From: Lophium mytilinum
Lineage: Eukaryota
Assembly (NCBI GenBank): GCA_010093605.1
Contig: MU004193.1
Location: 405,321 to 469,320 of the forward strand
DNA length: 64,000 nt
Direction of reading: 5' to 3'
Below, piece by piece: positions 1 through 64,000 of the stretch. Both the position numbers and the translations under genes were made by a program. Position 1 is the stretch's first letter; the number at the start of each line of letters is the position of its first letter. The notes beneath the pieces were generated by a model. It ran no database searches, was not told where the DNA came from, and worked only from the letters and a program-made list of their open reading frames with translations.

Positions 1-2750
1 ATTTGTCAACCCTTATTCTGTCTCCGCTAGCCGTATGTGGAGCAGACATAGATACGTTCAGCACGACAATGAACTCATCTCACATCCGAGGCATGCGTGG
101 AGCCATGTCAGGTCTGGTTGGGTTCCTGTCTCAGTGAATTCGTAACCCGACACTCGAAATGCAGATCTCATCTGCTTTCGTGGTCAAAAGCTACTTACAT
201 CCTAAACCTACGGCGAGGAGCATCATTAATAACATGCCGCATGCCTAAATCAAACAGGAAGACTCGCACACTGATCAGCACGAGAGAACCACAAATTCCG
301 CGTTCTCGATTCCCTTCCATTCTCAAGTCACCTTCTACCCCAATAACCAGAACCTTAACTTACCAACCCCACCTTAAGTCTATCGCCTAACCTCACAGTC
401 CTCATGCGGCCCCTCGCACCCAACGACCTCTCGCACCCAGCTTTCCCACACACCCCTCTTCCCACGCAAACCCCCTTCAACCCCTTTCAATCCCTCCTTA
501 ATCCACAATCACGTGCCTCCACGTGACCCCCACTTTCTACAACTCCCTCCTTTCCACCCCCCCCCTAACATCCCCACCATCTCCACCCTCCCCTCAAGCC
601 CCCTCAAAGCCCCTCCTACCATCTCCAGCATTCCTCAGCCGCTCCGCTACACAAAGGAGCCCACACCCCCATCTCTACGCTAGCACGCCCAAACCACGGT
701 TCAGAGTGGGGCATTACGCAGCCCGCACTACCGGCACCAGCCGTTAGACTACGGTCCGGACCGCCACGCGAGGTGGGGTATAGGGGTTTAGCTTGTTTCA
801 TGTGTATGGGGGGGCGGTAAGGGAAGGGAAGAGAGAGATGGAGATGGGGACGGGGTGCCGCGACGAGGACGGAGAGGTGAGAGCGCTGAGTTGTGGGAGT
901 GGACGCGAGGGACTGTGGGCTATGGTTGATGATGATGGGTGCGGGATTGTTTGGGCCGATGTGAGGGAGTTTTGGTTGGTCGTTGCAATGGCGGAGAGGT
1001 GGGTCGGCATTTGTACATCTCGATTCGCCTATAAAGGGAAAAGGCCGGGTTACGGGTTGGAGTGTTGGTAGAGACTAGATCCGCGTAATGAATGGATGTT
1101 TCAACAATGCAGTAGTGCTCATGACTCCCATCCATGTCTTCATGTCTTAATCTCGATCATAGTTAAACTTGATCTCGATGTTAATGCACGAGGTCGTACG
1201 AAAGATGATCGCAAATCTCAGAAACGTAACGATATCTTGAGGTGGGCTGGAAAGAGGATCGGGGTCTGAGGTTCTAGCGAGTCCAGACCGGTTGTCGGAC
1301 TAGTCGTCATGTCGATTAAGTTTGGAGCGGGGAAACTCCCTCACACCCTCAACCGAATGTGAAACGGGCTAGAGCACTGTGAACTTCGGCCATGGTAAGG
1401 TTCGTCCAATCTCTCTACGAAGTCGAGAAAAGCCTCATGTTCCGGGTTGCCGCATCGAAGATCCGACGTCTCGTGAGGTTCCTGAGATTGCAGAATCAGG
1501 AACCTGATCTCGATGAGAGATCTGCGAATTGGATTAAGTGAAATAGTATCATGCGGTAGAGGGATGATCTGCTCGTGGCTGGACGCCGTAGAAGAATGGT
1601 CCCGTAAGGGCTGGAGTCATGTTGAGAGGCCACCTTGCACGAATCTTCCCGGCCAGACAATACCCATGTGTTGTCCTGTATAAAGACCCTAATGGCGCAA
1701 CTATCCCGACCCTGGTGTTTGTGCACAGTTGAGACGCCGGAGTGCGGCATTGTCAACTGCCGCATCTTCAAGAGGTTGAAAGGCCGCATGCCGTAGGCTT
1801 GTGAGGCCACTTCGAGCATAACTCTTTCACGCGGTCGAGTGATCTCACTGCGTGTTGGAGCCTAGAATTAGCAGGAAGCCAAAACATATACAAGATAGTG
1901 ATTCACTTACGTCACAGTTAGACTTCGTGTTGATCTATTATATAATCGACTCGGAGTATCATCCGCCACCACCTTTCGATCGCGCAAACATCATCGCACT
2001 TCCAAATCTCCGAGCCTCACTCCAGACTGCACTTACATTCACACCAAACAAGACAGAGTGACATGAGAATGCGGAAGGAACAGGGGTAAGGTGACCATAC
2101 ACATATTTCTACTCTAAATCCACCCTCGCAGTTGGGGTGTGACATGTGTCGTGGCATTCGACCAGTTGGGGTATATACAAGACCCTCCCGTCCAGTCGAG
2201 TCCAGCTCCGAAACCGAGGACCTGACCTAGTCAATTCTAACGCCAGATTTGAACCCAAGAAATGGTACCGAGAACACTGTGAAACGCCGATTCCCATGCA
2301 AGCGAGTGTTTTAACTTTTGGTGCGCCGAGAAGAAAGCAGAAACGAAGGTGAAAATATCAATCAGAACAGAGCCTGGACTGACTTCGGCAAGCCGGCGTG
2401 ACAGCAGAGGGAGAAGCGAAGGACCGAGACCAGGCGATGTTTTTGAGGATCGAGATCGAAGGCGTTGAATGATGTCCACGAAACTCCTAGTAGCCGGGAC
2501 TGTGTTAGAACGCCGTTGATCTCATATCGGGAAAGTCCTCCATGGAAGCGGTAAAGAAAGCTGTCCGGGAATCCAGACCGAATAGGATGCCTATGGCGAC
2601 CAGCCGAAACCGCAAATAGAAAGCACTTTCGTGTGAAATAACCCCACTTCTTTTATAAACTCCAGCGATACTTCTTTCCCGCATTCGGTCCCATAGCGCC
2701 GCGAGCCATAAGTCATTAAGAATCAAGTATATGACTGGCCGGAGTCGTTT

Positions 2751-4459
2751 TTAGAGGCTCGGTTGGCCAGGGTAGGGTGGATTTCGAGAGAGGTTTAGAT
2801 GGCCATGGGGTTGGATCTGCCCAATGCCTTTTTCTAGCTGGGGGTGGGCAGCAGTGGGCTGGCAGTACTGTGGTTGGGGCAGGGTTTGTGAAAGAGGGAT
2901 TGACCCCTGAGAGGTGGTGGAGCCGTTCTGCTGGTGTGAGTCGTTCCTGCGAGCGCTCGGGTTACGCCGACGTTGGTTGATGAACCAGTTGCTGACCTTT
3001 GAAATAATTAGCTTTGCTCGGCTCTGTAACGCTCTCAGTGAGCCAATCGTGGTGTGGCTATCGAAGGTGGGGAGTCTGGTAGAGAAAGAGGGGCAAGGTG
3101 GATCTAGACCGCAGTCTTCTACCAATGTGAGGATAGTATGTAGCTAGAAAGGTCTGGGACACAGACTGATGTCCAATCTGACAGATACATGTCGAGCCAA
3201 GGATACCACAAACTTTCTTTAGCGGGTTTGATGCATATCTTGACGTACCTGGTTCAGGGTCAATTGAGTTTGATGCATCAGTTGATACTTCTCATCCTCA
3301 GTCGGGTATGGCGAATGCAGATGAGTGTTGTACCAGGTCTTGAGGATATTGGTCGCCTCCTTCGGCAGATTTCCTCGACGCTTGCGCTGGAATTGTCCAT
3401 CATCGACGCCAGCCATGTGCTGAAACTGGTAGTCGTTGTGCTGATGAGCCTGCTGCTGGTAGTTCGGGGTGGTGAAGAAAGGAGGACTCTGTGGAGATCC
3501 ATACGGAGCCCATGACGACCTGGAAGCAAACGAATCCTCGCTAGCGTAGCCCTGTGAGTTAGACCTAGAGGGTGCAGCACTAGGATACTGTGGTTGAACC
3601 CCGCGGTATTGCTGGTCAAAGGCAGTTGGATTGTGGGCGTGTGCTGGTGGTGAGATTGGTAGTGGTTCGAAGTAGGGCCTAGACGTCCTGGAAGCATCGT
3701 GTCGTTGCGTATCGTCCACAACCCTCAACCGTTGGAGAACGTCTATATCCTCTCGCTTCCGTTTGGTAGCCCCATTGGACTCTTCCAAACAATGTGCGCC
3801 GACCGGTGGCTCTATTGGGCCCCGCACGAGAGGAGGTTGCACTTGTACTGGCGTTGTGGGGGGTGTTTGCACACTCCTACCGTTCCCAAGCATCTAGAAT
3901 TCCGTTAGCTAGTGGTGACTGACAGTACACATTTTGACCACTGATTGGGGGACATCAGGATCCCCTTGAGAGTCTTTGATAGTCAGGATACCGTCGAAGA
4001 CTGCGGTAGGCCAGTTGGGACGGCTGACGATAGGCTGAAGTGCCCAAGCAGTGGAAGGATGCACACAATATCGGCCTGAGATTGGAAGTTACTTACTTGC
4101 TCAATTCCTGGTAGGACTGTGCCGGAACTGCGCGAGATGTCGCCCTCTTGAAACGGTGGAGAATGGCGTTGGGGATGTGAGCAGCCCTGTTCAAGTCCAC
4201 GTCGGATCAGCTTTGTCTCGCTTTCAACAAGTCTCTCTTCGAGACGCTTATTTGAAGTAGGAAGCTCGGGCGCGTAGCCCATAAGTTCAAGAAGCGTGAT
4301 GTGAGTCCAGATTGTGGCAGCTGCCAGTCCGGAGTCTCGCAAACTTTGAGGTCCTTCTTCTTTTGGCACAACACGGCGCAACGTAGGAGCGGCGGCACAG
4401 GGAGACGCTCGACTCTGACGAATCGTTTCGTACATGCTTTGAAAGAGAGGGGTCGACAT
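2751..4459 (-). CDS. TALE/TGIF (KN-type) homeodomain transcription factor, 3 exons (about 4459-4097, 3893-3249, 2996-2751)
   Basis: RKRRGNLPKEATNILKTWYNTHLHSPYPTEDEK...LTLNQ joins VSNWFINQRRR across a GTACGT...AAG intron. PYP TALE loop present. The first intron (GTAAGT...GCTAAC...TAG) keeps frame. Start codon less certain. Confidence 0.85.
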
Positions 4460-7400
4460 CGGGAGTTGACATCGTGAACGAATCGTCTTATAGAAACCGT
4501 GCAGGCTTCGTCGCAGGAGCAGCTCAAGGAGAAAAAAGAGATGAGTTACGACGTACGTTGGAGATGGAGGGCAGCATGCCGTTTAAAGCGTGCGGCTTGA
4601 GTTGTGCGTAGGGATCTGGTATGTCTTTGAGAGTGAGATACTCCATGTCAATGTCTGCTCGGCAGTCAGAATCTACTGGAACGATGGCAGCGTATGTCGG
4701 TGACTGTCAAATGGCTGGCAAAGGATTGACAATTTGACGGAGACTCTAAGTTCGGGGGGTATTGAGAAGAACGGCCCTTGGCGAACAGGCAAAAGTGATA
4801 GTATTGGTGGTGGAGGGTAAGCGATGGATCAATATCGCAAAGTGTATCGCGGGCCACACCGGGATGATGATCCAACGCAAATTTCCAAAGACTCACCAAA
4901 GGGAATGAGATGCGCTGTAGATGGCTGTGCCAACCGGAGCAGGTTGATGCGGACACAGGCAGCTTATGTGGCGCCGCCGCGAGCGGACGTGGTGACTGGG
5001 AAGTGATGGTCTGGTCCAGTGCTCCGTGGTGGAGGGCGGTCAGGCACTCAGCAGCGATAGCAAGCGTGTTAATGATGCTCTGGTCCACGTACAGGTGAGG
5101 TGTCGCCGTCGGGAGCAGAAGTGCAGTCAGCGAGGGCCCTGGGAGCGGCTATGTACGTGGGAGTGGACTCGAAGGGCAGGGAGTGCTGAGAGGTGGAGCC
5201 CACGGCGGGAGGAGGCGTCTTGGATGGCGGCAACAGCGAACTGCAACGGGCCGTCCACTGGGTACGCTGCCAGGGCTCTATTAGCAAGCTCCCGTCGCAG
5301 GCCACTCGACACTAGCACGGCGCGAGGAGGCTCGTTGGAAGAGCCAGGGCTCCTGGACAGAGCGACACCACAGTGCGCTTCAGATGCGCCTTGACAGCAG
5401 CCAGGTCGCAAAACCACTAGAAACAGCTGCAAGAACGCAGGCGGCGCGCCGGCTTGGGCTTAAGGTTTGGTCTATATTCTCCGAGAGCATGGCGCCGCGC
5501 AGCACGAGCACGCCAGCGGAGTATGTCGTCGAGGCCGGTGATGGAGCGCGCGACGTACACCAGATGGACAAGGACAATTCCGCCACCGCAAGGCCACTCC
5601 ACTCTTCTGCTCAGGGCGCGCCCAGGGCTTGCTCCGAGTGCCATAGCCCCCAGGGCCCCATCAGCAGGCCCTTGGCCCACCACACCCTCCAGCCCAGTTC
5701 CCGGCACCTCCACCAGTGCTGGGCCACGCCCCCAACGCAGATCGCCTCCACCGCAGCTGACTCGCCGTGACGCGCAACACAGGGCCATCCCCGTCGCCCT
5801 TTCCGTGCCGCGATGCGGTTCGATATGCTTAATCTGACAGGAGACAGCAGTGAGAAGCGATACGCCCGCCCCGATCGTCTCTGCAAACGTGGGACCGAGC
5901 CTCATCTGTGGCGGCCGTGTTCGATGCGACGGCGGCAGATTGACGAGCAGGAGCAGCAGCAGGAGCAGAGTCCGCTGCCTGCGAGTGGCTGCCGTCCCAT
6001 CCGAGAGCCTTCTCTGCAGTCCCCTAAAGTCTCTTTGCATGCCCTCCGCCAGCAACCTCGTCTGTGCTTCGCACCTCGCGCCCACATCCCACCCGCCGCT
6101 GAGACAAGCGTCACCGCGTCTGCCACTGCCGACGAGGCGAGGCCGCTGCTGGAGCCGTCACCAGCCCTCGACCTCTGAAAGACGACAGTGAGCGCCCCAA
6201 ACGCCGTCACACGGCGCTAGCAGATGCTATAGCAGGGCTGACGGAGATATCAAGATGGATCGCAACAGCAGCAGCGCGAAGGCGGCCGCTGATTGCTTCT
6301 TCGAGTGAATTACATGGTGAATGGCATCCCACATGCCCGGGCCAATCACGGCGACCTAATCTGTCCGTCAACGTCCGGTAACGTCAGTCGGCATCGCGTC
6401 GTCTCACAGGCCGTCGGCACGAGATCGGCTGGCGAACGACTCTACAGACTTCTGGCGCTGCTGCTCCCGCGTGGGCGGCATGTCGCTGGATCTAGGGAGG
6501 TCGTGCATCGTGCATGACCTCGTTAGGAACGCACGGGAAGCAGGTGCTGGCCGGCTACCTCATCGGTCCTGGTCATGCGAGATTGGATCTAGCTGCGCAC
6601 TAGCGGGATTGAAGAGGAAACGGGCGTGGAAAAGGTGCACGCTTCAGGACAAGCAGAAGAAACGGCCTCCTCTTTCGGCGCGGTCGATCTCCCACGACGC
6701 CACGACACGACGGCGAGGGGAGCCGTTCGTACGCACCGCTATTGACCGACGCAGGCTGCTGGCCGTTGGGGGTGAGGCTGGGCGCAGAGAGCCGTGCGAT
6801 GTTGAGGTCTCTCGCACGGGGAGGCCTGCACAGATATCGATGCCGAGACAAACGGGCTCCGCGTGCCTGACAGGACGGCAGGAGAGGGTGGGCCAGCGCG
6901 AAAGACGACTGGCTAGGCGGTGGTTGACAGGTCTGACACGCTGCGTCCTGGTTCGGGGGCATGCGGTGGTGGTCGATGGAGGTCAAAATTGAGGCGCGAT
7001 TGGCGCAGACGCCAGCAATTAATCCCCGTCGGCTCGCGATCGGATGGTCGACTCGATGCCGCACCGCCCGTTCGCATGCTGGCTTCTGCACTGAAGCCCG
7101 CCCTCACCCTCCGTGGTTCAAAAAGGCCAGCTACGCACCCAAAACATCGTATCCACGCCCCGCCGCTCCACCTCTCCAGCGACGGCTCACGCACGGCACA
7201 TCGTCGTCGCAGGCTAGCGTGCCGAGTCCGAGCGGCCATGGACGGCATGGCACGTGAAACCATGCTGGCAGCGCCGGATCGGGCACAGCAAACCAGTGCC
7301 CACGGTGCAGCGGTCGGCATCAGCGTCTCGGCAGGCGTCCCGGACGTGCCAAGCTCTCTTTCTCTGCGTGCGGTGGTCCCGGCGCAGCAGCCGAGAAGAG

Positions 7401-10400
7401 ACGTCGCCGACCAGATGGCAGATGGAGGGCGCGCCTTGCAGCAAATCACCGGGCCGAGATCGCTGCCCCGAGCATCTCCACGCATCCCGCTCTTCACACG
7501 CAGGGAACAGGGCCCAAGTGCCGTCATCTCTCGCTCGTCCCCGACCGATCCCGCCTGCTCGGGACGCCGCCGCGCTGTGCTTGTCAACGTCTGCGATGGC
7601 ACTCTGCGGGCCGCCCGAGTGCGACACCTCCCCAGGGCACCGCGGCCGCCGTTGACAGGCCGAGGGAGAGCAGCACCTGCGCGGGAGAGAGACAGTTGAG
7701 AGCGAGCAGGGTGCTCGCGGCAGAGGAGCGCCGCTTGCGCCATTCATCTCGCAGCACCTGTCATCCGTAGCGCCATATCGGCGCTGGCGTCGAATCTACA
7801 CCGCCAAGCGTCCGCTCAATTCCCCGACTCCTGGCCAGCGTCTGAGAGGTCCAAAAATACGCATGCTTCCATCCCACCGACACCAACCCAGCACAACCCC
7901 CCAGAAGCGCGCACACACCCAGCACACCCTCTCCACGCGCACGGTAACATGGCCAAGGCATGGGACACCCGGGCAGCCACATCTGGCTAGTCCCACGGCG
8001 AGCCTTGCTGCGTCTGCTCCACGCGCTGCATCGGGGCCAGGTTGCTGAAATGGGCATCGCGATACAAGATCAAGCCACCAACGCCATCTGGTGCTCGCCA
8101 GCGGTTTCAAGCACCCCGTCGTGTACCTGTCTGCCCCCGCGCGCCCATCCTCCACTCCTGTCCACCGGGGACACCATGGCATCGACGCGGGGGGCCTTTC
8201 TCGAGGGCCTTCGAGGGGCTTTGGTGGAGCCCTTCAAGTCAGCCAAACTTCATCTCTCTGCGGCGCGAGCAGGGAAGCCGGTGTTGTCCTGACGCAGCGA
8301 GCAAGCAAAGGGCTGCTTTCGGACCTCTCGCGCGCCGCCGTCAGGGGACTATCCAGCATCTGGACCAACGCCATCGTCAAGGGTGCCGTGACAACCGCCA
8401 CGGCAGCGGCTTGACAGGCTTTCCTTCACGTCACACTTTGCGCCATTGCCCGTTGCTCGTGCAGGACGAGGCGGTTTAGCGTTCACAGCTTCGTGTGAAC
8501 CGCCAGGCCACCTCCTGAGTGGCCCCGCATCCTGACAGCTCGGGACCAGAGCGCAGGCATACGATGTCAAGACGATAATCACAATGGCAATCCGTGGTCC
8601 TGTGCTACAGAACATGCCCTCCTCAGGCGGCTGCCAGCTGGGTACGAGCCCGTGCAGCGTTACTCTGCTGCCTTCTCAACAGAATTGCTAGACATTCCTC
8701 ACCGTTCATCATCAATGCTCAAGATGCGAGCCAGTGACGACTCCTCATCCCCAGCTCGCCGCACATGGGCGTACAGATGTTGCAGGACATGCAATATACT
8801 GTCGGCCCATTGGCTCGCCGCCGTGCTTGGAATTCTGCCCCGGAAAAGGCCCCAAGAGTCCCAGCTCAATGCCACAGCAGCCGCGACGTCCTGGTATCTG
8901 GGTCCAAGTCGTCGTCGGTACATGCCACTTCCCGTTACATGGGCCTAAAAGACACCCGACCCTCGTCCCCCGGGTGCGTAACCTTGTTGTTGAAAATCAA
9001 CCGCAGGGGCATGATGGCCATCATACTGTGCGGAAGCCATGTCGAACAGTCCACTAGCATCTGGAGCGCGCTCCGGTGGTGGGGAAGAAGAACGATGGAG
9101 TTTCAGATGAAGTGCCTGCAAGCACGAGTCGCGCACGTTTCCAAAACGCCTCTACGGCTGTCAAGTACACCATGACTAGCCTCGGAACAAGCCAGGTATT
9201 TGAATTTCGCGCAGCTGCCGTCATGCCTTGGCCGCCGTCGTTCTCCCGTCGCTTTTGGAAACTCGCAACGGTGATCGTCAGCCAGGCCACCCTCACCCTG
9301 CAACCCGCCCACCTCCAGATCCTAACGAAGATCGTGGAATGCCGCCAGGTTGGTGATACGGATGTCGCACTCTGCTACCATGACGCGTCAACCCATTGGT
9401 CTTACCGCCTTTATCGTGGGTTCTTTAAGATGTAATCCCAGCGTTCTATCAACGTCGCACAATTGACTTGCTGGCTTCACTACGGAAATACCTATCTGGC
9501 CGAGTGCTCCCTTGATGCGCCACTTCCGTACTGTCGGTAATTTCTTAGATAATGATCTTCGCATCTGCCGACCGTCCGACTACCCAACTCGAGATCACTT
9601 TGAGGCTCGAAACGTCTCGCTGACTTCTGGTATCAGAACGTCTCAAATCGCTAGCCTGAGTCAGTCCCTGCGAGCTGTCACACATCTGACAGTCTGTCAG
9701 TCTGTCAGTCTGTCAAACTCTGAAAGTACCGCTTCGGCCAGGTGCAGCCCGGGTTTCAGATCGAATTCTCAACCAAGCCTTACGTGTTTGAAACGTGAAG
9801 CATATGCGAAAATAGACCTGAGGCATGCCTCTCAGACACCCCTTTATCATGCATCCAGATGAAACGAAACTATCGATTTGGCGGGATCCTGCGCAATCGT
9901 CGCATGGATGCCCAGTCCAAGCGGTCGGGAGGATTCTGAGGCTACTGGGTGATTTCCGCGAACGATGGCTTGAGCTTCGACCACCATCATCTCGGGCGGG
10001 CTAACATTAATGCGGTTACTGGACTACCTATATCCAACTGCGGAGTAGACTGGGCCCAAGTTCTTGTCACTACCCCAGAATTCAGCCGAGGCTCAAAATC
10101 AATTAAGCGGACCATCAGCGGTTACTAGATACGGCAGATTGTCTCTCTCATCGTTCATCCGACTGCCACGACTCATGACAGAAGTACACGCGGATTCTTA
10201 CCCAGATGCAGCGTTGATGTCTTGCCGGTACGATTCGGTACACAGCCGCTATTGTATACATCGCTAACAGGCGCCGTCGCCAACGGACTAACAATCATTC
10301 AGATCCAGACGTGCTTTGCAAAGACTTCTAGGGGAAGGAGAGTCGAATTGAGGCAATTCCGTCTCATTATCAACCAAAACTACTAACTCATGACCATGAT

Positions 10401-12719
10401 AGAAGCGATATGCAATAGCTTACCGTATTTCAGAAAACAGTCTCCTGTCGTTACGGAGGCGTGAGCGATCAAAATCTATTCGCTCTAGCAAATGCGCTAT
10501 CAATTTGGTGCAATTTGGTGTTGAGGCCAACCACTTCTTCGATAGGCCATTTTCCCAAGCTACTGACGTCTGGTGCCAAAGTCACATGATAATCATGTAA
10601 CTCACGGATGATCTCCTCTAATTCGTTTCTTTGAAATTACTTTTCACACTTTAGCAAACAGTGCAGACGTTTGGACCCTTTTCAAGTTGCCACCCCCCCA
10701 GGGCTTTACAGGCGTCGAGTCACGGTAACGTTGATACGGCGACAGGACTGTGCGCAAGCTTAAAGCACGGAAACGCGATCGATTGAGAAAGGGTTACAAT
10801 TATGTGGAACGCAGATATCAATCGCCTATTATAAATCCACGCCAGTGCAACCCATCAATCACGGTCGTCAAATCAATCATCGCGCACAGCATTAAAGTCA
10901 ATCCCCCACCATTTCCAAAAACCAAACTCTCTGATGCGTCGCCATTGGCTGCAAGGGAGCAAGCAGCCGGCGGCTAGAAACCCGCAATCTGTCACGCAGC
11001 CCAGTAACGTGGTTCTTGGGGTTGATCAACAGCTTCTAGATTACCGGGCAATCGTCGAACGACGGCAGGAGACTCACCGCATCCAACTCCGATGTCACCC
11101 TGCCCTGCCACTCTGACGTCTGACGGCCTTCGATGCGCTGCCCCCCGCACGCTGGTACCGATGATAGACGCAGCGCGTTGCTTTTCGTCCAGTGTCTTAC
11201 CAGATCTGAAGTCGATCGCCATCTGCGGCAGACAGAAGCATCAAGTATTGGCGAGTGAACACGCGCACAGCCACATACCAATTTCCCAGCATCAAGGAAC
11301 CGACGAGCCCGTGGGCGGCAGTGGTTTCCAGCGCAGCGTCACTCTCTCACCGGAGTGACCGCGTCACCCACCTCAACCATCGCAACCTCACACTCAAAGT
11401 GTTGGAAAGCATTCGTCCACTCCGCAACCAATCAGCGCTCACCGCCTCACCCTCCATCCCGCTTAGCCGCGCCACCATCAAGACGACTCGCTCCGTTGCA
11501 GATCTTCCGCGCCGGTGGCCCTGCATCGGCGCTGCTTCCAAATACTCTCTCACAGCTCCGGACGCCCTTCCGCAGCCGTTTTGCTCGCCGTCGGACCCTG
11601 AGCTGTCAGATCAACCCTTCGCGATCCCGCACCACGTTCTCGCCGCCAGCCAACCAGACAACGCCCTCCCCGCGCCGTGCTTCCGGGCGCCGATCGCCAA
11701 GCCCGCCATGTGGAGCCTCCCATCGCAGATCCCCAGTCGAATTCGTGCGAGAGCGATTGAATAGTAATCAGGGCAGGTTGGCTAAACTTCGCCCTGCGTT
11801 TCTTAACGTTGGACCCGCGGCTTGGCGGCGACGTTGTTTCTCCTGCGTTTCTCCGGCGGGACAGCGGGAGGGCTATGGAGGTTTCGTTAGTGATGTACGC
11901 CTTCTGCAGCGGTTCGAGAAGCGGTAGCATGACGTCATTAGAGGGAGACGCGAGGAAAAACCCACGCAGGCTCAGGGATTGAGATCGCTGGCTTGGGTGC
12001 TGATCCCTCTGAAGATCGATAGTACAGCTGCCGAGGCTGAAGGTAGGATGGGGCAGTTCGGAGCGACGTGGGAAGGTTCGTGGGCTGTGTTTTTGTGGGA
12101 CCGGAGGCTGGGAGTGGCTGTGGGGAAGGAGGACGCGGGGTGGTGCCGGTTAGAGTTTGAAGATCGAAAGGGGTGCGATTCAGGTGACGATGAAAAACTG
12201 AAGTTACTGACAAGTGTGGATAGGTTTGAGAGGCTGAGGGCGATGCGAAGGCTTGGTGACGGCGAGGTTTGAGGATTGACTGATGGTGAGTTTGGCGAGT
12301 ACTGTCGGCCAATGAGCGTTTAGCGAGCCCAAAACATCACCAGCTGTCAGGAGCACGAGGAGGTAGGTCAATGGTATGGCAAGCTCATAGTATGTCTATT
12401 TCTATCGCCTTGAATATTTCTAAGATCAAGCTCTTCTCCCTTGCCGCGAGTCATCTAACAAGGGAACTTCACGAACTTCACAGCAAAAACAGATCACGTG
12501 GTATAAGACATCGCATCTTTCAAGCCCATAGGAAAGGTCGACGGCCATAACACCCATCCTCCAAAACCATTCTCTAAAGAGTCAAAAGGGCCGCGGTATA
12601 ATAACTTTCATGCCTAAGACTACCTCATGCCGTGTCCATTCATAATACATAGAATTCAACCCATCTCCAGTCTCACCAAATTCACAAACTCTAGTAAACG
12701 CAGGCCAGACTGCCATATA

Positions 12720-14330
12720 TTAACCCCACTTCCTGAGGTCCTCTTGTCCTCTTGTCCTCTTCTTCCTTTTCTTTTCTTCCTTCTCCCCTTTGCTTCCTTT
12801 GCTTCTCCGCAAGACTTTCCCCTTCCTCATCGCTAAAAAGAGCATATCCCTTCACACCCTTACACCCCTAAGATCTCTCAAGAGAAATGTATTCTGATGC
12901 GCGCCAACTACGATCTCTTCCCTAAGGATAAAGAGTATCTCCTGCACGTCCAGCAAAGTGTTCTTGATACTCTTATCGTGAAGATAGAATATCTGAGACT
13001 AGGCAGTGAGCTTAGCCTTATCATCCAGACCAAAATCCGTGCCCCAAGTTTTGTACCTCACGTTCGGCCCACGGAAGCCAGCAACGCTTTCCGGAACGTA
13101 GCAAATCATCGAGGAGAATGAGCCGAGCTGCAGTAAGCTCCCTTTTACCTTACTTCCACCAGTGACTTTACAGAAGAGAGGCCCTCTACTCGTCGAGTTC
13201 AGGCGCACCAGCGAAGGTAGGGAAAGCTTCTGAGATGCTATTTAATCGGAGCGGAAGTGGAGACGACGTGGCAGGGCTTAATCTTCACGATCTAAGGGCT
13301 GCTAGAATTGCACCGGAATTGCTGCCGCTCTGCAACGGGCATTTCGAAACCGTCGTGCCACTAACAGTCTCACGGATTTCGAGACACATGTCCTCTTACG
13401 ATGAGTATGCGTCAAGGGGCAGATCCTATCACTATATGGAGTCTAATAAGGGCAGTGTCATTGGACCAATTCTCACTAGGTTGATTGTGAAGACTAAGGT
13501 TGTACGCCAAGTTCCTATGTCTGCTGGCTATTTCGTATCATTGTTCGAACTCTTTCTACAAGGCGTCTACAATTCAACCCAGATATCATTACCAGTGTGC
13601 TGCAAGTCAGATTGCAGCATTACGACCCTTCATTGCCAAAATTCGTCGCCACCGAAGGTCCTTCGGTAATTGCTCAAGTACTATGGATGCGTAAAGCTTC
13701 TCAAGGCTTTGAAGCAGGCTATTAGCATCACCCAGTCATAGAAAACGCGAAGTGCTTGTTAATAATGCATCAAATTTGGCGTCTTCCGGTTTAATGAAAA
13801 TAGCAAAGCATCCTCCGTGCGTCAAAATATCCTTTATAGGGATCGAATTATGATCGCTCTAGATGCTCTCTTAAACGAAATCGGCGAAAGATAAACCGGA
13901 CTGAACCCGAAGATTAGTCACTACTTCTTCTGTACAGACATTCAGGAATCTTAGAAGGGTGTGGAAATGAGGCGCTTTAACAGACACCGCCGAGTTCCCC
14001 GCTAAACAATTCGACACTATCGAATCCGCGGAAAAGACGAGGGTTATAAGACTAAAATTCTCATCTGTAGTGCTCCAATCCGAGATTTGAGACTGAGTGT
14101 GGAGAAGCAGTTCATGTATTTCCGCCAATCATCGGGGGTTCGGGATACGTCCACTCCACTTCGCTGTGAGCCAAGGAATCCTGTAGTTTCATAGTCTCCA
14201 GACCCCGCAGTTGTCGGTTTGAGTTGATTAACTCTTTATGTTCCTCTATCTCCCGACCGGTCTCCTTATTCACTTGAATCAGGTATTTTAAGATCAAGGG
14301 ACGTGCTAAGGCCGATCGTAGAAGCATCGC
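12720..14330 (-). pseudogene. Possible degraded gene of unknown family
   Basis: Consecutive protein-like minus-strand fragments (14327-14112, 14128-13871, 13208-12999 continuing to a K/R/E-rich tail) broken by stops and frameshifts. No recognisable domain, and stop density is close to random. Confidence 0.3.
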
Positions 14331-14694
14331 CGAGCGCTACTGCAGTTCTCTTGGAACAGCTCTGGCTCCAGAGGAATAGCTTTCTAGTATTTATTCCGTC
14401 GGTCCGGCCTAAATATACGACAAGCGAAGATGGCCAGTCCTGTGGAGAGTGCCAAGCGCACTAAAGTGCCAGCCAAATCGGAAGTTTCTCTTATAGTTGA
14501 GGATATGAGAGTTGGACTGTACTGCAATCTAACACACTCTATGCTCACCTCGCTTCCATATTACTACACAATCATGATCAAAAGCGTCTCAACCACTCCC
14601 TTTCGAACCAGTACAAAAACCTCAAAACTCCACCTCTCTATCAACCCTCACCCAACCCTACCCTCTCTCCTCCCCACCCCCCATCAATCCCAAA

Positions 14695-15630
14695 ATGCAC
14701 CCCCTCCTCTCCCTCCTCTCCCTCCTCCCCCTCGCCACCGCCCACGGCTACGTCGACAACGCCACCATCAACTCCGTCTCCTACCAATTCTACCAGCCCT
14801 ACTACGACCCCTACGTCTCGCCCCCGATCTCGCGCATCTCGCGCCCCATCCAAGGCAACGGCCCCGTGCAAGACGTCACGCTGATCGACCTCCAATGCGG
14901 CGGCTACACCGACGGCGGCGCCCCCGGCTCCTCCCCCGCGGCGCTGCACGCGAGCGCCGCCGCTGGCAGCACGGTGACGCTGTACTGGACGCTGTGGCCG
15001 GATAGTCATAAGGGGCCCGTCGTGACGTATATGGCGCGCTGTCCGGATGTGGGGTGCGCGAGCTGGGAGCCTGGGACGGAGTGCGTAGATTCCCATATCG
15101 TTTAACCCTTCCCTCAATCCTCAATCCGCTATATCAGAGCGGTTGGACAGTACCGCGAAAACTTAGATAGCTGACGCAAAGAGCGATTATTATAGGGCCG
15201 TGTGGTTCAAAATCGCCCAAACCGGCCGCACCGGCACCTCCGACACGTGGGGCGACTCGCCGCTCATGATCGCTGGGAACGCGGGGACGGCGTATACGAT
15301 CCCGGCGTGCTTGAAGCCTGGATACTATCTCATTCGCCACGAGATCATCGCGCTGCATTCTGCGTATGCGTATCCTGGTGCGCAGTTCTATCCGTCGTGT
15401 CATCAGTTGCAGGTGTCTGGGAGTGGGAGTACGGTGCCGGGGGGGTTGGTGGCGTTTCCGGGGGCGTATAAGGGGGCGGATGCGGGGATTACTTATGATA
15501 TGTATCAGGGTGAGTTTATTGAGGTGGTGGTGGGGGAGATTGGAGAAGGGGGTGGTGATTTAAGGATGAGGCTGACTTGTTAACAGCGCGAACGTATACG
15601 GTTCCAGGGCCAGATGTGTTTTCATGTTGA
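14695..15630 (+). CDS. AA9 (GH61) lytic polysaccharide monooxygenase, 3 exons (14695-15080, 15196-15509, 15587-15630)
   Basis: Signal peptide followed by mature N-terminal His (ATA|HGYV), then HKGP, WFKI, RHEIIALH, GAQFYPSC and C-terminal YTVPGP. Both introns restore frame. No CBM1. Confidence 0.95.
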
Positions 15631-16288
15631 GCATGATGTGGATGAGAGAAGATCAGAAAGATGGATTCGCGGGGATGAGAGGCTACTCGGAGGGGGAAAG
15701 GTTACATGAGTTTGGTCAAAGCGTCGTCTCGAATACATACAGTTCTCTAACCGGCACTACGGGAAAGTCTTTTCAAGGTTTCCCATGTTGTATCCAGGCT
15801 TTCGACGCTCCAATGAGCGCGTGTGTTTGTTGAATCCGCCAGCGGAATGCTTGTTTGGCTAAATTTGAAGTGCTTTCGTTCCCTCTCAACTATGAACCAT
15901 TACCATTGCTTCGCTCATTGATCTGTGGTCCTTTTGCTAGTACTGTGGTAGTGTTCCCTTCGGCCTTGTACTTGACCCATCCATTTGGTTCCACGATGTC
16001 GAGAAGAATGCAACCAATAGAGCTTCGAGTGATGAGAAATGCAGCGACACACTTGAGGAATACATGCCCTCTAGGCTTTTCGTACATTAGTCTAGCATCG
16101 CCTAAGGTCCCGTAGAACATTACAAAAAGTACGAAAAGACAATGCTGAAATGGCTGAAGCTTTGCGGGCCAACTGAAACGGTGGCAGACGATCCCTTCAC
16201 ACAGTACGTTCAACAGAAAGTCCGAGCGTTGTGCCACTACGGCCTGAGTGATACATGCCTTGTGAAACAGCAAGTAAACGATATGCCC

Positions 16289-18851
16289 TCAAGATATCTT
16301 GATCCTCTCGATCCGCGCCTCAGCTAACGGTTCCGTGGCCTCGTCAACTCTAGAGACTGACCCAACGCGGCGAAATGCCTGTTTTCCCAACGAATAGTCC
16401 TGCTCCAGAACGATACCATGGTGTACAACCCACCTATCGACCTCGTTTCGATCCTCACTCGTCACAAGGAAGAGCAATTGCAAGTCCTCCGTGCCGAACA
16501 TATAGCTTACCATACTAGCAGAAAGCAGTTTGCAATCTAGTTCAATGAAGGCCCCTCGTCCAATACCCCCGAAAGCGCTCTCACCCTGTCGTTGAATGTG
16601 GGAAGAGATGACCCGAATGAAGTCGAGGTCATCATGACCGTAATTTTCGAGCGAGTGGTCCCATATCACGCCTGACGCCACCGGCAACGATGCCCAAGAC
16701 CACGTAGGTGCATGGTAAGAAGTAGAACGAGTAGGGTCTCTGTCCCACCGAGCGGGTCCTGTTCGGGCTGTCAGGCCCTGGTGGCGAGGAGCAGTCCAGC
16801 AACGATCCAGCAGTATACTCTGCGCCCATAAACCGGCGAGATAATCTGAGCCCTGGAACAGATCAGCCATTTTTGTGGCCATTCCTGCAAGAGCGGGTAA
16901 GATGTCGGAAGCGTTCGTCAGTGTTCTAGCGGAGTAGTCTTCGACTACGTGGCGCCACAACCAATCTGGACGCGTGCGGTTCTGAGGCACTTCTTTCAGA
17001 ATCCATGGCTGGACCCTGGACGGCAGTGCCTGGCTGCGTTTTCTAGGTGTTGAGCCTCTTGGTAGTCGGAGGTGATGGTGACGACATTCGAACTCTAGCA
17101 AAGGTGTTCGGCGGTACTCTCTAGAAAGAGAGGTACCTATACCATCTGCATCATCTTCGATGCAGTACAGAACCCTGTTGGAGAGGGTCTCTTCCTGTAG
17201 AGTCCATCCGCGCCCTTTCTAGGAATACCGCGGAGCAGCTTGTATCGCTTTGGGAGCTGTGGCGCTGGTGACCGATAGCTCAAAATCGAACTCGTTCAAT
17301 CGGATTGGGATGTTGACAATCGTGGAAGGGAGATCATGGGCTGTGATAAAGCCTTCGGAAGCCTCAACTGCTTCTCCAGCAACTATCGTGAGATCAGCGC
17401 CGCCATAGATTCGCGACATTTCAGCAGCTTCTTTGCGCCAATCGCTATCAGAATCCTGGATGATGCCAGGCTATCAACCCAGATGCGGTCAAAGCCGAGA
17501 GCTCTCGCAAGCTGGATAGCATCCCGAATCGTTTTTGGTAGTTCGTTGGCGAAAAAACCTAGCCGTCTGCGAGCTAGGTTCTGTCGTGTGGTTACGTAGG
17601 TTGGCCGACCGACATTGTCAGATTCGGGTAGGCCCCAGCAATATGAAAAGGCAGCGTAAGGCTTCCCGGACCGACCTTCGAGACGTTCTGCTATCTGTAG
17701 ACTGCCATTGCCAACTGATATGTCTATCATGCGAGCTGGATCAAAATCTGATCGCATTCTGCAGAGTTCATGGGCTTTGGAGTCATTGCACTCTTTCATC
17801 CACTCTCTCGCTTTCTCGAAACGCTTGTCTGTAATGATGTCCATGGGAGGGGCAGGGGTTGGAGGGGAAAAATCTAATAGCTTCGTCAGCTAGTTGAGAA
17901 AAACAAAACGACATAGATAAGCCTTCCTACCAGGACTTCTTGCGTAGCCATGGGCTGGAGCATGGGGACAGTATTCGACCTCGAACTTGCGATGTCCCCA
18001 CATTTTCCCCGTAGGATCTGTGACACGGGTGTCGTGACCTATTGGGCCTTTGAACCGGGTCTGGGGCACATGATGTGAGCAATAAATGGACAGATCGCCA
18101 CAGCAGGGGCCGTAGCCAGACGCTGTGCTTGATGTGGAGTTGCCGTCAATAATTGGGACAGATTCCAGCAATAGCTGAATGTAGACTTCGTGAGGCCGTG
18201 CGTCTCGTGGACACAAGTCGTAGTACTTCCAGTTACGATATATCAGATCGCGTCTGAGAACCTGCCGGATGAATTTGCTCTTTTGACAGCCCGAATCTGA
18301 CTGCTCTTTGAGTTTGGGAAACTTGGGATATAGGTCCCACGACTCGAAAGAGATACGAGCATAAGTCAGTCCATCATCGAGTTCCCCATTGGTCGCCTGG
18401 CGTTTGAAGCAGGTCACTGTGACCTTAAAAGAATCTTGTCTGGTCCCCGGGTCGAAGTTGATTCTTGGTGGAGTGTTTCTGGTACCATCAGCCACTACTC
18501 AAACGCAAGGCACGAAGCGTTGGCATACTCCCTTTGCCACCCTTCCGGGGTTGGAGGGTCAGGAATCTCCGGCGGGGTTCCATTGAATGCCCATATTCGA
18601 CCGCTGGAAAGCCCAGTAGGACCGCTAGAAAGCCCGGTGGGACCGCTGGAAAGCCCAGTGGGACCGCTGGAAAGCCCAGTGGGACCGCTGGAAAGCCCAG
18701 TGGTACGAGTCGCTGAGGTCACTAAGCGTGAGGGAGTAGACCCGCCGTGAAGCTCAAACAGCGGTAATTTAATTTCTCCGTGTTGCAGCCCGATCTTAGT
18801 AACTCGTTCGGAAGGCCGCTCCTCTGACTCAATGGAGACTTCGACTCCCAT
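16289..18851 (-). pseudogene. HET-domain (heterokaryon incompatibility) gene inactivated by a frameshift and a premature stop
   Basis: Motifs YAAFSYCWG, LPKTIRDAI, IWVDSL-(C)IIQD, MSRIY..ADLTI, RGWTLQE, DILPALAG, YLAGLW, APTWSWAS. A 1-bp deletion near 17466 (CTG GC ATC ATC CAG) and an in-frame TAG at 17219-17221. In-frame introns near 18529-18479 and 17930-17877. Confidence 0.85.
18599..18703. repeat. 21-bp coding minisatellite x5 (GACCGCTGGAAAGCCCAGTGG; encodes GPTGLSS on minus strand)
   Basis: Five near-identical tandem units inside exon 1 of the HET gene. Confidence 0.95.
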
Positions 18852-20121
18852 GATATCTGTCAATGAGCGAGCTGACTGAAGGTAGAAGGCCAATACAGTG
18901 CTCTTGATAAAGCCTAGACACGTTGCTTTAGCACCATTAGAGGTGTCTCAACGCGCCCAAAAATTGTTTAGAGAGACGATATTTTCTTGAGAGCTTGAAT
19001 TAGAGGATTTCCGCACGCTGACCATTAGCCTGCTTGCCGCTGTTTATGGTGTCATAGCACGTTATGATACACAGCGAGGTGCTGGCAGACAGGCGAGGCT
19101 CTTTTCAACGTTTCGGGCCTTGAATGGAACGGTAGGGAGATTTAGTGGGAACAACAAGATAGACTGCAAATGTTCACAAAGGTGCAAAGAGATTGATAGA
19201 CGCTCGAGAAGGGACGATTAGTGTAGGAGACGGGGCATGCTTATCAGCAAGTTATGGTGTTGCCTGTTCAGCCTTCTTTGAGGCTGAGTCCTCGTGATGA
19301 AGTCTGTAGCCTTCCTACAAAGTATCATGTCGTTCACCTCTGATACTTGAACAACACAGCATGGCATCAGAGTCAAAGATTTGATTTGCAGGACGAATCT
19401 TGGAATTAGCATTGATCAGTTGAGTAAAGTGGTTCCTGGTGGTGGAAATAGTGTATCCAAAGTGCCAAGGTCAAGGACTTCGGGAGTATCGGAGGGGGTA
19501 AACTTTGTTGTCAGCAAATCCGAACGGAAGCCGAGCAAATCTGGGGAAAACGTCAGAACTGAAGCTAGACCTGATTTAGCTACGGTGACGACACTAGCTG
19601 TCTTTCCTCTCAGCTGTATCACGACGACAACAAGCCTCTCACGGCCGAGGGAGCATCATTTTTAGTATCTCAGGATCCAGAATACATTCACCGCTGACCT
19701 AGCATCCTGATACACGCCTGGCATAGGTGTGCAGGCCTTGGGGCCCTGAGGCCCTGAGCGAGAATCGGACCTCGGTCCTCCTTTATCACCACTAGCTCCA
19801 CAAGCAGAGCTTTCCCCACATTCACGGCGCTCCTGGCAAACGGCAGCGCCATGCGAGTCGTCGGCCGGGGATGCGCACGCAGCCTCTTTGAGGACGAGCC
19901 CGGGCCTGAGGTCATCATCTGACGCCGCGATGCAAGCATAGACAAGCATAGACATCCACAGCTTCCCTCTCGTCGGCCGACCTTCACGGGAACCTCACAC
20001 GGCAATTGAACCGAGCCCTCGCCTTGTACATATTCTCTCTCCAGTCACCCCCCCCCCAGTGAGGCCCCCAAGAAGCCTACTCACAGCTCTCCAGTTCCAC
20101 GCCCTTCCCTCTCCCCGCACG

Positions 20122-22101
20122 ATGCCCTTCCACCCGCCCTCATGGGTGCCACAGCTCCCGTTTGACCCGCCCGACTCGTGCACCATCGCCGAATTTATGT
20201 TCGACGAGAACTATGGTCGCTACCCGCTTGGCTACTCAAAACCACCCTTTACGTGCGGCATCTCGGGCAAGGAATACTCGGCCCTGGAGGTGAAGGAACG
20301 CGTTGACTTTCTCTCGCGGGGATTGGCCAAGGAACTGGGCTGGAGTCCGAATGTGGGAACCGAGTGGGACAAAGTGATTGGTGTGTTTAGTGTGAATACG
20401 GTGGGTTCCCCCAACACGGTGAATTGAGAATGTGAACAGCAGAGCTGATTCGTGACAGCTGGACACCCTTCCCCTGGCATGGGCGACCCATCGTCTCGGT
20501 GGAATACAGACGCCAGCGAACGCCGCCTATTCCGCTGCCGAACTCGAGTTCCAATTGAAGAACTCAAGCGCGAAATGTCTCTTTACTTGCCTCCCACTAC
20601 TCAAGACGGCTCTACAAGCCGCGAGCGGTGCCGGAATACCCAAGGACAGAATCTACATTCTCGAAGTCCCGAAGGAGGTGACTGGTGGACAGGGCACTCC
20701 AGCAGGCTTCAAGACCGTCGACGACTTGATCAAGGAGGGAACAGGGCTCCCACGGTTAGAGGCATTGGATTGGAAGGATGGAGATGGCGCACGGAAAACT
20801 GCGTTTCTCTGCTATTCGAGTGGAACGTCTGGCCTGCCGGTATTGCCTGAGCGTGAACATCTTCATCATTCTCATACTAATCGAAGCCACAGAAAGGCGT
20901 CATGATCTCCCACCGCAACGTAATCGCAAACACTCTGCAGATGGCCACTTACGACAAACCCAACCGGGATAGGCTACGAGAACCTGGCAGTCAAGTCGAC
21001 TACATTGAGACAACCCTAGGCCTCCTACCGTTCAGCCATATATACGGCCTAGTCGTTATTTGTCACGCAGGAATCTACGTGGGTGACGGGATATGTGTAC
21101 TACCCAAGTTTGAGATGAAACAGTTCCTGGATGCGGTCCAACGCTTCAAGGTGTCAATGCTATATTTGGTAAGAGGATTGAATGTCTCAACCCCTAAGCG
21201 CATTTCTGATCGTCCTAGGTACCTCCAATCATTATCGCTATGACGAAGAACAAAGCCATCCTAGACAAATACGACCTAAGCCACGTCAGAGGTATCTTCA
21301 CCGGTGCTGCCCCATTAGGTAAAGAAACAGCAGAAGACTTGCAAAGGATATTCCCGAAATGGGCTATCCGACAAGGCTACGGTATGCCCCCCTCCCCACA
21401 TCCACATCCAAACTCCCTCGCTCAATTCTAACCTACTGCCAGGCCTTACCGAAACCTGCACCGTCGTCTGCTCCACCAGCCCCGACGACGTCTGGTACGG
21501 CTCCTCCGGCTCCCTCCTCCCCGGCATCACCTGCAAAATCGTAACCCTCGAAGGCGCCGAAGTCTCCGGCTACGACCAACCCGGCGAGCTCTGCGTCAAG
21601 TCGCCCTCCGTCGTGCTCGGCTACCTCAACAACGACAAAGCCAACAAAGAAACCTTCATCGACGGCTTCATGCACACAGGCGACGAGGCCGTGATCCGCA
21701 AATCTCCCAACGGCCACGAGCACGTCTTCATCGTCGACCGCATCAAAGAACTCATCAAAGTCAAAGGCCACCAGGTCGCCCCCGCCGAGCTCGAGGCACA
21801 CCTCCTCACCCACCCCGCCGTCAACGATTGCGCGGTTATCCCCGTCCCGGACGACAAGGCCGGCGAGATCCCGAAGGCGTTTGTGGTCAAGTCGCCGAAC
21901 GTGTCGCTGGAGGAGAGCGAGCGCGTGCTTGCGCGGGACATTGCGAAGCATGTCGAGAAGCATAAGGCGCGGTATAAGTGGATCACCGGAGGCGTGGAGT
22001 TCATTGATGTGATTCCGAAGTCTCCGAGTGGGAAGATTTTGAGGCGGTTTTTGAGGGATAAGGAGGTTGCGGCGCGGAAGAAGAAGGCGGCGAAGCTGTG
22101 A
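20122..22101 (+). CDS. 4-coumarate/phenylacetyl-CoA-ligase-like acyl-CoA synthetase, peroxisomal (PTS1 AKL), multi-exon
   Basis: YSSGTSGLPK P-loop, QGYG/LTE, TGD, IVDRIKELIKVKGHQVAPAELE, IPKSPSGKILRR and C-terminal AKL. Confidence 0.93.
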
Positions 22102-22722
22102 TCTTACGTGTATTTGAGATGCTTGGATTGGGGTGGTGAGTGCCTTAGATATGGGTGCTTTAGAGGGGTAGATCGGCTGTATATAGCTCTGGATGGGCGT
22201 GGGGTCCGAGACGCAAGCACCCGCTAAGTTGAGTACACAGGTGGTCGAATATTGTAACATGTACACATCGTTTGACTAGTTGTCGGTTTTGTGAGGAGCC
22301 TCCCTGTCTTTGGAAACTGGAGTACTTAATATGAATGTTGTCGTCGGATACAGCACCCGAACACGAGTCTACACTGCCCTGCCCTGCCCTTATCTAGGCA
22401 CTTCACATTTCATCGGAAACTACCTCGGAGGGCGATTTCGCAGTGTTGTCCAGGCCGGTCGGCACCACTCATCAGCAGTCACAGTGAAGTCTTAATTCAT
22501 TAAAGTGCCCATTCGTATACAATTGATCTACCTATGAAACGCAAGAGGATGTGCAAGTCGTGCCGGACCCCAGCGGGGTCCAGTCTGAATAAGACAGCTA
22601 TTTAAACAATTGAAAAAAAAACACAAAGAGACGCCCAGCGCAACCAGTCAATCGCTCTACCTGCCCGCAATCGGTTTGATAGTACCCGAACAAGAACTCC
22701 CAAATTCGAAGGAAAGCCCAAT

Positions 22723-23899
22723 TTAGTTTTCGTCGGGAACAACCTCCTTCTCGGAAACCACCTCGTACACCGGTGGTGCCTCGCCCTCATATTCGGGGAG
22801 CTCGGAGTAGACCTCCTTGTCGCTGCCCTTGGGATCGACGTCCTCTTCGTCGTTCTGGGCGACGCTCTCGTAGTCACCTACCCTGCCGCCGCGGATCTTA
22901 GCCCATACAAGAGCAATGGCGGAGCCAATAACCATGCCGATAAGGTAGGTGAACGCTCCGGCGAAGATTCCAACGATGATGGGGAAGATGATGGTGAAGA
23001 GCAACCAGCGGGCGCGGGCCAGGCCCTTAGAGTGGTGATGATGATGGTGGTGGGGACGGTGCCCATCCTGGTTTTCGGAGTGATGCGGGCGATGGTGGGG
23101 ACGGTTGGGGCGATGGGCATGAGGATGCTTGCCATGTGCGCCCGGTCGCTTACCCTTGTGGCAGCCCTTTGAAAACTTCGTCTTGATCGCTTCGAACTTG
23201 TCGGCGACGATGGACTTCCACTTGCAGACCATGGGCCATTCTTTGCTGCACTCCTTGGTCTGCTCTTTCGGGCTTCCTTCGATAGCAGCCGGGGCAGGTT
23301 TAATAGATGCGATCATCAAACGTCCGGCGTTGTCCTTCAGAAGGAAGATGGTAAGAGCAGGCATGGAGACAGAGTGTGTCTCGACAGATGTGATTCGGAA
23401 AGTCATAGGTAGAAGCTCGGTACCAGCCTCGCTAATAGTCTCGCCGCTGTTGTAGTGGAAGGAGTAGCCTGTTACGCGGAGGCGGAGAGGCTTGTCGGAC
23501 TCGGCATCAACCTGTGTGACGGTGAAGGGCTCCGAGAAGTGGCTGAAGGATGGGGGGTATAGCTGAGCGCCGCTGATATCAAGTGTGGCCATGTCCTGGC
23601 CGATCTCGAAGTCGATGAGCTATACGGAGATGTCAGCGTCAAACGTAGTCTCGCGACCCGGAAGTACCTACATAAGATGTGCCGACATCCTTTGTCCACT
23701 TCAGCGTCTTCTCGCCCGATGCCACAGGGCAGCCGGGGCACTCGACAGTGACGGCCTGCTTGTAGGCATCGACGCCGAGCGTCTCGATACTGTTATCATC
23801 GCCGATGCTCTCGATACCGAGGTTTGGTGGGATGACGATGGCGCTCGCAGTGGCGGCCAGCGCCAGGGCAGCACCGAGCCCAGAGGAAGGGAAGCGCAT
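22723..23899 (-). CDS. Fungal signal-peptide protein with CxxC, His-rich linker, C-terminal hydrophobic segment and acidic tail (2 exons); function unknown
   Basis: MRFPSSGLGAALALAATASA signal, ECPGCP, one intron near 23671-23620, HHHHHH tract and WLLFTIIFPIIVGIFAGAFTYLIGM hydrophobic segment. Strong C-ending codon bias. Confidence 0.85.
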
Positions 23900-24690
23900 A
23901 GTGTTAAAGGTCGGCCAATACGCAGGAGATAGCCAGGGATAGAGTGTTGTTGAATGCAGAGGAGTGTTGTTGTGAGGTGTTGAGGGCGTGAGCGGAGACA
24001 AAGACGGCCTGGGGCTTAGAACCCAGGTGCGTCGTCATACAGATCACGTGCGCTACATAAATATCTCTCCACCGAGCGCTTCAACTCTCAACCCCCTTAC
24101 ACGCCCTTGACATCGTCTCACATCTGTTTCCATCTCGATATGCTCCAACTTTCCATAACGAGGTTTGTTTCTCGTCAAGAAGCCTACTCATCGTCTGAGA
24201 TCATGTGACTATGTCCTTGCTGAGGATGAACGTGTCCAGGATTCCCACCAGTGAACACCACTATCGCCTCAGCGTAACTGATTCCTCGCTATTCACACTG
24301 TCAGACGATGGCTCGGAGTACACATCGTAAGAATCAATAACTCAGATGCCGTGAAAACGAGGTATGGAGATTCTAGTGAGTTTCATTGGTACAGCGTTGA
24401 GAAGCATGGTATGGTTTTGGGCCCTTGTTTCTATGCAAGAGGAAAGGATCAAATTAACATTTGAGATGTTGCATATACTCTCTGAAGAACCAAAGCAAAC
24501 GCTGACTAGATAACGACGACGCCCGAGGCTCATGGCTCCTTATATCTACTAGATTTCCTAAACTGGAGCAATGATTGAAAAATAACGTTTGTCAAGTCGC
24601 GGTGGTCGACGTGCCCGAAAAGGCGGCCTTGGAGCTACGTCCTTCAGTACCGTGCAGCCAGGAATGCGAGCCTCCCCGAATTAGGCCAAG

Positions 24691-25905
24691 TCAATGACAG
24701 TGATACTCGCTGACCCCCAGTCTCTCAACCTTCGAGATTGAGCTCATGTTGGTAGTCAATGGTATCTCGTCTACCTGGCGCGTCTCCGTATGAGGAGCTT
24801 TACGATTTGGGTCGACGAAACTCGGTAACGAAGGGGCCGTTGCTTTCGAGGCTGTTCTTGTAGTTCGGCCGACCCATCCAGACGCGGAACGATAAAGTAG
24901 TCGAAGCTTACTGTTGACAAATCCATCCTCTTTAGGGAGGTAGACGCGGAAGACAGGCAAGGAAGTGCAAATTACAGCAAATCCGAGATGGAGACCCGTC
25001 CACAGTGAAAGGCCGGCCATCGAGGTGATGGTGTCGTCTTTGCCCGGATGATAGCCGTAGACCATGCGGATGACGCCCGTTAAAATGACCCTGTTTCATT
25101 AGAAAGAATCTTGACGTGTGCAATGCAGAGACTCACAATCCTCCGGTCAGGAATATCGTTGCAATACCAAGTCTCTCTCGCAGTGGCAGCCTCAAATGCC
25201 AAATGATTCGAACTGGCAGACATACGAGCATCAAGTCCAAGCACGCATTGAAAATCTCGCTAGATAAGAATCCGGTTTGATTGTCAAGGCATTCTCCTTC
25301 AACGGTAGCGTCGAGCAGGGCAGCGATGGGCTTGCATTGGAACGACACGGTGAAGATGAGGCAAAGAAGCCAGAGGATAGACAGAGCACCAACGGTTTTG
25401 AGGCTCCATCCAAGCCACCGTTTGATGCTGAAGAGTCTGTAATACAGAAATATGACAGACATGCGCGCAGCGACTTCGCAAGCATCGGTCAAAAGGATTG
25501 AGGCATAAGCCGTCTGGAGTCGTTAGCAAGCCGTCTAGTCTCTCGTTGTGTAGTCATATTCTCAAGATATCCTCAGGACTCACCCGCAATGCATAATTCT
25601 GATCGGTAATAGAGAGTTCATGGGTCGGTATCCTTTTCACATGAGGTACGTTCTCTTCATGCCATGCCCTTTAGTATTAAGTCCACATATCATACTTTGA
25701 AAAGAAAGGATTTACCTAGAATAGTACAGGCGAAATCACCCCACATGAAGAGAAGCGCAGAGAATGAGATCCAATCATCCCATTTCAGGACTGCTTTGGT
25801 TCGCCTCCTTGCTAAAAACCGAAGGATGATAGCGGTCGTAGCCGCAAGACCCATGACAGCATGCAAAAGCCATATTTTGAGATACTCTCTATCCGCCTGA
25901 TCCAT
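24691..25905 (-). CDS. Pth11-like integral membrane protein (fungal rhodopsin-type domain, no CFEM), multi-exon
   Basis: LRFLARR...WDDW, RMSVIFLYYRLF, FQCKPI, DLMLVCLP..IWHLRL, AVICTSLP motifs. Confidence 0.85.
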
Positions 25906-26484
25906 TGTGGAATGGTAAAAGAAGTAAGATTCACGAAGAGGAGAGAGACACCTGAAAGTTGAAGAGCGCGGCGTATACCTTTTGTGGCCTACGTCCTTTA
26001 GTTCTCGATGTCGTGGAACGTTTCCTAGATCCCGAGTCACTAATAGTGTGTCACTTGAACCACCGCCGACGAGGAAGTGTGGCTCCACGAGAAAATTAAC
26101 TGATATCGGCTGCAGTCCGTGGAATCAGCCCACAGCTTCCGGGCCGATCACTCCTCCATACTCGATCATTGCATCATTGTATATCCTCGTGTTGTGTGCC
26201 ATGATCACAGAAAAGCTGTCCCATTCTTTGTACTCCCCGAGGAGTAGTTACAATACCCGGTCGCACAGAAGCCCTTCAAGAGCCAGATGGGACCCGAGTA
26301 AATCCCCGACACGGACTCCGGGATTTAATAGAGGTTGCTTCTTCTCTATTACGCACGGGTCATTGTGCACTTGCAGATGCAAGGAGCTTCGATGTATCTA
26401 TCAGAGAATAACGCAACCTCGTCTTCGCAGCCCATCAGAAACTCCCCTGAGAAACAGCTCAAATAGTGGCGTTATTTGGCTCAT

Positions 26485-27915
26485 ATGGCTAGCAGACTTT
26501 CGACACACATGACAAAAAGTCTAGAGGGCCTTCTTTCCAGACTCGCAGCCGTTACACAGCCCAGGGAGTCGTCAGCGGACCTTGTTGATCTCTCTTCTGC
26601 CGAGAACCTCCTAGTTCGAGACCAGGTCCGAGAGATATGCATCAACGCTGTTCAGGATCACCTGACCACTGACGTTAGTAGCCACAATCCCGTTCCTGGG
26701 CAGCAAGTTATTTTAGCTACTGACATTTCTCCAGGCCCTTTCTCAACTTCCGAGCTTTGGCGGAGATGTCGACACTCGCACGGCGTTGGCTTCTTTCTTT
26801 AGCGGCTACTTCCGACCAGCCAGTACTGTTTCTTTTGACCAAATCGTCCTCACTGCTGGCGCAGGAAGCTGCGTTGAAGCGCTGGTCTATAGCTTTTGTG
26901 ATGAAGGGGATAGTGTCCTTATTCCAGGTCCATATTGGTGTAAGTGGTGACTACTCCGGGCTATTCAACATAAGTAAAAGTAAACTGAGATAAGAAATCA
27001 GTCGGTTTCGAACCTTATATCAATCTACGTCCAAAAGTCAACATCGTCACAGCAAATCCTCAAAGTTACGCACATCACGCTACGGATCTGCTCGCCACCT
27101 TGCGCGCCACGTACGCCGCGACCGAGAACCCACAGCGTATCAAGGCAGTCATACTATGCAATCCACACAACCCGTTCTCGCAATGCTATCCAGAAAACAT
27201 CCTACGATCGTGTATGAGCTTCTGCCAGGAGTTCAACTTGCACTTCATTTCGGACGAGCTTTATGCGCTAGCCGAGATAAATCCCACTAAAGAGCAGAGG
27301 TCGAAATTTGTCTCTGCTCTCTCGCTCGCCTCCGATCCCAACGATCACGATGGGCTCATAGATCCCAGTCTTGTTCACGTAGTCTGGAGTGCAAGCAAGC
27401 TATTTGGGCTCAGCGGATTTAGAATTGTAAGCCATCCTTATCCATGAAGATGACCTTCTGATTTACATCCTTTCTAGGGCTGTTTGGTATCTCAGGCTAA
27501 CCCTCGAGTGCGGGCTGCTGTCTCACTGCTGACTTATTCCAACACCTCTTCGCTCAGCGCCATTGCTCTGAAAGCCCTTCTTTCATCGCTTGATCTTTCT
27601 TCCCTCATTAACGTCAGCTCGCAGCGCTTGACTGACTCATACTCGCGCTTCGTTGAACTATTTGAAGAACGTGGTATCGACTATCTACCGGCCAACTCGG
27701 GACTGTTTGTCTTTGCAAAACTTGGGAAGAAGGCGACCAATGCCGAAGAAGAAGCAATCTTCTTCGAGAAATTGAAATTTGGCGGTGTTATGGTCAGCCC
27801 AGGCAGATTCTACATTGGCTTAAGCACGGAGTTCGGATGGGCGAGGATCACGGTGGCAGTGCCATTGGAAATTGTCGAAGTCGCCCTGGAGAGGTTGAAG
27901 AGATGTCTTGAGTGA
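26485..27915 (+). CDS. PLP-dependent class I/II aminotransferase-fold enzyme, ACC-synthase/GliI-like, 4 exons
   Basis: DLSSAEN, TAGAG, GDSVLIPGPYW, CNPHNP, SDELYA, SASKLFGLSGFRIG (PLP lysine) and GWARIT. Three GT-AG introns. Confidence 0.88.
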
Positions 27916-28226
27916 ATATCTGGGAGCTGTGCACTGACAGGTACTGTTTCACATATAACTTCACCACTCCGCACAATATAGCTCTCTAATGCAGCTCTAA
28001 TAGTCTTCCAGAGTATTCAATCTGCCTTATTTACATCTATCAAGATGGGTGGAACTGAACAAGTACAGATACTGTATGGAACGCCCAGGCTTTCTTTAAG
28101 TAGCAGTAAGAGAGCATAGAGTCTACCCACATTTACAGTACTAGTTCCATTCTTAGTGCTATCATCTCATACTCCTTAATTATGTGCCACGACCTGTCAA
28201 CCTATACCCTCCTGAGAGTCCTCGAT

Positions 28227-30241
28227 TCAACCTGGCACCTTAATCTGCTTCGTTTTCCAAACCATCAGAGCGGCGAGCACACACACTCCAGCAAAGGCGG
28301 TAATAACTTCCATCTGCAAGCGATACCCTTCGACAAAAACTTCGTCCACGACAACTTTCACCGCGTGAGGAAATTGATGAATCACAGCCGTGGACTGCAA
28401 CAGTGCCTCTAGTTGCGTTGGTTCCAAAATCGAAGGCAGGTCCGATTTAAGCTTCGCGTTCATGAGACTAGTAGCCACCGAAAGACCAATGGTACTGCCA
28501 AACTGGCGAAACTGCATGATTGCACCTGTCGCCGTTGCTGTTTCAGACCGTTAGCGCTTGCTTCATTGACATCAGACATCTGCTGCGCTACTAAGCTACT
28601 TATGTCAGATAACGTACCTAGATCTTGCGTATCAACACTCAGCGGCGTCATAACAACTAAAGTCCCGAACATCATTCCGAGTCCTAAACCAGCAATGATC
28701 TCGCACCCGTACTGCGTTCCGGAAATCTCTTTTCCGGTGCCGTAAACGCAAAATAAGGACAGTCCGATCAACTGGAAACACGCTCCGGTAATGACGAAGT
28801 ACACTGGCGCACAAGCTTTCTGGCGTGATATAACCACATTTGCGAACACCGCGCCGAAAGGAGCGAAAAGCGCGTACGGGAGGAGTTGAAGACCGGATTG
28901 GAAAGGTGGCATATCGGAGATCATTTGCAGTTTCTGCGGGATGGTGACGACGAGGACACAGAAAGGTACGCCGAGAAATAATGAAACTCTGGTTTGATGT
29001 AAGCATGAAAGCCAGAGGTGAAAGAGACGTGAGAACTCACAGTAGCATGCCCATCCATGCCCTGTTATGCACGAAGCGCCATGGAAAGATGGGCTCTTGC
29101 ATATTGGGCCTGTTCGTAATATACCTTTCCCACAAAACGAATGATATAGCTAGAGCTGCGGAGAGTACTAGCAGCACAATGGTCGGCGCCGAGGACCAGG
29201 AAAATGCTGTAGAACTCTCGAGGAGAGATGTTACGAAGGTAAAAGAGGCGCCGATGAAAAGAAACGCTCCAAAAAAGTCCATCCGTCGTAGATTTGGTAA
29301 CAACGAATCTTGGAAGGGTGTCGATGCAGATTTTCGGTCGTGATGCGGGAAATTATTGGGGAGTGTAATGAAGAGTAGGATGATTGTTGACGCTCCGATC
29401 GGAACACTGATACGTGTCACCTTGATGATCCGTAGTGAGCTAAAAGAGTCTTACTTTATGAGGAATACCCAGCGCCAGGAAGCCTTCTCACTTATCAAGC
29501 CGCCGATAATTGGACCAAGCAATGTTGCTAATGCAACGACAGCAGAAACAATGGTCCCATAGAATGGATACTTGTGCTTAGGTACCATTTCAAAAACGAT
29601 AATGGAGGCTACGGAGAAGCATCCAGCACCTCCAAAGCCTTGGAAGGCTCGCAATATGACTCTGGAGTAGCGATTTAGTACTTTGGAACTCATAGGATAG
29701 GTAGTCTTAGAGGTCTTACAACTGCGTGATCGTCTGTGCAGCTCCACACCCTGCAGAAAATGCCGTAAAGCCAACAAGGGAGGCTGTTAGGGTCATCTTT
29801 CGTCCAATGATGTCGCTGAGCTTTGCCCATATAATGATCAATCCTTCAAGAGCGTTAAACACCCTCTTGGAGAAATACAAGAGTCTGAACTTGACATGCC
29901 TACCTGTATAAGTAGTGAGATATGCGACTATGACCCACCCCGTTCGACTGAAGGCCCGGAGATCATTTGAAATATCGACCAAGGCTGTGCTCACTACTGT
30001 AACTTCGAAGTTCGGTAGAAAGACCGAGCAGCAGACGCTTTTCGAATTAGTTTGTTGAGCAAATCGGGAGATAAAATGCATACCATAATGTTACGAGATG
30101 AAGTCTCCATCCCGTTAAATGGGTTCTTTCAAGAGCGCTGCCTCCTACTTCTACCTCAGTGACCTCATTGTATACAATCGGCTCCAAGGGCAGGATTGTC
30201 GATATTGGCGAGGAATCCTTTTCTATCTGTGTTTCTGCCAT
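28227..30241 (-). CDS. MFS efflux transporter (14-TMS DHA2-like), multi-exon
   Basis: EVTVVSTAL, WVIVAYL, KLSDIIGRK, RAFQGFGGAG, LGPIIGGLI, WRWVFLIN, QFRQFGSTIGLS. Confidence 0.9.
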
Positions 30242-30354
30242 CTTGATGCGTTCTGCATGAACTGCTTGCGCTTTCAAGAGACTAGTGACAATAACGACGT
30301 CGAGAGACCGTTTTCAAAGAGCAGTTCAGAGGGTATTTCTATTCATCGCCGAAG

Positions 30355-30372
30355 CTTTTCCGCGCGGAAAAG
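30355..30372. promoter_or_regulatory. Perfect 18-bp palindrome CTTTTCCGCGCGGAAAAG (CCG-N2-CGG core), candidate Zn2Cys6 site
   Basis: Lies about 115 bp upstream of the MFS ATG in a divergent promoter. The palindrome is seen directly; the function is inferred. Confidence 0.5.
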
Positions 30373-31068
30373 TCAACCTTACTGATGGTGTAGCCATAAT
30401 CAGCGTCAAACATAGTTGGACACCGAGGCAGGGCATCATGATTGTGAAATGTGCCACAGTGCGACCGTTATGGTGTTCCCATTCCATGCCGCACAACCAA
30501 AGGATCAATTACCCCCTCAATTACTCTATTTCGTTCCGGAACCAGATGCTCGGCTACAGATTCCTTCAGTCCCGTGGGACCAAAAGAGCATGTTGGAGTC
30601 GATCATTTCGTGTTTGATATCGTTACAACGTAACGATTCCGAATCAAAGTGTCTCGTTACAGATGTGACATATCCGCACGGTCCCTGTCGGTGTGTGCAG
30701 AGATGTAGGTAGAGAGCTAAGGCGATGAGATACCCTCTCGCGAATATACTGGCTGCCTGGAATGCTAACTTTCCACCCGATCGGAACTTCCGAAAGATCC
30801 ATAAGGTACCACAAGCATTTGCGAGATAGCGTACAGTTATCCATGACCCATCGTTGTAATCTACTCGGTCTCCGGGCCCCGTGCAAGGCAGACTATCACT
30901 ATCACAATACTGTAGGCTCGAAGGTAACCCTGTCGCGGCATCAAATGGTCTTAATATTACGTTCGAAATGACCCATCATCCTTCACACAGAGAGATCATC
31001 GATCAGAATCTCACGCACCTATCACCTTTAACGGTAGCGATTCTCAGTTTCTTCAGTATTGTTCAGAT

Positions 31069-32795
31069 ATGGCTTCCATACAATTTGAAGAAAGGACCGA
31101 TTTCCCGACCCCAATGCCTATTCATCGCCGTAAACAAGTTCTCGTCAACGTCGTAGATGGCCTGGCCAAGGTCAAGCCCCATGGGACCTACGCCTATCTC
31201 CCTATCTCCCCAACAGGATACGAGAAAGGATTCAGGAAGCTGACCTATCAAAAATTTGCGAATGCAGTTAACGGCCTTGCATGGTGGCTAACGACGCAGT
31301 TCGGAAAGAGCACGTCCTTCGAAGCTCTGACGTATGTCGGCCCAAATGACTTCCTACACAACGCGTTGATTCTGGCCTGTGCGAAGACAGGGTATAAGGT
31401 GAGAATCTTGACCGTTTCTCCCCTCGTTCATATTTTAACAGTGAGTTTTAGCTTTTTCTGGCCTCCTTTCGAAACCAGCGAGATGCACTCAAAGCACTTT
31501 TTGAGCAGATTGAAGTCAAGGCTGTACTCACCTCTGATCCAAAGTCAGAGCTCACAGCTAGATATCAAGAAGCGTCTCCGATGCCCGCATTCCAGGTCCC
31601 AAGCGTCGAGATCCTCCTGAAAGAAAGCTTTCCCCACTACCCTTACCACAAAACATTCGAGGAATCGAAGAATGACCCCCTGGTGATTTTCCACACTTCA
31701 GGAACGACTGGGTCTCCAAAGCCTGTCGTTTACACGAATGACTGGGTAGCAGCGTACATGCAAGCGATGCAAACACTTCCGCCGGAAGGCATGGAAATGA
31801 AAGACAAATACATGTGCGGAACTCGTTTTCTTGTGATGATGCCACCCTTCCACGCTGCAAACATCTTTACAGTTTTCTGGATCCCCTTTGCAAACGAGAC
31901 GACCATCATATACCCACCAAAGGCTCTTCCGCCAACACTCAAGACCTTCATAGAAGGAATTCAGAGCATTCAAGTCGACACAGCATTCATTCCACCCCAC
32001 TTCATCAGCCAGCTAGCTGCCAACGAAGACTTGCTCAACATTGTCTCTAATAACGTGGAAACGCTCTTCACAGCTGGCGGCAAAGCAGTAGATGCCCATG
32101 GCGATATCGTAGCCGCGAAAATGGCCGGCCAATACCTGACTACTTACGGCGCCACCGAGATTGGAAACACCCCAGACCTGCTACCAAAAGGTATCCCATC
32201 ATCCAAAACTTGGAGCTACATTTCTCCGCACCCAGCTGCGGGCTGGGATTTTCGCCTTCACAAGCAGACAGATACGCACACAATCTACGAAGCATTCATC
32301 GTGCGGAACCAGGACCCAGACGTGGAGCAGCCTGTTTTCAAAATGTTTCCCGAGCAACAGGAGTATTCGACTCGGGATCTCTACCTCCCACACCCCACAC
32401 ACCCAAATCTCTGGAAATGGGCCGGCAGAACCGATGACACTATTGTCCTTGCATCTGGCGCGAATGTGTCCCCCATGGTGATGGAAACCGGAGTCAGCGA
32501 GCATCCAGCCGTTCAGGGAGTCGTGATGATTGGGAGTGGACATTTGCGCCCCGCGCTCATTCTCGAGCCGAGAGATTCGGACATAGATGGGGAAGACCTC
32601 GTGGAAAATGTCTGGCCGACGGTTGAGAACTTGAATCAGAGTTATTTTGAGGATCATCGGATTCTAAGATCTCATATCTTGGTGACGGCGAGAGAAAGGC
32701 CGATGGCGAGGAGTATGAAGGGGAGTATTCAGAGGAGTATGACTGTGGATTTGTATGAGGTGGATTTAGAAGATTTGTATATGAAATCTGGGTAG
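31069..32795 (+). CDS. Stand-alone adenylation (ANL) enzyme resembling the A domain of fungal A-T-R NRPS-like reductases, with no T or R domain; one intron near 31399-31451
   Basis: IFHTSGTTGSPKP, YGATEIG, STRDLY, GRTDDTIVL and SMKGSIQR (A10 Lys). Stops at DLYMKSG, and a convergent gene begins about 360 bp later. Confidence 0.88.
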
Positions 32796-33159
32796 GGCAT
32801 TGGTCGTTTCTGTTGCAGGCGTTTCATCTGGTCTTAATTTTGTTCTCTTGTAGCTCCTACGCACACCTTCAAACAGCCTTCATATCATTCGATCACTTAG
32901 AACGCTCGGAAGGTGACCCACAACGCTAAATTCAAGGGACACCAACAATTCAAGGTCAGAAACTTTGCAGAAGTAGTGTTTGAAATTGGGGGTTGATGTT
33001 TTGTTTAAGGATTTTCGTTCACCGAGTTCAACTCATGAACGGATGTTCTCCTCCGCAGATCCTTTTTTTTTCGCTCGGAGACAGCATGGATCGCAGCTGT
33101 CAATGTGTGTCATCCGCTTAGACAATTTCCGGAGCCGAGTTCGGCCCCAGCTTCCCTCT

Positions 33160-34007
33160 CTACTTCGCATCGCCTGTAATCGCTCCCAACAGTTCCACAA
33201 GACGGTCCACCAATTGGACTGGTTGTTCAAGATGTGGAGAGTGAGACGAACCCTTCAAGATCATCGTCTTCTTAATGCCTCCAATCTCGACGAACTTCTG
33301 TTGAAGCTCATAAGGGAGTACCCTGTCTGCCTCTGTGAAGATGTACCCAAAGGTGCCCTGAAAATTCGGGTCATCATACGGGTCATAGTGGACGGGCAAG
33401 GCGAAACAGGAGTATGGCTGTCTGGGGAGTGCATTGGCCAGCCTTTCGGCTTCTTCGTCTGGGAGGTCGTGGAAAAGCATTGATTTTGCTTGCTGCTTTG
33501 GAATGACAACCCAGCCGGTAGATTTCTATAACGAGCTCGTTAGAGTCCATTTACGTGCGCAGTATTTCGGCCACTTACATCGTAATCAATCCAGTCGGGA
33601 AGGTTGTTTGGATCCATGCCCATAGCCGACATTGCTGATGTTCCTTTTCGAGCCACGAAGGAGGCGACCCAGAGTAGCGCAATAACACCGCCCTTCAGCC
33701 CATTCTCAGCCCTCTGCTTCTTGCTCAATCCCTCCACAGCGGACGGCCCGTAGATGCCTCCATATGAGTGCATGAACAGGACGACGTCTTTTCCTTCCTC
33801 GACAAGTGGAATGAGGACCTTCTCGCGGAGGTACTTCGCATCGAGGTTCATAGGCGGCATCACGGCTGGGTCATGTTCGGGGTAGCCCGGTGAGATGTCC
33901 CAAACGGTGGGAAAGCCTTTAGCCTTGAACGCCTGCATGACCGGGTCGAAGAACTCGACTGAAGGCCATCCGCCTGGGCAGATAGCCACGGTAGGTTTAG
34001 ATTCCAT
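33160..34007 (-). CDS. Alpha/beta hydrolase (2 exons), candidate thioesterase or acyltransferase
   Basis: PGGW oxyanion region, MHSYGG nucleophile elbow, TEADRVLP (Asp) and SSHSPHL (His). Confidence 0.88.
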
Positions 34008-35442
34008 GATATGTTTGGACAATTGCCTCGGAAGCAAGAGGGAGAGAGAGGCTGGGTGGCAATGGCAGTTGTGTCGGGGTGAAGTCGATGTCGACGTTGC
34101 GATGTTGCGAGTACTAAGTGCTGGAGGCCTAAAGTAGCCGTGTGACGTTGTGCAGACCAATCATCTGATAGACTCAAGTGGAACACCCGAGCGGCGCAGC
34201 GGGCGCAACACAGTATTACTTGTGTTCCCCCCCGATTGATAACTAGGGCGTGTGCAACCAAGGTTGCGTATTCGCGAGTCTCGGTTTGTACACCCGCCCG
34301 TCTACCAATTAGTGGCGAAAGTGCGCTATCTTATCCCCCGTTTATTGACAAGCCAGTTAGAGCAATAACCAGGCATTAGCGAATGTCTATATAATTAGTT
34401 GGTTTAGCCCCCGATTAGCGGTAATCAGCGAATCTCGACAAGGATTACGGTTGATGTTTTGAGGCCACAAGTTTTAGTTCAGCAAACGGAATCCTCTTTC
34501 AGAAATAATGAAGAAATGTAAAGCCGGAAACATAACCAACTGGAAAAATCGTCCAATCCATGCCTGTGAACCGTCCGAGCGGCGTAGCGGGCTGGCGGCT
34601 GTCGCTCAGTATCACCAATGGCGTGTCACAAGACAAAAGCTTCTACCCCTACAATTTAATCAACAACTATTAGATTGTATTTCCCGAGAAGTAAGGCTAA
34701 GGTGTAGTCACACCAAACTACCAGGCTACAGTCGAACGGATGACGGTTGCGTAAGCCTGTGGTCCGTGCATAAAGGCTCTTCTTCCTGCACGGGCTGCTT
34801 CTTACGCTCATACCCCCTCCATTCACCAGTCCTACACACATCCCAGCATGCTCCAGCTCCATTCCTTCGCCGGGTTTGAGAAGTCCGTGGGAGATCCTCC
34901 AAATCACGGTCGCCGAAGAATCGAGCCGGGTACTACTAGAATACCTGCCCGTTTGTCGTCATGTCAAGACCTAGGCGAACCAATCTATTCCATCGCTAGG
35001 ATGTTGTTGCCCTCGTGTATCGAGCTCGGATTCCGAGAGCATCAATTCCATACAGTGCGATGCCGTGTGGTTGGAACATCTCCCCCCTTACTTGCCGACC
35101 GGCCACGATAGGTAGTGAAGGGCTTGAGTGCAGTGGTCTTGATACCAGAGCTATGGAACACCGGTAGCACACCCACATTCGTCTATAGTATTCTTCACTG
35201 TATTTCGAGTTAGGCAAGTACTCACCGGCATGGGGCAAGGCAGCCTAGATGTAACCGTTGTCAAGAGAGCCCCCGAGACTCTACGAGACTTTGGAGCCTA
35301 ACTATCTTTACGGGGTTGCTAAGAAAATCCTCTCCTTTTATCCCATAGCTCTGTTTCCGAATTCCTCAAATTGTAGCGATCAATTTTTCAATCCTAGAAA
35401 CCCTTTACGAATGTGCTTTCGCATCATCGTGAAAACAGCCCA

Positions 35443-38400
35443 ATGTCTAACTCTTTTCCGGTCGAGCCTCTTGCAATCATCGGATTCTCCTTTCGATTTC
35501 CCCAAAATGCAACTTCCGCAGAAGGATTCTGGAAGTTCATGGATGAGAAAAGATGCGCTGCGGGAAAGGTCCCGAGAGAGAGATTTAGCCTTGATGCATT
35601 CTACCACGCAAGTAAGGAAAGAAGAGATACGGTAAATATACAAGAAGGGCACTTCATGGACGGAGATACAGGAGCTTTCGACGCCCCCTTCTTCTCCATC
35701 AGCCCCGCTGAAGCTGCAGCGATGGATCCGCAGCAGCGAGGTATGCTTGAAACATCTTACCACGCACTTGAGAATGGTATGTAACTCGCCCAAGCTGATC
35801 GCTTTTCTTTTGCATTCGCTAAACTTTTCGGACTAGCGGGACTCCCGCTCGAATCAGTCGCCGGGTCCAAAACAGGAGTGTACATCGGCTGCTTCTCAGA
35901 CGACCATAGAATTCTGACACTCAAAGACCCAGAGCGGCTATCTAAGTATGCCGGCACTGGAACGGAATTTTCGATCCTTGCGAACCGACTGAGCTGGTGG
36001 TTCGATTTCAAGGGTCCTAGTTTCAACCTCGATAACGCGTGTGCAAGCGGTTTGACCGCGTTTCATTTAGCTTGCCAATCACTCAGGAACAGAGAGACAT
36101 CAATGGTAAGCGACTTCCATTTGCGCATTACAGGCGCGATACTAAGGCACGTCCACTTCAGGCTCTTGTAGGCGGCAGCAACCTCATGACCTCAATCGAA
36201 CAGTTTCTCCTTCTCTCGAATCTTTCTATGCTCTCTCCTTCGGGCCGTTCATTTAGTTTTGATCATCGCGCCAATGGCTACGGCCGTGGCGAAGGCTACG
36301 GTGTCATCATCATCAAAACACTTGCGGACGCTCTTGGCAGCGGCGATTGCATCCGCGCAGTCGTGAGAGCAACCGGGGCGAACCAAGACGGGAAGACTCC
36401 CAGTTTGACGTCACCCAGCCAGACGTCCCAAGAAGCATTGATTCGAGAGACGTATGAGCGGGCCGGCCTAGACTTGAAAGCAACGGCCTTCGTTGAGGCG
36501 CATGGGACTGGAACGGCTATGGGTGATCCAATCGAGGCTCGGGCACTTGGTCATGTGCTTGGAGCTGAAAAGAGTACGGACGATCCTCTATATATGTACG
36601 TCCTTGATCGCGCAGCGTTTGGGGGTAGTGGCTAATGCACAAACCGTCCATATAGTGGCGCGGTTAAGTCAAATATTGGCCATCTTGAGGGCGCGAGTGG
36701 GATCGCTGGCATCATCAAAACGATCCTGACTCTTGAGCGAGGAATAATCCCGCCAAACGCAAATTTCGAGAAACTCAATCCGGAAATCGATGCTAAAGCG
36801 TTGAATATCACAGTGAGTCTGATTTGTCAAACCATGCCAATCTAAAATTGACACAAGTGATACAGTTCCCCCAAGAATCTACACCATGGCCACACGACGG
36901 GCAACGGCGAGCATCAATCAACTCGTTCGGCTTCGGTGGATCCAACTCACATGCAGTTCTCGATGATGCCTGCAATTTCCTAAAATCTAGAGGGTTCAAT
37001 GGAAATCACCAATCAATTGATCTTGATGCAAGATGTGGAAGTTCTGGGCCGATTACCTTCCAAGCTTTCGCCTCCAGGGTTTCTGATCCGGCTCCGCCAA
37101 AGCTGCTCGCCTGGTCTGCGTTTGACGACAACGCCGTGTCCCGACTGATCCAAGCATATGCAAGTTACTTTGCAGCCGGTCCACCTAGAGCGCTGTCATC
37201 ATCCTATCTCGATAATTTTGCTCACACACTATCAGTCCGACGGACCGCGCTTCCTGTGAGAAGTTTCGCGATCGTGAAATCACCCTCACAGTTACGCGAC
37301 TTAGCAAATGCTACCTCAAAGCCGGTCAGAGCGAGACGGCATCATGGCCTGGCATTCGTGTTCACAGGCCAAGGCGCACAATACAGTCGAATGGGAATTG
37401 ATCTTTGCATCTTTCCGATATTCAAATTGAGTTTAGAGAAATCCAATCTGTGCTTTCGTGAGTACGGCGGCGAGTGGGATTTGCTCGGTAAGCCATAGTA
37501 TGGTGCCTTGTCGTCGATCCATGTACACTGTTCTGCCATTGCTTGTGGTGCTCCAAGAAACTTACCGAAGTCTGGAGCGACAAACAGCATAGCTAAGTGT
37601 GTACCTCCATCAGCAACCGCCTGATGTAGCCCAGCAAGCTTGGTGATAAGTCCGATCGACGAAGTTTAAAATGATCAAAATGTATCGAGGAGCTTCAAGC
37701 AGCGGCAGACAAATGCACACGGATCGGTGACGAGATATTGTATCTTTCGAACCCCTCCCTCTATTTTTACTGATGGCATACAGAGGAGCTAGCGAAGCCA
37801 GAACCGGAATCAAATATCCACGAACCAGAATTTAGCCAGCCTATTTGCACAGCACTACAGATTGCATTAGTAGATTTGTTACGGGATTTTGGCGTCATTC
37901 CACAGAAAGTGGTCGGTCATTCTTCAGGCGAGATCGCCGCTGCGTCAGTACATCAACTACTCTTATGCGATTTGGAGAAGCTGACTTAAACAGATACTCA
38001 ATCGGAGCACTCTCATTCTCTTCCGCCTTGAAAGTTGCCTTCTTCAGGGGCAAGGTGTCTGGAAGTCTTGCCAGGACCCCGGGTATCCAAGGTAGCATGC
38101 TAGCAGTTGGGCTCTCTGAGACTGAAGCGGGCGTCTACTTGGACGTGCTCCGGAGAGAGAAACCCTCGCAGAAGGCAGTGGTGGCCTGCATCAACAGTCA
38201 CAAGAGCATGACGCTTGCAGGTGATGCGATTGCGATCAGTACACTCAAAAAGCAGCTCGACGAAGATGGTGTCTTCGCACGCAAGCTCCACGTCAATGTC
38301 GCATATCATTCCCATCATGTCAAACCATTCTCCGAAGAATATCGTCAATCTCTGAACGGCCTAGAAGCTAGAGATCAGCACGATGAGACACAGCCTGTGA

Positions 38401-41400
38401 TGATTTCATCCGTGACAGGGCGGCCGGTGGATCCAAGCGAACTGGTAAAAGTGGAGTATTGGGTCAGTAATATGGAATCTTCCGTGAGGTTCATGGATGC
38501 TGTCAGCCAACTAGTTTCCTCCCCATGCGTCTCAAACGGCCTGAACGGCCAGAGAAGTACAAGCGAAGTCTCTGACATGTTAGAAATCGGCCCCCATGCT
38601 GTTCTACAAGGGCCGGTAAAGGACACTCTGACGGCACTAAATCAGGCTACAGCAATCCAGTACGGCTCGGTGCTCAATAGAAGGGTTGGTGGCGTAGAGT
38701 CATTCTTGAATGCTATGGGGCGCTTTTATTGTCTTGGCTACCCCGTTGACCTGGCCGCAATCAATGGACTATCGGAGAAGCAAAAGGACGAAACAAAAAT
38801 GCTTACCGATCTTCCTTCATATCCATTTGACCATTCAAAAGTCTATTGGAACGAGAGTCGACTAGGACGAGCCTTCCGTTTCCGAAAAGAAGCTCGCCTA
38901 GATCTACTGGGGCTACCAATCGCGGACGGTGGTCCTCCAGAGCTAGGACGGAGGTGGCGAAAAATCACAAGGATATTTGAGACTCCATGGGTGCAGGACC
39001 ATGTGGTATGTCTCCCTAATGATAGAGGTGCTGAAAGAGCTAATCGCTACAGATCAGCGAGACGACTATCTACCCTGCAGCAGGCATGCTTTGTATGGCG
39101 CTTGAGGCTATTCGGCAGATGGCTGATTCAGCAAAGAAGATCGCGGCGTACACTGTCAGAGATGCCGAGTTTCTCACTGCCCTTCGCTTGTCTTCTAAAG
39201 ATGAAGGGACGGAGTCGCATTTCTACGTACGCCCGCTGAATGACACGACTCATGAAGGAGATCTAACGGCAGAGTTCAAGCTGTATACGTTTCTAGAGGG
39301 TGTCTGGGCCGAGAATTGCCGCGGCACTATCCAGCTTTCATATGATGAGGAAGACATTAACCCTAGCCTGTCTCTGGAGATTCGCGAGAATATTCAAACA
39401 TGCACTCAGAGCGTCGATCGAAACAGTATGTACAGCGAACTGTTCGCTATGGGGATGCAGTACGGGCCAACCTTTCAATGTATGGACAGTATCTCTGTGG
39501 GACAAAGCAAGGATGCATTGGCCGTGGTTCGTACCTTTCAATGGATGGAGGAGCCACAGGATCATATCATCCATCCCGTCACCCTGGACTGCATCTTCCA
39601 TCCCACGCTAGTTGCGCTTACCAAGGCCACACATGAAAAGTCACGAACAGCTGTCCCGACAAGGCTACACAACCTGAGGCTATCTGGGGGTGGGATTTTT
39701 CATCCACTCACTTCGAAAGTCGAAGTGTATGCCAAGGTCGAGACACAAACTTCCAGAACTGCCACAGCTTCGTTGTATGGAAGCGACACTCGAGGCAATG
39801 CGCTAATATCCGTTGAATCATTGGAAGTTACTTTTGTTGACGACGGCAGCAAGGAAGAAGTCGGGACGACTCTACAGCATATATGCTACAACATTGATTG
39901 GAAGGTAGACATTGACATGCTTGATCAGTTCAATGTAGCAGATTACTGTCGATTTCATCTTAGAACCTCTTGCCACCGAAATCCAAACGATCGAATAAGG
40001 CCCGCTCTCGAGAGTTTGATGGACCTCATGGCTTTTAAGAATCCAGGACTCCGGGTGCTGGAGATTGGTGCAAGAGAAGGATCAACCACGCGAGAAGTTC
40101 TCAAGAGTGCTGCGATACGAACAGTAGACGGGCAGAAGTTGCCGGCTATTTCACTCTATCATCTTACTGACACCGAACCTGATCTCTTGGAAGCTGCCAA
40201 AAAGAAATTTGAGGATGAAGGCATTAAGATGGAATTCTCAATCCTTGACATCAATGAAAATCTGACGGATCAAGGCTTTCAAGAGGGGGTTTACGATGTT
40301 ATCATCACCAATGACGTGAGTTATGTCCCTGCCAGCTACTATCTTTACGCCTATTAACTCCCTTTACTTCAGCCTCAGCATTTGACCAGTCTGACGATGG
40401 CTAATATCAGAAAGCTCCTCAGAAAGTACGTATCATCTGCCGAAAGAACTAAAACCTTATCTAACATCACAGTGAGGGAAAACTTTATATGGTCGGTGTG
40501 GCGGAAGAAGATGTATGCAACCAAGTTCTGTCTCAAAATGGGTTCTCGCAAACGGGCATCTTCGTCTGCGACAGCCAACATCCGGTCAATCAGAGAATGA
40601 GTGTCGCTTTGTTTAGTGCTCTCGATAATAACAACCAGGAGATAGCCTGGCCCGATACTATCATCGTAGTCAACGACGAGACTTCGACAGACGCCCAGAT
40701 CGCGAATACCTTGCATGAAGCACTTCAACACTCGGGGCTTTCAACCATCTCGACAGTACCACTTCGTGAGGTTTCCACTATCGACTTGCATGGCAAGTTC
40801 TGCATCTTTCTAGCAGAGCTATCCAGACCGCTTCTGGCTGACTTGGATGAATCCACGTATTTGGAGCTTCGTTCCTGGCTTTCGAATGCTGGGGGAGTTC
40901 TCTGGGTGCATAGCAACGACAACCCAGCCTCCCATATGATCACTGGTGTTGCTCGCGTCTGTCGATCGGAGAATCCTGATGTCAAACAAGTCACGTTTGC
41001 GGTCGATACATCATCTTCAACCACAGTCAGCAACATTCTTCGTATTTTCCGGGAAACAATTACGTCTTCGGTCGATGAGATTGAACTGGAGTATAAGGAG
41101 ATAGACGGTCTTTTGGCAGTAAACAGGGCCATCCCCGCGCCTTATATCGATGAGAACATCCGGAGGAATGTAGCTCCACTGGAAGAATGCTCGAGAGTCC
41201 ATGTAAGTCCTCTTCTTGAAGGGCCAGGTGTCATATACTAATTTAATTCAGGCCACGATCCCAGCCTTTCCAGCCTCCTACTCATTCCCTGAGTACTCCA
41301 CTTACGTCCTCGCTGGGGGCTTTGGCGGTATCGGGCCAACGATCTGTCGCTGGATGGCAAGCAGAGGTGCCAAAAACTTCATCGTCTTGTCTCGCTCCGG

Positions 41401-42475
41401 TCCCAAATCTGATGCAGCTAAGATGTTGCTGCAAGATCTCTCTGTGCAGAATGTGCGAGTCGAACATCCAACCTGCGATATTTCATCCAAGGAACAGGTC
41501 AAAGCAGCATTAGCACTGTGTGCTGGAAAGCTTCCACCAATCAAGGGATGCATTCAAGCATCCTTGATACTCCAGGTATTCCAATCTTTCATTCCAACCC
41601 GAATAATTCCAGCTCCTGACTAGTACGCTAATCTCCATAAGGACTCCGTCTTCGAAACAATGACCTACAATGAATGGACAACCGCAATAGCCCCCCGCAT
41701 GCAGGGAACCAGCAATCTCCATGAACTCTTGCCAAACAACATGGATTTCTTCCTTCTCCTCTCTTCCATCAACGGTATACTAGGCGCCCGCTTCCAAGCC
41801 AACTACGCAGCTTCAAACACTTTTCTCGACGCCTTTGCGCATACGCATTACAAACAACGCGTCGTCTCCATTGATCTGGGCTGGTACGCCGGCACTCTCG
41901 CCACCAACGAATTCTTGAAGGGAAGATTTGAAGGCCTTGGATGCGTATACCAAGTGCCGGACTCGCAACTGTTAGGCTTGCTTGACTACTACTGTGATCC
42001 TACACGATCGGTTGACATCGGAAAGTGTCAAACAATGATTGGTGTCGCACCTCCGTCCTACGCAAGAGCTCAGGGCAAAGAATTCCCGGCATTGCTGAAG
42101 AGGCCGATGTGGAGAGTTATGAATTCTCTCGATACCGCAATCAGTGCTAAGGCCCAGACGGAAACATCGGAGCAAAAGCCCCTCCCGCTTTGCACACTCC
42201 TAGCCTCCACGGAATCAATCGCCGAAGCAGCTGATCTTATATGCAATACCATGTTAGGGAGGTTGGCGGAGCAATTAGGCATTCATGAGGAAATGATTGA
42301 CAAAGAAAAACCTTTTCATGTGGCGGGAGTGGATTCCCTGATGGCGGTCGAATTGAGAACTTGGTTCAGGAGAGCAATTGGAGTGAGCATCAGCGTCTTC
42401 GAGATCATGGGAAATGGGGGTATGTTTGGACTGTGTGTAAAAGCGGCGGAGAAAGTGGAATATAACAGGAAGTAA
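35443..42475 (+). CDS. Reducing type I iterative PKS: KS-AT-DH-(degenerate MT)-KR-ACP, ER absent; many introns
   Basis: [57 protein letters not shown]...YPAAG and HPVTLD. MT remnant [18 protein letters not shown] and [22 protein letters not shown]. Confidence 0.95.
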
Positions 42476-43082
42476 GGTTGTTTGTTATTTATGATGAGTA
42501 ACAGGAGGCTCTAAAGTTTACATTCGAGAACTAAAAACAATTGTTGATCAACTGTATCCCATAGAGAGTCACCGATTTTCGTGCACTTTTAAAGCACCTG
42601 GTCTAGTCCTGCATTAGCGCGTGTCTGGTGTTGCTGCTTATAAGGGGGCCCCTACTAATGTATTATCTCCAACATGCCGACGCTGAATGCACAATTTTGC
42701 ACACTATAAAACCATAAGATATATTATATCTACTTTTTAAATTATCTAAAGCTCTATAGATAAGGAAGCGGTAGTATCCGCTATTTATCTACGCCTGTCC
42801 CACCTAAAATCGCTTAAAAGTTGAGTTCTATCTGAATTTTTCAAGTTTAGAGTCACGTGGGAGTGTATCTAGCACAGGCCTCCCAAGCTGCGGCTGGTGA
42901 TTACGGTGTTGGACGCTAGGAAGCCAGCCCCGCTTGCTACTACGTCGCATCAGGCCTACAGCCTTTGTGCACGAGCCAACGCTAGCAGCTGTCTTACGAT
43001 GGGATCTACTTTATCTTAATAGAACTCTCTATAGAGATGTTATTGTTATTGATAAACTCTATTATGCTTGCGTAGCGCCCGT

Positions 43083-43346
43083 TGTCAAAGGTATAGAGTT
43101 AATGGGAGAATAGATAGATAGATAGATAGATAGGAATTGTATTGCTTGAGTTCTATTCTGTATCGACAGCAACGGAGTTGTATATATACAGCATTTAATG
43201 CATTGTAAAACGTTTCTCTAACGTTCTTGTAACGTTATCTAACGTTTGTTGTATCACGTTTAAACGCTCACGGTTTCGTTCCGTTTAAAGGCTTTTGAGC
43301 CTATTATGCGTAAGGATATAACGCTTATGCTATTTTAATCCTTACA
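43083..43346 (-). mobile_element. Solo LTR (264 bp, TG...CA) of the Copia element, with 5-bp TSD CCCGT
   Basis: TGTCAAAG...CTTACA flanked by CCCGT at 43078-43082 and 43347-43351. Reverse complement of the LTR at 49333-49592. Confidence 0.92.
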
Positions 43347-44093
43347 CCCGTTAGGGTCCATGCAGCTGTTCTATTTAGGCTAATTTACAAAGAGAATCCG
43401 CTTGCTGCCGGGCAGCGTTTGGATAAAAACGCGGTCTTCTATAGTATATAGTGCCGAGCTCTCTTTTATAGTGCTGTGTGACTGCTGGGGAAGCATGGCA
43501 GGTCTGTCAGGTCTACCACAGAATAAGCAATCTTAATGCGTCATCCTATCTCTATAGAGATAAAGATATATCTTTATAGTTTATATCTTATATATAGTAG
43601 TTCTCTTAGGTAGATAGATTATATAGGAGATAAGGCCTAGACTATAATAAGTAATAATAATTATATTCCAGAATCTAAAATAGGTAATAGGGGTGTTATT
43701 ATGCCTTAAATAACTTTTAATAAGATATAGTCTTTGACCTAATAAAAGTTTAGTATCTATTTGTTAAAAGAAAGTGTCTTTATAGAATAAGAGGTTTTGT
43801 AGATATAGAAAACCACCTTATCTATAAAAAAGGAATAAAGAATTCTTTATATACTTAAAGTTATAAAGAGTATTAAAAGGGTCTACCTATTAATAGATAT
43901 GGATAGAACAGAATAGAAATATATTACTTACTTTCATTCTAATACCCCCCTATAGAAGGTATACTCTATATTAATTATTTCTACTAAGTTTTAGCTAGTT
44001 AGTAAATACGTAGACTAATAGATAGATATAGAGATGTACAGGTAGAAAGAAAAATAGATAGATAGATAGATAGATGGATGGATAGATAGATAA

Positions 44094-44119
<26 letters not shown>

Positions 44120-44125
<6 letters not shown>

Positions 44126-44342
44126 ATAGAAATTATATTACTTTAGTTCTATTCTATACTAACAGCAATAGAGTTGTATATATACACTATTTAACGCATT
44201 ATAAAAGGCTTCTCTAACGTTCTTATAATATTATCTAACTTTTATTATCTTACACTTAAACGCTTACAGTTGTGTTCTATTTAAAGGCTCTTAAATCTAT
44301 TATGCGTAAGGATATAACGCTTTTACTATTATAAAACTTATA
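44120..44342 (-). mobile_element. Partial, heavily RIP-mutated copy of the same LTR, abutting a long (TAGA)n tract
   Basis: Aligns by eye to about 43125-43346 with many C>T and G>A changes. Confidence 0.8.
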
Positions 44343-44826
44343 ATCAAGCGTTCATTTAGAAGTTGCTAGATTTAAGAGCTTAGTCATATTATAAAAAAAA
44401 TTGCACTAAGTTATATTTAGAGACATTTACATTAATATAAGCTTTAAAGTCTGTAAGACTAGATCTGCAGTATCCCATTAACTAGCTAAACTCACAATCA
44501 TCCCAAGTCTCTCTGCTATAATCCCTAACTGGCAAATCATTATAGCAAAGACAATGCCTTCTAAAAATCCATCTAGTCTTGTTCTATCCACAAAGGTTTC
44601 ATAAGAGATTAAAAGAAACTCCGCTAGCTGCTCTTCTTTTAAATCGTGGCTGGCGCCAAGAATAAGAGGAATTTGTGTTTCAGTTTGTCCGTTCTTCCAA
44701 TATCTAAGCCCAGTGGAGATTCGCTGCCTGTTTTTATCTAATGCGTAAAAGTCGGAATCATTAACCATGTAGTTAGGTTGTTGATCAATGCCATGAAGGT
44801 AGTAATCGTGAGACTTTGACACAATA

Positions 44827-45331
44827 AAGCGGTTTTTCTCCCTCACACACCTCCGCTGCCACACCTCCCGCACGGCCCCGCACGGACTAGCTCGCCCGTG
44901 AGAGGAAGGGTTGGGGCTAAGGCCCCTGTACGCCACTAAATAAAGAGACCTACATAACTCCTTTATAAACAGTATAGTGTGTGTCAAGCACTATACTTAG
45001 TATAGTACTTACTATACCTCTACACCAGCCTAATTTAGCAGCCTCTATACCTGCTTAGGCCTCGCGTGCCTATACATGCAGGACACCTTTACAACTAGGG
45101 CTTAGAGGGCCCCCTTAGCGCTGTGCATTAGCCCTTACGGGCACTTAGCGTTGCGCATCTAAATTAAAATAAACACAGGCCTTATAGACCTTAGCTCCCT
45201 GCCTCCAGGCGCTAAGTAGGGCTGCAACAAGGCCCCCTAGCTTTGGCGCACGCCGAACGTTCGCTTGCGAGCCGCCAGGCCTCATCTGGGGGGGTGTGTG
45301 AGCGGAGGTGTGTCTGGGAGAAAAACCGCTT
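44827..45331. mobile_element. Non-autonomous TIR element (MITE-like, about 505 bp) flanked by TA, Tc1/mariner-type
   Basis: AAGCGGTTTTTCTCCCTCACACACCTCCGCT at the left end and its near-perfect inverse at the right end. TA on both sides. Excision restores the host reading frame. Confidence 0.85.
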
Positions 45332-45468
45332 TAATAAGGGTATTTCGTATTTCTAACGTGATGACGAGCTTCTTTTCAGTCAGGCTTCCGGCAAAATTTA
45401 TTTTGCATATTCTTTGGAGTTTGCCCTCTGAATCAAATTTGAGATAATTCCAAGATGATCCTAAAGAA

Positions 45469-45973
45469 ATCAAGGTTTACAATAGCATAAGCGTTATATC
45501 CTTACGCATAATAGGCTCAAAAGCCTTCAAACGGGATGAAACCGTCTCTACGGCGCCGAAAAACAGGGCCGGAATCCAGCACCGTGCGCACCACCTCAAA
45601 TCAAGCAAATTCCTCTAAATATTTACCGAGTTTCTTCAAATAAATCAAATTTGAAGTCTCTAGAGATGTCTCTCAAGTATAGCTTTTTGGAAATTTAATT
45701 TAGTAAGAAGTTGGTGGAGTTTTGTTTGTTTTGGTACGGTGCCCACGGTGCTGCATTCCGGCCTTGAATTTCGGCGTCGAAGAGCCGTACCGTGAGCGTT
45801 TGAACGTGATACAACAAACGTTGGATAACGTTACAAGAACGTTAGAGAAATGTTTTACAATGCATTAAATGCTGTATATATACTCCGTTGCTGTCGATAT
45901 AGAATAGAACCCAAGCAATACAATTCCTATCTATCTATCTATCTATTCTCTCATCGACTCTATACCTTTGACA
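45469..45973 (+). mobile_element. Solo LTR with TSD AAGAA, interrupted by a MITE
   Basis: Matches the LTR at 49333-49592 and ends TTTGACA. AAGAA at 45464-45468 and 45974-45978. The first 3 bases are mutated. Confidence 0.85.
45546..45784. mobile_element. 239-bp MITE with about 47-bp imperfect TIRs, nested in the solo LTR
   Basis: CTCTACGGCGCCGAAAAACAGGGCCGGAATCCAGCACCGTGCGCACC matches the inverse of the right end. CCGT on both flanks. Absent from the other LTR copies. Confidence 0.85.
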
Positions 45974-46550
45974 AAGAATAAGTAGGATAGAGTTTTGGTC
46001 GGTATTTTGTCCAGCGGAAATACTGCCAAGATCCCCTCCATTCAGCCCAAGTCCAGGATGGCAGGATCTTTTGCCGACTTGGGGTCTGATCTGCCAAGTC
46101 GTGTATCCTTTTAAGTGCATTTACAAAACCACCCTCTAGTAGCCCATGAAAGTATTACGGTATATGAGGCACATAATGGTGAAGGTTGATAAGTTCATAG
46201 TAGAGTAATGATAATTGTACGTTCTACAGTTCTACGGAGAGGGCAGCAGGCTCATATACCTAATGTTCCTTTATTAGAACGTACTCTTTGTATTAATAAA
46301 GAGCCTTTCAACTGTAATAGAGAGCTGTGTTTCAAACAAAGAGAACAGAGAGTTCTCTGTCTGAATAAAGGCATAAAGGATATAGAATCTATCTATTTAC
46401 ATACATAGATAGATACATAAATAGATAGATGAACAATAAAGGAATATATCGCTTATTGTTGTTCTAATACACCCCCATAAGTGGTATATTCTATTCTATC
46501 TTATTTTTGCTTGTGTATAGATGGATGAATAGATAGATAGATAGATAAAT

Positions 46551-46589
<39 letters not shown>

Positions 46590-47550
46590 ATCTATATATC
46601 TAAACAGACAGATAGATAGATAGATAGATAGATAGAAAGATAGAATCTATCTATTTATGCAGATAGATAGATAGATAGATAGAAGTTATTCATCTATCTA
46701 TTAGTATATCTTAATAGATATTAGTTGAAAGACGTTCGTTTTAACAGCGTTGTAATAGTTATATAATATCTTGTTAAACTTACTATCTTCTAGTAAAACC
46801 CTTTAAACGTTGGCTAAATTACAAGTTATAGAGGGTATAATATAAGATAGATAAAAACTCCTTATAAATTACGAGAAATATATCTTTTGTATAGCTTAAT
46901 TAGGTTTAGATAGACAGGAATAGTAAATCTTAATGCTACTAGGTAGCTTTAGTTAAGTTGGTGTATTAAGGATAGATAGTATAGAACTTACGTTCATCCT
47001 TAATATTATAGAAAAAGGTACTAGATAGTAGTCTTTTTTCTAGTACCGCTAGTAAGAGATTCTAGCTTTTAATCTTATCTTTATCTTTTTCCTTATAATG
47101 AAATATACTCTTATTATAATAAGATATGCCCTTAATTCCTAATATTTCTTTTCTATTTCCTACTAAATTGTAATAATCTAGGCTTATTAGAGCGTATCCA
47201 GGTAATAATAGTAGAGAAGGGCTATCGCGCTTTTATTTAATGTTGGAATAAACAGATGAAGCTATAATTGCATGCGTGCGGGGTAATTTAATGTATTGGT
47301 TGCTTTTGTCGGAATAAAGGTGACGTTTTCGTTGACTTTTTATGTTTGTGCAGGGCAATTAGTATTTATTAATGCCATATTACTTTTTATTTAATTTGCG
47401 ATTAACTTAAACATTTTTAAGCTAGTATTATAATTCTAGGCTTGTCTTTCTAACTTATCTAACCACTGCAAACACCGGCTACATTTCTATTGCTAAGCCT
47501 ACAACAAGGTAGTCCTCTCTACAACCCATCTTATTAGATCACGCAACTAC

Positions 47551-48726
47551 TTATTAGTGCAATGGTTTAGTGGACTGAAGTTCCAAGTCAAATTCACTGG
47601 TATGTACAACCGTCCTTACTTCAACATCACTGGTCAGCATGGTGACGGACTGGGCTTCTAGATAGGCACAGTGCGCCAAGCTTGCGTCGACTACTACGTT
47701 TCCAGCGGCCTCTATCCCAGTCACATCGTAATGGTCAGCTGTATCTTGAACAGCCTCGATGCGGGCACAACATCCACCTCTGCTAGTCACACTTATTTCC
47801 TAACTCTGTGGCCTGCGTTCATCAGCATCATCGTCGCGCTGGGGCCCGATGGCAGTCCGATTGCCTACGACAACCTCCTTTAGTTAGGTTTCTTCGCACT
47901 AACGAGCGGCTCCTTACCCGGCTGTAAGCCTCTCTCGCTAGCGCACCATTTTGAGACTGCGACGCTGAAAGAAGCCCGGAGGATATGCGAAAGCTGGCAC
48001 GACAGCGAGTCTAATCCACGAAAGAGCTCGAGAGGAGGTACCCTTAGAGCAGATAAGCATGCCTCTGAGAAAATCAACTTCGCGCTCGCCTTCGCTTGTA
48101 TAATTTTGTGGACTTGGTTTGTTTCGTGGTATCTAATCACTCTGCGCACAGCACTTTACTTTAGCGACGGTCTCCCCTCAAGTTGTGGTGCAATATGGTA
48201 CTTGGGGGCTGCCATTGTGTGCGAAGGGATATTTAAATTATCGCTCAACAACGTCGAGCTCTGGGAATCGACTCAGAATCATAGCCCGCCGCGGTCCACG
48301 GAGAACGCCCGCAACAAGAATACCCCTTCTGACCCTATCGAGCCCGCTCAGAATTCTGTCATCAAGAATCCAGACCCCCACCCGAATTTCACAAACGCTC
48401 CCCAGTTCTTCAAACGAGAACGCTTGAACGGGTTCCAGACATGGACTCGCATAGCACGCCTCCAGCTCACGCGCCAAAGTTACCGCATTCTAGTGCGGGC
48501 AAACGAACCGACTGTGCTTAAGTCCATTTTCCATTATTGCGCTCGTATGGGCCAAATGTCACTTTCTGTCTGGGGCTGCACGGTGCAGGGCAGCATTTTT
48601 TTTATGGAGACTCCAACTTATCTCAGGTGCCTCAGCCGCGTCTCCGAGTCATTTTTTGAGGCGTTACAACTCAATACAGTAAGGACCGCCCCACCACCCC
48701 CTTACCTACCGCCCTCAGCCCCCTAG
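47551..48726 (+). pseudogene. Membrane-protein gene relic within the TE block
   Basis: About 390 codons in one frame with only two TAG stops (47659, 47881). Hydrophobic segments LWPAFISIIVALG and FALAFACIILWTWFVSWYLI. Normal GC amid AT-rich DNA. Confidence 0.6.
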
Positions 48727-50250
48727 CCCTCCTCCCTCCCGCCCTAAAAATCCTCTAAGACGCGTCTAAGGACTTTTAGGCGCCTGTTTAGTGCAAACTA
48801 GTCTATTTTTTATAGGTATACCTTTTTTAAATATTAACTATAAGGTAAATTTATTAGCCATAGTCTTAGTATTTAATATATTTTAATAATAAGTTTTTTC
48901 TCTACTATCTTTTAAGAGTTATACCTAGCTAGCTATAGTATTAAGGGTTAATATATAGCGTTAAAAATAAAAGTATATTTTTTTAAACTAGACTACCGGC
49001 CTTACCCCTCTATAAGAATCTATAAGAATTTCTTAGCACGCCTCTATACCTTTTAGTATGGGTTCTACTCTCTTAGAATTATAGCCGCGTTATAGTATAA
49101 CTAGACTTAGTATTAGATATAGGAGATAGAGTAGGAGATAGGCTAGCACTTTATAGTTATAGCAGGTTGTTTAGAGTTATATTAAGGGTTAATATATAGT
49201 ATTAAATACAGCCATTTTATTTATATAAGGCCGGCCGCTTATCCTTATAAACTGTGCCTAATTGTCCTTAGACGCTCTATAAGGAATTGCCCCATTATAT
49301 AAACTACTAAATTCTGCCGTGCACCGTCCGTGTGTAAATTCTATAATAGTATAAGCGTTATATCCTTATGCATAATAGGCTTAAAAGTCTTTAAACGGAA
49401 CGAAACCGTAAACGTTTAAACGTGATACAATAAACGTTAGATAATATTATAAGAACGTTAAAAAAACGTTTTATAATGCATTAAATGCTATATATATATA
49501 ACTCTGTTGCTGTTAATATAGAATAGAACTTAAGTAATATGATTCCTATCTATCTATCTATCTATTCTCCCATTAACTCTAAACCTTTGACAGGTTATAA
49601 GCACGGATTGCACCACGCAATCTATAGCTATATAAAGTACTAATAGGCAGGTTCTATCTTAAAATCAAGTAAATATTGATTGAAACCTTCTAAATTAACT
49701 AAATATTGGACAAAAACGCCGCCGTTTACTATTACTAGTATATAAACCTACTACACCACTGTATAAGTGGTTTTAAGCTCAAAACGAAGCCGAAATAGCT
49801 GAAACTAGCTGAAAATATAGCTGAAATTCAAGAAGATAAAGTTATCAACTATAAACCCGCCATACAACAGCTAGAATGTAATCTAGAATTGCAAATCCAT
49901 CACGAACAAAATTAAACTAAAGAAATATCACCTATTTATTATATCTATTAACACGAAGCTTCTATAAGCTTATACTACGTTATAAACTATGTAATTAACC
50001 TTCCAACCTCTATTATTTATTATATATTAAATCCAGATACTCCAGATTAGATTATAACCTTCTATCCTATTATCTCATCTAACACAAGATAAATCAATTA
50101 AAAATTAAAATATTTCTCTTTCTATCTATCTTTCTATTTATTAAATACATAGATAGATAGAACTCATTTATCTATCTATTCGCTAAATACATAGATAGAT
50201 AGAAATCTATCTATTTAATAAATATAGAGATAGATAGAAATCTATCTATC

Positions 50251-50442
50251 TATTTGCCTAACGGGCTATCTATCTATTTGCCTAACGGGCTATCTATCTA
50301 TTTGCCTAAAGGGCTTTCTATCTATTTGCCTAACGGGCTATCTATCTATTTGCCTGACGGGCTATCTATCTATTTGCCTAACGGGCTATCTATCTATTTG
50401 CCTACCGGGCTATCTATCTATTTGCCTAACGGGCTATCTATC
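50251..50442 (+). repeat. 24-bp tandem repeat x8 (TATTTGCCTAACGGGCTATCTATC) in the Copia leader
   Basis: Eight contiguous units with few substitutions, ending just upstream of the gag ATG near 50460. Confidence 0.95.
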
Positions 50443-53400
50443 TATCTATTTAATCTAAAATGGATAAAATCAGTATTACTAAGCGTTAATCTAACTATAA
50501 AGTTTGGGCTCTAAGAGTACAATCTCTCTTAGTAGAAAAATAATGTAGTAATGCTATTAGTAGTACTACTACTATGCCTATTAATAAGGAATACGACGTA
50601 AAAGCATTAGCCACTATTAGGCTTACTATAGAGGACAGTCCTCTATTATAATTATAATATTCTGCTACTGTAATAGAAGCTTAGAAGCTACTAAAGAAGC
50701 TATATAGCCTAAAGGGCTTTAGTTCTAAGTTCCTTATTTATAAGGAGCTATTTAATACTGTTTTATTTAAGTTTTTAAGTATAGAAGATTACTTAAATAA
50801 GATAGCATAGTTGATAGATTAATTAAAAGCGGAAAAGCTTAAATTTCTAAATTAAGTTATTATAGCCTGGGTTTTAAATAGCCTAACGGACCCCTATAAT
50901 GGCTTTATAATAATAGTTACACAATTCTATAGGGAAAATTCATCTAATATTAAATTAGATGATTTATTCTCTAATTTAATAGATAAAGTAAGAAGATAAG
51001 AGTTTAAAGAGCACGAAACGGCTCTACTTAATAAGACTAAAAAGTTCTTGCCTAAAAATAAGAATAGAATAGAAAAACAGTACTATAAGAAGTGTAAAAC
51101 AGCTATATACCTTATAAAGGATTATTTCTATCTATTTCCTAAAAGGGCACTAAAGTGGTTTAGAACTGAAGAATATTTTAAACTACTAAAAGAAAATAAG
51201 GAAGAATCCTTAATTATAGAGGAATCTAACCCTAGATAGGACAATTTTAATATAGAACTAGATGCAACTAAAGTAATAGTATTTCTAGCATCCTATTATA
51301 CCCCTAATAACAAAGCTAATTATATATTAGACTCCGGGAGCACAAGCCATATAATAGTAGATAGAAATCTATTTACTACCTATAAGGAACAAGCTATTAT
51401 ATTAAATTAGGGAGAAAACAAAACTACAACCGCAGAAGGTGTAGGAAATATATAATTAAAACTAAATAGGAATATATTTATACTAGAAAAGTGCCTTTTT
51501 ATACCTAACTTTAGATATAATCTAATATCTATAAGTAAACTAGATTCTATAGGAATAAACGTTGCGTTTAAAAATAGAACGGCTGTTATATATAAGAATA
51601 ATACTATATTAGCAATAGTAATGCTTAAAAACTCTTTATATTTTATAAATATAGAAAATACAACGCTTTTTACAAACTAAATATATAAAGAGATAGATAA
51701 AAGCAATTTAATAAATACATATATAGATAGAAATAATCTATCTATTTAGCACTAAAGAATAGGCTATATAAGCTCTAGAAAGCTTAGTATAATACTAGGT
51801 ATAACTATAAAAGAACCTATATAATGCGAAGCCTTTATAAGAACTAAAATAATAAAAAATAAGAGAAGTAAGGAAATAATACTAAAAATAATAATTTCTT
51901 TATATGAAGTCTCTTTAGATTTAGCAGGGCTTATAAATCCATCTAGTTTAGGGGGTAATAAATACATTATCTTCTTTATAGATACAGCTTTAAGATATAT
52001 AGAATATAAACTATTAAAATCTAAAGATAAAGCTTATAACGCCTTTTTAGAATATAAAGCTAAGGCTAAGAATATAGGAGGTAAAAGAAAGATATAAATC
52101 TTTAAATCTATTAATGGGGGAGAATATATAAATAAGAAGTTTAAAACAACTCTTTTAAAAACGGGTATAACCCATTAATTCTTAAGCCCCTATACGCCGG
52201 AACAAAACAGTTTAATAGAGCGAATTCATTTAACTATATTTATTATAGTAAGGGCTCTATTATATATAGCTAATTTACCTTTTAATCTATAGGGAGAAGC
52301 TATAAATGCGGCCGTATATATATATAATAGAACGCTGCACTCTAGCTTAAAAGATAAAATGCTGTTTAAGCTATATTATAAAAGAAAAGCTAAAATAGAT
52401 AATATAAAAATCTTTGGCTCTACAGCCTATTATAAGGTTAAAACGTAAATAACTAAATTAGAACTAAGAGCTAAAAAGGCTATAGTATTAGGCTATAGTT
52501 CAAATGCGTATAGACTGTTAGATCTAGAAACTAAAAAGATCTTTTAGGTAAGAGATGTATCTATAATAGAAGGCTTCCTTAATAAAAGGAGTGAAAATAA
52601 CATTAATAAAAAGGGAAAACCCTTAGAATACGTTATTAATATAGAGCCACTAAAAGATAATACTATAAGCAATAATACTACAAGTAATAGTATAAGTAAT
52701 AATACTATAAGTAATACTATAAGTAATAATACTCTAAGTAGTAATAATTTAATAATAAATAAAAGCTCTAAAGATGAATTAGCTTTAGAACCATCTAGAA
52801 ATCTATCTATTTAAAGAAATACACAGAATCCAAATTTAATAAATAGATATATAGATAAAATTAATCATTAAATATATATATAGATAGAAACTAAACTTAA
52901 TTATCTATAAATATATACATAGATAATCTATCTAAAGATAAATTAGCCTTTATTATTAATAATAATAATAAGCCAAATATATATAAACAAGCTATAGAAT
53001 CTCTATATATTAATAAATAGAAAGAAGCTATATAAATAGAAATAGACCAGCTTAATAAGCAAAATACCTAGGAGTTAGTAGACTTACTAGTAAATAGAAA
53101 TGCGTTAAAAGGACGCTAGGTCTATGGAATTAAAACTAATATAGATAATAATATATCTAAATATAAGGCAAGATAGGTAGTAAAACGTTTTAGCTAAACT
53201 TACGGTATAGATTAAAAAGAAACCTTTATAAATACCTGCCGCCGATAAGTATATAGGCTATTACTTATAATAGCTACTTATTATAACTGGGAAGTAATAT
53301 AATAGGACTTTAAAAATATATTTACACTTGCAGATTTAGATAAAGAACTATACGTAGAACAACTATATAGTTTTAGTAAAGATAATAAAGTCTATAAACT

Positions 53401-54539
53401 AAATAAAGCCTTATACAGCTTAAAATAATTACCTAGATAGTAGTATTTACATCTAGCTACTTATCTAGAAAAGTATAGTTTTAAAAGTACTATTATAGAC
53501 TAAGCAGTATTTAAAAATACGCAATTAAATATAATAATAGTCTACTACGTAGATAATTTATTAGTATTTGGCCTAAATATAAAAGATATAGAAAATCTAT
53601 AATAAAAACTAAGCAAAGACTTAGAATTAATAAATCTAGGCCCTATATCCTATTTTCTAGGCATGGAAAAAACCCGTAATAGAAAGGAAAGAACCCTATT
53701 ATTAAGCTAGAAAAGGTATACAAAAAGTCTATTAAAAAGATTCAATAAAGAGAAACTAAATCCCGTTTCTATACCAGGAGAAATAGATATAAAACTAGAG
53801 AAAAATAATAAGTAGGCATTAAAAGCGGATATAAAACTATACTAATAATAAGTTAAAAGTTATATCTATCTATCTATAAAAACAAGACTAGATATTGCCT
53901 ATAGCGTAAATCTATGCGCTCGTTTTATATCTAATTCTAGTCCTATTTACTTTAAAGCCTTGAAAAGGATATAGAAATACTTATTATATAAGCCTACGCA
54001 AGGAATAAGCGTTAAATTTTCTTCTAATAATCCTGCACCTTATATATTAGGCTATTCCAATGCAGATCATGGGGGTAATATAATAGGAAGAAAATCTACT
54101 ACAGAATATTACTTTTCCTATAGAAAAACACCTATTAGCTGGAGTAGTAAACTACAGAAATCTATAGCACTATCTAATTACAAATCTAAATATATAGCAT
54201 TAAAAGAAACTATAAAAGAATATATATACTTTATAAGTATATTAAAACAACTTAATATTAAAAATAAAGAAGATTTCTATCTATTTACGGATAGTTAGTC
54301 AGCTATAGAATTAGCTAATAATCCTGAACATCACTTAAAACCTAAACATATTAATATATAGTATTACTTTATAAGAGAGAATGTTTAAAACGGCTTAATA
54401 AAGCTAGCTTACCTTAATATAAAGGAACAAATAGCTGATATATTCACTAAGCCATTAGTAGGAAGTAGTTTTACTAAAATAGTAGACTATATAAGATTAG
54501 GCACTAAATGACTATAAAAGTATAGATAAAAATCTATCT

Positions 54540-54667
54540 ATATAGATACATAGATACATAGATATATAGATGCATAGATACATAGATACATAGATACATA
54601 GATACATAGATACATAGATACATAGATAAAACTCTATTGCGCAAATACATAGATACATAGATTCTAC

Positions 54668-54731
<64 letters not shown>

Positions 54732-54760
54732 ATATCTATCTATCTATCTATCTATCTACT
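54540..54760. repeat. (TAGATACA)n followed by (TATC)n microsatellites
   Basis: Visible directly downstream of the pol end. Similar (TAGA)n tracts at 44055-44130 and 46530-46685. Confidence 0.9.
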
Positions 54761-55429
54761 AGTAAGTATATACTAATAAGTATATAGCTTATTAGTAGTA
54801 GGCATAAATAGTAGTATTTATTAATAAAGTATAATATATAAAAAGTGCATTGGTACCTATCTACCCTATTGAGTACCTCTATACTCCACTCTTATCTAAT
54901 CTTCTAATTAGCTTAGAGACTAAACTGGTAGCTCTATTTTACTTGCTTAGTTTGCTTATAAATTTTAAAGGCTCTCCTTAAAACTTAACTATATAGTCTA
55001 ATTTATTATATACCAATTTTTACCCTCTACTACAATACGAACTGTGGCCGACTAGCAGGTATATAAACATGCAGTACTAGAGTCTAGAGGGGGGCGTAGC
55101 TTATTATAAAGAAGCTATATTAAGAGATAGTAATTACATCCTTATAGCGCTAGGTGTAGCAGAGTACAAAGTAATATTTTATTTAGCCTATTCCCTCCCT
55201 TATACATTTATAGTCTTATAGATATGTACATTATTATAGATGATAAAGGTTAAGATAGACAGGAGTGGAGGTATAGAGCGGTTAATCTAGAGTAAAAAGA
55301 GGCTTTGTGAATAATGGCCGGTATAGACAGTTAACCTCGCAAATAGTAGCTATAAATAGTAACTAGAAGTAGAGTAGGTGCAGTTGCAGTTATACACAGC
55401 ATTCTGCTTCAGATTGGTCTTTCCCTTCG

Positions 55430-57787
55430 TCATGCATTCGGCCCTTGCACCTGAAAATTGTGAAGTAAACTTTCCCACTGCTGGTCAAACTCCATGGGTG
55501 CGAATGTAGAAGAAGACAGTGGATCGAAAGGTTGACTGAAGTCAAACGTGGAGGCAATTCCATCTCCTCCCCATAGTGGCTCTATAGGTTTCTCAAATTC
55601 CCCAAGGCTAGTAGCTATATCGTCCATAGAAAGGCCATCTTCTGGCCGTGGTTTAGAGTGTGGTACTCCTGCTTGTAGAGGTCTTTGAGCGCGGAGCATC
55701 TGAATGAAATGAGGATCGTCCTGCTCAGAATCCGATCGTTCCTCTTTGAAGGCTTCCCAGGCTTTGATAGTCAAGTTGCCGATTGCAAACAGAAGCGGCC
55801 GTTTCGGTCCGTCCCTAATGAACTCTGGATGAAATTCGTATGTCAATTCGAGCTGCCGCCAAGCCTCATGGTCACCTTCTCGACCTCTACGGCGCAATTC
55901 TTGCAGGAGATAAATACACGCCTTCCACTGAAAGTGTGTATTCACATGCCACGCAAATCCCTTGACACCCTTTTGTGTATATGCTAGATTCTGATACGAG
56001 ATGATTCGCAGACAGTTGCCGAACAACATGTCCTTCTCCCACTGTGGCATGCTCGCGCCGTCGTCATCATGTTGATAAGGATTGTGGGCCACAAACCTCA
56101 TCGTGCAGATAACAGCCTTGCCAAGGAATGCGCACATGAAGTGCCATGGTATTGATTCGTCACAGTGTCTCAAGAACTTTCGCTCGAGGAGTTCTTCAAA
56201 CTCATCGATGGCCTTGTCTTTGCGCTCATTCGGAATGGTATTGCCGCTCAGTCGACCCCAGCTCCCATCAAAGGTGGTCTTAGGCGCAGAGCGTCGGAGG
56301 AAGTCTCCCACATGACTTCGAAGTAAGAAGAACATCATTTCCGTCGGCCCATCGTGCTCCTTCGGGAGTTCCTTCATGTCGGGGAATAGATCGCTATCAT
56401 TCAGGTTTGCAGGCATTTTAGTATCGCCGATAGTCATGACGGTGCCTGTCCCAGCAAGCTTTTCGGCGTAGCCATCGTGTCCAACAATTTGCCACCAGAG
56501 TCTTCTTCGCATTTCTGTTTCAAACGCAGGCAAGCCGAGGGTATCACCGTCGCGATGAAGGCCGTTCCGTTGTCCAAGTCGACTCGCTACCCCCGTCAGG
56601 ATCCACAGCGCTTTAGCGTCATAGCCGTTCAAAGAAATCTACCAGATAGCGTCAGCTTATTGGCCGTTCAAGGAGCGCATTGTGATCCTTCAGAGCACTG
56701 CAACCGAAGCGATTCTTCCATAATGTCTTAGGTTGGGTGTGATTGTGCAAAGCAAGAAAGGATTGAATCATAATCGAAGGAACGGCACTTCGGTGATAGC
56801 AAGACGACAACTTACCAGATAGAGTACAAATGCCTGGAGTACCACAATATCACTAGATTTGAGCAAGCCCGCGTTTACGAGGGCCTGGCGTGATCCTGTT
56901 CGGAATCTTCTGACACAGGCAACTTTCGACTGACCTAATATAGCATCGCACTCCGAATCGTCCAGTGTATTGATTGCGCAACAGTATATTGAAAATAACA
57001 AAGCCTCCAGATTTCTCGGCAAAGCTACAAGATTGCCGATTGAATTAAGGAGAGACTGTTGGACAGTTGGACTGTGAAGGACCTTTACAAGAGGGTGAAC
57101 ATTGTCTAGATAGACTTGCCAGAGCCTGAAAATCTGTACAGGTTGAGGATGAAAATGGTGAAGAGAGCCGCTGGGACGAGGGAAGCCCAAGATCATGTCG
57201 TCCACTTCAGAGAAGAATTCTGGCGTGGAATATTCGGTGCCTTCTGGTTCCTCGTCGCCTGACGAGTCTTGGAGCAAAGCTGCTGGATCTCGAAATTCGC
57301 CTTTCAGGCTCGTCCATAAATTATTCTCAAGGTACCTTGACTTGCCGTCTTCGACCACGAATAGGCCTTGATCAACTCGTGACGCTTCGGCGTTGCCGTC
57401 AAACAGAGTATCATCAGCGCCATTCCCAGCTGGAGATGCAAAGCCTCCACCCTGAAGTAGATGGCTTGCATCTCCATTAGCTACATCCGCGGGATTGACT
57501 CCAAGCCTTCTAAGAGCCGCCTCATATAACTTGATCCTTGTAGTGATATCCACTTCCTGCCCTCTTTTCTTCCTTCGACGAGGTGGGGGCGGGGCTCGAT
57601 AATCGCATCGGACGCGAGCTTTGTTGCAATTGGAACAGCCGCGAGGGTTCTTGTCGCACTTGACTTTGCGTTGTGAGCACGTAACGCAAGAAAAGCTCTT
57701 CTGCACGGCAGGTGTATGGGGATTGGTTGATGGCGACGTCGAAGAGGTCATGGGTGGAGACGGGAGAGATGCGTCCAGCGTCTCCAT
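55430..57787 (-). CDS. Zn(II)2Cys6 transcription factor with fungal-specific middle homology domain (2 exons: 57787-56816, 56638-55430)
   Basis: CVTCSQRKVKCDKNPRGCSNCNKARVRC, YLDNVHPLVKVLH, GLHRDG, EMRRRLWWQI, MPANLNDSDL. In-frame GTAAGT...GCTGAC...TAG intron. Confidence 0.93.
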
Positions 57788-58606
57788 TTTCGATTGAGTT
57801 GCCTCGTAGCTGAAATGTCGAGGTTAGTAGATTAGCGTTATATATGCGCAGTATTCTCCATGCACTTGTCCGTTGTAAGACCTGCAGTATCGGTTGCGGA
57901 GGCTTGCTTATGTCTGGATTTAGGCAGTAGTTTTCAGGGCCTATCCCTTAGTTGTAGAGAGCGCACTCGGGATATTGTTGAAGGAGCGTCGTCAATTCAA
58001 ACACCGTAACACAGTCGTGACCAACATCCCTCATCGAAGATTGTGACAGGCGTGGACTCTCTGTCGCTCTGCTGTCGTTACGGAGTGGACAAAGGCGGCG
58101 TCGGAGATGTTGTAGCGGCATCCCCGACAATCTGCCTCGAGCTTCATGACGTCTATTGCTACATCCGCGCAATCAACACACGGCTAGCTACGGGCAACGG
58201 AATTCATCTGATTAATGAAGACTTCACGTTCAACTAACGGATTTACGGCTAAATCTGATCGCGAAGAAACATTCTGTCTTCAGTAGATTGGAGAACGTCC
58301 AATGGAGACTGATATTCTGTAACCCATGTGACCCTAGCGATGAGATAAATACACAACTAAATAGCAATCAAGAAACCTGTACCGTTTGACCATCCCTAGT
58401 GCAGCTCGCCATTCAGCTATGCAAACCCGAGTGCGAACAATGAATGCACTTTCCCAGCAATAATCACGCCAAATGAGAGCCGAATCGGGCCCACCCTGAG
58501 AATAAAGAGCAACAGCATAAGCTACGCAGTGTCATCCAAACTCAGGTATCAAATGCACATGAGGTCCCTGACAGAACGTCAAGCGGCTTCCGTGACTCTG
58601 AATGTC

Positions 58607-60448
58607 TTACTCGGGCTTAGCGGCCTTCATGCGGGAACGGAACTGGTCAATAAGCTCCTCCATCTCGTCGGCAACAAGGTCCTCGAGCTGAGCGGAGATC
58701 TTCTCAATCTTCTCCTGGATGCTAGCGGATTCCTCCTTGACTTTGTGGGTACCCTCTTCGATGGTCTTCTTGAACTCGGTCAGGGAGGGCTCATCTTCGC
58801 TTTTGCTAGCGACATAGCCACCCTTACCGACAATGTCGGTGTAGTTGGAAGATCCTCCACCGTTCCATGCAAGAATCTGGGAGACGATTAGCAATGCTTA
58901 CGGACAGGTGCGAATTATGTAGACTTACGTTCTTGGTGTTGCTAGGGACATCAGAGAGAGCTCCCTCGGTGGCAATCGAGATCAAGTTCGCCTTCAGCTT
59001 CTTAGGTGTGATGTCGGCAACGGCATAAGCAGAGTCCTTGGATGGCTGGAGAGAAAGGAGATAGGCGAGAAGACCGGCGATGTGAGGGGAGGCCATGGAA
59101 GTGCCAGAGATGGTGTTGGTGGCATGGTCGCTACCGATCCAGGTGGAGAGAATGTTCAGGCCGGGGGCGAAGATGTCATTGCACTTTCCGAAGTTGGAGA
59201 AGTACGCACGCTCATCGAGGAGAGTTGAGGCACCAACGGTCACGGCGTTCGCGGCGGCAGCCGGGGAGTAGTTGCAGGAGTCGGCGTTGTCGTTGCCAGC
59301 AGCGACGGCAAAGTGGATGCCAGCGTCAACGGCGGCATTGACAGCTAGATCGAGGACAGTGGACTTGCCGCCGCCCAGACTCATGTTGGCGGCGCTACCC
59401 TTGAAGCTCTTCTTGCCCTTACCGCTCTTCGCAGCCGCAACCTTCTTGGAGTGGGCCTCAGCGGCGTACTCAACACCCTTGACAACGTCGGACATGGTGC
59501 CGGAGCCGTTGGAGCGGAGGACCTTAACGGCGTAGACGTTGGCCTTCTTGGCGACACCGTATTTCTTGCCGGCGACCGTACCAGAGCAGTGAGTGCCGTG
59601 GCCGTTGCCATCCTCGTCAGCGTCTCCGGAGGGAATGGTTTTGCCCCAGGTGGCGCGACCCTCGAAGTCAACGTGCTTGACGTTGGTTCCGGTGTCAATC
59701 ACGTAGACATCGACGCCCTCGCCGCCATCAGCGGAGTAGAGGTACTTGTTCCATGTGCCAAAGCTAAGGCTGCTGCGGTGCGAGATACGGGCAAGGCCCC
59801 AGGGCGCGTTCTTCTCTATCTCGAAATCGTCGTCTTTCATGGTGTGGACCTCGGAGTCTTTCTCGATGTACTCGACCTGATGAACACAAGATGCGTTAGC
59901 TGTGATTCATTGTCACGTGCGAAATGCGCGGCCTCGGCGGAGCCAGGGCGGAGATAAGCGCTGATGCCTCGAGAGCACCAGTAGGCCATCACCACCGATC
60001 TTTGACTCTGGACATCGGCCACAGGTTGTGATAGCAACAGCCGCCCGGAGTCTGGGAAGATGATGATGGAAGATGGGACAGAACTTACGTCGGGATGCCT
60101 CCGGATCTGCTCGATGGTCTCATCGTCGAAGTGACCAGAGTACCCTAGCAGCGAGCCAGCGATGTCGTAGGTGTGCTTGAGGCCCTCGAAGATCTCCGTG
60201 GTGATGGGGAACTGCGAGCGCTTTCGCAGCTCGCTGCGCTCCTTCTGGCTGGCCAGATGGATGCCTTGCACCCAGTCGTGGTGCTCGGCGGCGACGGCGT
60301 CCTTCTTCAGGACGACCATGTACGAGTTAGGCACCTCCTTCGCGTTGACGGACGAGAGGATAGGGGCGGCATCCTTATGGATAGTGGCGATGCTCAGCGG
60401 CGAGGCAGACGCAAGCAGCGGTAGCAACGATAGGGCGAAGGACCTCAT
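58607..60448 (-). CDS. prb1: Vacuolar subtilisin-like serine protease (proteinase B/PepC type) with I9 propeptide, 3 exons
   Basis: VYVIDTG (Asp), DGNGHGTHCSG (His), ISGTSMASPH (Ser), APWGLARISHR, signal peptide and acidic C-terminal extension. Confidence 0.95.
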
Positions 60449-61566
60449 CGTGGCGGCTATCCTCGCTGTGGAGGGCTGGGGACAAAGAAACAAGGGGGGT
60501 GCGAGTGCAGCGCGGGGAGGAGACTGTAGTGCGGAGATGGAAGTCTAACAGAAATGGGGGAGAATGAGATGGGTGGAGTGGGAGATGGAGAGGGAGGAGT
60601 GAACGAGAGATGGAGGGTGTTGCTGGAGGAACCTCTTATCAACGTCAGGGCGGCTGAGCTCGCGCACGGACTAGCACGTGACTAGTTGCCAGGAGTCATC
60701 CCCCCCTCGTCATCACGAGGCTGGCTGGCGTGCCAGCATGATCAACTTCGGTAAACAGTGCTTGCGTGGCATCTTGAGGCCTGGTACAGAGTACCTGAGA
60801 AACACCAAGCACTGCCATCTATCGCTACAGCGCCTCCGGCCTCGCAACGCCCCATCGCTGCCTTGAAACTTGGGGACGAGTGCTGAGACGTGAAAGACGG
60901 CGGCCCGTGCTTCGACAGCCTCGCCAGCGACAGAAAAACCCATACACTAAAACCACTTGTCGCTTTCGGCAGGCAATAAAGCTGTCTCTTTCTGAGAGAA
61001 CAATATCCTCAAAGTAGACAGAAGTAATCCTCAGAACGAGCTATATCCAAAGATGTAGCTTTCGTATGATACTAATTAGAATTGGTGGTTGGAAGATGCG
61101 CTCCTTTTAGGTGTCTTTTGCTGATCTAAGCGATTTCGGTGGTTTGGTGTACGCGTTTTTCTGTCACCCGCCACAGCTGCCTACCTGCTGCGTCGCTATT
61201 ATTGGAGGCATCATGTACACAGTCCCTGGCGCACTACGAGTACCTAGATAGGCTGCGATGAGGTTTCGGTGAATTGCAACTGCCCCCGACGCTGGCCTCT
61301 GCAACTGCCTGCAATATCACGCCCGCCGTCTGATAGCCCGCAACCTCGTCTTAGGCCCGCTCTCAGCCACCCCACACGGCGAAGCAGCAAACCCAGCGCT
61401 GGCGACTGCGACTTCACCCCCAAAATACTCCCAGTATCCCCGGCGGCTGGTGTGTCTGCTCTGGCTTACTCCTAAACTCCCCCCTCCCCCAGAGACATGA
61501 CCGTTTCGTCTATTCGTCGTACCCCCTCTCTCCTCCAGCACCCCCGCGGCGGCGGACGACCAGAAC

Positions 61567-64000
61567 ATGGACGGCCAGCGGCGCCGACACAGGTCCTCGA
61601 CAGCGGCGTCCCGGCACAATCCAATATACAACCAGCTTCTCTCCGAGCTGCATGCCCTCATTGACGACCTCACCAAAGCCGGCGACCTCGTCGAGCCTTC
61701 CGCGCCCACCCTCCAAACCCAGAGCACCGCGCTCCGCCACATCCGCCAGCTGCTGATAGATTCCTCCGAGAAGACCCAGGCCAGAGACGCTTTCCGCCAT
61801 GTGAAGGGCTTCTCCGTCCTGATATCCACCATTCGGTCCCTCTCCGGGTACTATGACCCCTCGAAACGATCCCCGGAAGAGCGCGCCGAGCTGCTCGAGG
61901 TCATAAAGGCGGCGCTAGACGTGCTTTCCGAAGCGCTCAGTGAGCATCCAGGCAATCGCAGATACTTTGCGAAAAGGGCTGAGGACGGGGGATGGAGTGC
62001 CCTCGAGCAGGCGCTGGGCAGCACCGGTGTCGTTGGTATGCACCGCGAGAGTCAGCCAGATGACGGGGCACAAGAGCAGCTATTCGGCTATCTGTTTGCC
62101 TTCGCTTTAGGGGAAGAGACTATGACGCGTATTTTCCGGAACATCAACGCGGTCGAAAGCAGTCTTACAGACGCGCCACAGCCACAACCGCAAGCCCAGG
62201 CAGAAAGCGATGCTATCAGCCGTCTGGCCGCCGAGACTGATAGTGCCCTTAAGACCTCCGACCCGCTAGTAGACCCGCTCCGGAGCCAGATTCGGAGTGT
62301 GTTCAGCGGAAATGAATTGCTTCAGAACCCAGATATGCTTCCAATAGTCCTAGGCTTCTGGGTCATGCTCGCGGGCGACCATGTCTCCATTAGCAACACG
62401 TCTCCTTTGTCGATATCAGTGCTCCTCGCCATCCAGGAAATTATAGATATGTCTACTCACAACAAAGCTATGGGCCACGTTACGGGAATTCTGACTCTGA
62501 TATTACATCTTCTGTTCGAGAAGAATTTTGTTGCTCCTATCAGCAGCCTCCTACGCGGCCTTGCCGACAGCTTGATCGGATTTGGCATCAATCAGTTGGA
62601 AGACGCGTACTACCTCTTCCGACAGTCGTCTGTTTCGGACCTCGCTGCAGAATTTCTCCTCCAGGGCATGCGGACTTCTCGTGGCCCACCTTTCATACAA
62701 TTTGACCTCTCATTACAAGGCTACAGTGCCATTGAGCTTGCAGATCTCGGCCGACCGTTCCCTCCAGCTGCTGCCGGCGGCGGATACACATTTACGGCGT
62801 GGATCCGTGTGGACCACTATGACAGCGATTGCCACACCACCATTTTCGGAGCTTATGATACCACTCAGACATGTTTCGTTATGGCTTACCTGGAGAAAGA
62901 CACTCGCCGATTCATCCTGCAAACTTCCATGCCCACATCCGCGAAGGCGTCCCGGCTGGCTAGCATTCGCTTCAAGAACTCAAGTGTCTTGAAGGAGGGT
63001 TTGTGGTATCATGTCGCCGTGGTTCACCGACGTCCTAGTGCGAAGACAATGGGGATCGGTTCTGCCCATGCGTCCCTGTACCTCAACGGCGAGTTCACTG
63101 AATCTATGAAATGTCAGTATCCCGCCACCCCTCCCCTTATAGACGGCAGTACGGAAAGCTTTGCCTCCTTGTCTTCCACCACACAACGACCGGCACCAAT
63201 CCTTGCTTTTCTTGGGACCCCTCAGGATCTTGCTCCTCGCCTTGGACTAAATGTCACATCGTCGAAGATGTCTGTAGCCTCATTTCACTTGTTCTCCGAG
63301 CCGCTATCGGATGAAATGATTGCCGTTCACCACAAGCTCGGCCCTCGATACTGCGGGAACTACCAAGACCGACTAGGATCTTTCCAAACCTACCGTGCTT
63401 CTGCTGAGCTCCACGTTCAGAACGAGATTCTCCATCCAGGAAAAGAAGAACAGTCGGACATTGTGTCGGCGATCCGAAGCAATGCTGGAGCCATTGTCCC
63501 CGAAAATCGGGTTTTGCTAAGCTTCTCGCCAACCTCAGTTATGGACGACGATGACCGCAACAACGTCGACGAGTCGCAGTTGATTCAATCTCTTTCACGC
63601 GAGGCGGCGTTGAATCTACACAAGCATACCAGAATGCACGGCACTCCAATTATCATAAATGCCGCAGTCCCGTCTATCAACGACGCTCTCACCCAGCAAC
63701 GCGGGTACGGGCTACTTGCTGGGAAACCAGTGGTAGTGGTTCCTCAGTGCCTTGACGATGCTATGTGGAGAGCTGGTGGCTGCGTTGCAGTTGGCCTGGG
63801 GCTCGTCCAGCTGGCGCAGACCCCCGACGCTATCTTGCGCGCCGTCAAGATTCTCTTAGAGGCTGTGGAAGGTAATTGGCGCAATTGCGAGGCTATGGAA
63901 AGCAAAAATGGCTTTGCTGTACTAGCTGAAGTTCTCCGTCAGAAACTGGGATACAGCCTCGGGACACGTGCTTTTGGGCGCAAGACTACTGAAATCAACA
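61567..64000 (+). CDS. bph1: Beige/BEACH-family protein (Bph1-like), N-terminal part; runs off the window
   Basis: Uninterrupted frame from MDGQRRRHRSS to the window end. ConA-like region FDLSLQGYSAIEL..GRPFPP...YTFTAWI...WYHVAVVH and LGPRYCGNYQDRLG. The BEACH domain itself lies outside the window. Confidence 0.8.
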   Translation, partial: MDGQRRRHRSSTAASRHNPIYNQLLSELHALIDDLTKAGDLVEPSAPTLQTQSTALRHIRQLLIDSSEKTQARDAFRHVKGFSVLISTIRSLSGYYDPSKRSPEERAELLEVIKAALDVLSEALSEHPGNRRYFAKRAEDGGWSALEQALGSTGVVGMHRESQPDDGAQEQLFGYLFAFALGEETMTRIFRNINAVESSLTDAPQPQPQAQAESDAISRLAAETDSALKTSDPLVDPLRSQIRSVFSGNELLQNPDMLPIVLGFWVMLAGDHVSISNTSPLSISVLLAIQEIIDMSTHNKAMGHVTGILTLILHLLFEKNFVAPISSLLRGLADSLIGFGINQLEDAYYLFRQSSVSDLAAEFLLQGMRTSRGPPFIQFDLSLQGYSAIELADLGRPFPPAAAGGGYTFTAWIRVDHYDSDCHTTIFGAYDTTQTCFVMAYLEKDTRRFILQTSMPTSAKASRLASIRFKNSSVLKEGLWYHVAVVHRRPSAKTMGIGSAHASLYLNGEFTESMKCQYPATPPLIDGSTESFASLSSTTQRPAPILAFLGTPQDLAPRLGLNVTSSKMSVASFHLFSEPLSDEMIAVHHKLGPRYCGNYQDRLGSFQTYRASAELHVQNEILHPGKEEQSDIVSAIRSNAGAIVPENRVLLSFSPTSVMDDDDRNNVDESQLIQSLSREAALNLHKHTRMHGTPIIINAAVPSINDALTQQRGYGLLAGKPVVVVPQCLDDAMWRAGGCVAVGLGLVQLAQTPDAILRAVKILLEAVEGNWRNCEAMESKNGFAVLAEVLRQKLGYSLGTRAFGRKTTEIN

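What the first reader, a model, noticed from the sequence alone, without database searches (positions are those of the whole stretch)
24691..42475. Six-gene cluster: ER-less reducing PKS + stand-alone A domain + ACC-synthase-like PLP enzyme + hydrolase + MFS + Pth11-like protein
Seen: six apparently intact genes in three head-to-head pairs, with no NRPS C domain, trans-ER, P450 or other oxidase. Known: reducing PKSs without a release domain need a trans-acting partner; ANL enzymes adenylate acids; ACC-synthase-fold PLP enzymes perform eliminations or C-S lyase chemistry (GliI). Inference: the PLP enzyme makes an unusual amino acid or amine, the A domain activates one partner, and the hydrolase releases or transfers the polyene chain. 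This would give a polyketide-amino acid hybrid without a PKS-NRPS. I do not recognise this combination as a characterised pathway.
Basis: partly seen in the sequence, partly recalled or inferred. Interest (0 to 1): 0.85.

Follow-up and report, generated by a model that had tools for sequence, protein, structure and literature searches.

The report
Conserved fungal polyene-PKS cluster, unknown product
This is a real, transcribed fungal gene cluster that pairs a polyene-making polyketide synthase with a release hydrolase, a lone acid-activating enzyme and an ACC-synthase-like enzyme; it probably makes a polyene amide without any peptide synthetase, but its product is unknown.

Summary
Six genes lie in three divergent pairs at 24691-42475: a Fung_rhodopsin 7TM gene, an ACC-synthase-like PLP enzyme, an MFS transporter, a stand-alone adenylating enzyme (AMP), an alpha/beta hydrolase, and an ER-less HR-PKS (KS-AT-DH-psiMT-psiKR-KR-ACP, 2063 aa). 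No C domain, ER, P450 or oxidase was found in the window.

My spliced PLP and AMP models are identical to deposited Lophium mytilinum proteins. The PKS model aligns end to end with the Mytilinidion resinicola orthologue. Transcript contigs skip 14 modelled introns in PLP, hydrolase and PKS.

Accession numbers or locus tags place PKS-x-AMP-x-PLP, or parts of it, together in Mytilinidion, Melanomma, Lojkania, Amylocarpus, Sclerotinia nivalis and Clonostachys.

AMP is a T- and R-less relative of fungal A-T-R "NRPS-like" reductases. It has His at the position where amino-acid-activating domains carry Asp, so it most likely activates a plain carboxylic acid.

The best reading is an NRPS-independent polyene amide: PKS, then hydrolase release, then adenylation and amidation with an amine supplied by the PLP enzyme. 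There are precedents: the proposed clonorosein CrsD and the proven E-64 Cp1D plus PLP decarboxylase. The chemistry here is inferred only. I rate it a new variant of a known kind, of moderate interest.

The parts
24691..25905 (-). Fung_rhodopsin-domain 7TM membrane protein (Pth11-related, no CFEM domain found). Exons 25696-25905, possibly 25584-25652, 25137-25513 and 24691-25090.
   Evidence: PF20684 at 2e-26 and 2.4e-4 on two exons. All 30 Atlas hits are Fung_rhodopsin clusters, best score 0.97. Splice model. The middle junction is unresolved. The only spliced contig here is on the + strand.
26485..27915 (+). ACC-synthase-like fold-type I PLP enzyme, 418 aa. Exons 26485-26673, 26735-26939, 27002-27426 and 27478-27915.
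   Evidence: Pfam Aminotran_1_2. The model is identical to P0102. The best solved relatives are plant ACC synthases at E 1.4e-38. All 3 introns are skipped by RNA contigs.
28227..30241 (-). MFS transporter, 556 aa, 7 exons: 30084-30241, 29904-30037, 29720-29843, 29455-29661, 29041-29406, 28618-28988 and 28227-28537.
   Evidence: MFS_1 at 1e-15 on one exon, with weaker hits on two others. Splice model. Collinear tblastn hits in L001 and L002. No RNA or orthologue check was possible.
31069..32795 (+). Stand-alone adenylating enzyme (ANL A domain with an AMP-binding_C_3 C-terminal subdomain), 557 aa. Exons 31069-31398 and 31452-32795.
   Evidence: PF00501 plus PF23562 with no PP-binding or reductase domain. 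The model is identical to P0154. The core motifs are invariant or nearly invariant in 16 homologues. The next relatives are about 1050-1090 aa A-T-R proteins.
33160..34007 (-). Alpha/beta hydrolase, 264 aa, with a Ser (MHSYGG), Asp, His triad read from the sequence. Exons 33579-34007 and 33160-33525.
   Evidence: Abhydrolase_6 on both exons. Atlas score 0.98 to ascomycete Abhydrolase_6 clusters. The intron is skipped by an RNA contig with CT..AC ends. There are only non-significant PDB hits to plant esterase/HNL-type hydrolases.
35443..42475 (+). Highly reducing PKS without ER, 2063 aa, 12 exons. Domains: KS 35464-36770, AT 37355-38735, DH 38946-39853, degenerate MT 40040-40497, structural KR 40756-41106, KR 41297-41884 and ACP 42248-42424.
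   Evidence: Pfam per exon and on the orthologue P0039. The model aligns over 1-2062 with P0039. Ten introns are skipped by RNA contigs and one is matched by a loose end. Catalytic motifs were located. The MT carries a deletion of about 30 aa and a degenerate motif I.
20100..22101 (+). Possible extra member: a 4-coumarate-CoA-ligase-like acyl-CoA ligase ending in AKL, a peroxisomal PTS1-type tripeptide. The start is not modelled.
   Evidence: PF00501 plus PF13193 on three ORFs. The C-terminal residues were read. Membership in the cluster was not tested.
55433..57823 (-). Zn2Cys6 / Fungal_trans transcription factor beyond the AT-rich block. It is a possible regulator.
   Evidence: PF00172 and PF04082. 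Its link to the cluster was not tested.

Best explanation
The region is a functional, evolutionarily conserved biosynthetic gene cluster for an NRPS-independent polyketide conjugate, most likely an N-polyenoyl amino acid or amine (a polyene amide).

**Shown**
- The genes are intact.
- PKS, hydrolase and PLP enzyme are transcribed and spliced.
- The PKS has competent KS, AT, DH, KR and ACP motifs, no ER and a crippled methyltransferase. It should therefore build an unbranched, unsaturated (polyene or hydroxy-polyene) chain that it cannot release itself.
- The ANL enzyme has all the adenylation motifs but no carrier or reductase domain.
- The AMP-x-PLP gene spacing (x is the MFS gene in the window) is kept across two fungal classes. 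A PKS lies beside it in three other species; one of these, Clonostachys, is in a third class.

**Inferred**
1. The alpha/beta hydrolase frees the chain from the ACP as a carboxylic acid.
2. The stand-alone A domain adenylates that acid and acts as a carrier-independent amide-bond synthetase.
3. The acyl-AMP is captured by an amine or amino acid supplied by the ACC-synthase-like PLP enzyme. The partner could be ACC or another SAM- or methionine-derived amino acid, or a transamination product.
4. The MFS pump exports the product.
5. The rhodopsin-like membrane protein is accessory or merely adjacent.
For: **Gene reality**
- Two models are identical to deposited proteins.
- The PKS is collinear with P0039.
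- There are 14 splice joints in RNA contigs.

**No ER or release domain**
- No PF00107, PF08240, PF13602, thioesterase or reductase hit was found, or in P0039.
- The protein is 2063 aa long.

**Methyltransferase decay**
- Motif I reads GAREG in the window and GAGEG in Mytilinidion, against GAGTG in P0046 and P0040.
- Both the window's PKS and the Mytilinidion orthologue carry a deletion of about 30 residues.

**A domain**
- The A3, A5, A7, A8 and A10 residues are invariant or nearly invariant, and the His at the A4 position is invariant, in 16 of 16 homologues (the motif names are recalled ANL knowledge).
- 37 of 38 length-matched homologues carry PF00501 plus PF23562, and none has a characterised name.
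- Of the 150 best representatives, 90 are 900 aa or longer.
- All 4 typical long relatives tested by Pfam have AMP-binding, AMP-binding_C_3 and NAD_binding_4, and 3 of them have PP-binding above threshold. A fifth, P0186, has the same set behind an N-terminal O-methyltransferase.

**Synteny**
- Mytilinidion: PKS KAF2807319, AMP ..321, PLP ..323.
- Melanomma: AMP ..542, PLP ..544.
- Lojkania: AMP ..722, PLP ..724.
- Amylocarpus: PLP ..582, AMP ..584.
- Lophium: PLP ..664, AMP ..666.
- Sclerotinia nivalis: OCU04_001576, 001580 and 001582.
- Clonostachys chloroleuca: PKS V2G26_010660 and AMP V2G26_010662.

**PLP tree**
- The AMP-linked proteins lie in one 26-member clade, cut off from the fungal 'ACC synthase'-named group by a 100/99 branch.

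**Precedents**
- PMC11153888 (sections 14 and 15 read) proposes that the stand-alone adenylate-forming CrsD amidates a PKS22-derived acid with beta-alanine or GABA. That cluster has no NRPS, and it also holds MFS genes and a GPCR-like protein.
- PMC12568646 (passages) shows biochemically that the fungal ANL enzyme Cp1D is an amide-bond synthetase. Its cluster also encodes a PLP enzyme that makes the amine.
Against: - No product, enzyme assay or knockout exists for any orthologue found.
- The role of the PLP enzyme is open. The motif aligned to the ACC-synthase QDYHG box reads LPSFGG. The first ~40 residues, where I recall plant enzymes carrying a YFDGW-type motif, did not align with any listed ACS structure. 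The clade is separated from fungal ACS-like proteins by a long branch. It may therefore not use SAM at all.
- The nearest relatives of the A domain load a carrier protein rather than an amine. Trans-loading of the PKS ACP, or CoA ligation, is not excluded.
- The S. nivalis PKS neighbour has a full MT and an ER, so the chain is not always a polyene.
- Adjacency in other species is inferred from consecutive accession numbers or locus tags. Their DNA was not read, and the genes counted as 'x' were not seen.
- CrsD, IboA and Cp1D could not be fetched, so homology of AMP to them is untested.
- The clonorosein role of CrsD is itself only a proposal.
Confidence: 0.4

Rival explanations
1. This is an amino-polyketide route. 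The hydrolase releases the chain. The ANL enzyme only re-activates it as an acyl-CoA, or loads a starter acid onto the PKS ACP. The PLP enzyme is an ordinary aminotransferase that converts a keto group of the polyketide into an amine. The product would be a polyketide amine or alkaloid rather than an amide conjugate.
For: The PLP enzyme belongs to aminotransferase class I/II, and aspartate, tyrosine and kynurenine aminotransferases are among its solved relatives. The ACS-type QDYHG box is not kept. The best solved relative of AMP is a CoA ligase, at E 2.6e-7. Its closest long relatives load a carrier domain.
Against: ACC synthases score about 24 orders of magnitude better than aminotransferases. 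The PKS has no reductase domain to give an aldehyde, and no oxidase is present to install a keto acid. No CoA-dependent acyltransferase that could use an acyl-CoA is present in the window.
Confidence: 0.2
2. This is keto-acid logic, as in terrequinone (TdiD/TdiA, recalled). The PLP enzyme transaminates a proteinogenic amino acid to an alpha-keto or aryl-pyruvic acid. The A domain activates that acid. The hydrolase works as an acyltransferase, as recalled for Fma-AT in fumagillin, and joins the polyenoyl chain from the ACP to the partner as an ester.
For: AMP descends from the NRPS-like clade. No separate thioesterase is present, so the hydrolase is the only candidate for chain transfer.
Against: There is no carrier domain for the activated keto acid other than the PKS ACP. 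The PLP enzyme is much nearer to ACC synthases than to aromatic aminotransferases. The hydrolase shows only non-significant likeness to plant methyl-esterase/HNL-type hydrolases. Nothing links it to known acyltransferases.
Confidence: 0.12
3. The PLP enzyme is a GliI-type C-S lyase acting on a thiol conjugate of the electrophilic polyene. This would give a sulfur-containing polyketide.
For: C-S lyases appear among the solved relatives, at E about 1e-11. One homologue is auto-named 'aminotransferase GliI'.
Against: No glutathione transferase, gamma-glutamyl cyclotransferase, dipeptidase or NRPS is present in the window. The GliI name is an automatic label on a Sclerotinia borealis protein, not a tested function.
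Confidence: 0.03
4. The genes are neighbours by chance and do not form one pathway.
For: In Lindgomyces the nearest AMP and PLP homologues (about 40-55% identical) lie on different contigs. Distant AMP homologues in five metagenome loci have only an MFS gene beside them, in two of the five.
Against: The same order and spacing recur in six other species of three classes. PKS, hydrolase and PLP transcripts occur in the same RNA assembly.
Confidence: 0.05

Closest known systems
Clonorosein (crs) cluster of Clonostachys rosea (PMC11153888; PKS22 knockout in PMC6177402)
   Same: It combines an HR-PKS with a stand-alone adenylate-forming enzyme of about 540 aa, MFS transporters and a GPCR-like membrane protein. 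It has no NRPS or C domain. The products are polyketide acyl chains amide-linked to small amino acids, and the ANL enzyme is proposed as the amide synthetase.
   Different: CrsE is 2529 aa; the paper's text as read does not list its domains. The crs cluster has no ACC-synthase-like PLP enzyme and no alpha/beta hydrolase of this type. It holds 5-oxoprolinase, an oxidase, tubulin-tyrosine ligase, arylesterase and aldo/keto reductase genes instead. The role of CrsD is a proposal, not an assay. Homology of AMP to CrsD was not tested. A separate Clonostachys locus (P0046/P0155) is the better match to this window.
E-64 clusters cp1/cp2 of Aspergillus (PMC12568646)
   Same: A stand-alone fungal ANL enzyme (Cp1D) is proven to adenylate an acid and amidate it with an amine. 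A clustered PLP enzyme (Cp1C) makes that amine. The route is NRPS-independent.
   Different: The acid is an epoxysuccinyl-amino acid, not a polyketide. The PLP enzyme is a decarboxylase, not ACS-like, and is dispensable in the host. There is no PKS. Sequence relation to AMP was not tested.
Fusaric acid (FUB) cluster of Fusarium (recalled, no call)
   Same: It holds an HR-PKS, a trans hydrolase, an ANL enzyme of the PF23562-type NRPS-like clade, a PLP enzyme that brings in the amino-acid part, and an MFS. It makes a polyketide-amino acid hybrid without PKS-NRPS.
   Different: Fub8 keeps its T and R domains and makes an aldehyde. Fub7 is of the O-acetylhomoserine sulfhydrylase family and forms a C-C bond. 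Further oxidoreductases and amino-acid supply genes are present.
Plant ACC synthases (PDB 7dly, 1b8g, 1m4n, 1iax)
   Same: These are the best solved relatives, at E 1e-38 to 5e-32 over nearly the full length. The Lys of SxSK, the SDE(I/L)Y, NPxNP and GFR(V/I)G motifs, the C-terminal Arg and the AEN motif are all kept.
   Different: The QDYHG box is replaced by LPSFGG. The N-terminal segment does not align. The protein lies in a fungal clade far from the proteins named ACC synthase. SAM use is untested.
Fungal NRPS-like A-T-R carboxylic acid reductases
   Same: They share the A-domain core and the AMP-binding_C_3 subdomain, at 35-40% identity over the whole AMP protein.
   Different: AMP ends after the A domain, with no PP-binding and no NAD_binding_4. 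It cannot reduce or hold its substrate.
ER-less HR-PKS with trans-acting hydrolase or acyltransferase (fumagillin Fma-PKS/Fma-AT, LovB/LovG; recalled, no call)
   Same: An iterative PKS without a release domain is served by a separate alpha/beta-fold enzyme. The polyene chain follows from the missing ER.
   Different: Those pathways have no ANL or PLP partner. The hydrolase families were not compared.

Membership tests
Fungal iterative highly reducing PKS (ER-less subtype) | KS, AT, DH, KR and ACP domains with their catalytic residues | tested here: met
   The motifs [47 protein letters not shown] and GVDSL were located. The meaning of these motifs is recalled.
Fungal iterative highly reducing PKS (ER-less subtype) | No enoyl reductase between the structural and catalytic KR parts | tested here: met
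   No PF00107, PF08240 or PF13602 hit appeared on any ORF or on the orthologue P0039. The related S. nivalis PKS P0040 does show PF00107.
Fungal iterative highly reducing PKS (ER-less subtype) | Active C-methyltransferase | tested here: not met
   Motif I reads GAREG instead of GAGTG, and there is a deletion of about 30 residues relative to P0046 and P0040. The Pfam MT hit scores only 23.7 bits, under the cut-off of 30.
ANL adenylating enzymes | Core motifs A3 (TSGTTG.PK), A5 (GxTE), A7 (Asp), A8 (GRxDD) and A10 (Lys) | tested here: met
   These residues are invariant or nearly invariant in 16 homologues. PF00501 scores 104 bits on P0154.
NRPS-like A-T-R reductases | Carrier (PP-binding) and thioester reductase (NAD_binding_4) domains after the A domain | tested here: not met
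   P0154 has only PF00501 plus PF23562 and ends at residue 557. The long relatives have both domains.
Amide-bond synthetases (McbA / Cp1D type) | Direct amidation of the acyl-adenylate without a carrier or CoA | not testable with these tools
   This needs an enzyme assay. Cp1D, CrsD and IboA sequences could not be fetched, so even homology is untested.
ACC synthase | PLP-binding Lys, Asp/Tyr, Asn, phosphate Arg and carboxylate Arg of the ACS/AAT fold | tested here: met
   SASK, SDELY, NPHNP, GFRIG and GWARI are aligned to ACS7 and conserved.
ACC synthase | ACS-specific determinants: Glu of AEN, Tyr of the QDYHG box, and the N-terminal aromatic motif (recalled) | tested here: inconclusive
   AEN is kept. 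The QDYHG position reads LPSFGG. The first ~40 residues did not align with any listed ACS structure. The list of determinants is from memory.
ACC synthase | Conversion of SAM to ACC and methylthioadenosine | not testable with these tools
   This needs an assay.
Alpha/beta hydrolase | Fold family hit and a Ser-Asp-His triad | tested here: met
   Abhydrolase_6 hits both exons, each just under the cut-off. Atlas score is 0.98. MHSYGG, ADRVLP and SHSPH were read from the model. The triad assignment is by inspection.
Pth11-like receptors | Fung_rhodopsin 7TM domain | tested here: met
   PF20684 scores 93.4 bits against a cut-off of 27.
Pth11-like receptors | N-terminal CFEM domain as in Pth11 itself (recalled) | tested here: not met
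   There is no CFEM hit on any ORF of the gene.
Clonorosein-type cluster | HR-PKS plus stand-alone ANL enzyme, with no NRPS or C domain, plus MFS and a GPCR-like protein | tested here: met
   Gene content was compared with Table 3 of PMC11153888. This is likeness of content only, not orthology.

The most novel reading that the evidence does not exclude
The AMP-MFS-PLP trio is a portable 'amidation cassette'.
- An A domain that lost the T and R domains of a carboxylic-acid reductase has become a carrier-free amide-bond synthetase.
- Its amine partner is made by a distinct clade of ACC-synthase-like enzymes that still perform SAM-type gamma-elimination.
- In this fungus the product would be an N-polyenoyl-ACC (or a related cyclopropyl or vinylglycine-type amino acid). 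That would be a fungal counterpart of coronatine or jasmonoyl-ACC conjugates.
- The cassette has been joined to different HR-PKSs in Dothideomycetes, Leotiomycetes and Sordariomycetes.
Probability: 0.12. Interest if true: 0.8.

Novelty: new variant of a known kind. Interest (0 to 1): 0.5.

Why it matters
Fungal amide natural products are usually credited to NRPS, PKS-NRPS or PKS-C enzymes. Carrier-independent ANL amide-bond synthetases in fungi were first proven only in 2025, and for polyketides they are so far only proposed.

This window offers a compact five-gene core that is transcribed and kept in order in several fungal classes. It could test that proposal directly. It could also give a function to a whole clade of ACC-synthase-like enzymes and to the T/R-less branch of the NRPS-like A domains.

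For genome mining, the AMP-x-PLP pair is a usable beacon for polyketide conjugates. I expect (not tested here) that rules keyed to NRPS domains would miss the amide-forming step. If AMP and PLP turn out to be unnecessary, this is an ordinary orphan PKS cluster.

Tried and rejected
- **Earlier notes of the scan:** three look-ups by place, sequence and words returned nothing.
- **Whole genome:** none is held.
- **RNA:** 'no RNA holder listed'. The one run, X1, is only guessed to be RNA. Its contigs do skip introns. There was no cover over 28066-32953 (MFS and AMP), and I draw no conclusion about their expression.
- **Metagenome scan with the AMP alignment:** this gave five loci with 31-37% identical homologues. 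Two had an MFS gene beside them. None had a PKS, PLP or hydrolase within the held flanks. They are too distant to bear on co-conservation.
- **Solved structures:** there was no hit for hydrolase exon 1 or for the 63-aa first PLP exon. Hydrolase exon 2 gave only non-significant hits, E 0.02 or worse, to polyneuridine aldehyde esterase, SABP2 and HNL, which I treat as a lead only.
- **Literature:** seven searches found no paper describing this gene combination or any metabolite of Lophium or Mytilinidion from it. Bipolamide biosynthesis is not described in the seven papers that mention the compound, which I saw as listings only.
- **AK-toxin idea** (AKT1 carboxyl-activating enzyme plus AKT2 hydrolase, recalled): passages of PMC8102738 gave no domain detail and the sequences could not be fetched, so I dropped it as untestable.
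- **Alpha-oxoamine-synthase release (fumonisin or curvulamine type):** rejected, because the PLP enzyme is ACS-like, not KBL/AOS-like.
- **Gliotoxin-type C-S lyase:** kept only as a 3% rival.
- **Not run:** Complex prediction, structure prediction and fold search. No claim of binding is made, and a fold match would not separate the hypotheses.
- **Rhodopsin-like gene:** three splice models were built. None could be checked with Pfam as a whole protein.

Full report
**What is there**

The window is fungal DNA with short GT..AG introns. A Pfam scan of all 129 stop-to-stop ORFs of 60 aa or more between 24.0 and 43.1 kb found six genes in three divergent pairs.
- A Fung_rhodopsin 7TM gene on the minus strand (2e-26).
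- A class I/II aminotransferase-fold gene on the plus strand.
- An MFS transporter on the minus strand.
- An AMP-binding plus AMP-binding_C_3 gene on the plus strand.
- An Abhydrolase_6 gene on the minus strand.
- A PKS on the plus strand.

No condensation domain, enoyl reductase, P450 or flavin oxidase appeared. None appeared among 129 ORFs of 90 aa or more in the flanks either.

I built splice models by enumerating frame-compatible GT..AG introns:
- RHO 24691-25905
- PLP 26485-27915 (418 aa)
- MFS 28227-30241 (556 aa)
- AMP 31069-32795 (557 aa)
- HYD 33160-34007 (264 aa)
- PKS 35443-42475 (12 exons, 2063 aa)

**Checks on the models**

- The PLP model is letter-for-letter P0102 and the AMP model is letter-for-letter P0154. 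Both are deposited proteins of Lophium mytilinum, so the window is from that species or a near-identical strain.
- The PKS model aligns from residue 1 to 2062 with the 2063-aa Mytilinidion resinicola protein P0039, at 79.7% identity with 4 gaps.
- One public run (X1, kept as contigs, kind only guessed) holds 84% of the sampled words of the PKS-hydrolase stretch.
- Laid on 24400-42700, its contigs skip 14 of my introns at exactly the modelled borders, with GT..AG or, for the hydrolase, CT..AC ends. That covers all 3 PLP introns, the hydrolase intron and 10 of 11 PKS introns, including the unusually long 296-nt intron in the AT domain.
- The eleventh PKS intron is matched by an 11-letter loose end equal to the end of exon 1.
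- The run therefore contains spliced RNA of PKS, hydrolase and PLP enzyme.
- Contigs did not cover MFS and AMP. I draw no conclusion from that.

**The PKS**

- The domain order is KS-AT-DH-(MT remnant)-structural KR-KR-ACP.
- The active-site motifs of KS, AT, DH, KR and ACP are present.
- No ER family hits the window's ORFs or P0039.
- The methyltransferase is decayed. Motif I reads GAREG (GAGEG in Mytilinidion) against GAGTG in two relatives with full MT domains. Both Mytilinidiales proteins lack about 30 residues of the domain.
- There is no thioesterase or reductase domain.
- The enzyme should make an unbranched, unsaturated chain and needs help to release it.

**The hydrolase**

- It is a 264-aa Abhydrolase_6 protein with a readable Ser-Asp-His triad.
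- It has no significant solved relative.
- Its role in chain release is inferred from position and from recalled precedent: LovG, the brefeldin thiohydrolase, the maleidride hydrolases and Fma-AT.

**The adenylating enzyme**

- All ANL core motifs are conserved across 16 homologues, including the A10 lysine. The residue at the position of the amino-group-binding Asp of amino-acid-activating A domains is an invariant His. This points to a plain carboxylic acid substrate; that interpretation rests on recalled ANL knowledge.
- In a length-matched search, 37 of 38 hits share PF00501 plus PF23562, and none has a characterised name.
- An exhaustive search with P0154 gave 4459 hits at E of 1e-3 or better. 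Of the 150 best representatives, 90 are 900 aa or longer, 38 are 500-699 aa, 10 are 700-899 aa and 12 are under 500 aa.
- I ran Pfam on six of these representatives.
  - All 4 typical long ones (1061-1088 aa) have AMP-binding, AMP-binding_C_3 and NAD_binding_4. Three of them have PP-binding above threshold.
  - A fifth, P0186 (1303 aa), has the same A-T-R set behind an N-terminal O-methyltransferase domain.
  - The sixth, P0159 (657 aa), has only the two A-domain families.
- AMP is therefore a stand-alone A domain of the fungal A-T-R (carboxylic-acid-reductase-like) clade, without carrier and reductase.
- Its best solved relative is only 4-chlorobenzoate CoA ligase, at E 2.6e-7.

**The PLP enzyme**

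- Plant ACC synthases are by far the best solved relatives (E 1.4e-38 to 5e-32). Aspartate aminotransferases follow at 1e-14 and C-S lyases at 1e-11.
- The Schiff-base Lys, the SDELY, NPHNP and GFRIG motifs, the carboxylate Arg and the AEN motif are kept.
- The box aligned to QDYHG reads LPSFGG. The first ~40 residues did not align with any listed ACS structure.
- In a maximum-likelihood tree of 35 homologues, the window's protein sits in a 26-member clade, separated by a long 100/99 branch from the fungal proteins labelled ACC synthase.
- Within that clade, the proteins known to sit next to an AMP gene form two groups, one Dothideomycete and one Leotiomycete. A third group is a 17-member Pleosporales clade of unknown linkage. 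In the 3 members of that clade that I aligned, the Glu of AEN is Gln or His.
- 'ACC-synthase-like' is therefore right as a fold and subfamily statement. ACC synthase activity is open.

**Co-conservation**

Direct reading of other fungal genomes was not possible with the tools. Source accessions and locus tags are consecutive along deposited scaffolds, and they give a consistent picture.
- Mytilinidion: PKS KAF2807319, AMP ..321, PLP ..323. This is the window's order, with one-gene gaps where hydrolase and MFS lie here.
- Melanomma: AMP ..542, PLP ..544.
- Lojkania: AMP ..722, PLP ..724.
- Amylocarpus (Leotiomycetes): PLP ..582, AMP ..584.
- Lophium itself: PLP ..664, AMP ..666.
- Sclerotinia nivalis: OCU04_001576 (PKS), 001580 (AMP), 001582 (PLP).
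- Clonostachys chloroleuca (Sordariomycetes): an ER-less PKS V2G26_010660 (46.7% identical) and AMP V2G26_010662 (52% identical).

In each species the paired proteins also share one contig length.

Against this:
- In Lindgomyces the nearest homologues are on different contigs.
- The S. nivalis PKS has a full MT and an ER. What is conserved is the AMP-x-PLP unit beside an HR-PKS, not one PKS type.
- The identity of the 'x' genes in other species is inferred, not seen.

**Comparison with what is known**

Seven literature searches found no description of this combination. Two papers set the frame.
- Yu et al. 2024 (PMC11153888; abstract and sections 3.5 and 4 read) describe clonoroseins. These are polyketide acyl chains amide-linked to beta-alanine or GABA. 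Their cluster has an HR-PKS (PKS22, proven by knockout in PMC6177402; passages read), a 538-aa stand-alone adenylate-forming enzyme CrsD, MFS genes and a GPCR-like protein. It has no NRPS. CrsD is proposed, not shown, to be the amide synthetase.
- Liu et al. 2025 (PMC12568646; passages read) prove that the fungal ANL enzyme Cp1D is an amide-bond synthetase. Its cluster carries a PLP decarboxylase that supplies the amine.

What is new here is the set of partners:
- an ER-less PKS;
- a hydrolase of an uncharacterised family;
- an A domain derived from A-T-R reductases;
- an ACS-like PLP enzyme of its own clade.

The fusaric acid cluster (recalled) is a further parallel with different enzyme families.

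**Mechanism and odds**

- I put 0.9 on this being one real, conserved biosynthetic unit.
- I put 0.4 on the specific route: polyenoyl-ACP, then hydrolase, then free acid, then AMP adenylation and direct amidation with a PLP-derived amine, then export.
- Rivals: an amino-polyketide route with AMP as a CoA or ACP ligase and PLP as a transaminase (0.2); keto-acid activation with ester transfer (0.12); a C-S lyase route (0.03); chance adjacency (0.05).
- The remainder is unassigned.

**Surroundings**

- Upstream lie a 4CL-like acyl-CoA ligase ending in AKL (about 20.1-22.1 kb) and a His-rich DUF7728 membrane protein.
- Directly 3' of the PKS is a 13-kb block of 27-38% GC with RIP-type dinucleotide indices. 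The cluster itself shows none.
- Beyond that block lies a Zn2Cys6 factor.

**Verdict**

I rate the finding a new variant of a known kind and a good genome-mining lead rather than a surprise.

Noticed in passing
window 25070-25943 (intron 25646-25724, + strand): An RNA contig crosses the rhodopsin-like gene but is spliced on the opposite strand, with a 79-nt GTACGT..CTAG intron. It does not skip that gene's own modelled introns. No + strand ORF of note is present. It may be an antisense RNA or a long 5' leader of the PLP gene.
   Followed up: partly
window ~20100-22101 (+): A second ANL gene of the classic 4-coumarate-CoA-ligase type (PF00501 plus PF13193) ends in AKL, a peroxisomal-targeting-type tripeptide. 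It lies about 2.6 kb upstream of the six genes and might belong to the pathway.
   Followed up: partly
window 22726-23619 (-): A DUF7728 protein with a long His-rich stretch, a C-terminal membrane span and an acidic tail. An upstream exon appears to carry a signal peptide.
   Followed up: no
window 42600-55400: A 13-kb AT-rich block (GC 27-38%) has TpA/ApT of 1.28-1.40 and (CpA+TpG)/(ApC+GpT) of 0.54-0.91. These are RIP-like values, and no Pfam hits fall in it. It abuts the PKS stop codon. The cluster itself has normal indices (0.66 and 1.26).
   Followed up: partly
window 55433-57823 (-): A Zn2Cys6 / Fungal_trans transcription factor is the first gene beyond the AT-rich block. It is a candidate cluster regulator cut off by repeat decay.
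   Followed up: no
window 37488-37783: A 296-nt intron lies inside the AT domain of the PKS, five to six times longer than the other ten (47-66 nt). An RNA contig confirms it.
   Followed up: yes
P0040 (Sclerotinia nivalis OCU04_001576): The PKS next to the AMP and PLP homologues in S. nivalis has a full methyltransferase and an ADH_zinc_N (ER) hit. The AMP/PLP pair therefore accompanies HR-PKSs of different reducing type. That gene model looks truncated, with no KS, KR or ACP.
   Followed up: partly
P0121, P0116, P0107 (members of the Pleosporales PLP clade): In the 3 members of the 17-member sister clade that I aligned, the Glu of the AEN motif is replaced by Gln or His. The AMP-linked proteins aligned keep Glu. 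This is a possible marker of a change of function.
   Followed up: partly
window 33579-34658: The RNA contig carrying the hydrolase runs about 650 nt upstream of its start codon into the 1.4-kb region shared with the PKS. That divergent promoter region is transcribed.
   Followed up: no
window 2754-3893 (-), 14578-15580 (+), 17386-17889 (-), 58827-60544 (-), 61501-63999 (+): Other genes in the window are a Homeobox_KN gene, an AA9 lytic polysaccharide monooxygenase, a HET-domain gene, a subtilase with an I9 propeptide, and a large Arm_4 / Laminin_G_3 protein that runs off the window end.
   Followed up: no
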